Shown here: piece by piece, positions 1 through 64,000 of the stretch
How positions within the stretch are numbered: position 1 is the stretch's first letter
Layout of the letters: each line of letters begins with the position of its first letter
IMG/VR virus record: IMGVR_UViG_3300033146_000850
Location: 32,001 to 96,000 of that record
Strand: one strand, 5' to 3'
DNA from: a virus
DNA: 64,000 nucleotides
The notes under the pieces: generated by a model
The model's database searches: none
Seen by the model: the letters and a program-made list of their open reading frames with translations, nothing else
Told to the model about the DNA's origin: nothing
Program-made: the position numbers and the translations under genes

Positions 1-1
1 G

Positions 2-1774
2 GCATTATTAGTTAGAGTTATTTTGGATGTTGGTGGAGGGTCAATGGAAGGAATAACTCCATTTGATGCTATAGAAGTTACATATTCAGACTTAACAACC
101 ATTATAGGTAATATGGCTTTAAAAATAGGAAATTATTATAAAATAACAGATTTTAGAACTGTAAATGATGCTGGATTAGGAATGGTTAATACCGCACAAA
201 TTGAAGAAATAATAGTTCAAGCTATTTCTGAAAACGTACTTGACCAACGAGCTTATTCAGCTGAGTTTATGTATGAGATTTTATATTATAATATTAATAA
301 TACTGGTGAATCTACCCACGGGGTCATTACATATAGAGAAAATTTAGAACAAAATATAAAAACAGTGTTTGACTTTCGAGGTTGTCAATTTGCTAGGGTG
401 AAATTAGACCCGTCAAGTCTTGTTAGTTGGAGTTCAGGGACAACATATACAACCTCTGATATTGTATTATATAATGATACATTGTGGAAGCCGATTCATA
501 ACACTGGAAACGTAACAACAGAGGCTCCAGGAACTAATAGATATTGGGTTAAATTATTTGAAGAGGTATCACATAATTATACTTTATTTGAAACTACAAG
601 TGGCTGGGCTAGTAGTTTAACTTTAGATGTTGGGAGTTATAAATTATTCCCAGTATTTGGGCAACCAAATATATCTGGGGAAACTTCGACTTTTAATATT
701 AATCAATTTACAAATATTACTTGTAATTCAAATAATGTTATATTTATGTCAACATCAGGGACACACGATAATATCACGGTGGAAAGATATTGTGATGGTT
801 TAACAATAGCCTCTAAGAATATTAGCAAGGCATATTTTGGGAGTGGGTCTAATAATACATCTACATCATATAGTGGATATATTTACAACGGTATTTTTAG
901 TGATGGGATTAAAAATAGCTCTATTGATAAGATAGATGGTGTTAATATTAGAAAAGCTAGAAATTCAGTATTAGGGTCAGTATTTTCATCTGACCTTGAT
1001 GATATAAATACCTGTTATCTACAAAATATAAATAGATGTCAGTTTGGAGCATTTACTAGACAATTTTATGGAGGGGATATCTCTAATACAATAGTAGGAA
1101 TTGAATCATATAACAATGAAGTTGTATATTCTAGCTACAATACATTTGGAATGCGTTTTGAAAATAATAAAATCGAGACTGTTGAATTTAGAAATAATGT
1201 TATGGGGAATTATTTTAGGAGATTTATAATTCCTGAAACGATATCCTTTTTTAGTAATACTTTTGGTAATGAGGTAGGACATCATAGTATTGATTTTATT
1301 GTTAATTCACACTGGTATAGAAATAAGTTTGGAGATATGTGTTTTAGTCATGGTGGTTCATCAATAGGTGGTATGTGCACATACGTAACGGTGGGAAGCA
1401 ATCTTTACAATTTAAATGTAGGTGGTGATTTCCAAAACTCTAGTTTTGGTTCTGGTTGTAGAGATATTAATGTTACAAATGGGATAAATGGTGTTAATAT
1501 TGGAAGTAGTTGTGGACTCTTCAATTTAGGTGGACATTTTAGTCGATGTAATATTGCAGATGGTTGTTTAAATATTACAGTGCCAAGTGGGGTAAATCTA
1601 AATATGGTTGATTTTGGTGTTGGGTCAACTAATATAGATTTCACAGGAGCAACATCATCTTCACACATTGCTCAAAGTTACAATAAAGAGATTATAACTA
1701 GGGTTGATACATCCAAAGTTCTAAGATATACCGATAACTTAAACACTTTAATTTATGATTCAATTATAGGATAA
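2..1774 (+). CDS. Fibre/virion structural protein with CBM5/12-like module and beta-helix-like repeats (5'-partial)
   Basis: The frame is open back to the window edge (ALLVRVILDVGGGS...), so the true start lies upstream. Contains a WSSGTTYTTSDIVLYNDTLWKP module and C-terminal N/G/F-rich repeats (NTFG, NKFG, SSFG, CNIA) typical of beta-solenoid fibres. Confidence 0.6.
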   Translation, partial: ALLVRVILDVGGGSMEGITPFDAIEVTYSDLTTIIGNMALKIGNYYKITDFRTVNDAGLGMVNTAQIEEIIVQAISENVLDQRAYSAEFMYEILYYNINNTGESTHGVITYRENLEQNIKTVFDFRGCQFARVKLDPSSLVSWSSGTTYTTSDIVLYNDTLWKPIHNTGNVTTEAPGTNRYWVKLFEEVSHNYTLFETTSGWASSLTLDVGSYKLFPVFGQPNISGETSTFNINQFTNITCNSNNVIFMSTSGTHDNITVERYCDGLTIASKNISKAYFGSGSNNTSTSYSGYIYNGIFSDGIKNSSIDKIDGVNIRKARNSVLGSVFSSDLDDINTCYLQNINRCQFGAFTRQFYGGDISNTIVGIESYNNEVVYSSYNTFGMRFENNKIETVEFRNNVMGNYFRRFIIPETISFFSNTFGNEVGHHSIDFIVNSHWYRNKFGDMCFSHGGSSIGGMCTYVTVGSNLYNLNVGGDFQNSSFGSGCRDINVTNGINGVNIGSSCGLFNLGGHFSRCNIADGCLNITVPSGVNLNMVDFGVGSTNIDFTGATSSSHIAQSYNKEIITRVDTSKVLRYTDNLNTLIYDSIIG

Positions 1775-1778
1775 TAAT

Positions 1779-2285
1779 ATGAAAATTAAAAATCAGATAA
1801 AACCATTACATAATTTACCACCGATACAATATCAAATATTACCTAGTATTATTAGTAGGGATTCAATACCTAATAGTGTTAGACATCTAGGTATGATTTG
1901 TTATGTAATCAGTGAAAATACAACTTATAGATTAGTTGGGGGGTTGACCAACTCTGATTGGGAGGAAGTTAAAACAGGTGGTGGAGGATATACTACTACA
2001 TTTGTTGATTCTGATTTGACAAGTGGATATATTGTATTTGAACATAATCTAAATGCGGAGAATAGTGTATGTAATGTTACTATTAGAAATAATATAAATA
2101 GACATATTATACCGGATGATATTATAGAGGTTGATTCTAACCATATAAGGGTTGATTTATCTATGATGCAACCCTTAATTGGTGAGTGGGCTGTTATAAT
2201 TAACTGTGTTGAATATGATGATATAGTAGTTAATAAAGAGCGATTAATAAATAGTTTTATAATAAATGATAATAATTTAGGTTAA
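1779..2285 (+). CDS. Small virion structural/fibre-associated protein
   Basis: RDSIPNSVRHLGMICYVISENTTYRLVGGLTNSDWEEV and HNLN-type motifs seen in phage fibre proteins; lies in the fibre cluster. Confidence 0.55.
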   Translation: MKIKNQIKPLHNLPPIQYQILPSIISRDSIPNSVRHLGMICYVISENTTYRLVGGLTNSDWEEVKTGGGGYTTTFVDSDLTSGYIVFEHNLNAENSVCNVTIRNNINRHIIPDDIIEVDSNHIRVDLSMMQPLIGEWAVIINCVEYDDIVVNKERLINSFIINDNNLG

Positions 2286-2297
2286 GGAGAATTTAAT

Positions 2298-3848
2298 ATG
2301 TCTATTGTTTTACAAAATAAATCAAAATCGAGGTTAGCTGTTGATATCAATAGTTCGGCAATGTCTTTGACCGTTGATAGTGGAACAGGTGATAATTTTG
2401 CAACTTGTGATTCGGAATCACATATGTGGATTACTATAATTGACCAGACAACATATGGTGGTGAGTCTGAAATACTAGAAATTGTAAAAGTTTCACCTAG
2501 AAGTGGAGACACTTTTACAATAGTTGAACGTGGTGCAGAGGGAACCACTGCTAGAGCCTTTGTTATTGGGGACATTGTAGAGCAAAGAATTACAGCACAA
2601 ACATTATTTGATTTGGGTGTATCAACAAATAAAAATCGAAAGTATGTAGATGAAATATATATTACTTTGAAACGACATGAGGAATTTTCAAATTCATTTG
2701 AAATGGAAAGATTTAATGATAAATATGCACCTCAACTAATTAGTAATTGGGATTCATATTGGGGTTCACGTTTAAAAGTTCAAGTTGAGGATATTACCAC
2801 ACACGTGATATATGATAATTTGAGTTTTGACACCACTGATGATATGTATAATTGGGGTTCGGCACATTGTACTCTTGATGCATTGTCTACATATAATGAG
2901 ACATTGATTGCTAGACCTTACGAGGTTATTGATTCATCTATTCCAACACCTAGTAAAATATATGGATTGAATAGATTTTATTCCTCCATCAAAGGTAGAA
3001 AAAATTATAATAATAATTTGATATGCACTGCTAATAATTCAAATCTGTTATCCGCTTGTACTACTATTTTTAATTCAGTATGGGGTACTAGTTTAACTGA
3101 TATGGATATGGATATTCATAGCATATGGTTAGGCAGACCTAAAAAAAATAAATATTCTAACCCACCATTTTTAAAAGATGGTCAATATGTTGTAAATTTT
3201 GATACGGCTAATGCCCCAACAAGACGTGAATATAATATTAATGATGGTGTTTTTTATGATAACTCGTTTGACCAATATAGTAATGTTAGTAGCACCGTTA
3301 GATATGCTTTTATTGAAACTGGTAATTATAATGTTAATATTACTGGGGTTGATGAATGGACTAGTATCAATTCTAGTATCAAGGATAGTGGTTCATCATA
3401 TATAATAGCTTGTGGTGTTCAAAATAATAATGCAAATGAACGAAAAGCAGTTGTGATTAAACCATTAGGAATAGACCAGGTTGTAATGATGATGCCAGAC
3501 TTTGAAATATATGATTTTGAGATTGTATTTTATAATAATGATATGCAAAATCATATATATGTAAAATCTTTTACCGATGATACAGATTTTATAGATACAT
3601 TTATTGATATTGACGGTGGTAAAATGTTAATGAATAGCTCCGAGTGGTTATCTGTAGATATTAATAGTCAGACTTATGTTTCACATAATTCTACTGGATA
3701 TAATGATTTACCTTGGTCAACTGTTAGGTTTAGGTTGAGGAATAAAATTACTAAAGAAATTTCAGAATTAAGTGAATCAGGTATAGTAACGGAGAAAAAA
3801 CATAACCTAAAACAATTACAAATGAAAATAAAATCTTTTAATTCCTAA
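2298..3848 (+). CDS. Fibre-like protein A: tail-fibre N-terminal module plus unknown ~400-aa domain (paralog of 8080-9483)
   Basis: RBS AAGGAG. The N-terminus (SLTVDSGTG...EIVKV..RSGDTFTIVERGAEGTTARAF...EQRITA) matches a common phage tail-fibre attachment module. The C-terminal domain shares KIYGxN..S.IKG, KP(L/V)GxD and FYNxD motifs with 8080-9483. Confidence 0.65.
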   Translation: MSIVLQNKSKSRLAVDINSSAMSLTVDSGTGDNFATCDSESHMWITIIDQTTYGGESEILEIVKVSPRSGDTFTIVERGAEGTTARAFVIGDIVEQRITAQTLFDLGVSTNKNRKYVDEIYITLKRHEEFSNSFEMERFNDKYAPQLISNWDSYWGSRLKVQVEDITTHVIYDNLSFDTTDDMYNWGSAHCTLDALSTYNETLIARPYEVIDSSIPTPSKIYGLNRFYSSIKGRKNYNNNLICTANNSNLLSACTTIFNSVWGTSLTDMDMDIHSIWLGRPKKNKYSNPPFLKDGQYVVNFDTANAPTRREYNINDGVFYDNSFDQYSNVSSTVRYAFIETGNYNVNITGVDEWTSINSSIKDSGSSYIIACGVQNNNANERKAVVIKPLGIDQVVMMMPDFEIYDFEIVFYNNDMQNHIYVKSFTDDTDFIDTFIDIDGGKMLMNSSEWLSVDINSQTYVSHNSTGYNDLPWSTVRFRLRNKITKEISELSESGIVTEKKHNLKQLQMKIKSFNS

Positions 3849-3856
3849 ATTAAAAT

Positions 3857-3864
3857 AATAAATA
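3857..3864 (+). promoter_or_regulatory. Putative T4-late-type promoter (AATAAATA) for the repeat RNA
   Basis: ATAAATA ends 4 nt before the closing stem that starts at 3869; the same motif precedes many structural genes. Chance matches are likely in such AT-rich DNA. Confidence 0.45.
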
Positions 3865-3868
3865 TAAT

Positions 3869-3999
3869 AAAATAATGAATGGGAATGTTTAAAATACCCT
3901 TGTTCAGTAAAGAGGTCCGATTAAAATCCCTTTGTTCAGTAAGGTGGTCCGTTTAAAATCCCCTTGTTCAGTAAGGTGTTATTTTCCATTCATTATTTT
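3869..3999 (+). ncRNA. Putative structured ncRNA 1: three 32-nt repeats closed by a long stem (three-way junction)
   Basis: Repeats start at 3889, 3921 and 3953 (TTAAAATMCCYTTGTTCAGTAARGWG...). A perfect 14-bp inverted repeat 3869-3882/3986-3999 encloses them. Inter-repeat helices show an A-U to G-C compensatory change, and G-U pairs favour the + strand. The 32-nt period is not codon-compatible. Confidence 0.7.
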
Positions 4000-4014
4000 T
4001 CTTTAAATATAAAT

Positions 4015-4022
4015 CATAAATA
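4015..4022 (+). promoter_or_regulatory. Putative late promoter CATAAATA for the 4054 gene
   Basis: T4 late-promoter-like octamer ~30 nt upstream of the ATG, downstream of the repeat element. Confidence 0.5.
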
Positions 4023-4053
4023 TAATTAAAAGATATAAAACTTAGAGGGTATT

Positions 4054-6603
4054 ATGGGTAAACATTCTAGTGTTGATATTTATAAAAGTAATAATTCATT
4101 TGCACCTGAATCCGATTTTATAAGGATTAAAGGTGGTAGAGATAATAAAATATATTTCATTTTGGATAATGGGGATGAATATTTCATAAGTAGTCCGTGG
4201 GAGTTACCTGTGATATCTCAAACGGTAATTGACCCGTCAACGATAACCCCTGTAATAAATGACAAATATATAATACCTATAAACGCAACAGGCGATTGGG
4301 TAGGTCAGGATTCAAATATTGCTAATTGGAATGGTACTGTTTGGGAATTTATCACACCCGAAAAAAGTTGGGTGACGTATATTCAAGATACTAATTTATT
4401 AGCTGGATTTGATGGTAATGAATGGAAATTAATGTCCGTTCCAACTGATGAGATGACATTAGAGGTTTTGAATGATGAGATTACAATATTAGGTATTGAT
4501 ACTATTATAAACAGTAACGGTGTGAGTTTAGACCCCTCACACACACCAATGTCAAACCCAGATGCCGAATTAGTGACAAGAGGTTTTGTTGATTCTATCT
4601 CTACATCTGTTGATTATGCAACTATTGATTTAATACCAGCATTACCTAAAATGGGTGTTTGTAATTCAGAGAGAGATTTATATCATGAGGCTTGGAACCC
4701 TAAAATATTCACTAATATGACTGGGGTTGGTATGCACGATGACCCATTAAACGGTGTTGTATATATTCCTAAAAATATGACTACTTTATTGTATTGCTAT
4801 ACCTCTCCACCATCTCCTGTGCCAGCGGTTGATAATACACCAATATTAGACCCTGGAACATATCGGTTATATTCAAATATAGATTTAGTTCCATATGGTT
4901 TGAATATGACCGAGAATGTGTTATATTCAGGAGCAAGAAGTATAAATTTCACATCTAGATTTGAACAAGGAAGATGGCTACACGAGGCAGTTGTACCGTG
5001 GTCTGATTTTAGACTAAGTAGAGTATTAGTTAATACAGGACATCCAATGTTCTTTTATCAATTAATTTTATACGATGGATACCCTGGGACAAATACTGAT
5101 ATAACTATTACTGGAATTGATAGGATAATTAATGCTGATAAATGGAGTGTTGATGGGTTTATAACTAAAGCTATTCCTGAAAATGCCAATAATGAACTTG
5201 CTACTAGAAAATATATCGACAATACTAAAAACAATCCTGACAATATAACATTAGAGGTTAATACTGATAATAATATAATATGTTCTAATGAAAATGATAT
5301 ACAACTTGTATTAAATGATGCTTATGGACACAATATAGCCACTCACGGGTATCATTGGGTAACAACTACACCTGGGGTACCTACTCTTACAAATGGCACC
5401 TTAGAACTAAATTTACCAGATGATGGAAGTGGATTTTGTCAAGCATATCAGGGACAGGTGTTTATTGGTGATTCTAATAATGCTGGTATAAACGAGGAAA
5501 CTTGGAATGCATATGTTCATACAAATATGGATGTTAGAATTGATGGTATAAATTTTTGGTTATATACTAATAATTATGAGTTGGAGGTTGATGAAGTAAT
5601 TGAACTTAGTGATGGTAGTTTTTTACTTAGGTCAATGGTTCCAAAAGGAGAGTATAAGGAAATACTTGGATGTTGGGCAAGAATTGAAAGTAGCACCGTT
5701 AATATTACTAATCAACCGTGGTATCGTTTTGTTGATTGTAACCACTACCCTCCAAAGCAAATTATAAAGGTTAAAGAAATTGACCTTATAATTGACGATG
5801 ACGATGAATCGATTGATGGTTCAGATACACCAATGTCAGATGCTCATCATGAGCTTGTCACTAGAGCAAAAGTCGAAAGTCTTGTAAATAATAATACACA
5901 CTGGAACAAATCTGGCACAGAATTAAATCCGTCTGATGCTTTAGTGGATGTAATAAATCTGGAAATGACCCAGAATGGGTATACACAGATAAAAATTCGT
6001 AATAATAATGACACTGGAAATGGAGCAGGAGCTTTATTGGAGCTGAAAGGTTCTGGAGCAGATTATACAAATAATGCTTACTTCGGAATTTATAGTCCAG
6101 CCTTCTGGCTTTCACAATTAGCTGGAAAAGCCGTATTAATGTCAGATAGAGATGTTGTAATTGGAACAGTTGACTCAACAGGAGATATTAACTTTCTTAT
6201 TGGAAATTCTTACAGCTCACCAGTTGTAGTTGGACATCTAAATCAAGACGGATTCCATTTAGATGCACTTCAAACAACATCTGTGCATCCAGCAAGCTAT
6301 TATAACCTTTTTGTTGATGCAAGTACTGGTTTAATATATGCCAGTAACACAGGAGCAACTGGTAATACTCCAGCCACGGAAACTTTCACAATAGATGCTA
6401 CTATTGTTACAAATGGATATATAGACCTTTCAAACGCACCTAATCCAGACAATCATAATAGTGTTAACTGGAATGGTACGATATTATTTGAAGGAGCTAC
6501 CGAAGATTATACAATTACAGGAAATAGAGTGACTTTTCATACTAGTAATGGTGGAGTAGAACTCATTACTGGAATGAAAATACAAATTAAATATAAATAT
6601 TAG
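4054..6603 (+). CDS. Fibre/decoration protein with DUF2793-like domain and three internal repeats
   Basis: DUF2793-like segment (DKYIIPINATGDWVGQDSNIANWNGTVWEFITP). Three IDxII...EL(V/A)TR repeats separate modules. C-terminal beta-rich domain (NG...DYTITGNRVTF...IKY). Confidence 0.6.
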   Translation: MGKHSSVDIYKSNNSFAPESDFIRIKGGRDNKIYFILDNGDEYFISSPWELPVISQTVIDPSTITPVINDKYIIPINATGDWVGQDSNIANWNGTVWEFITPEKSWVTYIQDTNLLAGFDGNEWKLMSVPTDEMTLEVLNDEITILGIDTIINSNGVSLDPSHTPMSNPDAELVTRGFVDSISTSVDYATIDLIPALPKMGVCNSERDLYHEAWNPKIFTNMTGVGMHDDPLNGVVYIPKNMTTLLYCYTSPPSPVPAVDNTPILDPGTYRLYSNIDLVPYGLNMTENVLYSGARSINFTSRFEQGRWLHEAVVPWSDFRLSRVLVNTGHPMFFYQLILYDGYPGTNTDITITGIDRIINADKWSVDGFITKAIPENANNELATRKYIDNTKNNPDNITLEVNTDNNIICSNENDIQLVLNDAYGHNIATHGYHWVTTTPGVPTLTNGTLELNLPDDGSGFCQAYQGQVFIGDSNNAGINEETWNAYVHTNMDVRIDGINFWLYTNNYELEVDEVIELSDGSFLLRSMVPKGEYKEILGCWARIESSTVNITNQPWYRFVDCNHYPPKQIIKVKEIDLIIDDDDESIDGSDTPMSDAHHELVTRAKVESLVNNNTHWNKSGTELNPSDALVDVINLEMTQNGYTQIKIRNNNDTGNGAGALLELKGSGADYTNNAYFGIYSPAFWLSQLAGKAVLMSDRDVVIGTVDSTGDINFLIGNSYSSPVVVGHLNQDGFHLDALQTTSVHPASYYNLFVDASTGLIYASNTGATGNTPATETFTIDATIVTNGYIDLSNAPNPDNHNSVNWNGTILFEGATEDYTITGNRVTFHTSNGGVELITGMKIQIKYKY

Positions 6604-6606
6604 AGG

Positions 6607-6840
6607 TTGTTAGTTATTATGATTATTGATACAGATGAGCGAGAAATTAAAATTAAAGATTTGAGTTTAGCAGCATTTATAAGGATGAAAAATAATATAC
6701 TTATAGATGTTAGGGATGGTTTTTTTATATTCCATTCTAAATTAACAGAGCGAGAGTGGAAAATAGAATTTTTAAAAAGTGAGAGTAGTAAGTTTGATAG
6801 GGAGGTTAGAGATTTAAGATGGTGTATAAAAAATAATTAA
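6607..6840 (+). CDS. Small hypothetical protein, DUF5659-like
   Basis: IKDLSLAAFIRMK...FFIF motif; true start probably the ATG at 6619. Confidence 0.45.
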   Translation: MLVIMIIDTDEREIKIKDLSLAAFIRMKNNILIDVRDGFFIFHSKLTEREWKIEFLKSESSKFDREVRDLRWCIKNN

Positions 6841-6851
6841 AGGAGGTCAAA

Positions 6852-8024
6852 ATGGCTTTATTAAGAGGTTCTTCACAAATTTTAGATTTAAGTATCCCGA
6901 TTGGTAAACTAGAATCTGATTTTTTAAATGGTGTAAATTGGGACATTACAGACGGAAACAACAATGCTACTATTACAGGGCTACAAGCAGGAACTAGTGC
7001 TAATGATGCTGTGAATTATCAACAGCTTATGGATTTAATTAACGGTCAGAGAGTCAGAGAAGTAAGAGTTTTCGCAACATCTAACGTTACTCTAAATGGT
7101 GCACACACGGAAGACGGCATAGCACTTAATACTGGAGACAGAATTGCGTGTTTTAATCAGACTACTTCTACCGAGGACGGTATTTATGTCGTTGACACAA
7201 CAGGAGCTTGGGCAAGAGCTACTAATTTTGATACTAATTTTGAAGCAAGAAGTTGTAAAATTCTTGTTTCAGAAGGAACTGCAAGGGAAAACACTCAATG
7301 GTTTATTACTAATGACAAAGGAAACGATGTTGTAGGAACAGCTGATTTAGTAGCTGTACAAACTGGTAGTTCAGGAATGATGACTGCTGATAATGGTTTA
7401 ACAATGACTGGAAGCAATATTCAGTTAGGTGGAGCATTAAATCAGAATACTACCATCACGACTGCGACTAATTCCTTTACTTTTTCTGGTACAGGGGTAG
7501 GCGGTACTTTTAATGTTCATGCAAATGATGCTGTAACCATTTGGGGAAACCAGGCTCAAATTATATTCAACAATCATTTAGATTTAGATGCCAATTTGAC
7601 TATCCGTTTTAATGACGATGAAATTAAATCATCATCAGTTCTGAGTGCAATTCCATTTTCAATGACAGCAACGACTGATTATGGTAATGGTAATGGTACA
7701 TCAGCAGGAGATGTTATTGACCAATTCAGAGCCGATTTTACAGATGATGCTATTGTTAATGCTTTAGTTGAGCTTAAAGCTATAGTTGATAATCCAGAAG
7801 TGATAATAGAGGAAAGTATTACTGTAGCCAACGGAACATCAATCACTCTTACAAATGGAACTACTACATCTGTAATTAAAGATGTATTTCTTAATGGTAA
7901 TAGACTTGTTCCAACAACCGAATTTACAGTCGGAGATAATGGAACATACAGAACAATCACAGAAGTAATCGCAAATCAGGATTTTACAGATGGCGATGTT
8001 GTTACAGTTAAGTATGTAGCTTAA
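6852..8024 (+). CDS. Fibre/head-decoration structural protein
   Basis: RBS AAGGAGG. DAVNYQQL followed by VRVFATSNVTLNG..DGIALNTGDRI...NQT...DGIYVV..GAWARATNFD, a widespread phage fibre domain. Confidence 0.65.
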   Translation: MALLRGSSQILDLSIPIGKLESDFLNGVNWDITDGNNNATITGLQAGTSANDAVNYQQLMDLINGQRVREVRVFATSNVTLNGAHTEDGIALNTGDRIACFNQTTSTEDGIYVVDTTGAWARATNFDTNFEARSCKILVSEGTARENTQWFITNDKGNDVVGTADLVAVQTGSSGMMTADNGLTMTGSNIQLGGALNQNTTITTATNSFTFSGTGVGGTFNVHANDAVTIWGNQAQIIFNNHLDLDANLTIRFNDDEIKSSSVLSAIPFSMTATTDYGNGNGTSAGDVIDQFRADFTDDAIVNALVELKAIVDNPEVIIEESITVANGTSITLTNGTTTSVIKDVFLNGNRLVPTTEFTVGDNGTYRTITEVIANQDFTDGDVVTVKYVA

Positions 8025-8038
8025 TGTTTAATAGGTTT

Positions 8039-8064
8039 AGCTCCTACCTAAAAGGAGCTTTTTT
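8039..8064 (+). terminator. Rho-independent terminator
   Basis: AGCTCCT-acctaaa-AGGAGCT followed by a T run, just after the 6852-8024 stop. Confidence 0.8.
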
Positions 8065-8079
8065 ATATAGGAGGATATA

Positions 8080-9483
8080 GTGGGACAAATAAGAAATTCA
8101 CAAATTATAAATAATGACCTAACAGGGGCTAGTATCAATAGAAACTTTAGGTTTTTTGATGAAAGAGAAATACCTATCAGTGCAGGTGAAATTAGATTTT
8201 GGCAAGGTGTGTTCTGGAGGGTTATATCAGATATAACTATAACTGAAACTGGAGGCTCAATTCCTAAAGAGGGTGATATGACATATTCCCCTGATTCTCA
8301 ACCTATTTATTGGCAAAAAATACCTAATTATGGGGTTGATAGGATTGTTTTTGAAAGTATGGATATACCTGGATATAATATAACAACTAACATCTTGAAT
8401 GGTGATTGTATTCAACCAATGGCTAGTAGAATGCATAATAATTGGGAAGTATATGGTGAAAATTTATTATTTGATGTTACTGATGAAGGTGGTAATTCGT
8501 GGTATGGTTTAACTTTTCCAACTATTACAGATTATATCACGTGGCATAATAGTCAAACATTTATATCTATGGTTCACGTTGAAATATATGGGTTGTTAAA
8601 TAGTAAAAAAAATAATTATCATAAGATTTATGGTAGAAATGAGGGTTTATCTATAATTAAGGGGTGTGATATTAACGGTAGAAGTAATTATCATAAAAAT
8701 ATATGTTTATTTCAATCGAATTGGGATGAAAGAAGCACATTTGCAATGGATATATTAAATAGATTAACAGGAACAACACCATCCAGTTCGACCGATGCCC
8801 AAAGATGCATACATTCACCAGGAAATCAATCAATTTATACATTATACCAAACACTAAACACACCTAATACTATACATTTTAATGGTGGATTAAATTCAAA
8901 TAAAAGATGTTATAATCCATCAACTTTAGGGTTTAACTCTATTAATTCGGGGGATGTTTTTCTACCAATGCTTGGTGGTAATGGATTTTATGCTATTACA
9001 CAAAATACAGGTGGGTGGTCATTTATAGGTGTTCAAAATCTTGTTGATAATAGATATATTGACAGTGTAAGTCTTGTTAAAGTATATGGATTTCAAAGAA
9101 ATGACGGTTGTGTTATTGCTATAGTTAAACCAGTAGGTCAAGATTCATGGAGAATATCTTGGAAAGAACCTGTAAATAATAAAAAAATAATAATAGGATT
9201 TTATAATAGGGATGATAAAATGATATTAAAAGATGTTACATCTTTAGTTGATTCGTTTTCCAATGGTGGAACATCATTTTTAATACCTAAAAGTGTATTG
9301 AGTGCTGGTAATAAATCATCAACTAATTATAATTTATCAAAAATGACCGTTAGGAATATGGAAATTTTTATATCTGATGGTGATGGATTTATTTCAAAAG
9401 TACCACATTCTATAGATTGGATATTGAAAGCAAATGGTGCAAAGGCATATTTATTACTCAATAATAATCATTCATATAATTAA
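8080..9483 (+). CDS. Fibre-like protein B: N-terminal docking/CBM-like module plus unknown ~380-aa domain (paralog of 2298-3848)
   Basis: RBS GGAGG and GTG start. N-terminus GQIRNSQI resembles ALLRGSSQI of 6852; CBM-like GEIRFWQGVFWRV...YWQKI. C-terminal motifs are collinear with 2298-3848. Confidence 0.6.
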   Translation: MGQIRNSQIINNDLTGASINRNFRFFDEREIPISAGEIRFWQGVFWRVISDITITETGGSIPKEGDMTYSPDSQPIYWQKIPNYGVDRIVFESMDIPGYNITTNILNGDCIQPMASRMHNNWEVYGENLLFDVTDEGGNSWYGLTFPTITDYITWHNSQTFISMVHVEIYGLLNSKKNNYHKIYGRNEGLSIIKGCDINGRSNYHKNICLFQSNWDERSTFAMDILNRLTGTTPSSSTDAQRCIHSPGNQSIYTLYQTLNTPNTIHFNGGLNSNKRCYNPSTLGFNSINSGDVFLPMLGGNGFYAITQNTGGWSFIGVQNLVDNRYIDSVSLVKVYGFQRNDGCVIAIVKPVGQDSWRISWKEPVNNKKIIIGFYNRDDKMILKDVTSLVDSFSNGGTSFLIPKSVLSAGNKSSTNYNLSKMTVRNMEIFISDGDGFISKVPHSIDWILKANGAKAYLLLNNNHSYN

Positions 9484-9486
9484 AAA

Positions 9487-9494
9487 CATAAATA
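9487..9494 (+). promoter_or_regulatory. Putative late promoter CATAAATA for repeat RNA 2
   Basis: Lies 3 nt after the stop of 8080-9483 and 6 nt before the first repeat. Confidence 0.5.
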
Positions 9495-9496
9495 AT

Positions 9497-9600
9497 ATTG
9501 ATTAGGGTTGTAATACTAAGATACCCTAACTATAAAGGTATGATACTAAAAAACCTTAACTAAAAGGATTTAATACTAAAAAATCCTAACTAATTTTTAT
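9497..9600 (+). ncRNA. Putative structured ncRNA 2: three 30-nt hairpin repeats with conserved ATACTAA loop
   Basis: Exact 30-nt period (9501, 9531, 9561). The stems differ but each pairs perfectly (TTAGGGT/ACCCTAA, AAGGT/ACCTT, AGGATTT/AAATCCT), with invariant ATACTAA and TAAC. U-rich tail. Confidence 0.7.
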
Positions 9601-9627
9601 TTAAATATTAAAAGGGGGTGACCACAT

Positions 9628-11658
9628 ATGATAACGTATAAACTTTGGAGTGAGGTTGACGCTGTAACATCAGGTGATATTGTAGTATATGGTAATGAAT
9701 TATGGGAGGCTACTTCTAATATTTCACCTGCTTATTATGGAGATAAAAGTAATACTCCAACATTCAGTCCAAATTGGAAAAAATCAAATAATACTCAATA
9801 TATTAATGTAAAATATATTAATCATTTTATAGAAGTTAAAATTGACACATCTGTTGATGATGTTACATTCATATTACCTGACCCATCTCTTAATAATAGA
9901 AAAGATATACACGTAGCTTTAAATACATCTGGCAATACATTGACAATTGAGACAAATACACCAACTGTCAAGATTAATAATAGTATAACTAGTATGGATT
10001 TTAATGTATCCGCTGATAGTATAGTACTTCATCCATCTAGTGATATAAATTATCAAATACGCTCGGAGGTTGCCGATAAACCACCTTTAGTTTTTTGTTG
10101 TAGACCAGGGTCAACGCAATCTTTTACAACTACATTAACCAATATTAATTATGATACAATATTATTAGATAAAGGTTCATTTGCTCATCTATCATCTGGG
10201 GAAATATATTTCGATATAGGTGGTATTTATAATATATCTGTATCATATGGTGGAAGAGTTACAAATAATAGTAGAACAGAGGTTAATGGATATTTACAAA
10301 TAAATAAAGGTAGTGGTTTTGTAAATGTTCCTGATTTACAACTTAATGCGTATCATAGACATATTAGTCAAGGTGCTGATGGTGACAGTCAAACAATATC
10401 ATTAGAAATAGAAGCTGGTGATATTATTCGTGTTCAAGTTGTTGGTGATGGTGGTTCTATTGAGACTATCCCTGCTAGTTGTACTATAAATATCACGGTA
10501 TCTAAAGGGTTGCGAGGTGAAAAAGGGGAAAAAGGTGAGCAAGGTTTTGATGGAGCAGATGGTGACATTACCTGGGAAGGTGGTTGGACAGCTGGAACAT
10601 ATCAAGAAAATATGGCAGTTGAATATAATGGGTCATCTTTTGTTTGTATTCAAAATGGAACGAATATTAATCCTGGCACACCAGACACCCCAAATTCTGG
10701 GTGGGAATTGCTTGCAAAAAAGGGGTCTGATGGTTCAGGGGCTACCATTAACGTATCCGAAGATGGAACTATGGCTACCAATACCCCACACGGAACTCTT
10801 AATTTCAAAAAAGGAGTTATTATTAGTGATGCTGGCGGAGGCGTTGCTGATATAAATATAGTGAATGTTCAACCTTATATTGGTAATAATGATGATGTTT
10901 TATTATTTATAAATGTAACTGGGGATATTTTTATCGCTGGGGATAATTTTGATAATAATATGTCTGTTGATTTAGGAAGTGATGTTACTGTAAATTATAT
11001 TGAGGCGTTGACACCAAATAATTTAAAAATTAACTATACTACAAGTTCAAGCATTCAATCCGCTGTTAATATTGAATTTACAAGAAACGGTATTCCATCA
11101 TTTGGTCACACTATTACTTGTACGGTCACTGATGTTATAATTGGAAATGGTGTTGCTGGAACGTGGGTTGAAAATTTCAACACATCATCCTGGAGTACAC
11201 CAAGATGGAATGTTGTAGAAGGTAGTAGTTTAACTAATTTTTTCCATACAGGAGTATCTACACCATCAGGTAATACTGGAGCAACTAGTGCATATGATGG
11301 TAATTTCTTATACGGTGAGAGGTCTAACCCTAATAATGGAGTTGGTAGCTCATACAATGCATATGCAGAAACTTCTGATTTTCATGATTTGACACAAGTT
11401 AGCTTTATGCTTCATAAATGGTCAAGTACACCATCAAATATGGGTGACCTAGTAATATATTCACAAAATTCTAATAACACGTGGACGGAAAGATGGAGAC
11501 ATACTGGAAATGAACAGACAGCACAAGGTGACGCTTTTGTTCAAATTACTCTTAATGCAATTCCCTGGGATTGTAAAGGAATTAGAATAATGTTCGAGGC
11601 GGTTTCTAGTTATATGTCTGATATTTGTATCGATGATGTCGAAATTATTTCAATTTAA
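9628..11658 (+). CDS. Collagen-containing multi-domain fibre protein (CBM-like, C1q-like, GXY, MAM-like C-terminus)
   Basis: GLRGEKGEKGEQGFDGADG collagen triplets; two WxxxTY/GDIV.Y.G-type modules; C-terminal TPSGNTGATSAYDGNFLYGE...SDICIDDV resembles a MAM domain. Confidence 0.65.
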   Translation: MITYKLWSEVDAVTSGDIVVYGNELWEATSNISPAYYGDKSNTPTFSPNWKKSNNTQYINVKYINHFIEVKIDTSVDDVTFILPDPSLNNRKDIHVALNTSGNTLTIETNTPTVKINNSITSMDFNVSADSIVLHPSSDINYQIRSEVADKPPLVFCCRPGSTQSFTTTLTNINYDTILLDKGSFAHLSSGEIYFDIGGIYNISVSYGGRVTNNSRTEVNGYLQINKGSGFVNVPDLQLNAYHRHISQGADGDSQTISLEIEAGDIIRVQVVGDGGSIETIPASCTINITVSKGLRGEKGEKGEQGFDGADGDITWEGGWTAGTYQENMAVEYNGSSFVCIQNGTNINPGTPDTPNSGWELLAKKGSDGSGATINVSEDGTMATNTPHGTLNFKKGVIISDAGGGVADINIVNVQPYIGNNDDVLLFINVTGDIFIAGDNFDNNMSVDLGSDVTVNYIEALTPNNLKINYTTSSSIQSAVNIEFTRNGIPSFGHTITCTVTDVIIGNGVAGTWVENFNTSSWSTPRWNVVEGSSLTNFFHTGVSTPSGNTGATSAYDGNFLYGERSNPNNGVGSSYNAYAETSDFHDLTQVSFMLHKWSSTPSNMGDLVIYSQNSNNTWTERWRHTGNEQTAQGDAFVQITLNAIPWDCKGIRIMFEAVSSYMSDICIDDVEIISI

Positions 11659-11660
11659 AC

Positions 11661-11689
11661 TTGACAAATCATAAATTATAATGTAATAT
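11661..11689 (+). promoter_or_regulatory. Sigma70-type (early) promoter
   Basis: TTGACA-17 nt-TAATAT upstream of the radical SAM gene. Confidence 0.6.
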
Positions 11690-11722
11690 GTTTTTGTTGT
11701 TATTTATTTTAGAGGTTTAATT

Positions 11723-12706
11723 ATGAAGTTAGAAAATATTGGATTCTATAGTTTATATGATGAACGTGTTAAAAATGTTAGTCCAAAATCTCAAATGAAA
11801 AGATGTGAAATGATTATTACTGAATATTGTAATTTCAAATGTCCATATTGTAGAGGTTTGGATAATGGGATATATGGTGATAGGAAAAAGAAAGAATTAT
11901 CTTTTGATGAAATTAAAAGAAATATTGATTTGTGGTGTTTAAATGAACCTCTTGAAAATATTAGATTTTCAGGTGGTGAGCCAACTTTACATTCAGACAT
12001 AGTCAACATTGTTAAATATGCTAAATCTAAAAAAATTAAAAGAATAGCAATATCAACTAATGGGTCTAATAACATTGATTTATATAAAGAACTTATTGAT
12101 GCTGGTGTTAATGATTTTTCTATATCTTTGGATGCTAATTGTTCATCAGATGGCGATATGCTGGCTGGTTACATTGAGGGTTCTTGGAATATAGTTGTTG
12201 AAAATATTAAAATATTATCAAAATTGACATATGTAACGGTTGGTGTGGTGTTATCACCTGATAATATATCCAACACTGTATCAACCATTAATTTTGCACA
12301 CGACTTAGGAGTTGATGATATTAGAATTATATCATCCGCACAATGGAATAAACCTATTCCTGGATTAAAAAAGGTTAGTAAAGAGGTTCGGGATGCTCAT
12401 CCAATCTTAAATTATAGAATAGAACATTTTGCAAATGGTAGAAATGTTAGAGGAATAAAAGCAACTGATTCTAATAAATGTTCATTGGTTTTAGATGATA
12501 GTGTTATTGCTGGTGATTATCATTTTCCTTGTGTAATATATATGAGAGAGAAGGGTGCTCCTATTGGTAAAATAAATACTAATATGAGAAATGATAGAGT
12601 TAAATGGTTTGAAACCCATAACACTTATTTAGATGATATTTGTAGAAATAATTGTTTAGACGTTTGTATAGACTATAATAACAAATATAATTGTTATAAA
12701 CATTAA
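11723..12706 (+). CDS. Radical SAM enzyme with Cys-rich (SPASM/twitch-like) C-terminus
   Basis: CNFKCPYC (CxxxCxxC), FSGGEPTL and ISTNG motifs; C-terminal C...FPC...CRNNCLDVC. Confidence 0.9.
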   Translation: MKLENIGFYSLYDERVKNVSPKSQMKRCEMIITEYCNFKCPYCRGLDNGIYGDRKKKELSFDEIKRNIDLWCLNEPLENIRFSGGEPTLHSDIVNIVKYAKSKKIKRIAISTNGSNNIDLYKELIDAGVNDFSISLDANCSSDGDMLAGYIEGSWNIVVENIKILSKLTYVTVGVVLSPDNISNTVSTINFAHDLGVDDIRIISSAQWNKPIPGLKKVSKEVRDAHPILNYRIEHFANGRNVRGIKATDSNKCSLVLDDSVIAGDYHFPCVIYMREKGAPIGKINTNMRNDRVKWFETHNTYLDDICRNNCLDVCIDYNNKYNCYKH

Positions 12707-13174
12707 TTAATCAGTGATAATAATATCACATAGAGAATCCATTGTTTTTTGATTTATAGTTTCAGGAAAATTTTCAATTTTTATCTTGTAAATATCAATA
12801 TCAACCTCTTCTTCCATAAAATTAGAATACTCTGTCGATTCCTGTTCATATTTTTCAATTACATTTTTATATCTTTCTTTTAATTCTTCAAAATCAGAGT
12901 TTAATTGTTCCATATCTTTAATTTTAGGGGTTTGGGTTTGCACATTCTCCCAATCAATACTCCCATCTTCATTTTTAACTGCATTTTTAACAAGCATTTC
13001 AACTCTTTCTTTTTCATAAGCCTCATCTATTTTTGGTTTATGCTCTTCAACCATTTTAAGCTCTTCTAGTATTATCTTCTTATTTCTAGATATTGCATAT
13101 GCAAATTTCACTGGATACACACCTGTTAATCCATTAAGTGTCGAATAAATGTTAGCTAAATCATTTCTGTTCAT
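12707..13174 (-). CDS. Hypothetical helical protein
   Basis: 155-aa ORF with GAGG RBS; coiled-coil-like. Confidence 0.6.
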   Translation of the reverse strand: MNRNDLANIYSTLNGLTGVYPVKFAYAISRNKKIILEELKMVEEHKPKIDEAYEKERVEMLVKNAVKNEDGSIDWENVQTQTPKIKDMEQLNSDFEELKERYKNVIEKYEQESTEYSNFMEEEVDIDIYKIKIENFPETINQKTMDSLCDIIITD

Positions 13175-13191
13175 TGTCTTACCTCTTTTTA

Positions 13192-14577
13192 TTATAATTG
13201 TTTAACTGCTAAGTCCGCAAGTTCAGACCGTTCACCTTTTTCCAATACTATATGTCCTGTTAATGGGGAATTCTTCAATCTATCCATTGTATAAATTAAT
13301 CCATTATTTTCTTTTGTTAAATATGGATTATCTATTTGATATGGGTCACCGGTTAAAATTATTTTTGTACCCTCCCCAGCTCTTGAAATAATAGTTTTAA
13401 TTTCAAACGCATTTAAATTTTGTGATTCATCTATAATTATAAATTGATTGGGTATGCTTCTACCTCTAATATATGTTAAAGCCTCTACTTGTAAAAATTC
13501 ACTTTCTAACAGCTCGGATACATTTTTAAAATCATATTTTCCAACCCCTGATAAATAATTATTGTTTTCAACCAATATATATTCAAGATTATCAATAATT
13601 GGTTGTGTCCAAGGTGTTAATTTTTCTTCAATAGTACCTGGTAAATATCCTATATCATTACCCATTGGAAAAATTGGTCTAGCCACTGTTAATTTATTAT
13701 ATTTACCATCTTCAATAACCTCTCTTATTCCTGATGCGATTGCCAATAATGTTTTACCAGTACCAGCGGCACCTATTAAACTGACTAATTGGATTGAAGG
13801 GTTTAATAACATATCTACAGCAATAGTTTGTTCTATATTTCTAGCATTAATACCAGCAACTTTATTTTTTTTACCTTTATATTCTTTTATTCTAACAAAA
13901 GTAGGTTGTTGATTTTTAGGTTCTGAGTATCTAACAATAACCTGATTTTGATTATCCCCTTTATTTTTAAATAGAAAATATTCATTGGGATATTTATCCT
14001 CAAGGTCTTCGATTCTATCGATATCAACGTATCCATTATTATAAATTTCAGAAATAATATCTCCATTTACTAACAATGTTCTAAATCCTTTAGATAAATT
14101 AGAAAAATTAACAGAATCTGTAGTATACGTTTCAGTATTCAATCCCATTATATCCCCTTTTATCCTAACATTAACATCCCTACTCACAAGAGTGACATTA
14201 TTTGTGCTATTATTTTCATCATCTCTTATTTTGCAAGCTGTAGCTAGTATTATGTTATCATTTATAGATAAATCTAATTCATAACACATTAATTGTTTAG
14301 TCTTAAATTGTACGATTTGTATAATACCACCATTCTCGGTTGCCACACCATCTATAAGACTACCTTTTGTTCTTAATTTATCAATTTCTCTGGAAAAGTT
14401 TCGTGCGGAATACCCTAATTGACCTGTATCTTTTTTAAATTTGTCAATTTCTTCAATTACAACCATTGGAATAATGACAATATTGTCTTGAAAATTCAAT
14501 AAAGCCTTTGGTTCCGATAGAATCACGTTTGTGTCTAAGATAAATATTTTCTTATCCATATTACCACCTAAAATCAA
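13192..14577 (-). CDS. phoH: PIN-PhoH family protein (PhoH2/YlaK-like)
   Basis: N-terminal PIN (ILDTNVIL...EEIDKFK...NDNIIL...SRDVNVRIK) plus PhoH ATPase (GAAGTGKT, GYLPG, IRGRS, DESQN, GDPYQID). Likely start at MDKK. Confidence 0.93.
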   Translation of the reverse strand: MILGGNMDKKIFILDTNVILSEPKALLNFQDNIVIIPMVVIEEIDKFKKDTGQLGYSARNFSREIDKLRTKGSLIDGVATENGGIIQIVQFKTKQLMCYELDLSINDNIILATACKIRDDENNSTNNVTLVSRDVNVRIKGDIMGLNTETYTTDSVNFSNLSKGFRTLLVNGDIISEIYNNGYVDIDRIEDLEDKYPNEYFLFKNKGDNQNQVIVRYSEPKNQQPTFVRIKEYKGKKNKVAGINARNIEQTIAVDMLLNPSIQLVSLIGAAGTGKTLLAIASGIREVIEDGKYNKLTVARPIFPMGNDIGYLPGTIEEKLTPWTQPIIDNLEYILVENNNYLSGVGKYDFKNVSELLESEFLQVEALTYIRGRSIPNQFIIIDESQNLNAFEIKTIISRAGEGTKIILTGDPYQIDNPYLTKENNGLIYTMDRLKNSPLTGHIVLEKGERSELADLAVKQL

Positions 14578-14687
14578 GTTAATAACGTCTCATATCTTAT
14601 TTATATCTATAAGATTTAAAAGAAAATTTAAAATTTATTTTGTTTATGGTCAATATTATGATAAATAATATAGTGGAATGATTATTA

Positions 14688-15005
14688 TTGAGGATTATTA
14701 TGAAAATAGATGTAACTTATGCTTTTATATCTGGAGCATTATTTGTTTATACTGATTCTACAGCTGAAAATAGTATTGAAAAACAATTAGTTAAAAATTT
14801 TGGTGATGCAGTTCAGTTTATGATTAGAGATAAGTTAAAAGGTTTGGATACTGATGATGGCAATTTTTTAGGTATTAATTTTAATGAGGAAAAACAAAAA
14901 AATGTTGAAATTATAATAAAAAGAGTTGTTAATACAGTATCTATTGAGTTTAAATGTCCTTTTAAATTAAATATCAAATATGTGAGGGATGAATATGACA
15001 AATAA
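14688..15005 (+). CDS. Hypothetical protein
   Basis: ORF preceded by GATAAATA (14660) and a GAGG RBS before MKID. Confidence 0.55.
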   Translation: MRIIMKIDVTYAFISGALFVYTDSTAENSIEKQLVKNFGDAVQFMIRDKLKGLDTDDGNFLGINFNEEKQKNVEIIIKRVVNTVSIEFKCPFKLNIKYVRDEYDK

Positions 15006-15630
15006 ATTTACAATCATTAGTGATATAGATGATGTTGTCCGTGATTTAAAAAATAAAATAAAGGAATCAATGAATCTTTTTTATAAAACTGATAAATGGG
15101 GTGATTATTTTTTAAAAAATGAAAAAATAACGGATTTATTCAACTGGTACAGGGTTCAACCCTTTTATCATAATCTTTTTAAAAATTGCGATATGAATGA
15201 TGATTTAATTATTAGATATATTGAAATATGTAAGAAATATGGCTGTGAATTACATTTTTTATCATCAAATGATAATGAAAAAGCTATAAACAACACTAAA
15301 AATGAGTTTTTATTGAATTATGGGATTAAATTTGACAATATGCATTTTGTTAATAACTGGTTTGAAAAATTAGACAAAGTTATTAATAATCCTGATATTT
15401 TTGGTGGTGATTTGACTAAAATTATATATATCGATGATAGGGCTGACACTTGTCAATTATTTATCGATAATGGAATCACTTCTTTTTGGTTTACAGGTTA
15501 TGGTGATGATAATAATAGAGATAATTGGATTCGATTGGATGAAAAATATGAAAATTTGAATTATGGTGGAAATGATGAATTATTATTATTTATTGAAAAT
15601 ATAATCCATCATAAATATAGTAGTATGTAG
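14989..15630 (+). CDS. HAD-superfamily hydrolase, 5'(3')-deoxyribonucleotidase-like
   Basis: DIDDVV motif I, LSS motif II and YIDDR motif IV. Confidence 0.7.
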   Translation: MNMTNKFTIISDIDDVVRDLKNKIKESMNLFYKTDKWGDYFLKNEKITDLFNWYRVQPFYHNLFKNCDMNDDLIIRYIEICKKYGCELHFLSSNDNEKAINNTKNEFLLNYGIKFDNMHFVNNWFEKLDKVINNPDIFGGDLTKIIYIDDRADTCQLFIDNGITSFWFTGYGDDNNRDNWIRLDEKYENLNYGGNDELLLFIENIIHHKYSSM

Positions 15631-15651
15631 TAACTTTTTAGGAGTAATAAG

Positions 15652-17277
15652 ATGTCAAAAACTATTTTATTAGGTGATGAGGGGAAAACAAAGATTATGA
15701 ACGGTGTTAACACGTTAGCTAATGCTGTAAAAATAACACTAGGACCGAGTGGGCGTAATGTTATCATTGGTAGAGGTTATGGTGGGGCACACGTAACAAA
15801 GGATGGGGTAACGGTAGCTACAAATATTGAATTAGAGGATACTGTAGAGAATGAAGGTGCTAAATTTATTAGAGAAGTAGCATCTAGAACTAATGATGTT
15901 GCTGGTGATGGAACAACAACAGCCACAGTTTTAGCACAGAGCATACTTAGTAATGGATATTCTCTTTCTCGTGATAAAAATTATAATTATATTGGTATTA
16001 AAAGAGGTATAGACTTCGCTATTGATACGGTTATCTCAAAAATAAATAAAATGGCTAGAAAAATCGAAACATCTAAAGAAATTGAAAATATTGGAACAAT
16101 ATCTGCAAATAATGATAGAGAAATTGGTAAAATTTTAGCAGATGCAATGGATGAGGTTGGTAGAGATGGTGTTATAACCATAGAAAGTGGAACTGGTATG
16201 GACACATCATTAGAAATAGTTGAGGGTATGCAATTTGATAGAGGATATGTGTCACCATATTTCTCAACAAATGAAGATTTGAGTTGTACATTAGAGAATC
16301 CATATATACTAATATATGATAAACCTATTAGTAATTTGAAAGATATCGTTCCAATTCTTGATATTATCATTAAAGAGAGTCGTCCATTATTAATAATATC
16401 TGATGGTGTTACTGCGGATGCATTGCAAGGTCTCATTATTAATAAAATGAATAATATTTTAAAGGTATGTGCAGTCAATGCCCCTGAATTTGGGAAAGCA
16501 AAGTATGATGCACTTCAAGATATTTCTATCTTGACTGGTGGAACATTCATATCAGATGAATTAGGTATTAAATTACCAAATGTGAATATTGATATGTTGG
16601 GAAAAGCCAAGAAAGTTGTTGTCACTGCAAATAATACTATGATTATTGATGGATTAGGCTCGGATGATGAAATCGAGAAACGAGCTAGAAATATAAAAAC
16701 ACTTATTGATAATACTAATATAGATAGTGAAAAAGAACAACACCAAAGAAGATTAGCTAAACTTATTGGTGGTGTTGCAATTGTTAAAATTGGAGCAACA
16801 ACTGAAACAGAAATGAAAGAAAAGAAGGATAGAGCAATTGATGCTCTAAACGCCACAAAATCAGCCGTAGAAGAAGGAATCGTAGCTGGGGGTGGCGTAG
16901 CATTAGTTAAGGCACAAAAGAGCTTAGAAGCGATTATTGACAACAATAAAGATTTAGATGATTCTGAATTATTGGGAGTGTCTATTGTTAAAATGGCGAT
17001 AGAGTCACCTTTCAATCAAATTTTAAGTAATTTAGGATATTCTAGTGAAAAAATATCAGATATTAAGAGATATATTGATTCGACCCATATTAATTATGGA
17101 TACGATGCAAAAAATGAAAAATTTGTTGATATGATTGAGAGCGGAATAATTGACCCAGCTAAAGTAACTAAAAATGCGTTAAAAAATGCGGGGTCTATTG
17201 CTGGTACAGTATTAACAACGGAAGTTGTAATAGTTGAAAATTTAGAACCTGGTGTAGATATGCATTTACCAAAATAA
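15652..17277 (+). CDS. groEL: Chaperonin GroEL
   Basis: TLGPSGRNV, VTKDGVTVA, AGDGTTTATVLA, GMQFDRGY, EEGIVAGGG and IIDPAKV motifs. Confidence 0.98.
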   Translation: MSKTILLGDEGKTKIMNGVNTLANAVKITLGPSGRNVIIGRGYGGAHVTKDGVTVATNIELEDTVENEGAKFIREVASRTNDVAGDGTTTATVLAQSILSNGYSLSRDKNYNYIGIKRGIDFAIDTVISKINKMARKIETSKEIENIGTISANNDREIGKILADAMDEVGRDGVITIESGTGMDTSLEIVEGMQFDRGYVSPYFSTNEDLSCTLENPYILIYDKPISNLKDIVPILDIIIKESRPLLIISDGVTADALQGLIINKMNNILKVCAVNAPEFGKAKYDALQDISILTGGTFISDELGIKLPNVNIDMLGKAKKVVVTANNTMIIDGLGSDDEIEKRARNIKTLIDNTNIDSEKEQHQRRLAKLIGGVAIVKIGATTETEMKEKKDRAIDALNATKSAVEEGIVAGGGVALVKAQKSLEAIIDNNKDLDDSELLGVSIVKMAIESPFNQILSNLGYSSEKISDIKRYIDSTHINYGYDAKNEKFVDMIESGIIDPAKVTKNALKNAGSIAGTVLTTEVVIVENLEPGVDMHLPK

Positions 17278-17290
17278 AATTAAAAATTTG

Positions 17291-17331
17291 ACTTAGTCAT
17301 CAATTTGTGATATTATTATTGATGACTAAGT
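17291..17331. terminator. 14-bp inverted repeat between convergent genes, overlapping a sigma70-like promoter
   Basis: ACTTAGTCATCAAT/ATTGATGACTAAGT perfect stem; overlaps TTGACT(17288)-17 nt-TATTAT(17311). Confidence 0.6.
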
Positions 17332-17335
17332 TATT

Positions 17336-17626
17336 TTATAATGATAATTTTATTTTAACAGGTCGTTTTGAGAAACTTTTAAAATCGGGTCTAGATTTGA
17401 TATCTTTGATTGCTTCGGATGCGTTTTTGGCAAACGAATACACGGTCATACTAGCACCACCGTGTATGGTGTAAATATCCGCAATGAATGCTGGTTGTGA
17501 TTTAGTTTTTTGTTTCTTCATTAAGCCAGATATTGTTTTTTTAACTTCTCTATCTGCACGCTCTTGTTCGATTGATTTTTTAGTTTCTGTTATTAATAGG
17601 TCTTTAAAATTCATAATACGCTCCAT
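17336..17626 (-). CDS. Small basic protein with capsid-targeting-like N-terminus
   Basis: Probable start at 17614 (GGAG RBS) gives MNFKDLLITE, resembling T4 internal-protein leaders. Confidence 0.5.
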   Translation of the reverse strand: MERIMNFKDLLITETKKSIEQERADREVKKTISGLMKKQKTKSQPAFIADIYTIHGGASMTVYSFAKNASEAIKDIKSRPDFKSFSKRPVKIKLSL

Positions 17627-17635
17627 TAAATAATA

Positions 17636-17956
17636 TTGGGGTTTATTTTATTTATTATTTTATTGAGGGATTATATGACAAATAAATATGATAAAGTTAT
17701 TAAACAAGCTACTTATTGTTTAGATAGTTTGGAGAATGGTAAACATTCTAATCAAATTATGGAAATGTCTTTTATTATAAGGGGGATATTATCCCATTTT
17801 AAACGTAAAAAAACATTGTCTGATAGACAGATAGACACTGTTTATAAATTTAATAGTATGCTAATAACAGATAGATACAATAACAAAGTTATTGAATTAT
17901 ATAATGAATATCAAAAAGAAATTCATAATTATTGGGAGAATATTCAAGAATTATAG
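17636..17956 (+). CDS. Hypothetical protein
   Basis: Probable start MTNKY after a GAGG RBS. Confidence 0.55.
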   Translation: MGFILFIILLRDYMTNKYDKVIKQATYCLDSLENGKHSNQIMEMSFIIRGILSHFKRKKTLSDRQIDTVYKFNSMLITDRYNNKVIELYNEYQKEIHNYWENIQEL

Positions 17957-17965
17957 GAGGTTGGT

Positions 17966-18376
17966 ATGAATAATAATGAGTTTTTAAATGTTTTTGATGG
18001 AATATTTAATAATAAGAATAACAAATATCAAAATGATTATGATTACCAAGATGATGAAAAACCAACAGCTTTAAAAACTAATATATATAAAGATAAAGTG
18101 TCTAATAGATATATTGTAATTGCTGAAATAAAAGATTGTAAAAAAACAGATATATGTATTTCTTATGATTCAAATGAACGCATATTATCAATTAAAGCAA
18201 AAATAGGAAAACATTTAAATTTTCCACTTACAAATATATCAACTCTTAATGAACAAATAAAATACGAAGAGCGTGAAACTACTATTCATTTTAAATATGC
18301 AAACATATTATTTGATGAAATATATCAAAACATTGAAAATTCATATTTATATTTATATATTCCAACAATAAAATAA
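17966..18376 (+). CDS. Small heat-shock protein (Hsp20/alpha-crystallin)-like
   Basis: TNIYKD...YIVIAEIKDCKKTDICISYD...LSIKA...ENSYLYLYIP pattern. Confidence 0.6.
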   Translation: MNNNEFLNVFDGIFNNKNNKYQNDYDYQDDEKPTALKTNIYKDKVSNRYIVIAEIKDCKKTDICISYDSNERILSIKAKIGKHLNFPLTNISTLNEQIKYEERETTIHFKYANILFDEIYQNIENSYLYLYIPTIK

Positions 18377-18390
18377 AAATCAAAATAAAC

Positions 18391-18419
18391 TTGACAAACA
18401 TATTTTTATGTGATATATT
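18391..18419 (+). promoter_or_regulatory. Sigma70-type promoter with extended -10
   Basis: TTGACA-N12-TGTGA-TATATT. Confidence 0.65.
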
Positions 18420-18454
18420 ACATTTGACTATTTTTTACTTTTAAGGAGATTGAC

Positions 18455-19066
18455 ATGACAAAAAATGCAAACAATGAGTTTAGTTTGAATGATTTATTAA
18501 TGAGTATGTTTAACCCATCGGAATATATGTCTGATAGTATTCTAAATGGATTGGATGAAGAAGTTGATATGTTTAAAAAAACTAAAGACGGATATTCCAT
18601 AGAGGATATCCTTGTAGAATTATCCAATAAGATGGTAGAAAGAAAAAAACCAACAAAAACAAGACCTAAAAGAACAAACACAAATAAAGAGTATGATAAT
18701 CAATCCAATGATTTAAAGTTTAAAATTACTAGAGGAATTGATTCTAACAAAAAAGAAATGATATATGTTACATTAGAATTAGTTAAAGCTATTTGTAACG
18801 ATATATATGTTGAGTTTATATCTAGTATGAATATTATAGAGGTGCAATGGAGTGATTCAATTAGAGCATCCAAAAAAGATGAAGAGGTTTTATATTATAA
18901 CACAGATAAAAAAACTAATAATAAAACAATTGCGTTAGATATTCCTGATAATTATATTGTTGATAAACATAACATTACAGTAAATCAAAAACAGGATTGC
19001 GTAATACTATATTTACCAATTGAACCAAAAGTTAAAAGTGAAGAAAACTTTAGTATAAAATTATAA
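18455..19066 (+). CDS. Diverged Hsp20-like protein
   Basis: C-terminal IYVTLEL...DIYVEF...IALDIPDNYIVDKHNITVNQKQDCVILYLP with a terminal IKL (IXI-like) motif. Confidence 0.5.
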   Translation: MTKNANNEFSLNDLLMSMFNPSEYMSDSILNGLDEEVDMFKKTKDGYSIEDILVELSNKMVERKKPTKTRPKRTNTNKEYDNQSNDLKFKITRGIDSNKKEMIYVTLELVKAICNDIYVEFISSMNIIEVQWSDSIRASKKDEEVLYYNTDKKTNNKTIALDIPDNYIVDKHNITVNQKQDCVILYLPIEPKVKSEENFSIKL

Positions 19067-19078
19067 AAGAGGTTAGCT

Positions 19079-20140
19079 ATGAATCCAATAGAAATATATA
19101 ACGAATTATGTGAACACGTTGTGGAGCAGGATATTGCAAAAAAGAAATTATCAGTATCCATATATAACCATTATAAAAGAATAAATCATGTAGACCAAAC
19201 GGATGATGTCGTCATTAAAAAATCTAATATTCTATTATTAGGTAAAACAGGAACTGGGAAAACTCTATTAGCTGAAACATTAGCAAATATATTAGATATC
19301 CCTTTTACAATAGCTAATGCTGTTGAATTTTCTGAAAGCGGATATGTTGGTTCTGATGTTGATGATATAATTAGAGGGTTGATTCACAGTGCACAAGGCG
19401 ATATTGAACTTGCACAATATGGAATAGTATATATTGATGAAGTTGATAAAATAGCATCTTTAGGGTCTAATTTTTCAACTGGTGCGGATGTTGGTCACGA
19501 GGGTGTTCAACAAGCACTATTAAAAATGGTAGAGGGTACGGACATAAATGTTCAAATAGTTGGTGGACGAAAAAACCCATCAAACCAAACCTTACATTTT
19601 AATACTAATAAGGTTTTATTTATTGCTGGAGGTGCGTTTGTTGGGATAGAAGATATTATTACTAAACGGATTAATGGTAAATCTAATGGTAATATTATTG
19701 GTTTTGGTGATACTGGTGGTAATAGTTCATCTGATGAAAATAATGAAATATATAATGAAGTTATTAGTGATGATATAATAGAATATGGTTTAATTCCTGA
19801 GTTTGTAGGTAGATTTCCAGTAGTTGCACCATTACACGAGTTAAGTGATTCATCAATGTTAAAAATTTTAACAGAACCTAAAAATTCTTTAATAAAACAA
19901 TATCAAAAACTTTTTAAATTAGATAACGTCAAATTATCTTTTACAAAAAAAGGATTAGAAGCAATTGTTAAAAAAACAAAAAATGAAAATTTAGGGGCAA
20001 GAGGTCTTCGTAAAATATTAGAGGATGTTATGCTAGATATTATGTTTAATTATCCATCTAGTAATATTAAATCAATTAAGATAACAGAAAATGTTGTAAA
20101 TAATGGGTTTGATTTAAAAATATTTAAAAAATCAGCATAA
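19079..20140 (+). CDS. clpX: ATP-dependent Clp protease ATPase subunit ClpX (no N-terminal Zn-binding domain)
   Basis: KSNILLLGKTGTGKT, GYVG pore loop, YIDEVDKI, GVQQALLK, IGF loop, PEFVGRFP and GARGLR. Confidence 0.95.
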   Translation: MNPIEIYNELCEHVVEQDIAKKKLSVSIYNHYKRINHVDQTDDVVIKKSNILLLGKTGTGKTLLAETLANILDIPFTIANAVEFSESGYVGSDVDDIIRGLIHSAQGDIELAQYGIVYIDEVDKIASLGSNFSTGADVGHEGVQQALLKMVEGTDINVQIVGGRKNPSNQTLHFNTNKVLFIAGGAFVGIEDIITKRINGKSNGNIIGFGDTGGNSSSDENNEIYNEVISDDIIEYGLIPEFVGRFPVVAPLHELSDSSMLKILTEPKNSLIKQYQKLFKLDNVKLSFTKKGLEAIVKKTKNENLGARGLRKILEDVMLDIMFNYPSSNIKSIKITENVVNNGFDLKIFKKSA

Positions 20141-20197
20141 TTTTAAAATCATTTAATGATAAAAAATTAAATGTTGTTGACCTTTTAGGAGATTGTA

Positions 20198-20767
20198 ATG
20201 GTAACTAAAAAAATAGATGAACAAACATTATTTAACGGTGTTGTTTTTGATGTTGTAAAAAAGAAATATGATGATGATGGTGAGATTTTTACTAGAGAAA
20301 TTGTAAAAACACCGGATGTTGTTCACATATTACCATTCGATAAAAATGGTAATATTTATGCAATTAGGGAGTTTAGAGGTGCAATAGATGATATGATTAT
20401 AGGTTTCCCAGCTGGTAAAATTGAGAATGGTGAATTACCTGAACTATCTGCATCAAGAGAAGTCGAGGAAGAAATTGGAATGCGTGTTGTTGATTTATAT
20501 AGTGTAAGTCCATCAATTATAACATCATCTGGGGTAATTACAGAAAAAGGGTATTATTATTTTGCATTAGTTGAGGATATAAAAGATGAAGATAGGGAAC
20601 ATTTTCCTGATGTTGATGAGAAAATAGAGGTATTAAAAATGTCAGATTATGAATTTGGAGAGTTAATACACGAAAAAATTAAAAATCAGGAATCTATTGA
20701 GTTAAAAACTATGTTTTTATGGACGGTATATATTGTAAAACAACAAAATAATAATCTTACTAAATAA
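20198..20767 (+). CDS. Nudix hydrolase (ADP-ribose pyrophosphatase-like)
   Basis: Nudix box GKIENGELPELSASREVEEEIG. Confidence 0.9.
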   Translation: MVTKKIDEQTLFNGVVFDVVKKKYDDDGEIFTREIVKTPDVVHILPFDKNGNIYAIREFRGAIDDMIIGFPAGKIENGELPELSASREVEEEIGMRVVDLYSVSPSIITSSGVITEKGYYYFALVEDIKDEDREHFPDVDEKIEVLKMSDYEFGELIHEKIKNQESIELKTMFLWTVYIVKQQNNNLTK

Positions 20768-20779
20768 GGAGGTATTAAG

Positions 20780-21286
20780 TTGAAGAAACATACTATATTT
20801 ATATATGGGAATTGTTTGAGAGGGATGGATAATAATGTTATGTTAGGTGAAACATCTAAATATCTTGGTAATGACATTATAATAGGATGGGGATTAATTG
20901 ATATTCAGAATTATCCTTTAGCCATAGAGGCTAGATTTCCTAGACATAAAACGCATATTAGGGTTGAAACATATGAGATTGATTCAAAAGTGTTAAAAAA
21001 ATTAGAAAAATATTTCAATTTTCCTAAAATGTATGATAAAAAAATTGTTGTTAGTAAGAAGAATATTAAAGGGTTGATTTTTTATGGGAATGATAGGAAA
21101 TCAACATTACAAGGTACAGGGATACCAGTTCCTGATGGTGATTGGAGAACGTACTCGAAAGTTAAAAATAATAGGCTTGAATTGAAGGAAAAAAGAAAGA
21201 AAAGAAGACAGGATACAGATGAAAATGAGCAACAAGCTCAAAATAATAATAATATAATTAATGGAGAAAAAAATGAAAAACGGTAA
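20780..21286 (+). CDS. Gamma-glutamylcyclotransferase (AIG2-like) family protein
   Basis: FIYGNCLRG...YP...ETYEID...LE...GDWR; GGAGG RBS with TTG start. Confidence 0.7.
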   Translation: MKKHTIFIYGNCLRGMDNNVMLGETSKYLGNDIIIGWGLIDIQNYPLAIEARFPRHKTHIRVETYEIDSKVLKKLEKYFNFPKMYDKKIVVSKKNIKGLIFYGNDRKSTLQGTGIPVPDGDWRTYSKVKNNRLELKEKRKKRRQDTDENEQQAQNNNNIINGEKNEKR

Positions 21287-21671
21287 AATTTACATTGGAA
21301 CTACTTTGAATGCTAATTACATTGGAGTTTATAACTCTAAAAATAAAAGTTTAGATGAAGTATGGAGTATTAATACTAAGGGGCATCAAATTCAAATCGC
21401 ACCAGGTAACCATCCAGTATTTCTACAAAAAAAATTCGAGGATACTCTAATTGATATTTCTATTAAAGTTGATAGTTTTTTATACACAACCGACCCTGAT
21501 AAACTAAAATTAGGTGATGAATTTATTAAAATATATAAAGAAGCTAAGACTGGATTATTACTAACTAATCCAGACGAATCACTTGAAAATAAAGAATTAG
21601 CCGACAAACTTAGGAAGAAAATAGAAAAAGCTGAAAATAATTCAAAATCAAAATTAATAATTCAAAACTAG
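21261..21671 (+). CDS. Hypothetical protein
   Basis: ORF in the operon; probable start MKNGK after GGAG. Confidence 0.55.
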   Translation: MEKKMKNGKIYIGTTLNANYIGVYNSKNKSLDEVWSINTKGHQIQIAPGNHPVFLQKKFEDTLIDISIKVDSFLYTTDPDKLKLGDEFIKIYKEAKTGLLLTNPDESLENKELADKLRKKIEKAENNSKSKLIIQN

Positions 21672-21689
21672 AAAAACGGAGTTTAAAAA

Positions 21690-22634
21690 ATGTCAGAATT
21701 TAATTTTAATCACGAATTTAAAGGTGTATGGGCTGAAAAATATAGACCTGATAGTATATCTGAAACTATTTTACCAAATAGATTAAAGAGACAATTTCAG
21801 AAATATATTGATGATGGCTCAATTCCAAATTTGTTATTAATATCACCATCCCCAGGGACTGGAAAAACAACTATTGCAAAAATAATTATAAAAGAATTAA
21901 ATGCTTGCGAATTAGGTTTAAATGGTTCTCAAGATAATGGTATCGATATTGTTAGAGGTCCTATAACTAGATTTGTACGAAATGATTCTATGACAGGTAG
22001 TAAAATTGTTTTTATAGATGAAGCCGATGGATTAACACTCAAGGCTCAACAATCATTAAAATCATTTATTGAGGATAATATTGAGAGAGTTAGATTTATA
22101 ATGACTGCAAATGATGAGTATGAATTTATCGATGCGATAATGTCTAGATTTCAAAAAATACACTTCAATATTGATAATGATGAATATCAAGAAATGGTTA
22201 ATTTATTTACGAACCGAGTTTTAAATATATTAAAAAAAGAAAGTATTAAACACGACCCCAAAGCAGTATTTCAAACTGTGAAAAATTCATTTCCTGATTA
22301 TAGAGAAGTTTGGCAAAACCTTGAATCGACATATAATTCATATGGAGAAATAACCAAAGGTAATACTGTATCTAAAAAGGCAATTTTAAAAATGATAGAA
22401 GCTATAAACACCAAAGATTTGTCAAAAATTAGAAGTGCTATGACCACAACCAAGAATATCAACTATAATAATATATATAGTAAATTATTAGAGCACGTTG
22501 ATTCATTTGACGGATATAGTATGGATAATATTCTATTTACAATTGCTGATTGGAATTATAAAAATAAATTTGTTGCTGATAAATTTTTAAATTTTTTAGG
22601 AATGTGTGCTGATATGATACAGCATTCTGATTGA
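21690..22634 (+). CDS. gp44: Clamp loader large subunit (T4 gp44-like)
   Basis: WAEKYRP, SPSPGTGKTT, FIDEADGL and IMSRF motifs. Confidence 0.92.
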   Translation: MSEFNFNHEFKGVWAEKYRPDSISETILPNRLKRQFQKYIDDGSIPNLLLISPSPGTGKTTIAKIIIKELNACELGLNGSQDNGIDIVRGPITRFVRNDSMTGSKIVFIDEADGLTLKAQQSLKSFIEDNIERVRFIMTANDEYEFIDAIMSRFQKIHFNIDNDEYQEMVNLFTNRVLNILKKESIKHDPKAVFQTVKNSFPDYREVWQNLESTYNSYGEITKGNTVSKKAILKMIEAINTKDLSKIRSAMTTTKNINYNNIYSKLLEHVDSFDGYSMDNILFTIADWNYKNKFVADKFLNFLGMCADMIQHSD

Positions 22635-22644
22635 GGAGAATAAA

Positions 22645-23151
22645 TTGTTTAATATTGATGATAATGGAAAAATTATTATTTCAGATAATAATAATGATGA
22701 CAAAAATGAAATAGATGATGTATCCGATGTGAAACCAAAAATGAATTTATTTACAGATATCCTAAATAATATCTCTAATGGTGAAAGTAAATTATCCTGG
22801 GATGAAATGGAAAAATCATATAATCCATATGTTATTAATAGATGTCTAGTTCGTAATGATGCCTTTGTTAATATTGCGTGTAAGTTAAATATATTTGCAT
22901 CTAAAATTGAGGATAAGCAACATTATGATATTTTGTTTGATTATATCAAACCAAAAAAATATAGATATTTAAAATATTTATCACAAAATGAATTTGAGAA
23001 AGATATTGTTAAAATATCTAAATTTTTTAAAATTAATAAATATCATATTGAAGAGTATTTAAAGCTTATGGATAAAAATGATATTAAGGGTATTATAAAA
23101 AAAATTGATAGTTTAACTAAATCCCCTACTAAAAAAATCCTAAAGCGATAA
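22645..23151 (+). CDS. gp62: Clamp loader small subunit (T4 gp62-like)
   Basis: YNPYVINRCL...QHYDILF...Y(R)YLKY; position between gp44 and regA. Confidence 0.8.
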   Translation: MFNIDDNGKIIISDNNNDDKNEIDDVSDVKPKMNLFTDILNNISNGESKLSWDEMEKSYNPYVINRCLVRNDAFVNIACKLNIFASKIEDKQHYDILFDYIKPKKYRYLKYLSQNEFEKDIVKISKFFKINKYHIEEYLKLMDKNDIKGIIKKIDSLTKSPTKKILKR

Positions 23152-23184
23152 ATAATTATATATTATTAGTTTAAGGGGATTATT

Positions 23185-23616
23185 ATGGACGATTCACACA
23201 GTAAATTTTTTAAAACTATACCAGCTCATATGTTAAAAGAATTAATATATGAATTTATTGAGGTCGATTTGAAATTATCATTTAATATAATTCGGGAAAC
23301 TTTGGCTAGAATTGGTGATGTTGAAGGTGATACACTATATCAATTATCTCATATTTTATTTAAAAAAAACAAATATTATATAGTTCATTATAAACAGTTG
23401 TATAAGTTAGATGGTCAAGATATTAATATCGAAACATCGGATATTAATAAGCTATATAAAATTGTTTCATTACTATATAAATGGGGATTTATAGATATTA
23501 AAAACGATAGAGATTTATTAAATGCAAATAAAAATGAATCAATATATGTCAATATAGCAAAGATGTCTAACGTTAAAAATGGTTCAATCAAACTTCAAAA
23601 AAAATATAATTTATAA
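23185..23616 (+). CDS. regA: Translational repressor RegA
   Basis: IRETLARIG..LYQLSHILFKKNKYYIVHYKQLYKLDG; T4 synteny after gp62. Confidence 0.9.
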   Translation: MDDSHSKFFKTIPAHMLKELIYEFIEVDLKLSFNIIRETLARIGDVEGDTLYQLSHILFKKNKYYIVHYKQLYKLDGQDINIETSDINKLYKIVSLLYKWGFIDIKNDRDLLNANKNESIYVNIAKMSNVKNGSIKLQKKYNL

Positions 23617-23666
23617 AAAAAACTTGATTTTTAAATAAAAATAGCTATAATTAAACTGATTGATAA

Positions 23667-24098
23667 TTGAACTGGGGTTTTATTATGAAGAGAAGTCGAT
23701 ATGGAGTTTATAAAGTGTTTAATTATAAAAACACTTTAAATAAAAACTTTTACAAAAAAGATACCAAAAATGGAACTCATCCTTGGTTTTTTGAGCCAGA
23801 TAATTATAAGAAAAAAGAACCGTGTTCATATGGATATGCAACAATTGATGATGCATTACAAGAGGCTAACGTTTGGGAATGTGAGTTCCTATTAAAATAT
23901 AATAGATTAAAATTAAAAAAAACATTATCGATGTATGATGAGATACGTAGAAAAGATAAAGATAAACTTATAAGTAAAGATTCGTTATATGATAGAGAAA
24001 TGTTGAATAATTTCTATATAACATTATCTCAATTGATAAAATTCTATGATGAGAAAATTATAGAATTACTAGAATGGAAAGATACATTAGAATGTTAA
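23667..24098 (+). CDS. Hypothetical protein
   Basis: ORF after TTGATT-16 nt-TATAAT (23624-23651); probable start MKRSR. Confidence 0.55.
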   Translation: MNWGFIMKRSRYGVYKVFNYKNTLNKNFYKKDTKNGTHPWFFEPDNYKKKEPCSYGYATIDDALQEANVWECEFLLKYNRLKLKKTLSMYDEIRRKDKDKLISKDSLYDREMLNNFYITLSQLIKFYDEKIIELLEWKDTLEC

Positions 24099-24742
24099 TT
24101 ATGAAGTTTAAATATAATCCTACTAAATATATATGTGATATTATATATTTAATGGAGAATTTAATGAGTTATAATTACATTGTTAGTATAGATGCTAGTA
24201 TTCAATCAAGCGGTGTTAGTATATACAACACTAAAACTAAAACTACTATATTATACACGTATAGTAATAAAGTAAAAGAAGATTTTGAATTTGAAGTTGC
24301 GGAGTTTAAATTAATAGCCGAGGCACAACCTAAAAAGTTTAAGACTTTGGATTATTTTATTAGGTATACTAAGATAGCAGATAGAATATATGAGTTTATA
24401 AGCAACAATATAGACGATAGTGCGATTTTTTTTATGGAGGGGTATGCATTTGCTGCTAAAGGTAAAATGTTTAATATAGGCGAATTTGGAGGGTTAATTA
24501 AACGTCATATATATGATGATAATTATCCATTAAAAGAGATTGCTCCATCCGAGTGGAAAAAACGTATTATAGGGTCAGGGTCAGCAAAAAAAGAGGTGAT
24601 TTATAATTCAATGTTAAGGGAGAGTGTTGGTGAGGTACTTGCTGAATTGGTAGCTAGAGGTTATCCGTGGAAAAAACATAGTTGGGTTGAAGATATTGCT
24701 GATGTATATGCAATTCAAAAATGTGCAATGTTTTTAACTTGA
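24074..24742 (+). CDS. RuvC-like Holliday junction resolvase
   Basis: IVSIDASIQSSG, FMEGYAF, PSEWKK..GSGSAKK and DIADVYAI acidic motifs; likely start MSYNY. Confidence 0.8.
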   Translation: MERYIRMLIMKFKYNPTKYICDIIYLMENLMSYNYIVSIDASIQSSGVSIYNTKTKTTILYTYSNKVKEDFEFEVAEFKLIAEAQPKKFKTLDYFIRYTKIADRIYEFISNNIDDSAIFFMEGYAFAAKGKMFNIGEFGGLIKRHIYDDNYPLKEIAPSEWKKRIIGSGSAKKEVIYNSMLRESVGEVLAELVARGYPWKKHSWVEDIADVYAIQKCAMFLT

Positions 24743-24791
24743 TGATTGTTCATATTATAAAGTTTTATTGATTACTTACTGGAGGGTTATT

Positions 24792-24893
24792 ATGTCAGAT
24801 GTTAAATGTGTCGATTGTAGTTTTTTTGTTGGTTCGGTATGTATAGCCAGCAGTTGTCCGTATGGTAAATTTATAAAAAAAAGAGGTGAATGA
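24792..24893 (+). CDS. 33-aa Cys-rich peptide (below ORF-track cutoff)
   Basis: GGAGGG RBS; MSDVKCVDCSFFVGSVCIASSCPYGKFIKKRGE; the stop abuts the sigma-factor ATG. Confidence 0.55.
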   Translation: MSDVKCVDCSFFVGSVCIASSCPYGKFIKKRGE

Positions 24894-25784
24894 ATGACAA
24901 AATTGAATAATCATGAACGTAAATTATTGAATGATAATATGCACATTATTAAAATTTTCATAAATACAAACTATAAAAAAATACCACGAGAATTTAAGAC
25001 TGAACTATATTCACAAGGGTATCTAGAGGTATGCTCTAAGATACATAGCTATGACCCTGAAAAAAGTGCATTTAACACCTTTGTATACGCAATATTAACT
25101 CCAGCAATTAGAAATTATTATAATAGAGTATTATTGGGGTCAGTTTCAACGACAAGAGTAGATAAGATGACTGATGAGCAATTGGAAAATAAAAAGAAAA
25201 AAGAACAATTATATGCTGAACAATATTCTAAATATTTAAGTGATTTGAACAAATGGGAATCTGATAAAAACAATCAAAAAAATAATGATAAACCTACACC
25301 ACCAAAAAAACAATCATATAATATAACATTTATACCTAATAATGTTGAGTATAATGATGAATATTTATCTAAAACAAACAATATCAACCCTCAAGATTAC
25401 ATTAAGAGTGATATGTTAAATTCTATAAATAATATCATTAATACTTATAATCCAGTAAAAAAAATATTCTGTAAAAAGGTATTACTTCAAGGTGAAAGTT
25501 CAGGACAAGTTACTACAATGATAAATAATAAGATACAAAAAATAGCATCAACAATTGAACATACTTTAAAAATTATAGATTCTATTGACGTTGATAGAGA
25601 GTATATTGTAAAAAAATATGCAAATTCTAATTGTGAAATAACTAAAGAGTTTTGTCGTAGGATTGCATCTGATAAAAATAAAACAATACAATCTGTAAAA
25701 CAAGAATTACACGCTAGAGTTGGAAAATATTATAAAGATATAATTATTAACGATATTAAATTTAAATTACGTGAAAAAAAATAA
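24894..25784 (+). CDS. Sigma-70-family RNA polymerase sigma factor-like protein
   Basis: Region-2-like ELYSQGYLEVCSKIHSYDPEKSAFNTFVYAILTPAIRNY. Confidence 0.65.
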   Translation: MTKLNNHERKLLNDNMHIIKIFINTNYKKIPREFKTELYSQGYLEVCSKIHSYDPEKSAFNTFVYAILTPAIRNYYNRVLLGSVSTTRVDKMTDEQLENKKKKEQLYAEQYSKYLSDLNKWESDKNNQKNNDKPTPPKKQSYNITFIPNNVEYNDEYLSKTNNINPQDYIKSDMLNSINNIINTYNPVKKIFCKKVLLQGESSGQVTTMINNKIQKIASTIEHTLKIIDSIDVDREYIVKKYANSNCEITKEFCRRIASDKNKTIQSVKQELHARVGKYYKDIIINDIKFKLREKK

Positions 25785-25794
25785 AATTATTTTT

Positions 25795-26307
25795 TTATAT
25801 TAAAGACTCGGTAGCAATTATATCACCATCAGTAGCAATTACATCAACATCAGTAGCAATTACATCGCTATCAGTAACCACAGCATCAACATCAGTAATT
25901 ACTGCATCACTATCTGTAACTACTGCATCACTATCTGTAACTACGGCATCACTATCTGTAACTACGGCATCACTATCAGTAACCACAGCATCAACATCAG
26001 TAATTACTGCATCACTATCAGTAACCACTGCATCACTATCAGTAACTATAACATCACCGTCAGTAACTATAGCATCACCATCAGTAACCACAGCATCAAT
26101 ATCAGTAACCACGGCATCACCATCGGTAGCCATAACATCACCGTCAGTAACTATAACATCACCATCGGTAACCACAGCATCACCATCGGTAGCCATAACA
26201 TCACAATCACATTTTTTGGAAACATCACTATTTTTTTTAATGCAACCAATAATAGCAAATTGAATAATCATAACGAATAACATTGTTTTAAAAATTTTCA
26301 TAATCAA
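25795..26307 (-). CDS. Predicted lipoprotein made of Asp-rich heptapeptide repeats
   Basis: Signal peptide with lipobox-like AIIGC, followed by ~19 D(G/S/V)D(A/V)(V/I)(V/I/A)T repeats. Confidence 0.7.
   Translation of the reverse strand: MIMKIFKTMLFVMIIQFAIIGCIKKNSDVSKKCDCDVMATDGDAVVTDGDVIVTDGDVMATDGDAVVTDIDAVVTDGDAIVTDGDVIVTDSDAVVTDSDAVITDVDAVVTDSDAVVTDSDAVVTDSDAVVTDSDAVITDVDAVVTDSDVIATDVDVIATDGDIIATESLI
25807..26202 (-). repeat. 21-nt coding tandem repeat
   Basis: Plus-strand units such as GCATCACTATCTGTAACTACG repeat in frame. Confidence 0.9.
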
Positions 26308-26396
26308 CCTCTTATAATTTTATTAATAACAAATATATTTATAACTTTATAAATTATATGAAAAATATGATATGTTTTGATGATAGATATGATAGT

Positions 26397-26588
26397 TTAA
26401 AAAATAATATATTTTCCTAAACTTGTTCTGAATAACATTTTATATTCTTTATTAAATTTTTCTGGATTAAATTTTAATCTAGTTTGATTACAACAATATC
26501 TTCTAGCCTCATTGATATCATCAAATTCTTTAATTAATCTAATCTTCATAATCTTATTATCCCAATATTTTTTAACAACGTAAAACAT
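26397..26588 (-). CDS. Small hypothetical protein
   Basis: 63-aa ORF directly downstream of rnh. Confidence 0.5.
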   Translation of the reverse strand: MFYVVKKYWDNKIMKIRLIKEFDDINEARRYCCNQTRLKFNPEKFNKEYKMLFRTSLGKYIIF

Positions 26589-26592
26589 ATAA

Positions 26593-27600
26593 TTACCTAT
26601 TTTTTAAAAAACTCATAATTCCACCATCTTCAATATTATCATCAAATTTGAAAAATTTATTGAAGTCCTCAATCCTACTAGTTAATGTTCTCATATCTCT
26701 ACTTATAAAGTATTGTAATAATTGTAATTCCCCCTTTTTAGATATTTCTTTTCTATTACGTTCATATAATTCTAAAATATCTACTTTAATTTGTTTGGGT
26801 GTTTTACGTAAATCGACTAGTTGTCTATTTCTATCAAAATTTTTAAGTAAATCTTCTTTTGATATTACTAAATCCATTTTTTTAGTTTCTTTATTTTTAC
26901 GATATAAATCTACTAATAACTCATCTTTAACACTATTATTAGTGATATGCTCCCATATTTTATCACTTCTCCACATTGTTATTTGTTTCTTGTCTGGGTT
27001 AATAAAGGTATCTAAATCAGTAGTTTTAACATTTAATACATCATCCCCATCATCACCTTTGAGTATTAGCCACATTAATTCATTTTTATAATTCAATGTT
27101 TTTATTTCTTTTTTATCTTTATGATTATACAATTTAACACGGCTATCAAACTGTAATTGTTTAAAGTCTTTATCATTGGATGCTATTATAATATCTTCAT
27201 TTGGTCTAGTTCTATAAAAATAATACGTTAATGTCCCAATAACATCATCACCCTCGGCTCTATCTATTTTGATAAAATTAAATGGGAATAAATCCATCAA
27301 CTCTTTTTCAAATTCATCCATATATCCCCAAAATTCATTCCACGGAAATCCATCATCCTTCCTACGCAATTTACGTCTAGCTTTATAATAGGGGTGAATA
27401 TCTTTTCTCCAATTATTTTTAGAATCAGCACATAATATAATTTCACGATGTTTTTTATATTTTTTTGCAACGAATAATATATGTGTTAATATTCTATGTT
27501 TTAAAAAATTAATATTTTTATCTATACCATCTTTTATAATATCTTGTTTTAGTGTATAGATATTATTATGTATTATTTGTGAAAAATCAAATAGTATCAT
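26593..27600 (-). CDS. rnh: T4-type RNase H / 5'-3' flap exonuclease
   Basis: ILFDFSQI, NWRKDIHPYYKARR, AEGDDVIG, SNDKDFKQLQ, LKGDDGDDV and RNRQLVDL. Confidence 0.92.
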   Translation of the reverse strand: MILFDFSQIIHNNIYTLKQDIIKDGIDKNINFLKHRILTHILFVAKKYKKHREIILCADSKNNWRKDIHPYYKARRKLRRKDDGFPWNEFWGYMDEFEKELMDLFPFNFIKIDRAEGDDVIGTLTYYFYRTRPNEDIIIASNDKDFKQLQFDSRVKLYNHKDKKEIKTLNYKNELMWLILKGDDGDDVLNVKTTDLDTFINPDKKQITMWRSDKIWEHITNNSVKDELLVDLYRKNKETKKMDLVISKEDLLKNFDRNRQLVDLRKTPKQIKVDILELYERNRKEISKKGELQLLQYFISRDMRTLTSRIEDFNKFFKFDDNIEDGGIMSFLKNR

Positions 27601-27615
27601 TATTACCTCTTTTAT

Positions 27616-28770
27616 TTAAATTAATCGTTCATCTATCCAATTATGAGATTTTGTGATTAAATCCTCAAATTTTTCAATTAAAAGTTGAGGAAACAAACTA
27701 CGATGCTCCTTTAAAAATGATTCAAGAATATTAACAGGTAATAATTCTAGTTTCTTATCAATCATTGTTTCATAATGCTCTTGATATTTATTAGATTTTG
27801 AAAGTATTGAAAATAAATGCTCATCATTAATAAAAACTTGATTTGATGCATCCATATCATATAAAATGACCTTTGGTGTATTAGAAGACACTGGTATGCT
27901 ATCTTTACCGTATTGGTCTTTAAATATATCATAAACTTTATTATATATGTGTGTACCATTAACCGTAGAATTATTTTCATAATACCTAAAATCATTAATT
28001 TTATTATATATACCATTAGATATTATTTCATGATATTCTTCGATATCATCAAAACAATTTGATGCATTATTCCACATTTTCCCAGCAACCCATTGTAAAT
28101 CAAACGTTTTAACTGACCGTCTATCCCTATCTAATGCTATTTCACTGGGGATTATATTATATCCATATTGAAAATTGTTTTTGGACTCATCCGATACAAA
28201 TAACCCATTAATATATATTTTACTCTTATATTTTTCATCTAATAAAATTTCACCATATATAGTCTTATAACTATTCTTATCAGTATCACTTATATATCTA
28301 TCTTGGAATATTGCATATTCTTGTTCTGTAATTCCTTCTATAACAAATTGTAAATCATTATTCATAGGTTCTTTATAATTATCAATATCTATAACTAATA
28401 TATCACAACCATATTTTTTTGATTTTTTTATTCTTGGAATCCATTGCTCTGAATTATTAATTATAGTAACTTTTTTACCGAGTCTAGTCAATATTAATAA
28501 TGATAACTTATATCCCTCTCCATATTGACCTATTAAATTTTCATCATTAGCCTTACTTGTTTCACCTAATAATAACGTTTTTATTGGTAGAGTAGTGTTC
28601 ATATTTCCAATATATAAAATACCATCTTCATATTTGTGAATTATTTTATATTTTTGACTATCCTCCTGACATCTATCTATTACATTTTGTTGTAACTCTC
28701 GTAATGCTTCCCATACCCCCCAAGTTGGAACATAACTTGGGGACATTGTAATTTCAAATTCCCTACTCAT
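27616..28770 (-). CDS. GHKL/HATPase-fold protein
   Basis: WEALRELQQNVID, LLLGETSK and IGQYGEGYKL (N-box and G-boxes). Confidence 0.75.
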   Translation of the reverse strand: MSREFEITMSPSYVPTWGVWEALRELQQNVIDRCQEDSQKYKIIHKYEDGILYIGNMNTTLPIKTLLLGETSKANDENLIGQYGEGYKLSLLILTRLGKKVTIINNSEQWIPRIKKSKKYGCDILVIDIDNYKEPMNNDLQFVIEGITEQEYAIFQDRYISDTDKNSYKTIYGEILLDEKYKSKIYINGLFVSDESKNNFQYGYNIIPSEIALDRDRRSVKTFDLQWVAGKMWNNASNCFDDIEEYHEIISNGIYNKINDFRYYENNSTVNGTHIYNKVYDIFKDQYGKDSIPVSSNTPKVILYDMDASNQVFINDEHLFSILSKSNKYQEHYETMIDKKLELLPVNILESFLKEHRSLFPQLLIEKFEDLITKSHNWIDERLI

Positions 28771-28854
28771 AACTTACTCTCCTTTTTTATTTGTTGAGTT
28801 ACCTTTAATTTCAAAACTCATAATATCCTCCAAACATAAACATCTAACGAAAAC

Positions 28855-28883
28855 ATAATATCATAATTAAACATATATGTCAA
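28855..28883 (-). promoter_or_regulatory. Sigma70-type promoter
   Basis: Minus strand TTGACA-17 nt-TATTAT with TG extension. Confidence 0.6.
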
Positions 28884-28896
28884 GTTTTATTTAATT

Positions 28897-30585
28897 TTAT
28901 TTAGAACGAACATATTGCTTGAACTCATTTTTCCATAAATTATGTTTAGATTTAAACAGTCGTTTTAAATTGCCATCTAATAAAAATGTATCACACCAAT
29001 CATCTTCATTTCTCACCGCACGTCCAACACCTTGTATCAATTTATACACGGTTGTTTTTTCATATATTTCAGGGTAATTATTTATGATATACTTATTTCT
29101 AGTATCCCCTAATGATGGGTATGGTGCTTTGAAAAATATAATATATCTAGCAAGGTCATCGTCTAGGGATACCCCCTCAAATATACTAGGACTAATTAAT
29201 ACACTGGGATTTTTATATTTTTGAAATTCTTGTAAAACATTATTTAATCCTTTTCTTTTTTGTTGTGCAAATATTTTGACTCCAATATTATTCACAGAAA
29301 TATAATCATTAAGATGTTTCTCCACAAATTCCAATTGAGCAAAACTGGTGACTAATATCAACCCTTTACAATCATTATATTCATCGACAATATCATTAAC
29401 AACATCACCTATATCATTCATAAAATCTGTATTTTGCATTTTAGTATAATTAAAACCCTCTAAACTACAATCTATTATTTTTTTATTATCAGGGTCAAAA
29501 ATACTCCCACCATTAACAAACCCAATAGATTCCAAATTTAATGTTTCGTGAATTAATTCCTCATCTATAGTTGCTGACATAAATAAATTATATTCAGAAT
29601 TATTAACCCTATCAAATAAATCATGCATAAAAATTGGAGATATTGTAATTGAATCATATTTAAAATCAATAACGTGTTCATATCCAAGTTCAAAAAAATC
29701 ATCAATCTTTTGTTTTAAATTTTTAAATTTTTTATATATTTTACTACATCTTTTAAATTCTGGAAAATTTTCATCTGCACGCTCAATATCAGCTTTATTC
29801 ATCATATCACTGCTAATAATACCATATATCTCACATAAATCTTCAAGATAATCCATATAATTATCATTATCTATTTCTTTATTTTTTATTTTTTCAATAA
29901 TTGGGGGAAATTTATCAGCAACGGTTAATTGTTCAGATTTACATTCGTCATAATATTTATTCAATAGTTTAACATTAATCTCAATCTTTAAAAAATTAAC
30001 ATATATATCATTTTTACCGTGAGCTTCATCCCATATAGTAATCAATCTCTCGTTTAAATGATTAGAATATAAATTAGATGTATATATATAAGCATAGTTA
30101 CTTATAACGTGATTAGATGTGTTTATTAATTTTTTCATATTATAATATTTACAACTAGGACAATATTTCTTCATTTTGTCAGTGAGGTCACCTTTAATAT
30201 TAACACATTCCTCTGCTGTTGCACTATACGATTTAGATGATAATAATTTACATTCATAATTAACAGCCCCATTTACTTTTAACATATTAAATTTGTCAGA
30301 ATATGAATCTTCATATTGTTGTAATAGAGTATTTGTATGAGCAACTATAAATGAAGTTTTTCTATTGTTTTTTGTATTTTCATTTGTTAGATTATATAGT
30401 AATTCTGATGTTAATATTGCAATTAAACTTTTACCAATACCTGTAGATGCAGACAAAACAACATTCTTCTTTTTCTCATCAATAAAAAGTGTTAATATAT
30501 CATTAATAATATCCACCTGTCTTTCTCTAGGTGTTAAATTATAATAATCAAAAATATCCTCAATGTTTTGTCTGTAATCACTCAT
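28897..30585 (-). CDS. DinG/Rad3-like SF2 helicase
   Basis: Q motif (RERQ), ASTGIGKS, Cys cluster, DEAH, MSAT, FEGVSL, KAPYPSLGD and QGVGRAVR. Confidence 0.9.
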   Translation of the reverse strand: MSDYRQNIEDIFDYYNLTPRERQVDIINDILTLFIDEKKKNVVLSASTGIGKSLIAILTSELLYNLTNENTKNNRKTSFIVAHTNTLLQQYEDSYSDKFNMLKVNGAVNYECKLLSSKSYSATAEECVNIKGDLTDKMKKYCPSCKYYNMKKLINTSNHVISNYAYIYTSNLYSNHLNERLITIWDEAHGKNDIYVNFLKIEINVKLLNKYYDECKSEQLTVADKFPPIIEKIKNKEIDNDNYMDYLEDLCEIYGIISSDMMNKADIERADENFPEFKRCSKIYKKFKNLKQKIDDFFELGYEHVIDFKYDSITISPIFMHDLFDRVNNSEYNLFMSATIDEELIHETLNLESIGFVNGGSIFDPDNKKIIDCSLEGFNYTKMQNTDFMNDIGDVVNDIVDEYNDCKGLILVTSFAQLEFVEKHLNDYISVNNIGVKIFAQQKRKGLNNVLQEFQKYKNPSVLISPSIFEGVSLDDDLARYIIFFKAPYPSLGDTRNKYIINNYPEIYEKTTVYKLIQGVGRAVRNEDDWCDTFLLDGNLKRLFKSKHNLWKNEFKQYVRSK

Positions 30586-30644
30586 TTATTCCTCCAATAA
30601 ATCCAACAACATAATAATTATATCATAATAATTATAACATAGTA

Positions 30645-30673
30645 ATTATATCACAATATAATATCAAAGTCAA
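30645..30673 (-). promoter_or_regulatory. Sigma70-type promoter with extended -10
   Basis: Minus strand TTGACT-N12-TGTGA-TATAAT upstream of the helicase. Confidence 0.7.
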
Positions 30674-30693
30674 ATAAATAAATAAATAAACAT

Positions 30694-31581
30694 ATGTATT
30701 ATATAATAGGAGAAATAATTATGAAAAAACAACACATTAAAGAGACTTTACTTTCAGATTTGGAAAAGGCTATGGAAGAACCCAAAAAAAATATTCCAGC
30801 TGATGATGTTGAAGAGCTTACAATTAAGCCTGGTTCAAATACTGATTATGATTTATATGTAAAAAAACTTATGGATGATGAATATTGCTTCAAAAAAGAT
30901 AATATATCTAATTTGAAACAAGGTAATAGACGTGATGCAATTAAAGAGCTTGGAGATGATATATCTAATGAGCAATCACCTGGAAACCCCAATGTAAATC
31001 GAATGTATCGGTTTAGAAATAATGATAATACACCTACAAAAATCGATATTAAAAACAATATATTACAAGGTGATGAGATTAGCAATAATCCTGTTGAATT
31101 ACAAGCTGGCAAGTATCGTTTTAAAAATAATGATATGTCAGGTAATTGGAATGTTGGTGATGAGATTACTATTCCACAAAGATTATCATTTAAAAAAAAT
31201 ATACTTGGTAAATTAGTTTTTGAAATAGATGTTAATGATACAAAAGCATATATAACTAAAGATTTCTTAGAGAAAATAGAAAATATAACAGAAGACGAAG
31301 GTGGTGGAGGAGATGTTGGTGGTGGTGAATCAACTGATGGTGGAATAATGACCTCAACAAATAATATTTCAACATATGCAACACCTTTTACTAAAAATTC
31401 AGTTCAAAAAAGAAAAAATCCTAATATGTTTTTAACAGATGACGAAGAAGTTGTTGAAGAAGATGGTAGTGATTTTTCCTGGACTTGGAGCAAAGTTAAA
31501 AATCCACAGACAAAACATGAACAACCCGCTATTGATGATGATTTAATAAAAAAATTAAAAATTCATACACATAACAGTTAA
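30694..31581 (+). CDS. Hypothetical protein, possibly a head-internal/core protein
   Basis: Probable start MKKQH after GGAG; ITE-DEGGGG...TSTNNI segment resembles protease-processed T4-like core proteins. Confidence 0.5.
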   Translation: MYYIIGEIIMKKQHIKETLLSDLEKAMEEPKKNIPADDVEELTIKPGSNTDYDLYVKKLMDDEYCFKKDNISNLKQGNRRDAIKELGDDISNEQSPGNPNVNRMYRFRNNDNTPTKIDIKNNILQGDEISNNPVELQAGKYRFKNNDMSGNWNVGDEITIPQRLSFKKNILGKLVFEIDVNDTKAYITKDFLEKIENITEDEGGGGDVGGGESTDGGIMTSTNNISTYATPFTKNSVQKRKNPNMFLTDDEEVVEEDGSDFSWTWSKVKNPQTKHEQPAIDDDLIKKLKIHTHNS

Positions 31582-31655
31582 AACAATAGAAATCAAGTTA
31601 TATTAATATTTAAATCATAAATATTAATATAAATTGAACCTAAAGAGGGATTAAA

Positions 31656-34076
31656 ATGTCAAATATAAATTTAATTGCAACAAATTTTGAAGATATTAAA
31701 AAGACAATTATAAATAAATATAAAAATGACCCAGATAGTCCATTTTTAGACTATGATTTTCAAGGTAGTGCTTTAAATTATCTAATAGATATACTATCTT
31801 ATGCTACAATGTATAATAACTATTATAGTTCAGTTGCTATTAATGAATTATATTTACCATATGCTCAAAAAAATAAAAACATATACGCACTTGCAAACTC
31901 TTTGGGTTATTTACCTAGAAGACCATCAAGTTCAATCGCATATATTAGACCAGAATTACCAGAAATATATAATCCTGATTTAACTAAAGATATTGTTATA
32001 CCTGTTTATACTAAATTAAAATCTCAAAAAGGATTGAACTATATTTTAATGGAAGAAATACGATTCAGATATAATTTAGCAACAAATAAATGGTGTACTG
32101 TAAAAAATAACATTTTTGAACCTGATGATTCCCCATATTATTATAAAATTAAACAGGGTCAATTCCAACAAGTGACATTTTTACCAACACAGCAACCATT
32201 ACAACGGGTATTTATAGATAAATTAAACATTGATAATGCTCACGATTCAATATTAGTTCAAGATACCACAAATTATGAATATTGGACACCATTTTATGAT
32301 ATTTCAGATTTTAATCTTGATATATCTCACGATAATATATTTAATAATAATGTTACAGTAGAAGAACTCAAAAATGAAATAATTATCGATGATTTATGGG
32401 ATAATTTTATATTAAATTTAAATTCAGCAAAAACATTTTTTTTAAGTGGTGATGAAGCTGGAACATATATTAATTTTGGTGACGGCACGCTAGGTGCTAT
32501 ACCTGAAAACCAAATGGATATATTATATATATTGACAGAGGGTGAAAATGGTAACGGTGATACTATATTTGATTTTAGTGGTGTTGTAGATTACTCCAAA
32601 ACTGATGGTAGTGTTGGAACTATAAACCTTAAAAATGTAAATGCAATAATACAACATAATACATCATCAACAGGTGGAAGTAAAGCAGAAACAGCTGAAT
32701 CAGTAAGACGTTTAGCTCCATCTTTTAATAATACACAGAATAGAGAGGTTACCGAAACTGATTATGAGGCATTTTTAATGCAACAAAACTCGGTTCAATT
32801 GAATAATGTTAAGTGTATAGGTGGTGAAAAATTAAAACCTATAAAAATGGGAGCGATTGGAATTTGTGCAAGCAAAACTACCGCTAATAATGATATCAAG
32901 GCATCTTTATTAACAGATACAGAAAAAGAACTGCTACGTTTTATATTAAAAAATCAAAACATAGTCTCAATAAATCCAATATTTATACCACCCGAATTTG
33001 TCCGAATAAATATTGATACTACTATATATTATAATCCAATTCTATATGAAGATTATAGGGTATTTCAATCCGCTGATTCCGCAATTAAAACATATTTCTC
33101 AATGATTCAAGGGTTTAAAAAATACTTTAAATCTTCAAATTTAATATCTGTATTTGATAAGTTGCCAGAAATAGACCATAATTTAACAACTGCTGACCTT
33201 GAATATATTAAACTGATTAAAAAAGAAAATATTCAAGAGTATATGTATATTAATTTTGGTAATAATAACCCATTAATGAAAAATAGTATAACGAAAACAA
33301 AAACATCTGAATATTTCTTGAAAATATTCAATAATAATACATTCTACGATTGGACTGAATACGACAAAATCAATAACCAATCAGGAATATTCATCAAACC
33401 TGATGGTGTTAGCTCTTGGGACTTTTCTAAATTTCAACACTCCTCAATCACAAATAAAAGTAAAATACATAAGATATTTTTATATGATTTAGTAGAGGAA
33501 TATACTGATAATTCAAATGTTGGTAATCTATATCTTGTTGAAAAAATGCCTCACAAATTAAAAGCTGTCAGGATAAACAATAATAATGATTTTCCATACT
33601 TTTTTAAATATGAAGATGTTCAAGAAACAGGTAAACGCAAATTAATAGGTGAAGTACAATATAATACTGGGTTAATTAGATTATATTTAGATAATCTATC
33701 TTTTAGATATCTTAAAAATAATAAAAAAAGTAGAAGAATTGCAATTGAAACAGTTAAAAATGAAAAATTTGTTGTTACTAACACCGGAACTGAAAAAATC
33801 ATTACATATACAGATATAGATAATAAAAACGATGCATATAGTGATTATGATGATATATTTTTCAATGAATATCCTTTTGATAGTGTTAGTAATCTACCTT
33901 GGCACGAATCCCCAACACCAACAATTTTTGAACCAAATACCAGAACTGTTACTGATGAGTTCTTTTTAGAGTTCGGTTTTGATACTGTAAGGGAAGATTT
34001 TCAAAGTCAAGGTAATATGATTTTAACACTCGGTGATTGGGTTGTTAAAAAAATTAAAGAGGTTAATAAAAAATGA
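31656..34076 (+). CDS. gp6: Baseplate wedge subunit (T4 gp6-like)
   Basis: NFEDIK...DYDFQGSALNYLIDILSY, LGYLPR, INFGDG.LG and GGSKAETAESVR...QNREVTETDY; CATAAATA at 31616. Confidence 0.9.
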   Translation: MSNINLIATNFEDIKKTIINKYKNDPDSPFLDYDFQGSALNYLIDILSYATMYNNYYSSVAINELYLPYAQKNKNIYALANSLGYLPRRPSSSIAYIRPELPEIYNPDLTKDIVIPVYTKLKSQKGLNYILMEEIRFRYNLATNKWCTVKNNIFEPDDSPYYYKIKQGQFQQVTFLPTQQPLQRVFIDKLNIDNAHDSILVQDTTNYEYWTPFYDISDFNLDISHDNIFNNNVTVEELKNEIIIDDLWDNFILNLNSAKTFFLSGDEAGTYINFGDGTLGAIPENQMDILYILTEGENGNGDTIFDFSGVVDYSKTDGSVGTINLKNVNAIIQHNTSSTGGSKAETAESVRRLAPSFNNTQNREVTETDYEAFLMQQNSVQLNNVKCIGGEKLKPIKMGAIGICASKTTANNDIKASLLTDTEKELLRFILKNQNIVSINPIFIPPEFVRINIDTTIYYNPILYEDYRVFQSADSAIKTYFSMIQGFKKYFKSSNLISVFDKLPEIDHNLTTADLEYIKLIKKENIQEYMYINFGNNNPLMKNSITKTKTSEYFLKIFNNNTFYDWTEYDKINNQSGIFIKPDGVSSWDFSKFQHSSITNKSKIHKIFLYDLVEEYTDNSNVGNLYLVEKMPHKLKAVRINNNNDFPYFFKYEDVQETGKRKLIGEVQYNTGLIRLYLDNLSFRYLKNNKKSRRIAIETVKNEKFVVTNTGTEKIITYTDIDNKNDAYSDYDDIFFNEYPFDSVSNLPWHESPTPTIFEPNTRTVTDEFFLEFGFDTVREDFQSQGNMILTLGDWVVKKIKEVNKK

Positions 34077-35293
34077 TAACCAATTCTATTGTTAATAAAA
34101 AATATCTAAGTATTATGGTTGATAGATTCTTCTCTAGATATCAACACGAAGAACAACCTCAATTTGTAAATTTCGTAAAACAATGGTTTAAATATGCCGA
34201 AGAATCTTATATTGATGAAGATGGGTCCACTAAATTTTCATTCTGGAGGACTTTAAGTAATATAGAGGATTTTATAGACATAGATAAAGTGCCAAATGAA
34301 TTGTTAAAGTATTTTATGGAACATTATGCTAATAATTTTAGTAATATTATTGAAAATATTCCATTTTTTGTGGAATGGGATATTGATTCTTGGGGTAATA
34401 GACATAGAGTTAAAGATTCGAATGGTAATATTATATATAGATACGATAATATTAGAATGTTTTTAAAAACATCTAGGAAATTTTTTCTATCTAAGGGTAG
34501 CTACTATTCTTTTATGTATCTTTTTAAATTGTTTGGAGGTTCATTGGAAATTATTCCACTAGATAGAGATATTATTAGAACTAGTGACCCTAGACACTTG
34601 TTAAGTGCTCCAAACCCTAAAACAAATAGAATGAGCCACGTTCACGGAATAGACCCAGACCCTTATGACCCAAATCGTAAAACTATTAAAGTTAATAGTA
34701 TAGGTGGAATTATCCCAATTAGAGATTGGTGGTATACTTTCTATTCTTATAAAATAATAACAGATTTGAGTGAGGAGTTTTACAAACCTATCGTGTTGGA
34801 AATATGTCATCCAGCAGGTATGAAATGTACTTGGAAAGAAAAAATAGATACAAGTAAATTGGATGGTTGGGGATATAATTCCTGGGGTAATATTAACGAA
34901 AACGATAAAAACTCCTGGGGTAATTTACTTGGAATATCTGAAAATCAACAAGTGTCATTAAGTACTACTTTTATTAAATTTAATAACACCAGCCCTAATT
35001 TAATGACTAACTATCGTGAAATCGAAATTAGAAATATTGGAGAACAACCATTAGAAATATATAACATCTCATCATCGGATAATTTAAACTTTACATTGAT
35101 ATTCGATGGGATAGATGCTGGACACACTCCAATAGTATCTATTCCTCTCATAATTAACTTTGGTGAGACGAAAACCTTTGCGGTAAGGTTTAACCCTAAG
35201 TCGATAGGTTTTAAAGCCTCTACCATCGTTATTGACTCAAATAGTGAAATTAATAATATTAAAAATATTGAAATAGAGGGATATTGTGTTTAA
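34073..35293 (+). CDS. Baseplate wedge protein (gp7-like N-terminus) with C-terminal Ig-like (ASH/PapD-like) domain
   Basis: FVNFVKQWFKY, FFLSKGSYYSFMYLFKLF and HPAGMK; C-terminal IRNIGEQPLEI...FAVRFNP..IG.K...IDSN. Confidence 0.7.
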   Translation: MITNSIVNKKYLSIMVDRFFSRYQHEEQPQFVNFVKQWFKYAEESYIDEDGSTKFSFWRTLSNIEDFIDIDKVPNELLKYFMEHYANNFSNIIENIPFFVEWDIDSWGNRHRVKDSNGNIIYRYDNIRMFLKTSRKFFLSKGSYYSFMYLFKLFGGSLEIIPLDRDIIRTSDPRHLLSAPNPKTNRMSHVHGIDPDPYDPNRKTIKVNSIGGIIPIRDWWYTFYSYKIITDLSEEFYKPIVLEICHPAGMKCTWKEKIDTSKLDGWGYNSWGNINENDKNSWGNLLGISENQQVSLSTTFIKFNNTSPNLMTNYREIEIRNIGEQPLEIYNISSSDNLNFTLIFDGIDAGHTPIVSIPLIINFGETKTFAVRFNPKSIGFKASTIVIDSNSEINNIKNIEIEGYCV

Positions 35294-36174
35294 TAAACAT
35301 TTCTAACACATATTATTTGGTGCAACTCTTCTTGATTTTCTACTACCAATTCCCCATCTAAACCATCACCATTAATTACATTGATGTAATTTAATGCTGT
35401 TCCAGGCATAACATCTACATTATAAACCCAATATGACATTATAAAACCAGGTATTTTTGATAGTTCTACCAATGGTGGAAACATTGTAGCTGGGTTTTGA
35501 TATTTTGTATTTATAATAGTTCTCCAGTCTGTTAATTTTGGCACTCTCCAAGTTCCAACCATCTCATTACACCTCATATAGTTCCTACCATATGTGAACA
35601 TTTTCGAAGTTGGGTTTACTGCCCATTCTAATTTATTTCTTTTATCCGTATATCTATCACCATACATATCACTACCACTATATTCGTATATACTATTACA
35701 TATTGTAGAGTTACCATAATGAATACAATCTAAATGGTCATATCTACAGGTGTCATTCGGAAAACACTCTTGTCCATCGTGACCATAATTATCAAATAAA
35801 TCACCATCAGATAAATCACCATCAGATAATTCACCATCAGATAATTCATCGTTATCAATTAATTCATCATCAGACACCTCATCATCAATTAATTCTTCAT
35901 CAGATAATTCCTCATTATCAATTGTTTCCACATCATTAGAAATATTTTCACTATCAACAAGTACATCAACATCAATCAACTCATTAACATCAGATATTTC
36001 TTCATTGTCAACATCAATAATTGTAGATGAATCAGGAGCTTCAATATAAACTATTTTCTCTATAGTTCGCCCTTCCTCTCCACAGGAAAATAACAACATC
36101 ATTAAAATCATCACCATAACATAAATTCTCATAATAATCTCCATTTTAAAATATAAAACTAAACACAAATTCAC
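35290..36174 (-). CDS. Predicted lipoprotein with acidic linker and DUF1566/Lcl-like C-terminal domain
   Basis: Probable start MRIYV (GGAG RBS) and lipobox LLFSC; DxELSD repeats; TDKRNKLEW...C...WRVPKLTDW..YW...ICVR. Confidence 0.7.
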   Translation of the reverse strand: MNLCLVLYFKMEIIMRIYVMVMILMMLLFSCGEEGRTIEKIVYIEAPDSSTIIDVDNEEISDVNELIDVDVLVDSENISNDVETIDNEELSDEELIDDEVSDDELIDNDELSDGELSDGDLSDGDLFDNYGHDGQECFPNDTCRYDHLDCIHYGNSTICNSIYEYSGSDMYGDRYTDKRNKLEWAVNPTSKMFTYGRNYMRCNEMVGTWRVPKLTDWRTIINTKYQNPATMFPPLVELSKIPGFIMSYWVYNVDVMPGTALNYINVINGDGLDGELVVENQEELHQIICVRNVY

Positions 36175-36201
36175 TATATCACATATTAATCAACATGTCA
36201 A
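36173..36201 (-). promoter_or_regulatory. Sigma70-type promoter with extended -10
   Basis: Minus strand TTGACA-N12-TGTGA-TATAGT. Confidence 0.65.
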
Positions 36202-36326
36202 GTTTTTTATTAATTTATTTTTAAAAAAATGAAAATACTAAATATTTATAAATCTATAAACAATGAGAATATAGGTAAATAATATAAATATAAAATATAA
36301 TTTAATTAATCGTAGGGGATTAACAC

Positions 36327-39300
36327 ATGGACATTTTAAACAGAAAAGGTTTACAATATAGTAATTATTTTGATGACTTCTTTAAGGAAGGTGGTTTTGC
36401 TGATAAATATAGACAAATATTATTCCACCCAGGAAGGGTTCTACAAAGTAGAGAATTAACCCAATTACAAACTTTATTAAATGAATATAGTAAGGCACAT
36501 TTAGATAATGTTTTTAAAAATGGGAGTGTTGTTCAAGGATGTTATTTAACAACGTTTCACGATGATGACAATAACACTGATTATATAAAATTAGAGGACG
36601 GTTTGGTATATTTTGATGGTAGTATGTATAAAATATCAGACCTCAAATTAGAACTTAATAATGATTTTAAACATATATTGGAATCACAAACACCTATAAA
36701 CAAAATAAATGCAACCATTGGTATAATGGTTAATTATGAAATAATTTCAAATACAGGTGATTTATCTGGTGTGGATTCAGATGAACAATTGTCATTATTA
36801 GACCCTGCAATACAATATTTTGATGCTGAATCTACTATCGGTGCAGATAGATTAAAAGTATATTTTAATCTTGTGTTGAAAATTAAGGCTAATTCGACAG
36901 ATTATACTTATTTTTACAATAATGATGGGTCTGTTATAAACACATCAGAATTTGATTATGAAAACATTCATTATTTTGATGTTGCTAGAACTCTAATATC
37001 TTATGGTGATGTTGTATGGGAGCCAAATACATCATATCATGAAAATCAGATAATTATACCTACAATATCTAATGGGTATAAATATAAAGTAACAACTCCT
37101 GGTGATAGTGGTGTAATCGAGCCAATATGGTCATTAATTATAGGTAACACTAATATTGATAATACAATAACGTGGACAAATGATGGTGTTGAATCAACTA
37201 AATATTCCACAGAAAATGTTTCGTATCTAAATAGAAACTATAAATTTAAAGATGTTGATGATGGAGTAACAAATATCGAGGATTCTATATTAGAAGGGTT
37301 AGATATACAATCTAACAATGACCTTGATTTGAATATAAACTCAATCATTAATAAGCAAAATGATATATATAATAACCTAACTTATTTTAATGTTTCAAAA
37401 GGTATAGGTAAAATAAACGGAGAACACGTACCAACAGTAAAAAATACATTGTTTAAATTTGATAAACCATCTAAATTACCTGATGGAAGTAATAGTGGGG
37501 TGAATACCGAGGCTATCAATAGTTATAAAGATGATAATTCAAATGAAGGTGTATATTTTAAATATTTCGTAGAAAATAATCATTATTCTAGAATAGGGGC
37601 TGGACCATACTCGTTTGACCATTCAGAAAATTTCCAATTTATGTCCGTGGGTCGTAGGGTAGCAATTCAAGAATATGATAACTCTAATGGATTATATTAT
37701 ACAATAGCAAAGGCAAATATTTGTAATATTGATAATAAATATAATACAATAACTGATTTTAATCAACCTGAATCCTGGGATAAGTTTAAATATAAAGGTT
37801 TTTGGAAAGAAAACGAAAAATCATTATATATAGAGGGTATAACTGAAATAGATGAAAACGTTGCTAAACTCTATCGGGATTCTTCGAACTCATATACTTT
37901 AAAATTAACTGAACCAGTTGCATACGATATTTTAAATAATAATTGTAATGGTGGATTGCAAGCTATTGGTCAAATATTCAACTATGAAGATGTTGAATTT
38001 GAATATAAATATGTAATGTCGGCATCTGTTGAACCAGGTATCCCAAATTTCACATCAACTATGTATGTAGTGAAACACTCTAGTTTCAATTTAAATACGG
38101 CTGAACTTTTCAACAATAGTAAAGGCGGAATAATAATAATTAATAACGAGCTTTACACTATCGTAGGAGCTACACATATAACTGGAACTACCACCATACG
38201 TCTACAATTAGCTAGAATTGACTATACTTATATGTTAAATGTAGATGGGTCTTATTCTTATAATCCATCAATGAGAGCCACCGATGACATCACAACCAAA
38301 CAATCCACACCAGGTAATTATACACACGATATCAAATTTATAAAATACCACTTAGTTAAAAATATATTAGACGATACAACATTTACAATAGAATATAACG
38401 ATAATAATACATCCGACTGGTCACAGCTACCAACAAATCAAAATTTAGCTGAAAAATTTATAACTATAACGTCCCCTTGGGATGATATGAATGGTTTCCA
38501 AACAATAATACGAAACTCGACTAATAATAAAATCGACCAACGTGATAAAGTAATAACATATGAACCTATTGTTCCATATTTATTTAATAAATATCACATT
38601 TTCGCTGGGGATAGTCTTAGATTATTAAATGATATAACTCAAACAATACCTAAAAATAATTATAATCAAATTGGAGATGAGATAAATTTGAACCCAGGAT
38701 ATACCACAACATTGATGAAACCTGGGGATAGAATATATAATGGAATTACAAATAAAAATAATGTTTGTATCATTAAAGAAATTATAGATGACAACCGTCT
38801 ACGTATAATAAGTAGTGAGAGTGGATGTGAAATTGCCACTATTACTTATTATACCAGTTATCCAGGTACTCCTACTATTTATGAGTATATAATAACATTA
38901 ACTGATAGTTATATTATAGATGAAGAGATACTCAAACGTGGGGATTACATAAAAATACCTGGTGATAATTTATCCATAACAGATATCTCTAGTGGAACAA
39001 TAACAGCTTTAGGATATAATAATAATAATACATACTGTGGACCGTTTACATTTGGGGATATGCTAAGCCAAATTGTAGAAGATTTACATTACACCATAGG
39101 TGCAGATTTTTATAATTATAAAATTGAAAATAATGATATTTTTTGGGATTTCAAAATAGAAGATATTAAAAATATTGGCAATCCTAACAATGCAAATCAA
39201 ACCAATGATAATTCATTTGCTGACAGCAACAATCTAGGCACGTTTAATATATCATACCATTCTTCTAATTTTAAAAATACATATCTGAATGATATAATAT

Positions 39301-42300
39301 TTGAAACAGGATATTCCCTGAATAGTATTATAGATAATGACAAATCTCAAAGAATAGTATTTGTGGATGAACTTGGTAACTTGAATTATGACCACGTAAT
39401 AGAAAAAGGAGTTAACATTTTAACAACACCAAATCTATTAATAGATGATGATATATTAAATGATTTTAACGATTTATCTTTACCTTTTGTTGAGGATGAA
39501 TTAATAGATTATTCCGTTAACACGTTAGTGAATCTCGATACAGAAATAACAAATATAGATATTGAGGGAAATGTTGATTATGCATCTTTTAATTTTAATT
39601 CCAGTGAAAATATACTAGGTATATTTCAAGCATATGGAAATACAAATAAAGATATAGATATGTTTATTAAATTACAAGGAACTGGTGTACACGATGAAAA
39701 TAAAGTTGTATTTACAAGAATACAAGATAATGTCAATGTTGATTATATTATTAATCATCAAGGACATATTATTAATGATAACGGAGCTGGTTCAGGTGAT
39801 TTAGGTATAAATATTAAACATTTCAACACCAATAATAATGTTGAAAATATAACATTCAATATCGCATCATTTGGAGAAGGGTCATCCATTGGTCGTGATT
39901 ATCAAATTATGGGAGACACAGGGGAAATAATAAACGTAGAAAAAGCATCTGGAATGAAGTTTTTTGTGAATTTAGATATGTCTGTTGATAATTATACTTA
40001 CCATACAGTTAATGAAACGATGTCAGTGGCTGACCACACAGTTGACCCATCCACATTCGATATATATAAGAGTGACACAGAGAATAACGTAATACATAGT
40101 AAATCCGCATTTTTTGACCCATTAACACACGTTGGAAAGGTTTTTTATATAAAAGATGTGAGCCAAGGTGCATTAGATACTAAATATTATTTCTTTTTAA
40201 TTAAAAGTGTTGAATCTACAACTACAATCAAAGTGTATGGGGAAGTTCCTGATAAATTCAAACGAACAATGACAGTTTCAGGTAATTATAGCTATGTTCC
40301 ACACAGTGGATTTGTAATAATAGACTCCTCAAGGATTATTACCTCAAATATTACAGGATATCCAAATAACAAATTATGGTTACCATACGAGGATTCATTT
40401 AAATTTCAGTTATCAGCATATATATTAAGTTATGAAGATGAGAACCTAGATTTTACATTTACTAACTCATCAAATTTAGATGGAACTATTATTATTGAAG
40501 ATGAAATTAAATTAGAAGTTAATGACCCTATAACACTATCACTATATAAGAAAGTAAGTAAAGATGAATTGTGGGATGGAAACACAATAACACCAGGGGT
40601 AAATATTAATAATATAGATTTATGGGGTTCATATCATCCATTTATGAGAATAAGAGAAAATTTAACAAAAAAATATGGTAAACCACTATCTTATAACCAC
40701 GAGCCAATACTATATCCTACTGAACACACAGAGCTTAGAAGTGTTAGTTATTCACCAACAGTTGAAATAGAATATAATTATATATTACCAGATGTTGTTC
40801 ATTTTCATTTAAATACGAATGGAACGATAACACATTTAAAAACAGCACCTCAACAATATAATAATATTCAACCTTTTTATATACAGGATAAATTATACAT
40901 TGGAACAAATATAATACCACCTACATTGGATAATAAATCTTTTTTAACTACAGGAAATCAAATATTTAATTTTAATAAAGATATAGTAGAGTATTTTGAT
41001 AATCGGAAAGTTCAAAGTAATGTTAAGACAAATAACAATTTACTAACATTACAAGATATATATGCATTAGAACGAAGGGACTTATATTTTTCAACAGGTA
41101 AAACTTTCACTTATTGGGAACTTGGATATGGGACTATAACACCTAGATTAAGTAAAATTTTTAACGTTACCAACCCGAATGGACTATATAATCACACACA
41201 TTACGAATATAAATGGAATAAACTGGTTGGAAACAATGCGGAGTTTATGTCTCAATTACATTCAAACGATGTTATTGGAATATTTAAAATTCCAGAAACA
41301 ATAACTAATGTTGAAAACAATCCTGATTCAAAAATTTATAATACACCAACTGAAATATGCAGAATTAAACAAATATTAAACAATAACGAGTTAATAATAG
41401 ATGGTGAGTTAACCACTAGAGCAAATGTTTTACCGTCCTTTGATATTATATTATTACCATCATCTTTTAATTATAATAAACCATTACTAAGTTTCGATTA
41501 TATAGTAACATCAGGTCAATGCATACCATCACAATGGTATATTAAACGTGAACAAGAAATCAATTATATTCAATATTTAATGAATAAAAATGAATATTCT
41601 ATATATAACATATTAAATAATGATATGTCATTTGGTGATGGATATAGGATTTTAAAACAACGTGAAAAAAAAATATCATTTCAAGAATTTCTAAGTCAGA
41701 ATCAACCATTTAGAGTTCCTGGAATTGATGTTTTTAATAATGAAATTTTACCAATATTTCAAAAATTAGGTGGTAAAATAGATTTAGATATAACATCTAG
41801 CACAAAGTTTAAACAATATGGAAGAGAATTACCTACTAACCACGAACAGAATTATAATATAACATTAAATCCAATAGATAGTTTTAAAATATTAGACACT
41901 AATATATATGAAACAGGGACAATTAAATTTAATAATGAAAATATAGTAAATGATATAAAATTCACTTTAAACGATTCATTAACATTAAACAGTGGGTTCT
42001 ATGTTGGGGATACTATATACTCTTATAAAGGTGGTGCATTACTAAATTTTAAAAATGATGATAATAACAACCAAAATATTAACTGGGATTTTATAAATAC
42101 CGAACAATTTTTTAACATTAGTAGTGTTATGAGTAAATCAAATGACATCGATTATAATTATATATTAACTAATAAGGTATCTATTAATCCAAAAAATAAT
42201 TATAAATATTTATTCAGACCAACAACATTTATAAATACAAGTGTTATAGATAATGTTAAATTAGAATATGATAAACACGATACATTAAATGGAGTATCTG

Positions 42301-44462
42301 CATTAACAATATCTGATACTGTTGATTTAATCTGTCCAGATACTAGTATAATAGACTACACTTCATCCACACCATTTATAAATAATGAAACACTAGGTAG
42401 ATTTGGAACTGGTTTAAATCGAGCTTTTAATGGAGTATATGATATTGGAATAATTAACACCAACATATTAATAGATAACAATAATGATGTCACAGGTATA
42501 AACGATGGGACAGGTTCCCCATTAACAACAGGGTTGGCGAAATTCGTTAAAACATCTACAAATTTAAAAGCTATGGATTCTTTTAATGAAATAAACAAAG
42601 ATTATTCATATATATTTGACCAAATAAATGATGCAATATATTTTGAAAAATATGAAACAGATGTTGCAAACATTTTATCCGAATCTAATTTAAACGTATA
42701 TAATATATTTGATAAAAATATAAGACACGAAAATTGGGAGTTTATAACACCAAACATATATCAAACGTATGAGTTTAACAATTCACATATGTTGAATAAT
42801 ATTGAATTTTTCATCGACACTCCTGGTGAACTTGGTAAGAAATATAAAGGTAAAATTGCTATATTTTTTGGATTTCTAATAAACGGACAAATAACTAGAA
42901 GTAGCATCATCCACACTAAAGTTGTACATTTTGATTCTAATAATTCTCACGATACAACAATCTTAGATGATAAGATTAGTATAATATTAGATACACCGAT
43001 ATATATACCTAAAAATAAACCATTTTTCATTGGATTTATCAAAGAAAACACTGAAATTATAAATGGTGAGGAGTGTACATTTAAATACATTGAAAACGGG
43101 GAATATGATTTAAACAACGATATTTTAGTGCCTTTCTCTGCTAATTTTAATCACGAATTAATAACAAATGGGGTTAGTTATAAAAATAGATTGTTAAAAA
43201 TAGATTTAACAATGAATAAATATGAAAAAAATATAGAGAGTGTTATAATATCTGAAAATAAAGATGTTGCCGATAAATTTATAAAATTGGTAACATTTTC
43301 TAATAATTTAATCCCAAATGAAACATCTATCAAATATTCATATTCAATTAATGGTATTGGAAATGATGTAAAATGGTATCAATTTAATATAAATGAAGAA
43401 ATACCATTTTTAACATCTAAAGATAAATTTGCATTTAAGGTTTCTATAAAAACTGATAATGAATATATATCACCAATATTCAAAAAATCACTAATGGTTA
43501 CTTTTAAATATTTAGAATTAAATACTATGGGTAACCCACCTATAATGAATAACACACCTATTACCCCAGTATTTGGAAACCATTACAATCATTATACCTA
43601 TAATAATAGTGGTAATAAGCTTGAACAGATACAATATAACACTTTAACATCAAATCAAGACCCATTTTCGTGGTTAAATATTAATGGCAATGATACCATT
43701 CGTTATTATGGTGTAGGTATGAATATTAAAAACATCGAAACTAGGGTTAATGATTATAATGTTTCTACAGGTGGAACCATTAATAAATTAACACCATATA
43801 TGTACGTTGATTACAATAGCACAAAGACGGACACTGGACAAATATTTATGTCGAAAAGTTATACTACCAAGTATAAACTAGATAGGATATTCTACCCCAA
43901 TATTGTTCAAAATCAACAAAGCGAAACAGTAAAAATATATAGAACAGTTATAGATTTTATAAACCCATATGCATCCATACGCAACATATTAAACCCAGGT
44001 GATAAATTCTTCGGTGTTCCAGTTATAGTTATTAATCCATCAACTGGAAAACAAATCGATATGTATAATGATAATGGATACTTTGAAGATTTAATGAAAG
44101 GACTTTCAACATATGGTGCGGGAACATCGACACTTGGTGGAAAATGGATAGTTGATATTGATGGTAAACATAACTCAATAACCATAACTAATAATGGTGG
44201 TAGTAGTCATTCAAGAGGAATTGGTAATATATATGGTAGAAAGTTAATAATAAAAAAATTAAACAACGGAACATATAGACAAATTTATGAATTTGTAGGT
44301 GGAAACAATGAACATTTAGAAGAGGTTAATCTTGGAATGATGGTTCCAGCTTATTTTAATGATATTACTGGAGATTATACTTATAGTGTCATTAAAAATA
44401 TAATGTTTACTTGTGATACATTAACAACAACTAATCCAGATGAGTTTCATTTAACAAGTTAG
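36327..44462 (+). CDS. Very large virion structural protein (DUF4815-like N-terminus)
   Basis: YFDDF...YRQILFHPGRVLQSRELTQLQ and GADRLK motifs; embedded CBM-like WEPNTSY...YKVTTPGDSG.EP.W; TATAAATA at 36283. Confidence 0.75.
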   Translation: MDILNRKGLQYSNYFDDFFKEGGFADKYRQILFHPGRVLQSRELTQLQTLLNEYSKAHLDNVFKNGSVVQGCYLTTFHDDDNNTDYIKLEDGLVYFDGSMYKISDLKLELNNDFKHILESQTPINKINATIGIMVNYEIISNTGDLSGVDSDEQLSLLDPAIQYFDAESTIGADRLKVYFNLVLKIKANSTDYTYFYNNDGSVINTSEFDYENIHYFDVARTLISYGDVVWEPNTSYHENQIIIPTISNGYKYKVTTPGDSGVIEPIWSLIIGNTNIDNTITWTNDGVESTKYSTENVSYLNRNYKFKDVDDGVTNIEDSILEGLDIQSNNDLDLNINSIINKQNDIYNNLTYFNVSKGIGKINGEHVPTVKNTLFKFDKPSKLPDGSNSGVNTEAINSYKDDNSNEGVYFKYFVENNHYSRIGAGPYSFDHSENFQFMSVGRRVAIQEYDNSNGLYYTIAKANICNIDNKYNTITDFNQPESWDKFKYKGFWKENEKSLYIEGITEIDENVAKLYRDSSNSYTLKLTEPVAYDILNNNCNGGLQAIGQIFNYEDVEFEYKYVMSASVEPGIPNFTSTMYVVKHSSFNLNTAELFNNSKGGIIIINNELYTIVGATHITGTTTIRLQLARIDYTYMLNVDGSYSYNPSMRATDDITTKQSTPGNYTHDIKFIKYHLVKNILDDTTFTIEYNDNNTSDWSQLPTNQNLAEKFITITSPWDDMNGFQTIIRNSTNNKIDQRDKVITYEPIVPYLFNKYHIFAGDSLRLLNDITQTIPKNNYNQIGDEINLNPGYTTTLMKPGDRIYNGITNKNNVCIIKEIIDDNRLRIISSESGCEIATITYYTSYPGTPTIYEYIITLTDSYIIDEEILKRGDYIKIPGDNLSITDISSGTITALGYNNNNTYCGPFTFGDMLSQIVEDLHYTIGADFYNYKIENNDIFWDFKIEDIKNIGNPNNANQTNDNSFADSNNLGTFNISYHSSNFKNTYLNDIIFETGYSLNSIIDNDKSQRIVFVDELGNLNYDHVIEKGVNILTTPNLLIDDDILNDFNDLSLPFVEDELIDYSVNTLVNLDTEITNIDIEGNVDYASFNFNSSENILGIFQAYGNTNKDIDMFIKLQGTGVHDENKVVFTRIQDNVNVDYIINHQGHIINDNGAGSGDLGINIKHFNTNNNVENITFNIASFGEGSSIGRDYQIMGDTGEIINVEKASGMKFFVNLDMSVDNYTYHTVNETMSVADHTVDPSTFDIYKSDTENNVIHSKSAFFDPLTHVGKVFYIKDVSQGALDTKYYFFLIKSVESTTTIKVYGEVPDKFKRTMTVSGNYSYVPHSGFVIIDSSRIITSNITGYPNNKLWLPYEDSFKFQLSAYILSYEDENLDFTFTNSSNLDGTIIIEDEIKLEVNDPITLSLYKKVSKDELWDGNTITPGVNINNIDLWGSYHPFMRIRENLTKKYGKPLSYNHEPILYPTEHTELRSVSYSPTVEIEYNYILPDVVHFHLNTNGTITHLKTAPQQYNNIQPFYIQDKLYIGTNIIPPTLDNKSFLTTGNQIFNFNKDIVEYFDNRKVQSNVKTNNNLLTLQDIYALERRDLYFSTGKTFTYWELGYGTITPRLSKIFNVTNPNGLYNHTHYEYKWNKLVGNNAEFMSQLHSNDVIGIFKIPETITNVENNPDSKIYNTPTEICRIKQILNNNELIIDGELTTRANVLPSFDIILLPSSFNYNKPLLSFDYIVTSGQCIPSQWYIKREQEINYIQYLMNKNEYSIYNILNNDMSFGDGYRILKQREKKISFQEFLSQNQPFRVPGIDVFNNEILPIFQKLGGKIDLDITSSTKFKQYGRELPTNHEQNYNITLNPIDSFKILDTNIYETGTIKFNNENIVNDIKFTLNDSLTLNSGFYVGDTIYSYKGGALLNFKNDDNNNQNINWDFINTEQFFNISSVMSKSNDIDYNYILTNKVSINPKNNYKYLFRPTTFINTSVIDNVKLEYDKHDTLNGVSALTISDTVDLICPDTSIIDYTSSTPFINNETLGRFGTGLNRAFNGVYDIGIINTNILIDNNNDVTGINDGTGSPLTTGLAKFVKTSTNLKAMDSFNEINKDYSYIFDQINDAIYFEKYETDVANILSESNLNVYNIFDKNIRHENWEFITPNIYQTYEFNNSHMLNNIEFFIDTPGELGKKYKGKIAIFFGFLINGQITRSSIIHTKVVHFDSNNSHDTTILDDKISIILDTPIYIPKNKPFFIGFIKENTEIINGEECTFKYIENGEYDLNNDILVPFSANFNHELITNGVSYKNRLLKIDLTMNKYEKNIESVIISENKDVADKFIKLVTFSNNLIPNETSIKYSYSINGIGNDVKWYQFNINEEIPFLTSKDKFAFKVSIKTDNEYISPIFKKSLMVTFKYLELNTMGNPPIMNNTPITPVFGNHYNHYTYNNSGNKLEQIQYNTLTSNQDPFSWLNINGNDTIRYYGVGMNIKNIETRVNDYNVSTGGTINKLTPYMYVDYNSTKTDTGQIFMSKSYTTKYKLDRIFYPNIVQNQQSETVKIYRTVIDFINPYASIRNILNPGDKFFGVPVIVINPSTGKQIDMYNDNGYFEDLMKGLSTYGAGTSTLGGKWIVDIDGKHNSITITNNGGSSHSRGIGNIYGRKLIIKKLNNGTYRQIYEFVGGNNEHLEEVNLGMMVPAYFNDITGDYTYSVIKNIMFTCDTLTTTNPDEFHLTS

Positions 44463-44513
44463 AATATATATATATTATAAACAAACATATAAACAAATAG
44501 AGAGGAACAACAA

Positions 44514-44828
44514 ATGAATTTATCTTATAATATTAAATATTTAAAAGGTGATGATATTATTAAATTAGAAAAATATTTACACGATGTAACATATCACGAT
44601 TTAAAACAAGAAATGTTTTTCAAATTTACTAATAATAGAGATAGTATTGTAATTAATGACAAAGATGGTAGAAGTGTTACTATGCAATTACAAGATTTCA
44701 TAGACCAAACCTGGACTAAATTAAATATATTTTTCAAATTTAAAGATTTTACATCAGATGATGTATGTAAAGTCAATAAAAAAGAATTAGAAGAATTTAA
44801 TAAATTAGCAACAACAATCCCCAAATAG
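44514..44828 (+). CDS. Hypothetical protein
   Basis: 104-aa ORF with GAGG RBS. Confidence 0.55.
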   Translation: MNLSYNIKYLKGDDIIKLEKYLHDVTYHDLKQEMFFKFTNNRDSIVINDKDGRSVTMQLQDFIDQTWTKLNIFFKFKDFTSDDVCKVNKKELEEFNKLATTIPK

Positions 44829-44875
44829 GTTTTAAATGATAAATATAGTTATTAATCATAAAAAGGTATATACCA

Positions 44876-45493
44876 ATGAGAAAAATAACTATTTTAAAAA
44901 ACAATAATAAAAAATATTCATTTCAAATTATAGATAATAAAGTAATTCAATACACCAGTGAATATATATATGATGATGTTTTTAGTTTAGAAAATAAATT
45001 ATCAGATTATTTACAAGAAGATTTACTATTAGTAAATAAAAATGGATTATATGGTATATTTGATTGTTGGAACAAAGAATTATTATTACCTATTCTATAC
45101 AAAAACATAGAAGTGATACAACATCATGACACATTTTTATTTTTATGTACCCAGATAAACGATATGATTGTTATGCATAACAATATAGGTCAAAAAATGT
45201 TTAACGATGAATATTCTAATCTAATGTATATTGGGTTTTTTAATACTAATAATAAATACATATATCTTTATGATAAAAATGGGTCAGTTGGGGCATTATC
45301 TATAGATGGGAATATAATAATTAAGGATAGTACTCAATATTCTTTTAAATACTATAGACGTTCTGATAATATAATTTTAGAAACTATATTGAAAGTTGAA
45401 AATGAGGAAGATATCATATTATATGATATTTACACAGCAAATGGGTTGTTATTATTTTCAAATATAGATAATTATGAATTTTTAAAGTTATGA
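44876..45493 (+). CDS. WG-repeat-like protein
   Basis: KNGLYGIFD...LLPILY and KNGSVGALSIDGNIII repeats. Confidence 0.55.
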   Translation: MRKITILKNNNKKYSFQIIDNKVIQYTSEYIYDDVFSLENKLSDYLQEDLLLVNKNGLYGIFDCWNKELLLPILYKNIEVIQHHDTFLFLCTQINDMIVMHNNIGQKMFNDEYSNLMYIGFFNTNNKYIYLYDKNGSVGALSIDGNIIIKDSTQYSFKYYRRSDNIILETILKVENEEDIILYDIYTANGLLLFSNIDNYEFLKL

Positions 45494-45503
45494 GGGATTG
45501 TAA

Positions 45504-46565
45504 ATGGTAAAAACAACAATCAACAAATTAGCAAACGATATTGAAGATACCAAAATGGAATCGACAGAAATATTTGAAAATAGTAATATAAATGATAATT
45601 TTGTTAGATGGTATCCACATCGAGAAGTTGGGAATAGACCCAATATAACAAGTGATAAAGCAGTTAAAGGCAAAAAGGCATCTAGTGATTTGGAAAAATA
45701 TGGGTCATACCATTTTGAAATAGTATTTTTTCCAGAGGGTACGAATACTCTTTTACCAAAAATAAACATTACAAAAATAAATAAAGAAAATGCAGACAAT
45801 CCATATACAAAGATAGTAGGTGGTGCAGGTTCAAAATTTATAGATGTTATTTATAATTCGATATCTGAATCTATTAATCAATTAAAAAATTCAATGATGT
45901 CAACACAATACAAACAAGAAAGTTCTAAAGGTATTGTTATTGGAGCCCCTGTTGTAATGTTTGAAAACCAAACAGGATATAAATGTGATATATATCTACC
46001 ATTAAATAAATATAGCACTAAAAGAAAGAGTGGAATAGCAGAAGATAAAAATATAACAAGTGATATAGGAACAGGTGTCTTACAATTTGGAAGTAAAATG
46101 ATAGGTGATTTTATTGGCAACGCTGGTAACACGGTTAAGGGAACTACAGGTGGAACATTTAGAGATTTTATAGCACCAAGGATAACCGCACCAACATTAG
46201 AAACATTAGAATTACAATGGGATTTAATACCTAGAAGTCAGATAGAAATGGAACATATTTTAGATATTTTGAGATTTTTCCAATCCGCATCCGTTCCTTA
46301 TTTTAATAAAACTGATTATTTTTACAATATGCCTCCAGTAATATTAATGGAAGCAATAACTTATGATTTTGACAATGATGAAAATATCAATTTAAGACCT
46401 AAAAGACAATATTATATCACGGATATAAATATAGATGTATCACAGGATAATGGTAGTGTAGTTTTAAACCCTGATGGGTTTCCAATGTTTATATCTTTAA
46501 CCGTCAATCTAATAAAAACAGATTTAACAACATATAAGGAATTATTTAAATATCCATTAATGTAG
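45504..46565 (+). CDS. Baseplate tail-tube cap (T4 gp48-like)
   Basis: LQWDLIPRSQIEMEHILDILRFFQ...PP...ITDINID...DGFP.F.SLTV pattern; next to gp53. Confidence 0.65.
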   Translation: MVKTTINKLANDIEDTKMESTEIFENSNINDNFVRWYPHREVGNRPNITSDKAVKGKKASSDLEKYGSYHFEIVFFPEGTNTLLPKINITKINKENADNPYTKIVGGAGSKFIDVIYNSISESINQLKNSMMSTQYKQESSKGIVIGAPVVMFENQTGYKCDIYLPLNKYSTKRKSGIAEDKNITSDIGTGVLQFGSKMIGDFIGNAGNTVKGTTGGTFRDFIAPRITAPTLETLELQWDLIPRSQIEMEHILDILRFFQSASVPYFNKTDYFYNMPPVILMEAITYDFDNDENINLRPKRQYYITDINIDVSQDNGSVVLNPDGFPMFISLTVNLIKTDLTTYKELFKYPLM

Positions 46566-46664
46566 TATTTCTTTAATGAATTCAATAACTTAGATATTAT
46601 CGATATTTTTATTAAATTTTAAAGTCATTAATATAAATATATTAATAATTAAAAGGAAAAACCA

Positions 46665-46792
46665 GTTATAGAAATAAAAAACTTATTCTTGAAGGTAATT
46701 TGAAAGTAAAAGAAATTGCAAAATTATTCAAAGTAGGTGAAAGAACCATATCTCAAATTAAGAACTGGCATCGTTGGTCTCATGTTAAATAA
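46665..46792 (+). pseudogene. Remnant C-terminal HTH of an HNH-type homing endonuclease
   Basis: VIEIK / (frameshift in A run) / LILEGNLKVKEIAKLFKVGERTISQIKNWHRWSHVK*; no start codon. Confidence 0.6.
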
Positions 46793-46828
46793 TAAATATA
46801 ATTATAATAAATTTATATAGGTGAAAAA

Positions 46829-47386
46829 ATGTTTGAAAATTTTCCAATTAACACATATCAATTTGAGGGTGAACAAGTCAGAAATATTATAGATTTTTAC
46901 CATAGATTTGACTTTTTTTATGAATATTATAAAAAAAACACATCCTATTTCAAAGAATATGTAATAAAAGACCACGAAACACCAGAGAGCTTATCCTCTA
47001 AATTTTTCAACAATAAAAAATATTGGTTTATTCTATTATTAATCAATAATAGAAGTGACCCATTTTTCGATTGGGTATTAACTAATGATGAAATAACACT
47101 ATATGCTGAAAAATTTGTAAAAGAAAACCCAATAGAAGTTAATTCTTATATTTTAAAGCACCCACACTTATTAGATAGTTTATCAAATATTAGTGGAACA
47201 AATGTTGTAGAATATAACCCAATTGACCCAAAGGATGAAAATAATATAATAGTAAAATATATGATTGATTATTATTATGGTGAATTAATTAAAGAAAATG
47301 ATTCCAGAAGACATATTTTCATACCTGATAAGAATATGATGAAAGAGTTATATAATACGTATATGAAGATGTCAAATGATTTATAA
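46829..47386 (+). CDS. gp53: Baseplate wedge protein (T4 gp53-like)
   Basis: FENFP..Y, YVIKDHETPESLS, YWFILLIN..DPFFDW and ENDSRRHIFIP. Confidence 0.85.
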   Translation: MFENFPINTYQFEGEQVRNIIDFYHRFDFFYEYYKKNTSYFKEYVIKDHETPESLSSKFFNNKKYWFILLLINNRSDPFFDWVLTNDEITLYAEKFVKENPIEVNSYILKHPHLLDSLSNISGTNVVEYNPIDPKDENNIIVKYMIDYYYGELIKENDSRRHIFIPDKNMMKELYNTYMKMSNDL

Positions 47387-47397
47387 TGGAGTAATTT

Positions 47398-48714
47398 TTG
47401 AATAATAATACAGTTAATATCAATAATAAAACAATAGAACAAGGAATTTCAACAAAAGTAATAATAGATAATTATAACTTAGATGTAACATCTGAAATAT
47501 TAAAATTAAATTTAAATTTTTCAATAGTAGGAATGTCATCAGGAAGCATTATACTGAATGATATAAATAGCAACATATTTAATAGCATACCTTTAGTTGG
47601 AGGTGAATTTGTAACAGTAATATTTCATTCAATATATTCCTCCAAACCAATATTAATAAAAATTTTCAACATTAGTAAAATTGAAATAATAGATAAGAAT
47701 TTAAAAATAGGAAATAGTAAATCTAAATTTAGAATATATTTAACATCAACAGCAATATTATCTAATAATATGACTAAAATGTCTAAAGGATATTCAACAC
47801 CAAGAAAATCATCAGATATTGTTCAAGATATATGTAAAAATAATTTAAATATAGACGAATCAATTTCTTTAATTCTTAAAAGCAACACAATACTAGAAAA
47901 TTTTATAATACCCTGGATGTATCCATTAGATGCAATACAATATTTGAAGATGATATCTAGTAATGAAAAAGAAAAGGATTTTTATTTGTTTTATGAGGGG
48001 TTATATAATTATAATTTTGTACCATTGTCAGAATTAGTAAAACAAACCCCCAAAATTAGATTAGATAGACAAATATCTAATGATATTACTAAAGGTATTA
48101 GTATATTACGAATAAATGATGATAGGTTTGTATCAGGAATTGATTTATTATCATCTTTGAAAATGCAAGGATTAGGTGGAACATACGTATATTTCGATTC
48201 TAAGGCTAAAAAAGCAGTAGAGGTGGAATATACCATTAATAAATCTTTTTTGGACGATATAGACACACTAGGGAGCTTTTCACGGTATAATGAAATCATA
48301 GCAAACAACACATCTAAGTCAAATTACAACATTTCAACGTCAGATAGTGAATATCACGATAAATTTGCATATTATAATATAAGAAAAGAATCTTTTAATA
48401 AATATAATTTAAAAGTAAAAATAGCTGGAACTTTAGATATAAATGTAGGTCAAACAATATACGTTGAACATAATCAAAATGGTTCAGAGGTTAATACTTG
48501 GTTTACAGGGACGTGGATAGTGTCAGGTGTATCCCTTATTTTCTCGTTTAAAGATGATGATTCCGATAAATTAGGAAGACCAACCTTTAAAACTGAATTA
48601 ATTCTAACCAAAGATACATATGGTAGTATGAAAAGGGATACAGCAACAATGTCTAATTTAATTAAAACAACAACTAATATAAATAATGATATAGTCAATA
48701 AAAGAGGTGAATAA
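47398..48714 (+). CDS. Baseplate hub protein (gp27-like)
   Basis: PLVGGEFV, FIIPWMYPLDAI, YLFYE and IAGTLDINVGQ..GTWIVSGV; precedes gp5. Confidence 0.65.
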   Translation: MNNNTVNINNKTIEQGISTKVIIDNYNLDVTSEILKLNLNFSIVGMSSGSIILNDINSNIFNSIPLVGGEFVTVIFHSIYSSKPILIKIFNISKIEIIDKNLKIGNSKSKFRIYLTSTAILSNNMTKMSKGYSTPRKSSDIVQDICKNNLNIDESISLILKSNTILENFIIPWMYPLDAIQYLKMISSNEKEKDFYLFYEGLYNYNFVPLSELVKQTPKIRLDRQISNDITKGISILRINDDRFVSGIDLLSSLKMQGLGGTYVYFDSKAKKAVEVEYTINKSFLDDIDTLGSFSRYNEIIANNTSKSNYNISTSDSEYHDKFAYYNIRKESFNKYNLKVKIAGTLDINVGQTIYVEHNQNGSEVNTWFTGTWIVSGVSLIFSFKDDDSDKLGRPTFKTELILTKDTYGSMKRDTATMSNLIKTTTNINNDIVNKRGE

Positions 48715-49490
48715 TGTTTTATAGAGCAGTTGTTGAAAATAATAAAGACCCCAAAAACCTGCAAAGAGTTCAAGTAAGAGTGTTAGGTGTACATTCACAA
48801 GATAAAAAAGACATACCTTTGAGTGTTTTACCTTGGGCAGAGCCTTGTTTACCAATAACTAGTGGTAAAATTGATAAAGGGTACGGCACATTTGAAGTTC
48901 CTGATATTGGTGATTGGGTATGGGTATTTTTTGAAGAATGTGATATCATCAAACAATATCCCAAATTTTTTGGTATAATTAGAGGTCAAAATGATACACA
49001 CCCCCAATATAAACAAGGGGATAATGTTGTAAAAAAAGACAGATGGGATAATACTTCTATTATTGATGAAACACACGAAGAATATACTGACCATTTTGGA
49101 AACCACATAGTAGCAAATGAAGATTTTATCACTATAACAAATGGAAACTCCACTGCTAACGTTAAAATAGATAAAGATGGGAATGTAACCATCAATAATG
49201 AGGGTGAATTAGTAATAAATTCAAATAAAACAATATCTATTGGTGGAAAGGATACCGATAATAATAGAAATGCTAAATCACCTGCAAAAGGAAGAACTCC
49301 TATTGTTAATTGGTCTGGGTTAGAATCTTACATTGTAGCATTAGAGGCTTGGTTAGATTCACACGTACATACAGGCAATCTATCATATCCAACCACACCA
49401 CCAGTAATACAATATACCAATATAGGACAACCACTCCACGAAAATATAAACTCACCAAAAATACAAATATCAACAACAGGGGATATATGA
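48714..49490 (+). CDS. gp5: Baseplate central spike gp5-like (OB fold, no lysozyme domain)
   Basis: AVVENNKDPKNLQRVQVRVLGVH...LPWA...P.IGDWVWVFF; short beta-helix and a C-terminal HVH metal-binding motif. Confidence 0.85.
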   Translation: MFYRAVVENNKDPKNLQRVQVRVLGVHSQDKKDIPLSVLPWAEPCLPITSGKIDKGYGTFEVPDIGDWVWVFFEECDIIKQYPKFFGIIRGQNDTHPQYKQGDNVVKKDRWDNTSIIDETHEEYTDHFGNHIVANEDFITITNGNSTANVKIDKDGNVTINNEGELVINSNKTISIGGKDTDNNRNAKSPAKGRTPIVNWSGLESYIVALEAWLDSHVHTGNLSYPTTPPVIQYTNIGQPLHENINSPKIQISTTGDI

Positions 49491-50014
49491 TGAAATTAAG
49501 CTCATATTTGATAAAAAGGTATGGTCACGGTGATGCAAACAACATCAGTTCAAATGGAACTAAAATATTAGATAATTTAGGGGAATCTATTCAAAAATAC
49601 ACATCACAAATCATAACCCCATTAACCATAGATATTAAAAATGGCATACCTCACGTTTCATCAGAATATGACAATTGTTGGGATGAAATAACATCTAATT
49701 TTGAAGATATTGAAAATAAAGCAAAATTGTTAGATGAAACTGAATTAATACATTATTATGCTAAAACTTGGGCAGATAATATTGGGGAATTACTAATAAT
49801 AAAAGCAACATTGGGAACTTCTTTGAATATGTTAACATTAAATTTATATGATGGGATATTTAATTCTTGGGGAATAATAAGAGATAATTTATTAAAAAAT
49901 ATAAATAATAAACCTATAAATTTTTCATTTAGTCCAGCACCTGATATATTTCGAGCTACATTGTGTAAATATAGTGATGAATGGATGAATATATATGGGT
50001 TTTCATCTTTTTAA
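49487..50014 (+). CDS. Hypothetical protein
   Basis: The track ORF starts at 49310, but the ATGATG overlapping the gp5 stop after a GGGG RBS is the likelier start. Confidence 0.5.
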   Translation: MMKLSSYLIKRYGHGDANNISSNGTKILDNLGESIQKYTSQIITPLTIDIKNGIPHVSSEYDNCWDEITSNFEDIENKAKLLDETELIHYYAKTWADNIGELLIIKATLGTSLNMLTLNLYDGIFNSWGIIRDNLLKNINNKPINFSFSPAPDIFRATLCKYSDEWMNIYGFSSF

Positions 50015-50052
50015 TTATATATTATCATTATTAATAATATTAAGAGGTAATA

Positions 50053-50757
50053 ATGGGGAATAAAAGACCTACAAAATATTTACAAGGGGTTTATAGACCT
50101 AGACATCCTGAAAAATATAAAGGTAATATTAATGATATAATATATAGAAGCAGTTATGAATTACAATTTATGCATTATTGTGACTCAAACCCATCAATTA
50201 TACATTGGGGGTCAGAAGAAGTTGTTATACCATACCTTAAACCCACAGATAATAGGATTCATAAATATTATCTTGATTTTTGGATAGAATATATATCAAA
50301 TGAATATGAACAACAAGATGATTATTGGGAAGAAATAATTGAATCAAATTATACGGAAGACCAAAAAATACAAATACAACTAATTAAAGAGGGTAAACAC
50401 CCTAAAATAAAACCAATAATAAATATTGTGAAAATACCTAATAATGAAATAGGCAAAGTCAATGATATATATTTATCTGAAACAACAGGTGTTCTATTTA
50501 TTAAAAAACAAGGAAAATACGTGACTGATAAGAATGGGGAACGAATTGGAAAAATAAAAAAAGCAATAATAGAAATAAAACCACATATTCAAACAGAAAG
50601 ACCCAAAAAACAATCAAGAATAACTGAATCTTATAAGAAAAAATGTATAACTTACAGTATAAATAATGCTAAATGGGATGCTGCTGAACAATTTGCAACA
50701 AAACATAATATGGAGTTCATAATAATAACAGAAAAATGGTTAAAAAATATAAAATGA
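50053..50757 (+). CDS. gp4: Head completion nuclease (T4 gp4-like, TnsA-like) with internal insertion
   Basis: YRPRHPEKYKG...YRSSYE..FM.YCD...WGSEEVVIPY...YYLDF...IEIKP...NNAKWDAA...ITE. Confidence 0.88.
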   Translation: MGNKRPTKYLQGVYRPRHPEKYKGNINDIIYRSSYELQFMHYCDSNPSIIHWGSEEVVIPYLKPTDNRIHKYYLDFWIEYISNEYEQQDDYWEEIIESNYTEDQKIQIQLIKEGKHPKIKPIINIVKIPNNEIGKVNDIYLSETTGVLFIKKQGKYVTDKNGERIGKIKKAIIEIKPHIQTERPKKQSRITESYKKKCITYSINNAKWDAAEQFATKHNMEFIIITEKWLKNIK

Positions 50758-51149
50758 TAAAGAATAAAATAATAAAAAATAGCATATGGAAAATTGATTG
50801 GGATAATAAACAATTAATATTATTAAACAATGATTCAATATACTTTTTACCAATTAAAGGGAAAACAGGGGTAATATTAGATGTGAGTGATTTACCAACA
50901 TCTATAAAAAAAATGATTATTAAACAATTTATAGTTCAAAAAAATATAATTAAAAAGAAAAAGTCATATAGACATAAAAAATCTAATAGTTTCCCAATAT
51001 TGCAACAAATTCTATCTTTTGCAATCAATCTACCAAATAATTCAATAAATTTAAACGATAGAATCACTATATTTAAATACAGTGATGAAAAATCTCTTGA
51101 TTTTAGTGTTAGAGAAAAAATAAATTATATATTGCAAAGTTATAAATAA
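50736..51149 (+). CDS. Hypothetical basic protein
   Basis: ORF overlapping the gp4 end. Confidence 0.45.
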   Translation: MVKKYKMIKNKIIKNSIWKIDWDNKQLILLNNDSIYFLPIKGKTGVILDVSDLPTSIKKMIIKQFIVQKNIIKKKKSYRHKKSNSFPILQQILSFAINLPNNSINLNDRITIFKYSDEKSLDFSVREKINYILQSYK

Positions 51150-51185
51150 TTATAGAAATTAGAACCAATAATAAGGAGAAATACT

Positions 51186-52163
51186 ATGTCAATTACAGTT
51201 ACATCAAATAAAACTTTCAATATTCCACAGGATATTAGGGATATTCAAGGAGGTTCAACAGCAAGAATTAAGCGTATATCGGCAGATGGTGTTATACCAG
51301 TGGTATTAGAGGGTACTGCAAATTTAAATATTCATGATGATATTAAAAACGGAAGATATATTTGTCTTCAAGAGGGTGCAACCCTGGATACTATAATTAG
51401 TAAGAGAATTGAGTCAGTAAACCTTAAACCAAATATAGCAACTGGAATTGTGGAAATTGACCCATCAAATAAATCGATTGTAATAGGAACAGGTACAACT
51501 TTTACAACTGAATTATATGAAACAACATATATTGAAATTGATGGACATAAAAAATATATCAAAACAATTATTGATGATACACATCTTGAAATTTATAATA
51601 AATTTACAGAAGATATATATGATGAGCAACAATTAACATACTTCACAGTTGAAATAACATTACAAAACCCTAGAGGTGAACATTGGGATACATTCCCAAC
51701 AACTGACACATTGTGTTTATGGACAATTAAAGATAATACCAGATATTTGAGTGATTTTAAAATCGAATTATATTATATGATTCAAAGCAAAACAGCAAAT
51801 CAAATAGTATTTGACATATCTTATACTCCAAATGGAGCAGTAGATATGAAATTAGAAAGAGCTTCATATCAACACGATTTAACACAGGAGAATTTTAGAA
51901 CTCACGATATATTTAATGATGATTCATATATATACGAGGCAAAAGATACATCTGGTACATACACTAAAAACATCTATACGTGGACTAATACAGGGGCTGG
52001 GTCTAAAGTATCGCTTAGAAGTGAATTAGGGGTTACACTAGAAGACCAATTGATAAAAATGGTAATATACCCTGACGGTATGGCTGATGACTCTATCATT
52101 AATGTTGATGTTAAAGAGAATACATTAGGTAAAAGATTTACAGCTAATTTTAGTAGGGTTTAA
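51186..52163 (+). CDS. Virion structural protein
   Basis: TATAAATA at 51141 and AAGGAG RBS; VIGTGTTFTTEL...IIDDTHL module common in T4-like structural proteins. Confidence 0.55.
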   Translation: MSITVTSNKTFNIPQDIRDIQGGSTARIKRISADGVIPVVLEGTANLNIHDDIKNGRYICLQEGATLDTIISKRIESVNLKPNIATGIVEIDPSNKSIVIGTGTTFTTELYETTYIEIDGHKKYIKTIIDDTHLEIYNKFTEDIYDEQQLTYFTVEITLQNPRGEHWDTFPTTDTLCLWTIKDNTRYLSDFKIELYYMIQSKTANQIVFDISYTPNGAVDMKLERASYQHDLTQENFRTHDIFNDDSYIYEAKDTSGTYTKNIYTWTNTGAGSKVSLRSELGVTLEDQLIKMVIYPDGMADDSIINVDVKENTLGKRFTANFSRV

Positions 52164-52176
52164 AGGGGATTTTAAT

Positions 52177-53862
52177 ATGAGTATGTTTAATTTTATGAAT
52201 AAATTGAAAAGCCATAAAACAGTAGAAGACAAAATGGATAGAATTATCGATAAAGGTTTTAAACGAAACAATGCCGATACATCCAAGAATAAAGAATATA
52301 CTACTGAATTTGGTGAATATTATGGGAAAGATGGTTCAATTAGAATAGATGGTTTTATGAATGAGGCTACTAATTATCTAACATCTAATGTGTATGACCT
52401 CGAACATAAACAAGCAATTGAAAAATATAGATATATGTCAACTCTACCAGAGGTTGATGATGCAATTGAAGAAGTTGTAAATGAAGCCATCGTTAATGAT
52501 GAACTTGAAGATGATATGGTTAAAATTAGTTTTAAAGGTGATGAAATAGGTGAAAATTTACAAGATGTAATACAAGAAGAATTTGAATATGTTAGGGATA
52601 TATTGTTGGATTTTAAAAATAATGGTCAAAAACTATTTAGGCAATGGTATATAGATGGATGTTTATATTTAGAGAAAGTATTTAACCCTGAGAACGTTCG
52701 TAAAGGAATATTAAAAATAAATCCATTGGATAGTCAATACGTAACATATTATACTGTATTGGATGATGACACGAGCAAAAATGGTAAACATTATTCTATG
52801 GATAGTTTCTACAAGGAATCAATTGTTGATGAGTTCTTTATAGTTAAAAAACCTAATTTTTCATCTAATTATTATAACACTAATAATATGATGTTCAACA
52901 TACCTAGAAGTGGGTCATCAGTGGATAGTATGCAATCCAAAAGAGTTCCTATTGAACTAATAACATATATTGATTCAGGTCTTTACCATCCGAAAAAATA
53001 TTATCCATACTCACATTTACACAAAGCATTAAAAGTTTCAAACCAACTAACATTATTAGAAGATGCTCTATTAATATATCGTATAACTAGAGCACCTGAA
53101 CGAAGAATATTTTTTATAGAAGTAGGTAATATGCCTGCGAATAAAGCTGAGGAATATATTAATAAATTAATGAGACAATACCGTCAAGAAAAGGTATATG
53201 ATGTTAATACTGGACAAATAAATGAAAAAGGTGCTTTTATGGCTATGACCGAGGACTTTTGGTTGCCTAGACGAAACGGACAATCAACTACAGAGGTTAC
53301 AACCTTACAAGGTGGTCAAAATTTATCAGAAGTTGAAGATTTAAATTATTTTGCCAATAAAATATGGAGAGCTTTGAAGGTTCCATATACAAGAAGAGCA
53401 GATAAAGAAAATAATGGTGTTCAATTTAACAGTGGTAGAGAATTAACTATTGAAGAATTGAAATTTTTTAAATTCATATTAAAACTTAGAAAAGAGTTTT
53501 CTAGAATTTTTGATGATTTATTAACTACACAATTAATATCTAAACGTATAATCAATGCAGATGAAGTTGATGATGTAGTTTCAAAATTAAAATATATTTA
53601 TAATAATGATAATTATTTTTCACAATTTTTAAAATTAGATATTTTATCCCAAAGATTAGATGTTTTGAATAATATAGACCAATATGTAGGTAAATATTTC
53701 TCAATAGAGTATGTATATAAAGATATATTTGAAATGTCAGATGAAGAAATTAAAAATATGAGAGATTCAATAGAAAAGGATAAAGAAATGGGTGCAACAG
53801 AAGATATTGATGACAATAATATGGGTAGTGGACAAGATGATTTACCACCACCTCCAAGATAA
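52177..53862 (+). CDS. gp20: Portal protein (T4 gp20-like)
   Basis: YR.M..PEVDDAIEEVVNE, FRQWYIDG, LEDALLIYRITRAPERRIF.IEVGNMP, EDFWLPRR and ELKF.KFI. Confidence 0.97.
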   Translation: MSMFNFMNKLKSHKTVEDKMDRIIDKGFKRNNADTSKNKEYTTEFGEYYGKDGSIRIDGFMNEATNYLTSNVYDLEHKQAIEKYRYMSTLPEVDDAIEEVVNEAIVNDELEDDMVKISFKGDEIGENLQDVIQEEFEYVRDILLDFKNNGQKLFRQWYIDGCLYLEKVFNPENVRKGILKINPLDSQYVTYYTVLDDDTSKNGKHYSMDSFYKESIVDEFFIVKKPNFSSNYYNTNNMMFNIPRSGSSVDSMQSKRVPIELITYIDSGLYHPKKYYPYSHLHKALKVSNQLTLLEDALLIYRITRAPERRIFFIEVGNMPANKAEEYINKLMRQYRQEKVYDVNTGQINEKGAFMAMTEDFWLPRRNGQSTTEVTTLQGGQNLSEVEDLNYFANKIWRALKVPYTRRADKENNGVQFNSGRELTIEELKFFKFILKLRKEFSRIFDDLLTTQLISKRIINADEVDDVVSKLKYIYNNDNYFSQFLKLDILSQRLDVLNNIDQYVGKYFSIEYVYKDIFEMSDEEIKNMRDSIEKDKEMGATEDIDDNNMGSGQDDLPPPPR

Positions 53863-53909
53863 TCAATATAAAAATCATAAATAATTAATAACAAAACTAA
53901 ATTAGAGGG

Positions 53910-54941
53910 TTGAAACATATGAAACTCAATAAAAATAATATTATTAAACAGTTGGATGATATTTTTGAATCTCAAATGAAAACCTTTTTAGATGAAAAAG
54001 AATGGAATGAATATGAAAAATTAAAAACTCAAAAAGAAAATGTTAAAAAAATAACAGGATTAGAAGTTAAAATGTTTTATAAGAATGATATTACAAACAT
54101 TGATGAATTTATGATTAAACATATAAACAATAGTAAAAAACAATTTAAAAATGCATTAAATGAAAATGGTAAATCTATAATTGTATTATATAAAAAGGGA
54201 CGAACTTGTTTAGTTGATGGTAGATGGGATAAATGTGAAGAATACTTAATAAACACGAAAAAAGGAATAAGATTAGGGGTATATAAAGAGGGTTTATGTG
54301 GATTTATAGATGATACAGGTAAAATAAAAGTTAAACCAGTATACTCAAAAATAAAAGGGGATGATGGTATAATAACACCTATACACGAAAAAATGTTTTG
54401 GGTTAAAAAACACGGTAATGACAATTTTTCATATGGTTTGGTTTCGTGTGAAGGAAAAGAACTAACTCCATTTGAATTTTCACCAATAGGTAAAAAATTT
54501 TTTAAATTTGGATTGAAGGAATATATACTAGGTCAAACTAAAAAAGGGGATGGTGTATATTCTATATCTAACAAGAAATTCATAATACCAGAGGGATTAT
54601 ATAGTAAAATAATAACAAATACAACAAAAAAAATATTCATTATAAAAACTAAAAATAATAAATTTGGAGTTATTAAAAATGACGTTGTAATAGTTAAACC
54701 CGAATATGACCAACTAAATGTATTAGAAAATAATACATTTCAAGTGACTAAAAATAAAAAAATAGGGGTGATTAATGAAAAAGGTGAACAGGTTATACCA
54801 CTAATATATGAAAAAATAGTATCTTATGATAAAAATAATTCAGAATTGACATTAACAACAACAGAAAATAATAATCAACTATATGATGTGTTTAATACAC
54901 ACGGTAAACGGATTCGTCACGCAATTAAAGGAGGCATATAA
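53910..54941 (+). CDS. WG-repeat protein between portal and protease
   Basis: GLCGFIDDTGKIKVKPVY, YGLVSCEGKELTP, KFGVI...VKPEYD and KIGVINEKGEQVIPLIYE; CATAAATA at 53876. Confidence 0.7.
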   Translation: MKHMKLNKNNIIKQLDDIFESQMKTFLDEKEWNEYEKLKTQKENVKKITGLEVKMFYKNDITNIDEFMIKHINNSKKQFKNALNENGKSIIVLYKKGRTCLVDGRWDKCEEYLINTKKGIRLGVYKEGLCGFIDDTGKIKVKPVYSKIKGDDGIITPIHEKMFWVKKHGNDNFSYGLVSCEGKELTPFEFSPIGKKFFKFGLKEYILGQTKKGDGVYSISNKKFIIPEGLYSKIITNTTKKIFIIKTKNNKFGVIKNDVVIVKPEYDQLNVLENNTFQVTKNKKIGVINEKGEQVIPLIYEKIVSYDKNNSELTLTTTENNNQLYDVFNTHGKRIRHAIKGGI

Positions 54942-55681
54942 TGACAAACCTAAAAACATTGATTGAACATTTTATAAATATCAATCCCAGAAATGACAAA
55001 CTCAAACCGTTAACAGAAACAATTGGACATAATAACTTTAATGCGTGTGAAATTATCACCGAAGATGTTGCTGGAATAGGACAACAAGTATATATCCAAG
55101 GTATTTTTTCAGAATTTAATACTAAAAATCAAAACGGAAGAATATATCCAAGAAATATTATGGAGCCTGAAATTATAAGATTTTATGAAAAATATGTTAA
55201 AACGAATAGAGCATTAGGTGAACTAGACCATCCAGATGGTCCTACAATCAATTTAGACAACGTATCTCATCGGATAGTTGACTTATGGTTCGAGGGGGAT
55301 AAAGTTTACGGTAAAGCATTAATAGGTGGTCCGAAAGGGGACGATGTTAAATCTATTTTAAAAATGGGTGGTGTACTAGGTGTATCATCACGGTCATTAG
55401 GCTCATTAAATCATAGAAATGAAGTTGATGAACTTCAAATTATAACTTGGGATATCGTTCACGAACCATCAGTAGCAAGTGCAATAATGACGGATTTAAC
55501 AGAGTCAATTAAACACAACAAACCGTTCGATTGGGTCAATGATAATACAGGGTTTATAACTGAAAATATTAAAAAAGAATTTAAAATCATAAATAACAAT
55601 ATGTTACTTACAAAAGAAGAGCGTGAGGATTATGCTGGACTGTATATTAAAAATTTTTTTAATAAACTATACAATGGGTAA
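54941..55681 (+). CDS. gp21: Prohead core protease (T4 gp21-like)
   Basis: YIQGIF...NQNGRIYP, RALGELDHP, VSHRI, GVSSRSLGSL and DIVHEPS. Confidence 0.95.
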   Translation: MTNLKTLIEHFININPRNDKLKPLTETIGHNNFNACEIITEDVAGIGQQVYIQGIFSEFNTKNQNGRIYPRNIMEPEIIRFYEKYVKTNRALGELDHPDGPTINLDNVSHRIVDLWFEGDKVYGKALIGGPKGDDVKSILKMGGVLGVSSRSLGSLNHRNEVDELQIITWDIVHEPSVASAIMTDLTESIKHNKPFDWVNDNTGFITENIKKEFKIINNNMLLTKEEREDYAGLYIKNFFNKLYNG

Positions 55682-55704
55682 TATTTATTAACAAGGAGGG
55701 CAGA

Positions 55705-57351
55705 ATGGCTAACAAAAAAAAGACAAGCAAGGGTAAGACTATTAGTAGAACACCCGAAGCTTCAATTCAAAATGCCAAGTCTAACATGAAGACTGACATT
55801 AAGCCAGGTATTAACAGTGAGATAAAAGACATTGTTAATGACATCCTAAATGGTAATCTTAAAAAAGTCATGCATTCAGACATCGCCAAGAAGATTGGTA
55901 TTAAAGAAAATGATGAAACGAATCTTGATGAAAAAGAATTAATTCTTGGTGGAAAAAAAGTATCTAATGATTTGGATGATGATTCTATGCAAGAAAAAGA
56001 AAACCTTGAAGATGTTGGCGAAGAAGATTTAGAAGAAAGTCACAGCAACGTGACTGATTTGATTTCTACCGTAGATAATTTTAAAAACAAAGCTGATAAT
56101 GCAACATTATCAACATCTAAACCATTATCCGAGGATGAAAAGGTTGAGGATGATGCCGATGTTGAGTTGAAATTATCTGAAATGGGTTACGGTGCGGATG
56201 ACGATGAAGTTGTATCAAAAGAGACTGGTATGGATGGTGTTGAGGATGAAGTGGAATTAGACCTTAGTTCTGTTGGATACGATGTTTCAGAGGAAGAACT
56301 CGAACTTGACCAATCTAATGAATTAGTTAAGGAAGAGGATGACGAACAAGACCCTGAAATGAGTCCTGCCGAAGATGAAACTGAAATGAGTTCAGTTGAA
56401 GGTGACGTTGAGATGGGTTCAGTTGAAGGTGACACTGAAATTGATTCAGTTGAAGGTGACGTTGAAATGGGTTCAGTTGAAGGTGACGTTGAAATGGGTT
56501 CAGTTGAAGGTGACACTGAAACACCTGAGGTAGAAGTTTCACAAATGGGTTATGAACAATTGTCAGATGAAGACAAAGCAGTTGTTGACGAAGCTATTCG
56601 AGAAGCTGATTCAATTAGAAAACAAATGAGTGCAGAGTTAGCTGGGATAGATGAATCAATTCTCCCTAAAGAGAAAAAAGAAAAACTTGAAGTTTATTTT
56701 GAAATGTTAACTGATGAAAAAGCAAAAATCATATCTAAAAAAACTGTAGCCAATGTTATTGAACATACAGATGCATATATGAAACGTGTAGTTAGTGATT
56801 TTGTTAAATCAAAACAATCTGAAATTAAAGAAGCAATTGAAAGCACTAAAAAAGCTGAAATATTTGAGGACTTTAAATATATGGTTGAAAAATTATACGG
56901 AACATCTACTACTGATATTTTAGAATCTAAGAAAACAGAAGAGTTTCTTATTAATGTTATTTCAGAAATGAAAAAAACAAATAGCAAACTTGAAAAAAGA
57001 TTAGTAGAATCTAAAAATGTAGTTGATAAAATGAGATGTACATTGATATTCAACGAAGCTACAAAAAATATGATTTATACAGATAAAGAAAGGGTTGCTG
57101 AATTTATGGAATCTTTTGATTATTCAACATCTAAAGATTTTAAAAATAAATTAGATATAGTTATTGAAAAAATTATTTCTTTAAATGAGAATAAAAAAAC
57201 AGTTAAAGATATCAAAAAAACAACAACCAGAACGTTAAATATCAATGAGAAAAAGATTTCTAACGCTGTAAAGAAACAAAAGTTGAATGAAACAAATGTA
57301 GATATTGTTGAAGAAATAGACCCTAATAAGTTTAATAGTAGTTTTTTTTAA
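55705..57351 (+). CDS. gp22: Prohead scaffolding protein (T4 gp22-like) with acidic repeats
   Basis: Lies between protease and major capsid; very acidic N-half and coiled-coil C-half. Confidence 0.75.
   Translation: MANKKKTSKGKTISRTPEASIQNAKSNMKTDIKPGINSEIKDIVNDILNGNLKKVMHSDIAKKIGIKENDETNLDEKELILGGKKVSNDLDDDSMQEKENLEDVGEEDLEESHSNVTDLISTVDNFKNKADNATLSTSKPLSEDEKVEDDADVELKLSEMGYGADDDEVVSKETGMDGVEDEVELDLSSVGYDVSEEELELDQSNELVKEEDDEQDPEMSPAEDETEMSSVEGDVEMGSVEGDTEIDSVEGDVEMGSVEGDVEMGSVEGDTETPEVEVSQMGYEQLSDEDKAVVDEAIREADSIRKQMSAELAGIDESILPKEKKEKLEVYFEMLTDEKAKIISKKTVANVIEHTDAYMKRVVSDFVKSKQSEIKEAIESTKKAEIFEDFKYMVEKLYGTSTTDILESKKTEEFLINVISEMKKTNSKLEKRLVESKNVVDKMRCTLIFNEATKNMIYTDKERVAEFMESFDYSTSKDFKNKLDIVIEKIISLNENKKTVKDIKKTTTRTLNINEKKISNAVKKQKLNETNVDIVEEIDPNKFNSSFF
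56380..56514 (+). repeat. Five 27-nt coding repeats ((V/T)E(M/I)xSVEGD)
   Basis: TTCAGTTGAAGGTGAC recurs with a 27-nt period. Confidence 0.9.
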
Positions 57352-57377
57352 TAAGAATTTTGTAAAGGAGATACGTA

Positions 57378-58952
57378 ATGGAAAAATCTAAAAAAACACA
57401 TCTTTTAAAAAAGTGGAATAAAGTTTTAAATCACCCACTAGCTAAAAAGATTGACGAAAGAAAAAAAGGCGTTGTTGCCTCAATGTTAGAGAATCAATTG
57501 GGATTCGTAGAAAAAAAATTAGAAAGGATTAATGAAGACATGTCTTTTGGTAATCACGTAGGTGTTAGCGATGTTAATACTTATGATTCAATCCTTATAC
57601 CTCTTCTTCGTAGGGTTGCACCTGACCTCATCGCTTTAGACATTTTAGGTACACAGCCTATGGATAAACCAACACAACTCATTTTCGCTATGAGAGCTCA
57701 TTATGCAGGTAATGAAGGTTCAAATAACGAATACCCACTCCCAAATGTTCCAGGTAGTAGATTACCTTATGATGCACAAGAAAATAGTGGTGCTACTCAA
57801 TATTATGAAATATTACAGGTTAATAATGTGTCATCTGTTAATCCAGCTTCACATTTTAATGTTGGTGATGTCGTTGCTAATGATTGGACAGGTGGAACTC
57901 CAACTAAATATGGTTTAGTTCTCTATTCTGGAAAAGATATCGCTAATGATAGATTGACATTATTAGTTGAAAGACTTGATAGTGGTCAAAAATCACATAG
58001 ACAAGGTACTTATAATGGAACACCTACACCATTTTTCACTAAAAGTGATAAAATAGTTCCTTTCATTGCTGACCCTAGCTGGGGAGTTGAACCTGTTGTA
58101 TATTTCGATTTACCTGATGAAAGTATGTATAATGCTGTTCTTCAATCTTATTCAGGAACTTATCAGACAGAAGTTGCAGAACAAATGGGTAAAGAAATCA
58201 ATCAGATGAATTTTAGTGTTGATAAAGTTACAGTAACAGCTAGAAATAGAATACTCAAGGCTAGATATACATTTGAAGTTGCAGAAGACCTTAAAGCTTA
58301 TCATGGATTAGATGCAGAGAATGAATTGGTTAATATTCTTAGCTATGAAATTCTTACTGAAATGAACCGTGAAATAGTTGATAGAATTAAATTAGCATCT
58401 ATTCAAGGCGGAACTAGACCTTTCGTTTATAATGATGCTGATGGTAGATGGTCACAAGAAAGATTTAGAACTCTTTATAATTTAATTAACAAAGTTGCTA
58501 ATGAAATCGCTATCTCTACACGTAGAGGTAATGGTAACTTCATTATATGCTCTATGGATGTTAAAACTGCTCTTGAATCACTTGATGGTTATGAACTTTG
58601 GACTGATGTTAACAAAGACTTCAATGCTAATAGTGCTGTTGCTTATGCTGGTACAATTGGTGGACGTTTTAAAGTATATATCGATACTTTTGCAACCAAA
58701 GATTTCGCAATCGTTGGTTATAAAGGTGAGTCAGAAATGGATGCTGGATTATTTTACTGCCCATACGTACCATTGAATATGGTTAAGGCGATAGGACAGG
58801 ATGATTTTCAACCTAGAATCGGTTTTAGGACTAGATATGGTCTAGGTGAGAATCCATTCGGAGCTAAACTTTACTATAGATACGTTGATATTGGTGGACT
58901 TAGTTATGCATACAGTGACGGACCAATCTCTGTTAAATTTGAAAATATTTAA
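57378..58952 (+). CDS. gp23: Major capsid protein (T4 gp23-like)
   Basis: LIPLLRRVAPDLIA.D..G.QPM..PT..IFAMR, R.LKA.YT.E.AEDLKA.HGLDAE.EL, GLFYCPYVPL and FQPRIGFRTRYG. Confidence 0.98.
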   Translation: MEKSKKTHLLKKWNKVLNHPLAKKIDERKKGVVASMLENQLGFVEKKLERINEDMSFGNHVGVSDVNTYDSILIPLLRRVAPDLIALDILGTQPMDKPTQLIFAMRAHYAGNEGSNNEYPLPNVPGSRLPYDAQENSGATQYYEILQVNNVSSVNPASHFNVGDVVANDWTGGTPTKYGLVLYSGKDIANDRLTLLVERLDSGQKSHRQGTYNGTPTPFFTKSDKIVPFIADPSWGVEPVVYFDLPDESMYNAVLQSYSGTYQTEVAEQMGKEINQMNFSVDKVTVTARNRILKARYTFEVAEDLKAYHGLDAENELVNILSYEILTEMNREIVDRIKLASIQGGTRPFVYNDADGRWSQERFRTLYNLINKVANEIAISTRRGNGNFIICSMDVKTALESLDGYELWTDVNKDFNANSAVAYAGTIGGRFKVYIDTFATKDFAIVGYKGESEMDAGLFYCPYVPLNMVKAIGQDDFQPRIGFRTRYGLGENPFGAKLYYRYVDIGGLSYAYSDGPISVKFENI

Positions 58953-58974
58953 GTTTTACTTTAGTTTCTCCCAG

Positions 58975-59004
58975 AAGCCTTTCTTCGGAAAGGCTTTTTT
59001 TTTT
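58975..59004 (+). terminator. Rho-independent terminator with C(UUCG)G tetraloop
   Basis: AAGCCTTTC-TTCG-GAAAGGCTT plus a long T run after the capsid gene. Confidence 0.92.
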
Positions 59005-59012
59005 CTAAAAAC

Positions 59013-59041
59013 TTGACATTATCATAATTAATATATATACT
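59013..59041 (+). promoter_or_regulatory. Sigma70-type promoter for the endonuclease gene
   Basis: TTGACA-17 nt-TATACT. Confidence 0.65.
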
Positions 59042-59079
59042 ATAATAGTAAATTATAAACTAATAAAAATGATAATATA

Positions 59080-61116
59080 ATGTACGAAGAATTAAAAAAG
59101 AAAATTTTGAAAATTAAAGGTAGATATTGGTATAAAGAATTAACTAATGATGAAATTAATATTATAATAAAAGAAACATCATTTTTACCTAATAAATATG
59201 ATATAAAAATAAGAAGAATATATTTTATACATAATTTAACAAGTTTACAAATATGCCCCACCTGTGGTAAAGAAATACAATGGGATAGAAAACATCAAAA
59301 ATTTGGAAAACGATGTAGTAAAGAATGTTATATCGTTCCTGATGGTGTAACTATTGACCAAATAAACAATGAAACCAACTTTTTACCATCAGATATATCC
59401 TTTAAAAATAGGGTAGGATATTATAGATTAAAAATTAAAAAATATAAAAAATGTTTAATATGTGATAAAGCGATTGATTTTGATAATAAACATTTAACAT
59501 TTCCCGATTACTGCTCATCTAAGTGTAGAAAACAAGGACAAAAATATATTAATGAAAAAAGGAAGGATTCTTGGTCTAATAAAAACAAAGAAGAGATATC
59601 TATAATCAACAATAAAAGAAAAAATACTGTAAATGAAAAATATGGAGTTGATAATGTGTTTCAAAATGAAGATATTAAGGTACGCTCTAATGAGAAACGA
59701 CAAAAAACTAATAATGAAAAATATGGGGTTAATTATTACATAATATCTGATGATTTTAAAGAAAAAAAGAAAAAAACATTACTTGAGACTGTTGGGGTAG
59801 ATAACCCTATGAAATTCGATGACTATAAAAATAATCAACAAGACTCATTATATGTGAATTATAATGTTAGAAATCCTATGAAATCTGAAACAATTAAACA
59901 GCGAGTAAAAGACACGAATAATGAAAAATATGGAGTTGATAATGTATTTCAAAATGATGATATTAAAGAAAAAATAAAGAAAACAGTGAATGAAAAATAT
60001 AATGTTGATTATTATTCACAAAGTAATGAATACAAAGAAAAAATAAAGAAAACACAACGTGAATCATACTGGGACTCTTTTATAACATTATTGAAACAAA
60101 AAAGAATCGAACCATTATTTGATAAACACGAATATATAACGTATAATTACGGTGAAAACAATAAAAAATATAAATGTTTAAAATGTGATAAATCATTTGA
60201 AACCGTTGAATTAAAAGTTCAAAAGATATATTGTAAAAAATGTGCAACAAGAATGTCACAATCAGAGCGAGAAATATCAGAATGGATAAAAGAAGAAAAT
60301 AAAAACATCAATATATTAACCAATAAATTTTTCAAAAATAGTGACAATAAACGTTATGAGCTTGACATATATTTACCAGATTTTAATATAGGGATAGAAT
60401 ATCACGGATTATATTGGCATAGTGAATTATATAAAGATAAAAACTATCATAAAAATAAATATGAATTTTTTAAAGAACAAGGAATTGAAGTTATTCAAAT
60501 ATTTGAAAATGAATGGGTTCTCAATCTAGAAATAGTCAAATCAATTATACGAACAAAAATAGGCGTGGTTAAACGAAAATTGTATGGTCGTCAATGTACT
60601 ATTCGTAGCATTGAAAACGATGAATATAAGCAATTTTGTGAGTTAAATCATTTACAAGGGTATGGAATAGCAAAAGTAAGACTGGGATTATATTATAATG
60701 ATGAATTAGTTCAAATAATGAGTTTTTCAACCCCTAGGTTCAATAAATCATATGATTGGGAAAACATCAGAACCTGTTCTAAAATCAACACAATAATAAC
60801 TGGTGGATTTTCCAAATTATTAAAACATTTCAAGAAAAACTATAAAGGTTCAATAATAAGTTATGTAGATGCTCGATATTTTAATGGTAAAGGTTATATT
60901 AACAATGGTTTTGAAAAAATAGGACATAGTAATCCAAACTTTTTTTATTTTAAAACACAATCTATAATATTAGAGAATAGAATGAAGTTTCAAAAACATA
61001 AATTAAAAGATATTCTAAATAACTACAATGAGAATGTAACATCTAATGTTAATATGTTGAATAATGATTATTTAAGAATATTTGATGCTGGGAATATAAT
61101 ATTAAAACATAAATAA
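59080..61116 (+). mobile_element. Free-standing homing endonuclease-like gene (Zn fingers, EKYGVDN repeats, PD-(D/E)xK/Vsr-like nuclease, Hef-like C-terminus)
   Basis: CPTCG/CLIC/YCSSKC motifs; repeated NEKYGVDNVFQ; SQSE...YELDIYLPDFNIGIEYHGLYWH...IFENEW; NHLQG...SYVDARY...RIFDAG. Confidence 0.8.
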
Positions 61117-61133
61117 AAACATATTAAATAACA

Positions 61134-61790
61134 ATGGGGTATGATATGATTAATTTTAAAGATTTTTTAGTTCAAAATAATATAGAGCAATATATAACCG
61201 AAGAAATGATAGAACATTATATAACAAGAACAACTAAACATGTAAATTTAGTAAAAGCTAACGGTAACTATATTATAAATAATATGAGCATTCCAGATGA
61301 CCAAAAATTTGAATTTTTAAATTTATTATCTGTTCACGATAAAAGTAAATTTGAGAATCCTGAAAAAGATTTATATGTGTTAATATCGTGGAAATATCAC
61401 ATAGAAGAGGATAAATTTAAAGAAATGAATTTACCCCAATGGCTACAAGAAAAAATGGTTAAAATATCAGAGGTTCACTTGAAAAACAATAAACATCATC
61501 CTGAATATTGGGATGATAATTTAATATCTGGATTTTTAGATACACAAGATAGAGATGATATAGATGACAATCTGATAGTTAACGCAAAAAAAATGCCAAA
61601 TATAAACATATTAGAAATGGTGTGTGATTGGACGGCTATAAGTCAAGAAATGCACAATAACTCGGATTCAACCCAATGGGCTAATGACAATGTAAATAAA
61701 AGATGGTTATTTAGTGATGAACAAGTTAATTTAATATATAAAGCAATAAAAACATTAACCAATTTTAAAAATTTTAAAGAATCTATCTAG
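61134..61790 (+). CDS. DUF5662-like HD-type protein with capsid-targeting-like N-terminus
   Basis: H...HDKSK...H...HHPEYW...EMVCDW; probable start 61146 MINFKDFL...YITEE; CATAAATA at 61108. Confidence 0.65.
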   Translation: MGYDMINFKDFLVQNNIEQYITEEMIEHYITRTTKHVNLVKANGNYIINNMSIPDDQKFEFLNLLSVHDKSKFENPEKDLYVLISWKYHIEEDKFKEMNLPQWLQEKMVKISEVHLKNNKHHPEYWDDNLISGFLDTQDRDDIDDNLIVNAKKMPNINILEMVCDWTAISQEMHNNSDSTQWANDNVNKRWLFSDEQVNLIYKAIKTLTNFKNFKESI

Positions 61791-62400
61791 GAATCAAATA
61801 ATCATCAGGTTGTGGGATAATCTGAACCCCCTCAGCATTAAATATTTTCATATATAAAAAATAGAATGTAGCATTTGCAGTTAAATATTCTGAATTTTGT
61901 GCATCCAATTCCAATCCACTTATACTACTAACCCAAGAATCAACAAATGTAAATTTCAATACTTTTTGATGTTGTCTATCCGTTACTATTATGTCTATAT
62001 CTCTATATTCAATAGGGTGTTGGTTTGAATTATTAATAACACTGTTTAATGGATTATCTTTATGTTTATAATTCATAGGGTCAAATCCAGGGGTATGGCT
62101 TTGTAATAGTTTTTCAGGGTCTTTTAATCTATTCAACCAACCAGCTATACCCAAATAAGAATTTAAGTTGTCATCAACCAATATGTCTAAATTTAAGGGG
62201 TCATAATCCATTCTACCTTGTGATGGGAAATATATAACATTTTGGTTAACATCAACTGTTGCTGGATTAATAGTCATAGATGGTATTTTAAAATTTTTAA
62301 TATAGAAAGTAACATCCCCACTATCAAACAGGTTATCACCTTTTATTATGCAATAATAATTATCACTTTCTTGGAAATTTATATTTATATTAGAAGTCAT
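61783..62400 (-). CDS. Tail completion / tube-terminator protein (T4 gp3/gp19 fold)
   Basis: FYIKNFKIPSM...YDPLNLDILVDDNLNSY..I.GWL...FVDSWVSSISGLELD...ATF.F. Confidence 0.7.
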   Translation of the reverse strand: MTSNININFQESDNYYCIIKGDNLFDSGDVTFYIKNFKIPSMTINPATVDVNQNVIYFPSQGRMDYDPLNLDILVDDNLNSYLGIAGWLNRLKDPEKLLQSHTPGFDPMNYKHKDNPLNSVINNSNQHPIEYRDIDIIVTDRQHQKVLKFTFVDSWVSSISGLELDAQNSEYLTANATFYFLYMKIFNAEGVQIIPQPDDYLIPR

Positions 62401-62409
62401 ATGACACCT

Positions 62410-62931
62410 CTAAATAATTTTTTTATTTTGGAAATTGATTGGTATAGTATCTCTATCATACCAACCAACATCTAATATATCTCTAAACACTGCCATATCA
62501 TAATTCGGACAAGTTTTCCCATTTGCCTTGGGTGTTTCGTAATGACCCATAACATTAGAGATATCGATATCATGATTAGTTATTAATTCATTAGTTATAT
62601 TATATAATGAATCAAACTGTTCATACGTAAAATTATCGACACCGATTATACATATACCAATACTTCTACTATTATATCCTAAAGCGTGAGCACCAATTTC
62701 CGGTCCAATTAAGACACCATCACCATTAATACGTCTCCCAATTTCTATTTGACCATCTAACGATTTTAAATAATATCCAGGTCGTATCTGACCATTCATA
62801 ATGACAAAATGATACCCAATATCTGACCATCCACGTTCAGTATGCCAATCCCTAATAACATTAACATCACCCCATTTTGAATCAGAACAATGTATTATAA
62901 TACTATCAATCATTCCCATAATATTCTCCAA
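62410..62931 (-). CDS. N-acetylmuramoyl-L-alanine amidase (Amidase_2, T7-lysozyme-like)
   Basis: IIIHCS, WH..RGWSDIGYHFVI, GAHALGYNSRSIGIC, GHYE and KTCP. Confidence 0.93.
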   Translation of the reverse strand: MENIMGMIDSIIIHCSDSKWGDVNVIRDWHTERGWSDIGYHFVIMNGQIRPGYYLKSLDGQIEIGRRINGDGVLIGPEIGAHALGYNSRSIGICIIGVDNFTYEQFDSLYNITNELITNHDIDISNVMGHYETPKANGKTCPNYDMAVFRDILDVGWYDRDTIPINFQNKKII

Positions 62932-62955
62932 TATATGTAAATATAGTATTATTTA

Positions 62956-63102
62956 TTAATTAGATTTGAATAATTGTTGAGATTCAGGCAGAGTTCTTTC
63001 GATGATTTCATTTTTATAACCGTTGAGTTTTAAAATGAGTGCTTCTATTTCATAATATGTTAAATTTGAAAAATCAATATCATTAATATCTATTCTAATC
63101 AT
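62956..63102 (-). CDS. 48-aa hypothetical protein
   Basis: ATG overlaps the dUTPase stop (ATGA); open to TAA at 62956. Confidence 0.45.
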   Translation of the reverse strand: MIRIDINDIDFSNLTYYEIEALILKLNGYKNEIIERTLPESQQLFKSN

Positions 63103-63632
63103 TTTCCTGAATCTCCAAACCCTGAATAACCTCTATCAGAACCACTAGAAAACTCATCAACAACTCTTAATTTATCATTATTAGGTATAAAAGATGTAGA
63201 AAACAACATTTGTCCAATTCTATCATCACAATTAATATTGAAATCATCATTACTTAAATTGATAAGAATAACCCCAATATCATCTAAGTATCCGTTATCA
63301 ACTGTGCCAGGTGAATTTACCAAACCAATACCATATTTTATAGCCATACCACTTCGAGGTCTAACTTGGATATCAGGTATATTATAACCACCATCAACAA
63401 CAATAGATGGTTTAGGTTGTTTAATCTGTATTCCAGTTTTAATTAAAACTCTTTCCATTGGTTTCAACACGAATGTTGAACAATCATCATCAAACCATAC
63501 AGGGTCTTGAATTTTACCATTTTTAACAGTAGAGTATCCTCTAGCTCTTAAATCAAAACCACTATCAAAATCATTTGCTTGTACAGGCATTACAGCACCG
63601 TGTGTTAACTTTATTTCATACATCATACTCAC
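63099..63632 (-). CDS. dut: Trimeric dUTPase
   Basis: SGFDL, RPRSG, NSPGTVDNGY, RIGQ and RGYSGFGDSG motifs. Confidence 0.95.
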   Translation of the reverse strand: MSMMYEIKLTHGAVMPVQANDFDSGFDLRARGYSTVKNGKIQDPVWFDDDCSTFVLKPMERVLIKTGIQIKQPKPSIVVDGGYNIPDIQVRPRSGMAIKYGIGLVNSPGTVDNGYLDDIGVILINLSNDDFNINCDDRIGQMLFSTSFIPNNDKLRVVDEFSSGSDRGYSGFGDSGK

Positions 63633-63638
63633 TCCTTA

Positions 63639-63932
63639 TTATTCAATTTCATCAGGTAAATCTTCGGCACCTGATATTTCATCATCATAAGAAATTAAAA
63701 CCTGTGTACCTCTTATCCCATAAAACTTATGAGGTAAAGTTGTTAAACTATCATCTATTTTCTTTACTTTAAATGTTACTTTCAAATTAATAGTATCCAA
63801 TTGACTAAGATTAACTTCTAATTCATCAACACTATTAACTATATGCTCAAATCCCTCGGCTACCATCACGACTTTTCCATCATCGTTAAATCTAACACTA
63901 CCAACTTCTCTTGATTCATAAGAATCACCCAT
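63639..63932 (-). CDS. Hypothetical protein (may extend beyond the window)
   Basis: ORF upstream of dut; start uncertain near the window edge. Confidence 0.45.
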   Translation of the reverse strand: MGDSYESREVGSVRFNDDGKVVMVAEGFEHIVNSVDELEVNLSQLDTINLKVTFKVKKIDDSLTTLPHKFYGIRGTQVLISYDDEISGAEDLPDEIE

Positions 63933-64000
63933 TGTTTCTTTAGCTACTGCATAATATTTTGCAATAAAACCACAACCTCTATCGAATTTTAATTTTGTAC

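What the first reader, a model, noticed from the sequence alone, without database searches (positions are those of the whole stretch)
3869..3999. Element 1 folds into a pseudo-three-fold symmetric three-way junction with a compensatory change between repeats
Three 32-nt repeats sit inside a perfect 14-bp closing stem (3869-3882/3986-3999). The variable positions pair between neighbouring repeats rather than within one. P2 is GUAAAG(A)GG 3907-3915 with CCCUUUGU 3928-3935. P3 is GUAAGG(U)GG 3939-3947 with CCCCUUGU 3960-3967. The inner part of P1 is CCCUUGU 3897-3903 with GUAAGG(U)G 3971-3978. A3911-U3931 corresponds to G3943-C3963 and C3899-G3975. All three arms start with tandem G-U/U-G pairs, carry a single bulge and are joined by identical UCA linkers. 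P2 and P3 have near-identical 12-nt loops (UCCGWUUAAAAU). The G-U pairs work only on the + strand, which argues for RNA rather than a DNA cruciform.
Basis: seen in the sequence. Interest (0 to 1): 0.85.

Follow-up and report, generated by a model that had tools for sequence, protein, structure and literature searches.

The report
Three-armed RNA behind phage fibre gene
A 131-base non-coding stretch behind a tail-fibre-like gene of an uncultured T4-like phage belongs to a conserved, undescribed family of folded elements, most likely RNA, with three near-identical arms, and its function is unknown.

Summary

- **Conservation:** the upstream fibre-like gene (2298-3848) has full-length homologues at 33-44% identity. 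All 6 homologous loci of that kind with readable downstream DNA carry the same device: a closing stem of unrelated sequence, exactly three units of 33 nt, and the loop motif GWUUAAARU.
- **Pairing:** bases pair between neighbouring units and cyclically, last unit with first. On a gapless 7-row alignment, 87.4% of cells are paired, 13 of 17 pairs change on both sides, and 0 of 500 shuffles reach this.
- **Independent test:** a covariance model built without E1 finds E1 at 53.2 bits (E 1.5e-8).
- **Other checks:** no Rfam match, no consistent reading frame, one copy per locus, or two or three whole-element copies in two phages.
- **Paralogue:** gene 8080-9483 carries a different three-hairpin array (E2). 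That pairing recurs in a second phage.

Not shown: transcription, RNA rather than single-stranded DNA, and function. My best reading is a late structured RNA that presents three equivalent loops to a symmetric partner. The neighbouring fibre protein is the leading but unproven candidate.

The parts
2298..3848 (+). Fibre/spike-like virion gene 'A' (516 aa) directly upstream of the element. It has an N-terminal tailspike/fibre anchor domain and a C-terminal part of about 400 aa with no clear structural match.
   Evidence: phrog_8469 and phrog_6427 on residues 1-115. No Pfam family. AF2 model pLDDT 84.6. 8jov_1 matches residues 3-121 at Z 14.5; the C-terminal part gives only FN3/Ig-like matches at Z about 5.5. 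13 full-length homologues at 33-44% identity.
3857..3864 (+). AATAAATA, a match to the NATAAATA late-promoter motif of T4-like phages, ending 4 nt before the closing stem.
   Evidence: 29 of 127 + strand NATAAATA copies lie in the 7.5% of the genome that is intergenic, and about 19 of those 29 lie 28-47 nt before an ATG. ATAAATAA is enriched 9.5-fold upstream of ORFs. The motif's meaning is taken from passages of PMC2984593 and PMC2988020. Its function here is inferred.
3869..3885 (+). 5' arm of the closing stem.
   Evidence: Pairs with 3983-3999; 14 pairs are perfect and it extends to 17. Every homologue has a closing stem of unrelated sequence, as read from the sequences and RNAfold outputs.
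3886..3896 (+). First copy of the loop motif (GUUUAAAAU). It sits as the 5' side of an internal loop between the closing stem and P1.
   Evidence: motif copies at 3887, 3919 and 3951.
3897..3903 (+). P1, 3'-type strand (CCCUUGU). It pairs with 3971-3978.
   Evidence: The cyclic assignment is best of 6. It aligns to the P1 positions of model R1.
3907..3935 (+). Arm P2: GUAAAG(A)GG, 12-nt loop UCCGAUUAAAAU, CCCUUUGU.
3939..3967 (+). Arm P3: GUAAGG(U)GG, 12-nt loop UCCGUUUAAAAU, CCCCUUGU.
   Evidence: This arm is formed in the MFE structure.
3971..3978 (+). P1, 5'-type strand (GUAAGG(U)G) from the truncated third repeat.
3983..3999 (+). 3' arm of the closing stem. It ends in AUUAUUUU and is followed by UCUUU.
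   Evidence: The terminator scan does not flag it as terminator-like.
4015..4022 (+). Second NATAAATA motif (CATAAATA), 31 nt before the ATG of the next gene.
4054..6603 (+). Downstream fibre-like gene (849 aa, DUF2793). It follows the element in L002, L004, L005 and L010; the short L006 locus also holds a fragment matching it.
8080..9483 (+). Weak paralogue 'B' of gene A.
   Evidence: BLASTP E 2e-5, 30% identity over 141 aa. A 42%-identical homologue lies in G002:C31.
9497..9600 (+). Sister element E2: three consecutive hairpins, each followed by UAACUA. The stems are 9502-9508/9523-9529, 9535-9539/9553-9557 and 9565-9569/9583-9587.
   Evidence: The counterpart behind the B homologue in L141 has different stems (GUACGU/ACGUAC, GUGUU/AACAC) and the same UAACUAU linkers.

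Best explanation
E1 is one member of a conserved, so far undescribed family of structured elements, most likely RNA. The family is encoded directly behind a fibre/spike-like virion gene of uncultured AT-rich T4-like myoviruses.

The fold:
- The transcript folds so that its two ends form a closing stem.
- The three 32-33-nt units pair each with its neighbour, and the last pairs with the first. This gives a three-way junction with three near-equivalent arms.
- Each arm ends in about 12 unpaired bases that carry the only sequence conserved between phages, GWUUAAARU. In arm 1 this 'loop' is opened by the closing stem.

How it most likely works:
- I infer that the RNA is made late, either as the 3' end of the fibre-gene message or from its own NATAAATA late promoter, and is stable because its ends are paired.
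- I infer that it works as a trivalent platform that presents three identical loops to a partner with matching symmetry.
- The leading candidate for that partner is the presumably trimeric product of the adjacent fibre-like gene. This step is the least certain; I put it at about one in four.

Shown: the repeats, the closing stem, cyclic covariation, conservation of architecture and position, and absence of a reading frame. Inferred: transcription, RNA rather than single-stranded DNA, the multivalent binding role, and the partner.
For: Position and conservation:
- There are 9 loci with homologues of gene A, and 8 have readable downstream DNA.
- All 6 full-length-type loci (L002, L004, L005, L006, L008, L010) carry a closing stem plus three 33-nt units.
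- The distant homologue L007 carries three complete hairpins with CUUAAAAUC loops.
- Motif spacing is exactly 33 nt in those six loci and 32 nt in E1.

Fold:
- The cyclic pairing is best or tied best of 6 assignments in every informative element.
- L010 has three quite different stems, each complementary only in the cyclic register: UCAAC/GUUGA, UGGUGU/ACACCA, CGGAU/GUCCG.
- On A5, 87.4% of 119 cells are paired, 13 of 17 pairs change on both sides, 0 of 500 shuffles reach this, and slid controls give 34-48%.
- The MFE is the junction in L002a, L002b and L006.
- E1's junction-constrained fold is 2.1 kcal/mol above its MFE.

Membership:
- Model R1, built without E1, finds E1 at 3887-3978 with 53.2 bits, E 1.5e-8.
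- No second convincing copy appears in G000 or in the complete 167.7-kb relative G001.

Unit of function:
- The whole element, not the repeat number, is duplicated in L002 (154-nt period) and triplicated in L010 (156-nt period).

Not coding:
- E1 and L010 have stops in all six frames, and no frame is open in all elements.

Transcription context:
- The element is on the same strand as the flanking genes.
- Terminator-like sites on the + strand follow the element in L005, L006 and L008.
- NATAAATA ends 4 nt before the stem.
- The phage is T4-like: portal PF07230 at 7e-137 and a gp6-like baseplate protein.

Paralogue-specific pairing:
- Gene B is followed by the different three-hairpin array E2 both in this phage and in G002:C31.
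Against: - No expression data exist. No RNA run holds the stretch, so RNA is inferred.
- G-U against A-C counts barely discriminate the strands (6 against 3 of 119 cells). The minus strand also folds well (-25.5 kcal/mol, z -2.4).
- For E1 itself the nearest-neighbour model prefers another fold, and P2 has a probability of about 0.06.
- In L004, L005 and L008 the near-identical repeats allow other nestings, and the MFE there is not the junction.
- The A5 rows are only 6 independent phages. Related rows can beat shuffles without any structure, as the tool itself warns.
- The intra-repeat alternative also exceeds its shuffles (72.3% paired), because the repeats resemble each other.
- Nothing in the predicted structure of protein A suggests RNA binding.
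- The linkage to gene A could be plain vertical inheritance of a conserved fibre module.
- By my reading of the sequences printed, the promoter-like motif is exact in only some homologues and its distance to the stem varies.
- In L141 the E2-type array starts at the stop codon, which leaves no room for its own promoter.
- L009, a distant homologue, has a tRNA-Leu at this position instead.
Confidence: 0.55

Rival explanations
1. Anti-defence decoy. The array mimics a type III antitoxin RNA (ToxI-like, as in the pseudo-ToxI of phage PhiTE). Alternatively it offers exposed A-rich cleavage motifs as a competitive substrate for a ToxN- or AbiQ-type endoribonuclease of the host.
For: - Repeat length (32-33 nt) and number (about 3) fall inside the ranges of toxI arrays: 31-62 nt and 1.9-5.6 copies, followed by a terminator (PMC3401426, Table 2 and passages).
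- A phage-borne pseudo-ToxI in an intergenic locus is known (PMC3475682, abstract and passages).
- T4-like phages are known targets of toxIN (search listing and abstracts).
- The conserved loop motif contains AAAU. That ToxN-type enzymes cut A-rich sites is recalled, not taken from a call.
- Whole-element duplication and triplication suggest that dose matters.
Against: - Pairing is between neighbouring repeats and cyclic, not within each repeat.
- The three units of L010 differ at about half of their positions, so they cannot be equivalent antitoxin units.
- The count is always exactly three, inside a closing stem.
- The position behind gene A is constant across phages at 33-44% protein identity.
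- The next gene is a fibre-like protein, not a toxin.
- No ToxN family member was found in G000 or G001, but the control search rang nowhere, so this says little.
Confidence: 0.12
2. A purely cis-acting 3'-UTR element. It would be a stack of hairpins that protects the fibre-gene message from 3' exonucleases, or serves as a processing or termination signal, with no trans partner.
For: - It starts 0-48 nt after the stop codon and lies before terminator-like sites in L005, L006 and L008.
- The E2-type array in L141 begins at the stop codon, so it must be co-transcribed.
- E1's closing stem is followed by a U-rich run.
Against: - A stabiliser does not need exactly three arms, a loop motif conserved across phages while the stems turn over, or paralogue-specific loop and linker sequences.
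- The duplicated copies in L002 and L010 each carry their own flanks.
- E1 is not flagged as terminator-like.
- Separate terminators follow the element in the homologues.
Confidence: 0.15
3. A self-assembling RNA. The three arms end in self-complementary loop cores (UUAA, UUUAAA; UGCA in L005), which would let molecules join by kissing loops into rings, lattices or cages. This would resemble the loop-loop joined phi29 pRNA ring or the symmetric ROOL and GOLLD complexes.
For: - The one phage that departs from UUAAAAU has UUGCAGU in all three loops. This keeps a 4-nt palindrome at the same place.
- The design is three-armed, with the paired ends kept out of the way.
- Phage-associated RNAs that form symmetric homo-oligomers are known (bioRxiv 10.1101/2024.12.08.627333, listing and abstract start only; pRNA, listing and abstract starts only).
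Against: - A 4-nt A/U palindrome is expected often in 28% GC DNA.
- There is only one informative variant.
- The E2 loops (AUACUAA) are not palindromic.
- A-U-only kissing pairs would be weak.
Confidence: 0.08
4. A DNA-level element. It would be a cruciform or hairpin-forming site, or three phased protein-binding sites, used in recombination between fibre modules, replication or packaging.
For: - It lies at a junction between fibre genes, where modules are exchanged.
- Both strands can fold.
- Strand discrimination by G-U pairs is weak.
- The 33-nt spacing is close to three helical turns.
- PeSL promoter/stem-loop cassettes mediate shuffling in T4-like phages (PMC4122927, abstract).
Against: - Covariation that keeps the cyclic pairing of three different stems points to a folded single strand, not to duplex operators.
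- The U.G to C-G change between the two L002 copies fits the + strand only.
- The element is always on the strand of the genes.
- It is a single locus, not dispersed like PeSLs.
Confidence: 0.07
5. A neutral tandem triplication with a chance inverted repeat around it.
For: Tandem repeats are common in this AT-rich genome.
Against: - The same architecture appears in 7 phage contigs with almost no shared sequence outside the loop motif.
- There are compensatory changes, and a model built without E1 hits it at E 1.5e-8.
Confidence: 0.02

Closest known systems
[quoted passage not shown]
   Same: Short tandem non-coding repeats of about 32-36 nt in about 2-5 copies, followed by a terminator. They can be phage-borne. 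The ToxIN complex is a three-fold (3:3) assembly. The conserved motif here is A-rich.
   Different: The units here pair with each other cyclically inside a closing stem instead of each folding alone as a pseudoknot. The copy number is fixed at three. The units of one element can differ strongly (L010). No toxin gene follows. The element is tied to a fibre-like gene.
phi29-family prohead RNA (pRNA) (PMC5066667 and PMC3753930, search listing and abstract starts only; the details are recalled)
   Same: A phage-encoded, non-coding RNA of about 120-170 nt with paired 5'/3' ends, a three-way junction core and exposed loops. Its secondary structure is conserved with little sequence identity, and it works with a symmetric virion protein assembly.
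   Different: pRNA is not built from three repeats and its arms are not equivalent. It belongs to small phi29-like podoviruses and the packaging motor, whereas this element sits in the fibre module of a T4-like myovirus. Rfam, which I recall includes a pRNA family, gave no hit.
ROOL and GOLLD, large phage-associated RNAs that form symmetric RNA-only complexes (bioRxiv 10.1101/2024.12.08.627333, listing and abstract start only)
   Same: Phage-associated structured RNAs of unknown function in which symmetry is central.
   Different: Those are several hundred nucleotides long and their symmetry arises between molecules. Here the pseudo-symmetry is within one molecule of about 130 nt, and multimerisation is only a guess.
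PeSL promoter/stem-loop cassettes of T4-like phages (PMC4122927, abstract read)
   Same: Small non-coding composite motifs (promoter-like sequence plus stem-loop) between genes of T4-like myoviruses.
   Different: PeSLs are described as recombination points within the hyperplastic regions; that they are single stem-loops present in many copies per genome is recalled. This element is a single-locus, three-armed structure with covarying stems.

Membership tests
Any Rfam 15 family | Score at or above the family's gathering threshold | tested here: not met
   0 matches in the window and 0 in 8 homologous loci. In E-value mode on 3800-4060 there were only two chance-level hits, mir-1545 at 12.4 bits and a trypanosomatid mitochondrial LSU rRNA at 10.9 bits.
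Type III antitoxin RNA (ToxI-like / pseudo-ToxI) | Tandem array of 31-62-nt repeats in 1.9-5.6 copies | tested here: met
   32 nt x 2.9 in E1. 33 nt x 3 in six homologous loci. Ranges are from PMC3401426 Table 2.
Type III antitoxin RNA (ToxI-like / pseudo-ToxI) | The array is followed by a terminator and then a ToxN, CptN or TenpN toxin gene | tested here: not met
   The next gene is a DUF2793 fibre-like protein. Terminator-like sites follow in 3 of 4 homologues scanned. A phage mimic would not need the toxin gene, so this row bears on a true TA locus only.
Type III antitoxin RNA (ToxI-like / pseudo-ToxI) | Each repeat is an equivalent unit that folds on its own | tested here: not met
   Pairing runs between neighbouring units and last-to-first. 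The L010 units share only 46-62% of positions outside the motif.
Type III antitoxin RNA (ToxI-like / pseudo-ToxI) | A cognate ToxN-family nuclease in the host or phage | tested here: inconclusive
   PF13958 was not found in G000 or G001, but the control genomes did not ring either. The host is unknown.
phi29-type pRNA | Paired 5'/3' ends plus a three-way junction | tested here: met
   This is a structural resemblance only.
phi29-type pRNA | Encoded by a phi29-like phage and part of the packaging motor; matches the Rfam pRNA model | tested here: not met
   The phage has a T4-like portal and baseplate. The element lies in the fibre module. No Rfam hit.
Intrinsic (Rho-independent) terminator | Short G+C-rich hairpin directly followed by a U run | tested here: not met
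   E1 is not among the 6 terminator-like sites of 1-13000. Separate terminator-like sites follow the element in L005, L006 and L008.
PeSL cassettes of T4-like phages | Many dispersed copies per genome flanking variable genes | tested here: not met
   One place in G000 and two adjacent copies in G001, found by DNA search and by model R1.
CRISPR-repeat mimic (RNA anti-CRISPR) | Sequence and structure similarity to a CRISPR repeat of the host | not testable with these tools
   The host and its CRISPR repeats are unknown. The units abut without spacers, and the supported pairing is between units, not within them.
Protein-coding tandem repeat | A reading frame kept open across the repeats in all members | tested here: not met
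   E1 and L010 have stops in all six frames, and no frame is open in all elements.

The most novel reading that the evidence does not exclude
The fibre-like protein and the RNA encoded right behind it form a cognate pair. A three-fold pseudo-symmetric RNA would bind the three subunits of the fibre or spike trimer through its three GWUUAAARU loops. It would act as an assembly template or chaperone, or as a structural or regulatory cofactor of the virion appendage. The paralogous gene B would use its own, different three-hairpin RNA (E2). This would be the first RNA cofactor of a phage receptor-binding protein, and a natural RNA whose internal three-fold symmetry matches a protein trimer.
Probability: 0.15. 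Interest if true: 0.92.

Novelty: categorically new. Interest (0 to 1): 0.75.

Why it matters
If this is an RNA, it is a new class with a rare design. Three tandem repeats are closed into a pseudo-C3 three-way junction, and a linear three-hairpin variant sits behind a paralogous gene. It is tied to receptor-binding-type genes of uncultured marine T4-like phages.

It gives a compact target of about 130 nt, with ready-made natural sequence variants, for structure probing and cryo-EM. It also allows a direct test of whether phage fibres or spikes use an RNA partner, or whether this is a new RNA anti-defence decoy. Either result would add a function that is not in current phage annotation. Natural three-armed RNA junctions with equivalent arms are also of interest for RNA nanotechnology.

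Tried and rejected
- **Rfam:** nothing at gathering thresholds in the window or in 8 loci. E-value mode gave only chance-level hits.
- **Nucleotide homology:** blastn 'distant' of 3000-5000 against the phage collection found no match. A two-core DNA pattern in viral contigs found none.
- **Single-protein locus searches:** The search for related loci with either flanking protein found none. The alignment-based searches worked.
- **Loose motif scan of viral contigs:**
  - One extra stretch (L047) passed my energy filter. It looks like a coding repeat and was not followed up.
- **Stricter motif scan:** it gave 7 stretches. Two are the records already known (L032 is the L002 record; L075 lies in a 227,696-base IMG/VR record, the same length as L008's contig, which I take to be the same phage). 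Five are unrelated repeats.
- **Expression:** no RNA holder was listed. One DNA run held a small share of the words and I did not lay it.
- **ToxN family search:** no match in G000 or G001, and the control rang nowhere, so it is uninformative.
- **Coding-repeat idea:** rejected.
- **RNA-binding or nuclease fold in protein A:** Foldseek and VIA-align gave only the N-terminal anchor domain and weak beta-sandwich matches. The C-terminal part was not folded alone.
- **Cultured phages:** tblastn of protein A found only the N-terminal 106 residues.
- **Strand choice by G-U against A-C:** too few cells to decide.
- **MAFFT of E1 against E2:** uninformative.
- **Alignments A3 and A4:** they put gaps into unit 3 and were replaced by the gapless A5.
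- **A third intergenic gap of 189 nt behind a NATAAATA motif (46632):** no notable fold, z -1.1.
- **Literature:**
  - Seven searches found no description of a three-repeat RNA behind fibre genes.
  - The catalogue of 8,495 candidate structured RNAs from IMG/VR (PMC10690425, passages read) lists its motifs only in supplements.
- **Complex prediction:** not used, because it takes no RNA.
Full report
**Setting.** The window is bases 32001-96000 of a 126,063-base IMG/VR virus record that CheckV estimates to be 56% complete. It is about 28% G+C. It encodes a T4-type portal (PF07230, 7e-137) and a gp6-like baseplate protein, so it is a T4-like myovirus. The finding lies in the 205-base gap between two same-strand genes:
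- ORF 2298-3848, 'gene A', whose N-terminus matches tail-fibre families.
- ORF 4054-6603, a DUF2793 fibre-like protein.

**The observation.**
- There are three 32-nt direct repeats at 3889-3984 (TRF score 149).
- They sit inside a perfect 14-bp inverted repeat that extends to 17 bp.
- The P1, P2 and P3 strands, bulges, UCA linkers and 12-nt loops are as stated.
- The trio A3911-U3931, G3943-C3963, C3899-G3975 is correct.
- The element is a single copy in the record.
- It has no tRNA and no Rfam match.

**Energetics of E1 alone.** These are lukewarm.
- The MFE is -28.6 kcal/mol (z -2.8) and only partly follows the junction.
- With the 17-bp stem and the core pairs enforced, the best junction fold is -26.5, which is 2.1 kcal/mol from the MFE.
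- The minus strand folds nearly as well.
- On this sequence alone the interpretation would stay open.

**Relatives.** This gave 2 loci in viral contigs, 6 in metagenome contigs and 1 in genome contigs. Eight of the nine loci have readable DNA after the stop codon:
- All six close-homologue loci (L002, L004, L005, L006, L008, L010) carry three units spaced exactly 33 nt apart, inside a closing stem whose sequence is unrelated from phage to phage.
- L002 has two whole elements in tandem, and L010 has three.
- The distant homologue L007 (23% identity) is followed by three complete GC-rich hairpins with CUUAAAAUC loops.
- The distant homologue L009 is followed by a tRNA-Leu.
- Between phages, almost the only shared sequence is GWUUAAARU at the 3' side of each loop. 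L005 has GAUUGCAGU instead.

**Which pairing?** A tandem repeat of the form X-loop-X' can pair within a unit or between neighbouring units. The variable positions decide between the two.
- I computed duplex energies for all 3 x 3 combinations of half-units.
- The cyclic assignment (1 with 2, 2 with 3, 3 with 1) is the unique best of six in E1, L002a, L002b and L010.
- It is tied best in L004, L005 and L006.
- L008 has identical repeats and is uninformative.
- L010 is the clearest case. Its three stems (UCAAC/GUUGA, UGGUGU/ACACCA, CGGAU/GUCCG) have nothing in common, and each finds its partner only in the cyclic register.

On the gapless alignment A5 (7 rows from 6 phages, E1 left out), the two models compare as follows:

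| Measure | Three-way junction | Intra-repeat alternative |
|---|---|---|
| Cells paired (of 119) | 87.4% | 72.3% |
| Pairs changed on both sides (of 17) | 13 | 12 |
| Covariation score | 0.874 | 0.507 |
| Shuffles reaching the covariation score (of 500) | 0 | 0 |
| Slid controls, cells paired | 34-48% | 34-42% |

RNAfold gives the junction as the MFE for L002a, L002b and L006. For L010 it gives the closing stem plus P2 and P3.

A covariance model built from A5 finds E1 at 3887-3978 with 53.2 bits, E 1.5e-8, although E1 was not used to build it. It finds no other convincing copy in G000 or in the complete 167.7-kb relative G001.

**Shared arm design.** Each arm has a 12-nt loop (NNNGWUUAAARU), two closing pairs, often a one-base bulge on the 5' strand, a 3-6-bp helix, and junction strands of 3-10 nt. 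In arm 1 the 'loop' is opened and continued by the closing stem, so the molecule is a circular permutation of three equal hairpins.

**What it is not.**
- It is not coding. E1 and L010 have stops in all six frames, and no frame is open in all members.
- It is not a canonical terminator. E1 is not flagged. Separate + strand terminator-like sites follow the element in L005, L006 and L008, though not in L004.
- It is not a dispersed repeat.

**Context.**
- Synteny is conserved in L002, L004, L005 and L010: a gene with a shared N-terminal domain, then gene A, the element, and the DUF2793 fibre gene.
- The AF2 model of protein A (pLDDT 84.6) has an N-terminal tailspike/fibre anchor domain (8jov_1, Z 14.5, residues 3-121).
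- Its beta-rich C-terminal part has no informative match.
- Cultured phages share only the anchor domain.

**The paralogue and E2.** Gene 8080-9483 is a weak paralogue of A (E 2e-5). It is followed by E2, three consecutive hairpins with stems GGGU/ACCC, AGGU/ACCU and GGAU/AUCC and UAACUA linkers. Its 42%-identical homologue in the L010 phage is followed, starting at the stop codon, by three hairpins with other stems (GUACGU/ACGUAC, GUGUU/AACAC), the same UAACUAU linkers, and what reads as a hairpin plus T-run terminator. So each paralogue keeps its own kind of three-hairpin element in two phages.

**Transcription (inferred).**
- NATAAATA is the late-promoter motif reported for T4-like cyanophages (PMC2984593, passage). 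The T4 late promoter is an 8-bp TATA box about one helical turn upstream of the start site (PMC2988020, introduction).
- In this genome, 29 of 127 + strand copies lie in the 7.5% that is intergenic, and about 19 of these 29 lie 28-47 nt before an ATG. Related 8-mers are enriched upstream of ORFs.
- One copy (3857-3864) ends 4 nt before E1's closing stem. Another (4015-4022) lies 31 nt before the next gene, and one (9487-9494) precedes E2.
- In the homologues, by my reading, the motif is exact in only some and its spacing varies. The L141 array has no room for a promoter.
- Co-transcription with the fibre gene is therefore at least as likely. No RNA run holds the stretch.

**Mechanism.**
- What is shown: a conserved, covarying, three-armed fold that presents three copies of one loop motif, fixed at three arms, duplicated only as a whole, and tied to a family of fibre-like genes with paralogue-specific variants.
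- What I infer: a stable late RNA that acts as a trivalent platform for a symmetric partner.
- The adjacent, presumably trimeric, fibre-like protein is the most economical candidate because of the paralogue-specific linkage. Nothing in its predicted fold supports RNA binding, and the linkage may be mere inheritance.
- Rivals, in order of my odds:
  - a cis-acting 3'-UTR stabiliser or processing signal;
  - an anti-defence decoy of the type III antitoxin kind, where repeat length, number and terminator fit PMC3401426 and a phage precedent exists in PMC3475682, but the cyclic inter-unit pairing, the fixed count and the unequal units of L010 do not fit;
  - a self-assembling RNA that uses the palindromic loop cores (UUAA, UUUAAA, and UGCA in L005);
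  - a DNA-level site.

**Novelty.**
- No Rfam family matches.
- The element fails defining features of ToxI arrays, pRNA, terminators and PeSLs (see the membership rows).
- My literature searches found no description.
- The large IMG/VR catalogue of candidate structured RNAs (PMC10690425) could contain it in supplements I could not open.
- I rate it as a new class of structured element of unknown function. It is real and unusual in design, with the RNA nature and the partner still to be shown.

Noticed in passing
window 9497-9600; L141 2875-2965: E2 is a second kind of three-hairpin array, with covarying stems and constant UAACUA linkers. It lies behind the paralogous gene 8080-9483. It is conserved behind that gene's homologue in a second phage, where it starts at the stop codon and is followed by what reads as a hairpin plus T-run terminator.
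   Followed up: partly
L009 2447-2523: Behind a distant homologue of gene A (24% identity), a tRNA-Leu (anticodon tag) occupies the place where the other loci have the three-armed element. Two more tRNAs follow.
   Followed up: no
L010 5056-5490; L002 5042-5330: The whole element, flanks included, is triplicated (156-nt period) in one phage and duplicated (154-nt period) in another. The two L002 copies differ by a U.G to C-G change in P3.
   Followed up: partly
G000:C1:805-1009 and 99141-99308 (outside the window): Two arrays of a 30-nt tandem repeat are reverse complements of each other, about 98 kb apart. Further 18-nt repeats beside them (116-158 and 99340-99417) look related. This could be an inverted-repeat architecture or an assembly artefact.
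   Followed up: no
whole G000, e.g. window 36237, 80632, 83919: A second 8-mer, ACTAAATA, is the most enriched word upstream of ORFs (14-fold). It usually sits 30-40 nt before an ATG, so it may be a second promoter class beside NATAAATA.
   Followed up: partly
L011, L030, L045, L082, L087, L094, L098, L120: An unrelated, well-conserved 3 x 32-nt tandem repeat (units beginning YTTTAAAGTTTTTCTCTAACT) recurs in at least eight IMG/VR contigs. It was picked up by the loose motif scan.
   Followed up: no
window 15652-17277 and 19079-20140: The phage encodes a full-length Cpn60/GroEL-type chaperonin (4.5e-69) and an AAA_2/ClpB-like ATPase.
   Followed up: no
L010 record: The 63.7-kb contig that carries the phage fibre module, the triplicated element and the B-type gene is binned in a bacterial MAG. 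The tool printed its title as Candidatus Neomarinimicrobiota. It may be a mis-binned phage contig or a hint to the host.
   Followed up: no

What the first reader, a model, noticed from the sequence alone, without database searches (positions are those of the whole stretch)
9497..9600. Element 2: three 30-nt hairpins with covarying stems displaying an invariant AUACUAA loop
The units are attagggttgtaatactaagataccctaac, tataaaggtatgatactaaaaaaccttaac and taaaaggatttaatactaaaaaatcctaac. Stem sequences change together (GGG/CCC, AGG/CCT, GGA/TCC) while the loop motif and the UAAC linker stay fixed. This is the signature of selection on structure plus a protein-recognised loop. An alternative three-way-junction register like element 1 is also possible (9502-9509/9582-9589, 9521-9525/9537-9541, 9554-9557/9564-9567). 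CATAAATA lies 6 nt upstream of the first unit.
Basis: seen in the sequence. Interest (0 to 1): 0.8.

Follow-up and report, generated by a model that had tools for sequence, protein, structure and literature searches.

The report
Conserved three-hairpin array behind phage fibre gene
Three tandem 30-base hairpin units between two tail-fibre genes of an uncultivated marine T4-like phage are real and are kept at the same spot in related phages, so they are most likely a functional RNA element of unknown role.

Summary
Three 30-nt units lie at 9501-9590, each with complementary arms, ATACTAA between the arms and a TAAC linker. CATAAATA ends 6 nt upstream.

The array alone is weak evidence. Its fold is no more stable than shuffles (z -0.33), and the three window units cannot tell separate hairpins from an interlocked fold.

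The decisive evidence is comparative. Only two relatives had readable DNA, with the upstream protein 58% and 44% identical. Both carry the same kind of array directly after the orthologous gene. The arms differ but stay complementary: 59 of 72 cells pair and 6 of 9 pairs change on both sides.

The loop is not invariant across phages (AUAYNRA). No conserved ORF exists, no Rfam family matches, and no second copy occurs in either genome.

A paralogous fibre gene (2298-3848) and its orthologues keep a different three-unit array (element 1). In one phage that array stays with the upstream gene while the downstream gene is replaced.

Best reading (0.35): a late-transcribed, plus-strand RNA element at a fibre-gene boundary, acting in cis. 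Rivals are a trans-acting decoy like a type III antitoxin, and a partner RNA of the fibre-family protein.

The scan had noted this only on this same genome, not on other DNA.

The parts
8080..9483 (+). Upstream gene (467 aa). It is a fibre-like virion protein of an unnamed family (alignment A1). The array always follows this gene.
   Evidence: ORF. No Pfam or PHROG family. Six relatives at 65-44% identity. Shares a domain of about 250 aa with 2298-3848: hhalign probability 91.9%, E 7e-7, and the A1 profile hits the paralogue's orthologues in G002 and G003.
9487..9494 (+). CATAAATA, a late-promoter-like motif that ends 6 nt before unit 1.
   Evidence: Position. ATAAATA occurs in 35 of 116 gene-upstream windows against 5.7 expected. 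It sits 25-45 nt before many structural-gene starts. The likeness to the T4 late promoter is recalled, not tested.
9501..9530 (+). Unit 1. Arms 9502-9508 and 9523-9529 (7 bp), with a 14-nt loop holding ATACTAA at 9513-9519.
   Evidence: Folds alone at -7.2 kcal/mol.
9531..9560 (+). Unit 2. Arms 9535-9539 and 9553-9557 (5 bp), with a 13-nt loop holding ATACTAA at 9543-9549.
   Evidence: Folds alone at -2.7 kcal/mol.
9561..9590 (+). Unit 3. Arms 9565-9571 and 9581-9587 (7 bp), with a 9-nt loop holding ATACTAA at 9573-9579.
   Evidence: Folds alone at -5.3 kcal/mol.
9594..9602 (+). T-rich run (TTTTTATTT) that starts 6 nt after the last arm of unit 3. It could at best be a weak stop signal.
   Evidence: Seen in sequence. 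The terminator scan lists no site in 9484-9627.
9612..9630 (+). Shine-Dalgarno-like AAGGGGGT and the ATG of the downstream gene.
9628..11658 (+). Downstream gene (676 aa), a tail-fibre-like protein with collagen-like repeats.
   Evidence: phrog_5073 tail fibre, E 1.5e-9. The orthologue in L082 (7576-9624) is 50% identical.
2298..3848 (+). Paralogous fibre gene (516 aa) that precedes element 1.
   Evidence: Its N-terminus matches the solved tail fibre 8jov, E 1.7e-18.
3869..3998 (+). Element 1: three 32-nt units (3887-3978) inside a 17-bp outer stem (3869-3885 with 3982-3998). It is the sister module of element 2.
   Evidence: TRF: period 32, 2.9 copies, 88% matches. Fold. Orthologous arrays in L097 and L098.

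Best explanation
Element 2 is a functional non-coding module that belongs to the 3' flank of a family of tail-fibre-like genes. It occurs in a small clade of uncultivated, AT-rich, marine T4-like phages.

It most likely works as RNA of the plus strand. A late promoter of the ATAAATA class lies between the stop codon and unit 1. It would start a transcript whose first 90 or so bases are the three hairpin units. In the window this transcript runs on into the next fibre gene.

Each hairpin has a lower stem of 5 pairs, a conserved U-A pair and an AU-rich loop (AUAYNRA). A linker containing CU follows each hairpin.

I infer that the array acts in cis at the boundary between the two fibre genes. It would be a structured 5' end that protects and tunes the downstream mRNA. 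It would also be a 3' barrier for RNA reading through from the upstream gene. The repeated loops would bind an unknown factor.

Shown: the repeat, the conserved position, the co-varying arms, the enrichment of the promoter-like motif, and the link to the upstream gene family.

Inferred: transcription, the start site, the strand, and any effect on stability or translation.
For: Context:
- The genome is a 126,063-bp record with 28% G+C and T4-type core genes: portal, major head protein and baseplate wedge.
- The array fills most of the 144-nt gap between two co-oriented fibre-like genes.

Conservation:
- Of the 6 protein relatives found, DNA could be fetched for 2. Both carry an array of about 30-nt hairpin units directly after the orthologous gene.
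- L082 has 3 units plus a fourth strong hairpin. L081 has 2 units before its contig ends.
- TRF run separately on G001 reports period 31 and 2.9 copies at this place.
- MAFFT aligns the three window units with the three L082 units in order.

Paired arms:
- Eight units align without gaps. One hairpin register gives 59 of 72 cells paired. Six of 9 pairs change on both sides, and 0 of 500 shuffles reach the covariation score.

Strand:
- The L082 gap folds with z -2.96 on the plus strand and -1.86 on the minus strand.
- Six G-U cells count on the plus strand against 2 on the minus strand, giving 59 against 55 paired cells.

Promoter:
- ATAAATA occurs in 35 of 116 upstream windows against 5.7 expected, and CTAAATA in 10 against 1.5.
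- In G001 the figures are 24 of 117 against 3.3, and 11 against 1.4.
- Such a motif ends 7 nt before the first paired base here and 8 nt before it in L082 (read).

Other:
- The array is not coding. All three frames carry stops, and the shared frame has a stop in the L082 loop.
- It is a single-locus element. The covariance model R1 finds only its training copies in all of G000, G001 and L081. The next best hit has E 0.51.
Against: - A stabilising 5' hairpin needs neither three units nor conserved loop and linker positions. Yet T11, A13, T14, A15, A19, A21, T27, C30 and T31 are invariant in 8 of 8 units.
- In L082 a strong hairpin (-13.8 kcal/mol) and a second CTAAATA motif separate the array from the downstream gene. 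There the array cannot be that gene's leader.
- In the sister family, the array of L098 stays with the upstream gene while the downstream gene is unrelated (E 2.6). This ties these arrays to the upstream gene.
- L081 has a sigma-70-like TTGATT-16-TATAAT in place of an ATAAATA motif.
- The window hairpins are thermodynamically weak, and the whole-gap z-score is -0.33.
- The interlocked register is almost as good, at 40 against 43 of 54 cells.
- Expected motif counts come from whole-genome k-mer frequencies and crude ORF calls. AT-rich spacers therefore inflate the enrichment.
- The comparison rests on only three lineages. Units inside one array are more alike (58-90%) than units between arrays (48-71%).
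Confidence: 0.35

Rival explanations
1. A trans-acting small decoy RNA built like a type III antitoxin (ToxI) or the phage pseudo-ToxI. A promoter drives about three tandem units. These units, whole or cut apart, bind and neutralise a host (or phage) protein such as an abortive-infection endoribonuclease. The RNA travels with the receptor-binding gene as one host-specificity cassette.
For: - The architecture matches. Type III loci are promoter, tandem repeats, terminator, gene. The toxIN family has repeats of 31-62 nt and 1.9-5.6 copies, mean 2.8 (PMC3401426 Table 2, passages read).
- This array has period 30-31 and 2.8-2.9 copies.
- A phage is known to carry and expand such repeats to escape ToxIN (PMC3475682, passages read).
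- A terminator-like hairpin follows the array in L082. Terminator-like structures also follow the sister arrays in the window and in L098.
- Loop and linker positions are conserved, and the number of units is kept.
Against: - No ToxN-family gene is in the record: PF13958 gives 0 matches at E <= 1. The record is only 56% complete.
- The neighbours are fibre genes of 467 and 676 aa.
- The window shows no terminator after the array.
- The array keeps its place across phages whose flanking protein is only 44% identical. That is unusual for counter-defence cargo.
- The host and its repeats are unknown. Pattern scans found no similar array in the viral contigs and only one unrelated match in the prokaryote genomes.
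Confidence: 0.2
2. A partner RNA of the fibre-family protein encoded just upstream. Each paralogue (8080-9483 and 2298-3848) would have its own three-site RNA. The free, probably trimeric, protein would bind it to feed back on expression at the fibre locus, or use it as a cofactor.
For: - Gene and array co-occur. Element-2 arrays were seen in 3 of 3 loci holding an A1-family gene (window, L082, L081). They were found in neither of 2 records that lack such a gene (G002, G003).
- Element-1 arrays were seen in 3 of 3 loci holding an A6-family gene (window, L097, L098).
- G001 lacks that gene, and TRF shows no second array of about 30 nt there.
- The two protein families share a domain.
- Both array types put an AU-rich motif ending in AUAC into loops (read).
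- In L098 the array stays with the upstream gene although the downstream gene is replaced.
Against: - Nothing marks the proteins as RNA-binding. A1 has no family and a poor model.
- The A6 model (pLDDT 77.7) matches solved structures only through its tail-fibre and tailspike N-terminal anchor.
- Linkage alone is equally explained by a 3' UTR or by a shared cassette.
- The count rests on five records only.
Confidence: 0.15
3. A signal read on the other strand or at the DNA level. The units would be tandem minus-strand terminators or insulators that stop antisense transcription through the late fibre genes. Alternatively they would be protein-binding or recombination sites in DNA.
For: - The terminator scan flags a minus-strand site in L082 that coincides with unit 1 (7430-7410).
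- It also flags a minus-strand site in L081, formed by the arms of the two neighbouring units (1560-1538).
- The hairpins have no G-U pairs in L081, and none in the window in their best registers. They would form on either strand there.
- Stem-loop cassettes at gene borders of T4-type phages are known to drive recombination (PeSLs; PMC2839356, passages read).
Against: - Unit 2 of L082 needs two G-U pairs and does not form on the minus strand.
- Pairing is 59 cells on the plus strand against 55 on the minus strand.
- The T runs after the minus-strand hairpins in the window are at most 4 long (read).
- All genes from 2 to 12706 lie on the plus strand.
- Recombination linkers need conserved sequence and many copies. 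Here the sequence diverges while the pairing is kept, and the element is single-copy.
Confidence: 0.1
4. A neutral tandem triplication of one ordinary hairpin, with no function of its own.
For: - Units inside one array are more alike than units between phages. This fits recent duplication or homogenisation.
- The window fold is no more stable than shuffles.
Against: - About three units are kept at the same place in phages whose flanking protein is 44% identical. The arms changed on both sides.
- The sister family keeps three-unit arrays in 3 of 3 loci.
Confidence: 0.05

Closest known systems
Type III toxin-antitoxin antitoxin arrays (ToxI, CptI, TenpI) and the phage-borne pseudo-ToxI of phage TE
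   Same: A short tandem array of RNA-coding repeats behind its own promoter, often followed by a terminator and then a gene. Repeat length and number overlap: toxIN has 31-62 nt and 1.9-5.6 copies, this array has 30-31 nt and 2.8-2.9 copies. A phage-encoded example exists (PMC3401426 and PMC3475682, passages read).
   Different: No ToxN-like gene is next to the array or anywhere in the record. The flanking genes are fibre genes. No sequence likeness to a known antitoxin was tested. The units are simple hairpins by prediction, and a pseudoknot was not examined.
PeSL cassettes (promoter-early stem-loops) of T4-type phages
   Same: A composite promoter plus stem-loop element in the spacers between variable genes of T4-like phages (PMC2839356, abstract and passages read; PMC4122927 seen only in the search listing).
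   Different: PeSLs have a sigma-70-like early promoter and one terminator stem-loop. They occur many times per genome and share sequence. Here the promoter-like motif is of the late ATAAATA class. There are three units with co-varying arms. The element occurs once per genome.
Intercistronic and 5'-terminal stabilising hairpins of bacterial mRNAs (REP/BIME clusters; ompA-type 5' stem-loops). Recalled, not looked up.
   Same: Hairpins at gene borders inside operons that protect the RNA on one side from exonucleases or from 5'-end-dependent decay. The predicted start here lies 1-3 nt before the first stem.
   Different: REP elements are dispersed in hundreds of copies. Stabilisers need no conserved loop and no fixed number of units. 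No effect on stability was tested here.
Element 1 of the same window (3869-3998) and its orthologues in L097 and L098
   Same: Three units of 32-33 nt directly behind a paralogous fibre gene, preceded by an ATAAATA-type motif. The motif is one base off before the first L097 copy. Arms vary, and AU-rich loops end in AUAC.
   Different: Model R1 does not detect it. It has a long outer stem of 12-19 bp. In L097 the pairing is between neighbouring units, so the conserved motif lies in 15-nt loops.

Membership tests
Type III antitoxin array or pseudo-ToxI mimic | Tandem direct repeats of about 31-62 nt in 1.9-5.6 copies | tested here: inconclusive
   Period 30 with 2.8 copies here and period 31 with 2.9 copies in G001. 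The copy number fits. The length is at or just under the published lower bound (PMC3401426 Table 2).
Type III antitoxin array or pseudo-ToxI mimic | Promoter before the repeats, and a terminator between the repeats and the next gene | tested here: inconclusive
   A promoter-like ATAAATA-class motif is present. The window has no terminator-like site. L082 has a strong hairpin with a short U run.
Type III antitoxin array or pseudo-ToxI mimic | Adjacent ToxN, CptN or TenpN-type toxin gene. For a phage mimic, likeness to a host antitoxin repeat instead. | tested here: not met
   PF13958 gives 0 matches in G000 at E <= 1, in a record that is 56% complete. CptN and TenpN families were not searched. 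The neighbours are fibre-like genes. Likeness to a host repeat cannot be tested because the host is unknown.
PeSL cassette of T4-type phages | Sigma-70-like early promoter joined to one terminator stem-loop | tested here: not met
   No sigma-70-like site is listed at 9440-9500 among the sites shown (31 weaker ones were not shown). The motif present is CATAAATA. Only L081 has TTGATT-16-TATAAT.
PeSL cassette of T4-type phages | Many sequence-similar copies spread through the variable regions of one genome | tested here: not met
   Model R1 finds no further copy in 262,439 bases covering G000, G001 and L081. The best non-training hit has E 0.51.
Intrinsic (Rho-independent) terminator | G+C-rich stem directly followed by a U run | tested here: not met
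   The scan lists 4 sites in 2000-13000 and none in 9484-9627. The T run starts 6 nt after the stem of unit 3.
Any described RNA family (Rfam 15) | Score at or above the family's gathering threshold | tested here: not met
   0 matches at gathering thresholds over the whole window. The best permissive hits are 13.4 bits here and 19.6 bits in L082, far below their thresholds of 46 and 50.
CRISPR mini-array or RNA anti-CRISPR (solitary repeat units) | Repeats separated by spacers, or a repeat that matches the host's CRISPR repeat | tested here: inconclusive
   The units abut with no spacer, so this is not a mini-array. A match to a host repeat cannot be tested because the host is unknown. The concept is recalled, and no paper was read.
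Small protein-coding gene | An open frame with a start signal, conserved in relatives | tested here: not met
   Stops occur in all three frames of the window units. The shared frame has TAA inside the loop in unit 1 of L082, read from alignment A5.

The most novel reading that the evidence does not exclude
Each receptor-binding-type fibre gene of this phage clade carries its own dedicated three-site RNA as one mobile cassette. There would be two paralogous gene families with two cognate array types. The RNA would be bound either by the trimeric fibre-family protein itself or by a host defence protein that it neutralises. That would be a protein-RNA module of a kind not described for tailed phages.
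Probability: 0.2. Interest if true: 0.8.

Novelty: new variant of a known kind. Interest (0 to 1): 0.5.

Why it matters
Structured RNA elements of uncultivated marine phages are poorly charted. This one matches no Rfam family, and two of my literature searches for such an element turned up no description of it.

Its strict linkage to one family of fibre genes is unusual, and so is a sister array behind the paralogue. Fibre genes are the host-range determinants.

If the array only stabilises or insulates messages, it is a tidy example of how such phages set the expression of neighbouring fibre genes. If it is a decoy or a partner RNA, host recognition and an RNA function would be inherited together as one cassette. 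That would matter for understanding host-range modules and counter-defence.

Tried and rejected
Searches for more relatives
- Single-protein scans of the viral contigs for both flanking genes found no relative.
- Profile scans found only one viral contig, G001, reached three times as L082, L083 and L091.
- The metagenome scan found one short contig, L081.
- The prokaryote genomes gave nothing. GenBank phages gave nothing for the upstream protein. For the DNA they gave only a radical-SAM hit.
- A two-unit pattern scan of the viral contigs returned 80 loci. All were low-complexity or coding repeats, none a hairpin array.
- A three-unit pattern gave 0 viral loci. It gave one genome locus, L096, whose repeat has another architecture.
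The DNA around P0002, around P0004 and P0005, and around one of P0006 or P0007 could therefore not be read. The same holds for P0009 and P0011-P0019, apart from any that L098 encodes.

Sequencing runs
- No RNA holder was listed. Two DNA runs, one labelled marine sediment and one hydrothermal vent, hold small shares of 0.07 and 0.06.
- Laid at 80% likeness, they gave only short pieces, and none usable over the array. Nothing is concluded from this.

Structure of the flanking proteins
- The upstream protein gave a poor AlphaFold model (pLDDT 53), which was not searched.
- The ESM Atlas gave only leads under 0.9 and TM scores under 0.3.
- The paralogue's model matched solved structures only at its N-terminal anchor.

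Ideas considered and dropped
- An anticodon-loop mimic: the loop sizes and the implied anticodons are inconsistent between units.
- A hammerhead-like junction: no Rfam hit.
- An integron attC-like site: no integrase, and three units instead of one.
- A replication origin with iterons: the sequence is not conserved.
- One call failed on a length limit and was resent as two calls (96, 97). One findings look-up had too many words and was resent.

Full report
WHAT IS THERE

The window is bases 32001-96000 of a single 126,063-bp virus record with 28% G+C. The record carries T4-type core genes: portal, major head protein, baseplate wedge, plus a GroEL-like and a PhoH-like gene. Its major head protein is about 40% identical to those of T4-like cyanophages.

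Positions 2-12706 hold a run of plus-strand genes. Most resemble tail fibres or other virion proteins. The finding lies in the 144-nt gap (9484-9627) between ORF 8080-9483 and ORF 9628-11658. ORF 8080-9483 (467 aa) has no Pfam or PHROG family. ORF 9628-11658 (676 aa) is tail-fibre-like.

CHECK OF THE OBSERVATION

The repeat finder gives three copies spaced 30 and 30 nt. TRF gives period 30, 2.8 copies and 81% matches. Each unit has complementary arms of 7, 5 and 7 pairs around ATACTAA. The genome holds 44 ATACTAA sites on both strands, and only these three stand in tandem. CATAAATA ends 6 nt before unit 1.

The array is weak evidence when taken alone:
- The short motifs occur at chance frequency.
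- The gap folds no better than shuffles on either strand, with z -0.33 and -0.31.
- The single hairpins are worth only -7.2, -2.7 and -5.3 kcal/mol.
- A loose definition of three hairpins in a row is met 7 times on the plus strand and 6 times on the minus strand of the genome.
- The arms of different units in one array can pair with each other almost as well as with their own partner: 40 against 43 of 54 cells.

The last point means the stems that change together inside the window do not prove three separate hairpins. RNAfold in fact prefers a mixed fold for 9500-9603.

RELATED LOCI

The upstream protein has six relatives at 65-44% identity in the large protein collection. Two loci could be read.

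L082 lies on a 134-kb viral contig, G001. The upstream protein there is 44% identical and the downstream gene is 50% identical. Its 180-nt gap holds three units of 30-32 nt. A fourth strong hairpin follows, and then a second promoter-like motif. TRF run on its own finds this array, with period 31 and 2.9 copies.

L081 is a 1580-nt metagenome contig with a 58% identical protein. It has two units of 30 nt before the contig ends.

MAFFT aligns the window's three units with L082's three units in order. The L082 gap folds with z -2.96 on the plus strand (1 of 200 shuffles as good) and -1.86 on the minus strand. The hairpins of the relatives are stronger than those of the window: -9.4, -8.5 and -8.4 kcal/mol, with z near -3.6.

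COVARIATION

The eight units align without gaps. One register has nine pairs around a 7-nt loop. It gives 59 of 72 cells paired (81.9%), against 66.5% in shuffles (0 of 500 as high) and 33-61% when the partner is slid. Six of nine pairs change on both sides. One pair (U-A, columns 11 and 21) never varies.

Invariant columns are T11, A13, T14, A15, A19, A21, T27, C30 and T31. The loop is therefore AUAYNRA rather than an invariant AUACUAA, and the linker keeps CU.

Most of the signal comes from differences between phages. Units within an array are 58-90% alike, and units between arrays are 48-71% alike. This points to homogenisation or repeated duplication, while about three units are kept.

The sample is three lineages. 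The control by shuffling ignores relatedness, so this is good but not conclusive support.

STRAND AND CODING

Six paired cells are G-U on the plus strand, and two would be G-U on the minus strand. That gives 59 against 55 paired cells. Unit 2 of L082 forms only on the plus strand.

All frames of the window units carry stops. The frame shared by the units has a stop inside the loop in L082. A peptide is therefore excluded.

PROMOTER-LIKE MOTIF

In this genome ATAAATA stands in 35 of 116 windows from -80 to -11 upstream of called genes, against 5.7 expected. CTAAATA stands in 10 against 1.5. In G001 the figures are 24 of 117 against 3.3, and 11 against 1.4. These are the top enriched 7-mers. The expectation comes from whole-genome frequencies and crude gene calls, so AT-rich spacers inflate it.

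The motif sits 25-45 nt before the starts of many structural genes. Several non-structural genes have TTGACA-type promoters instead. This fits the T4 scheme of early sigma-70-type and late TATAAATA-type promoters, which I recall. I did not test for a late sigma factor.

The motif ends 7 nt before the first paired base here and 8 nt before it in L082. L081 has TTGATT-16-TATAAT at the same place. With the T4 spacing (recalled), the RNA would start 1-3 nt before hairpin 1 in all three loci.

THE SISTER ELEMENT AND THE LINK TO THE UPSTREAM GENE

Earlier notes of this scan on the same genome proposed that 2298-3848 and 8080-9483 are paralogues, each followed by a triple repeat. I tested this.
- BLASTP is weak: E 2e-5, 30% identity over 141 aa.
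- A profile comparison gives probability 91.9% and E 7e-7 over 246 columns.
- The A1 profile hits the orthologues of 2298-3848 in two other viral records, with E 2.5e-9 and 1.4e-7.

Those orthologues are L097 (41% identical) and L098 (35% identical). Both are followed by three-unit arrays of 33 nt. L097 carries two such arrays in a row. The arrays share an 11-nt AU-rich motif with element 1 of the window. They lie inside outer stems of 12-19 bp.

The L098 gap folds with z -4.09. The L097 gap does not beat shuffles (z +2.22).

In L097 the variable 5-mers pair between neighbouring units. One T-to-C difference between the two copies turns a G-U pair into G-C. The conserved motif therefore lies in the loops.

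The downstream gene is conserved between the window and L097 (E 2e-68). It is unrelated in L098 (E 2.6). The two downstream genes within the window are also unrelated to each other.

Model R1 finds no element-2 unit in G002 or G003, where the best E is 0.94. G001 has no homologue of 2298-3848, and TRF shows no second array of about 30 nt there.

In the five records examined, each array type therefore occurs exactly where its gene family occurs. In the one informative case it follows the upstream gene.

WHAT THE PROTEINS ARE

The N-terminus of the paralogue matches a solved phage tail fibre, 8jov, with E 1.7e-18. By fold it matches tailspike anchors. The rest has no confident match. The upstream protein of element 2 could not be modelled. 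Nothing suggests RNA binding, and nothing excludes it.

INTERPRETATION

The element is real, conserved and non-coding, and it probably acts as plus-strand RNA. It is tied to a fibre-gene family and occurs once per genome. It matches no Rfam family.

My best reading is a cis-acting RNA element at the gene boundary, at 0.35. Most conserved hairpins between co-oriented phage genes are of this kind. The predicted start also puts a stem at the very 5' end.

Several facts fit that reading poorly:
- The loop and linker positions are conserved.
- Three units are kept.
- A terminator-like hairpin and a second promoter-like motif follow the array in L082.
- The sister arrays are linked to the upstream gene.

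These facts keep two bolder readings alive. One is a trans-acting decoy with the architecture of a type III antitoxin array (0.2). The other is a partner RNA of the fibre-family protein (0.15). A minus-strand or DNA-level role (0.1) and a neutral repeat (0.05) are less likely.

LIMITS

- Only three lineages per family could be read.
- There are no expression data.
- The host is unknown.
- Supplementary files of the papers were not opened, and no claim here depends on them.

Noticed in passing
window 3869-3998; L097 4558-4655 and 4708-4805; L098 4610-4708: Element 1 is conserved too. Three-unit arrays of 32-33 nt with a shared 11-nt AU-rich motif follow the orthologues of 2298-3848. L097 carries two arrays in a row. 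The arrays lie inside outer stems of 12-19 bp.
   Followed up: partly
window 8039-8059; L081 29-49: A clear terminator hairpin with a T run sits only about 20 nt before the start of 8080-9483, with no promoter-like motif between them. The orthologous place in L081 has the same arrangement, so this gene seems to depend on read-through.
   Followed up: no
G000 C1, upstream of the genes at window -31903, -31598, -31248 and 67530-67793 (minus strand): A repeat of about 70 nt holding a G+C-rich hairpin precedes three small ORFs at the left end of the record. Part of it, without the hairpin, recurs upstream of a small ORF about 99 kb along the record.
   Followed up: no
G000 C1 805-1009 and 99141-99308: Pyrimidine-rich tandem repeats of 30 nt (7.2 and 5.6 copies) occur at two distant places in inverted orientation. 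They may mark an end or an origin region.
   Followed up: no
G000 C1 12537-13186: A 45-nt tandem repeat with 14.4 copies and 75% matches. It was not checked whether it is coding.
   Followed up: no
L096 14-160, minus strand (Bacteroidales MAG contig end): At least four tandem 33-nt units, each a 6-bp hairpin followed by an ATACAAAAA-type linker. The three-unit pattern picked it up by chance. Its architecture differs from element 2.
   Followed up: partly
L082 7498-7523: A fourth hairpin of 9 bp (-13.8 kcal/mol) follows the array in G001 and is itself followed by a second CTAAATA motif. The window has no counterpart.
   Followed up: partly
window 11723-12706 and 13192-14577: A radical-SAM gene lies next to the fibre cluster. 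It is the only part of 8000-12000 with a DNA match in GenBank phages, a 735-kb uncultured phage at 74% identity. A PIN-PhoH fusion gene lies on the minus strand.
   Followed up: no
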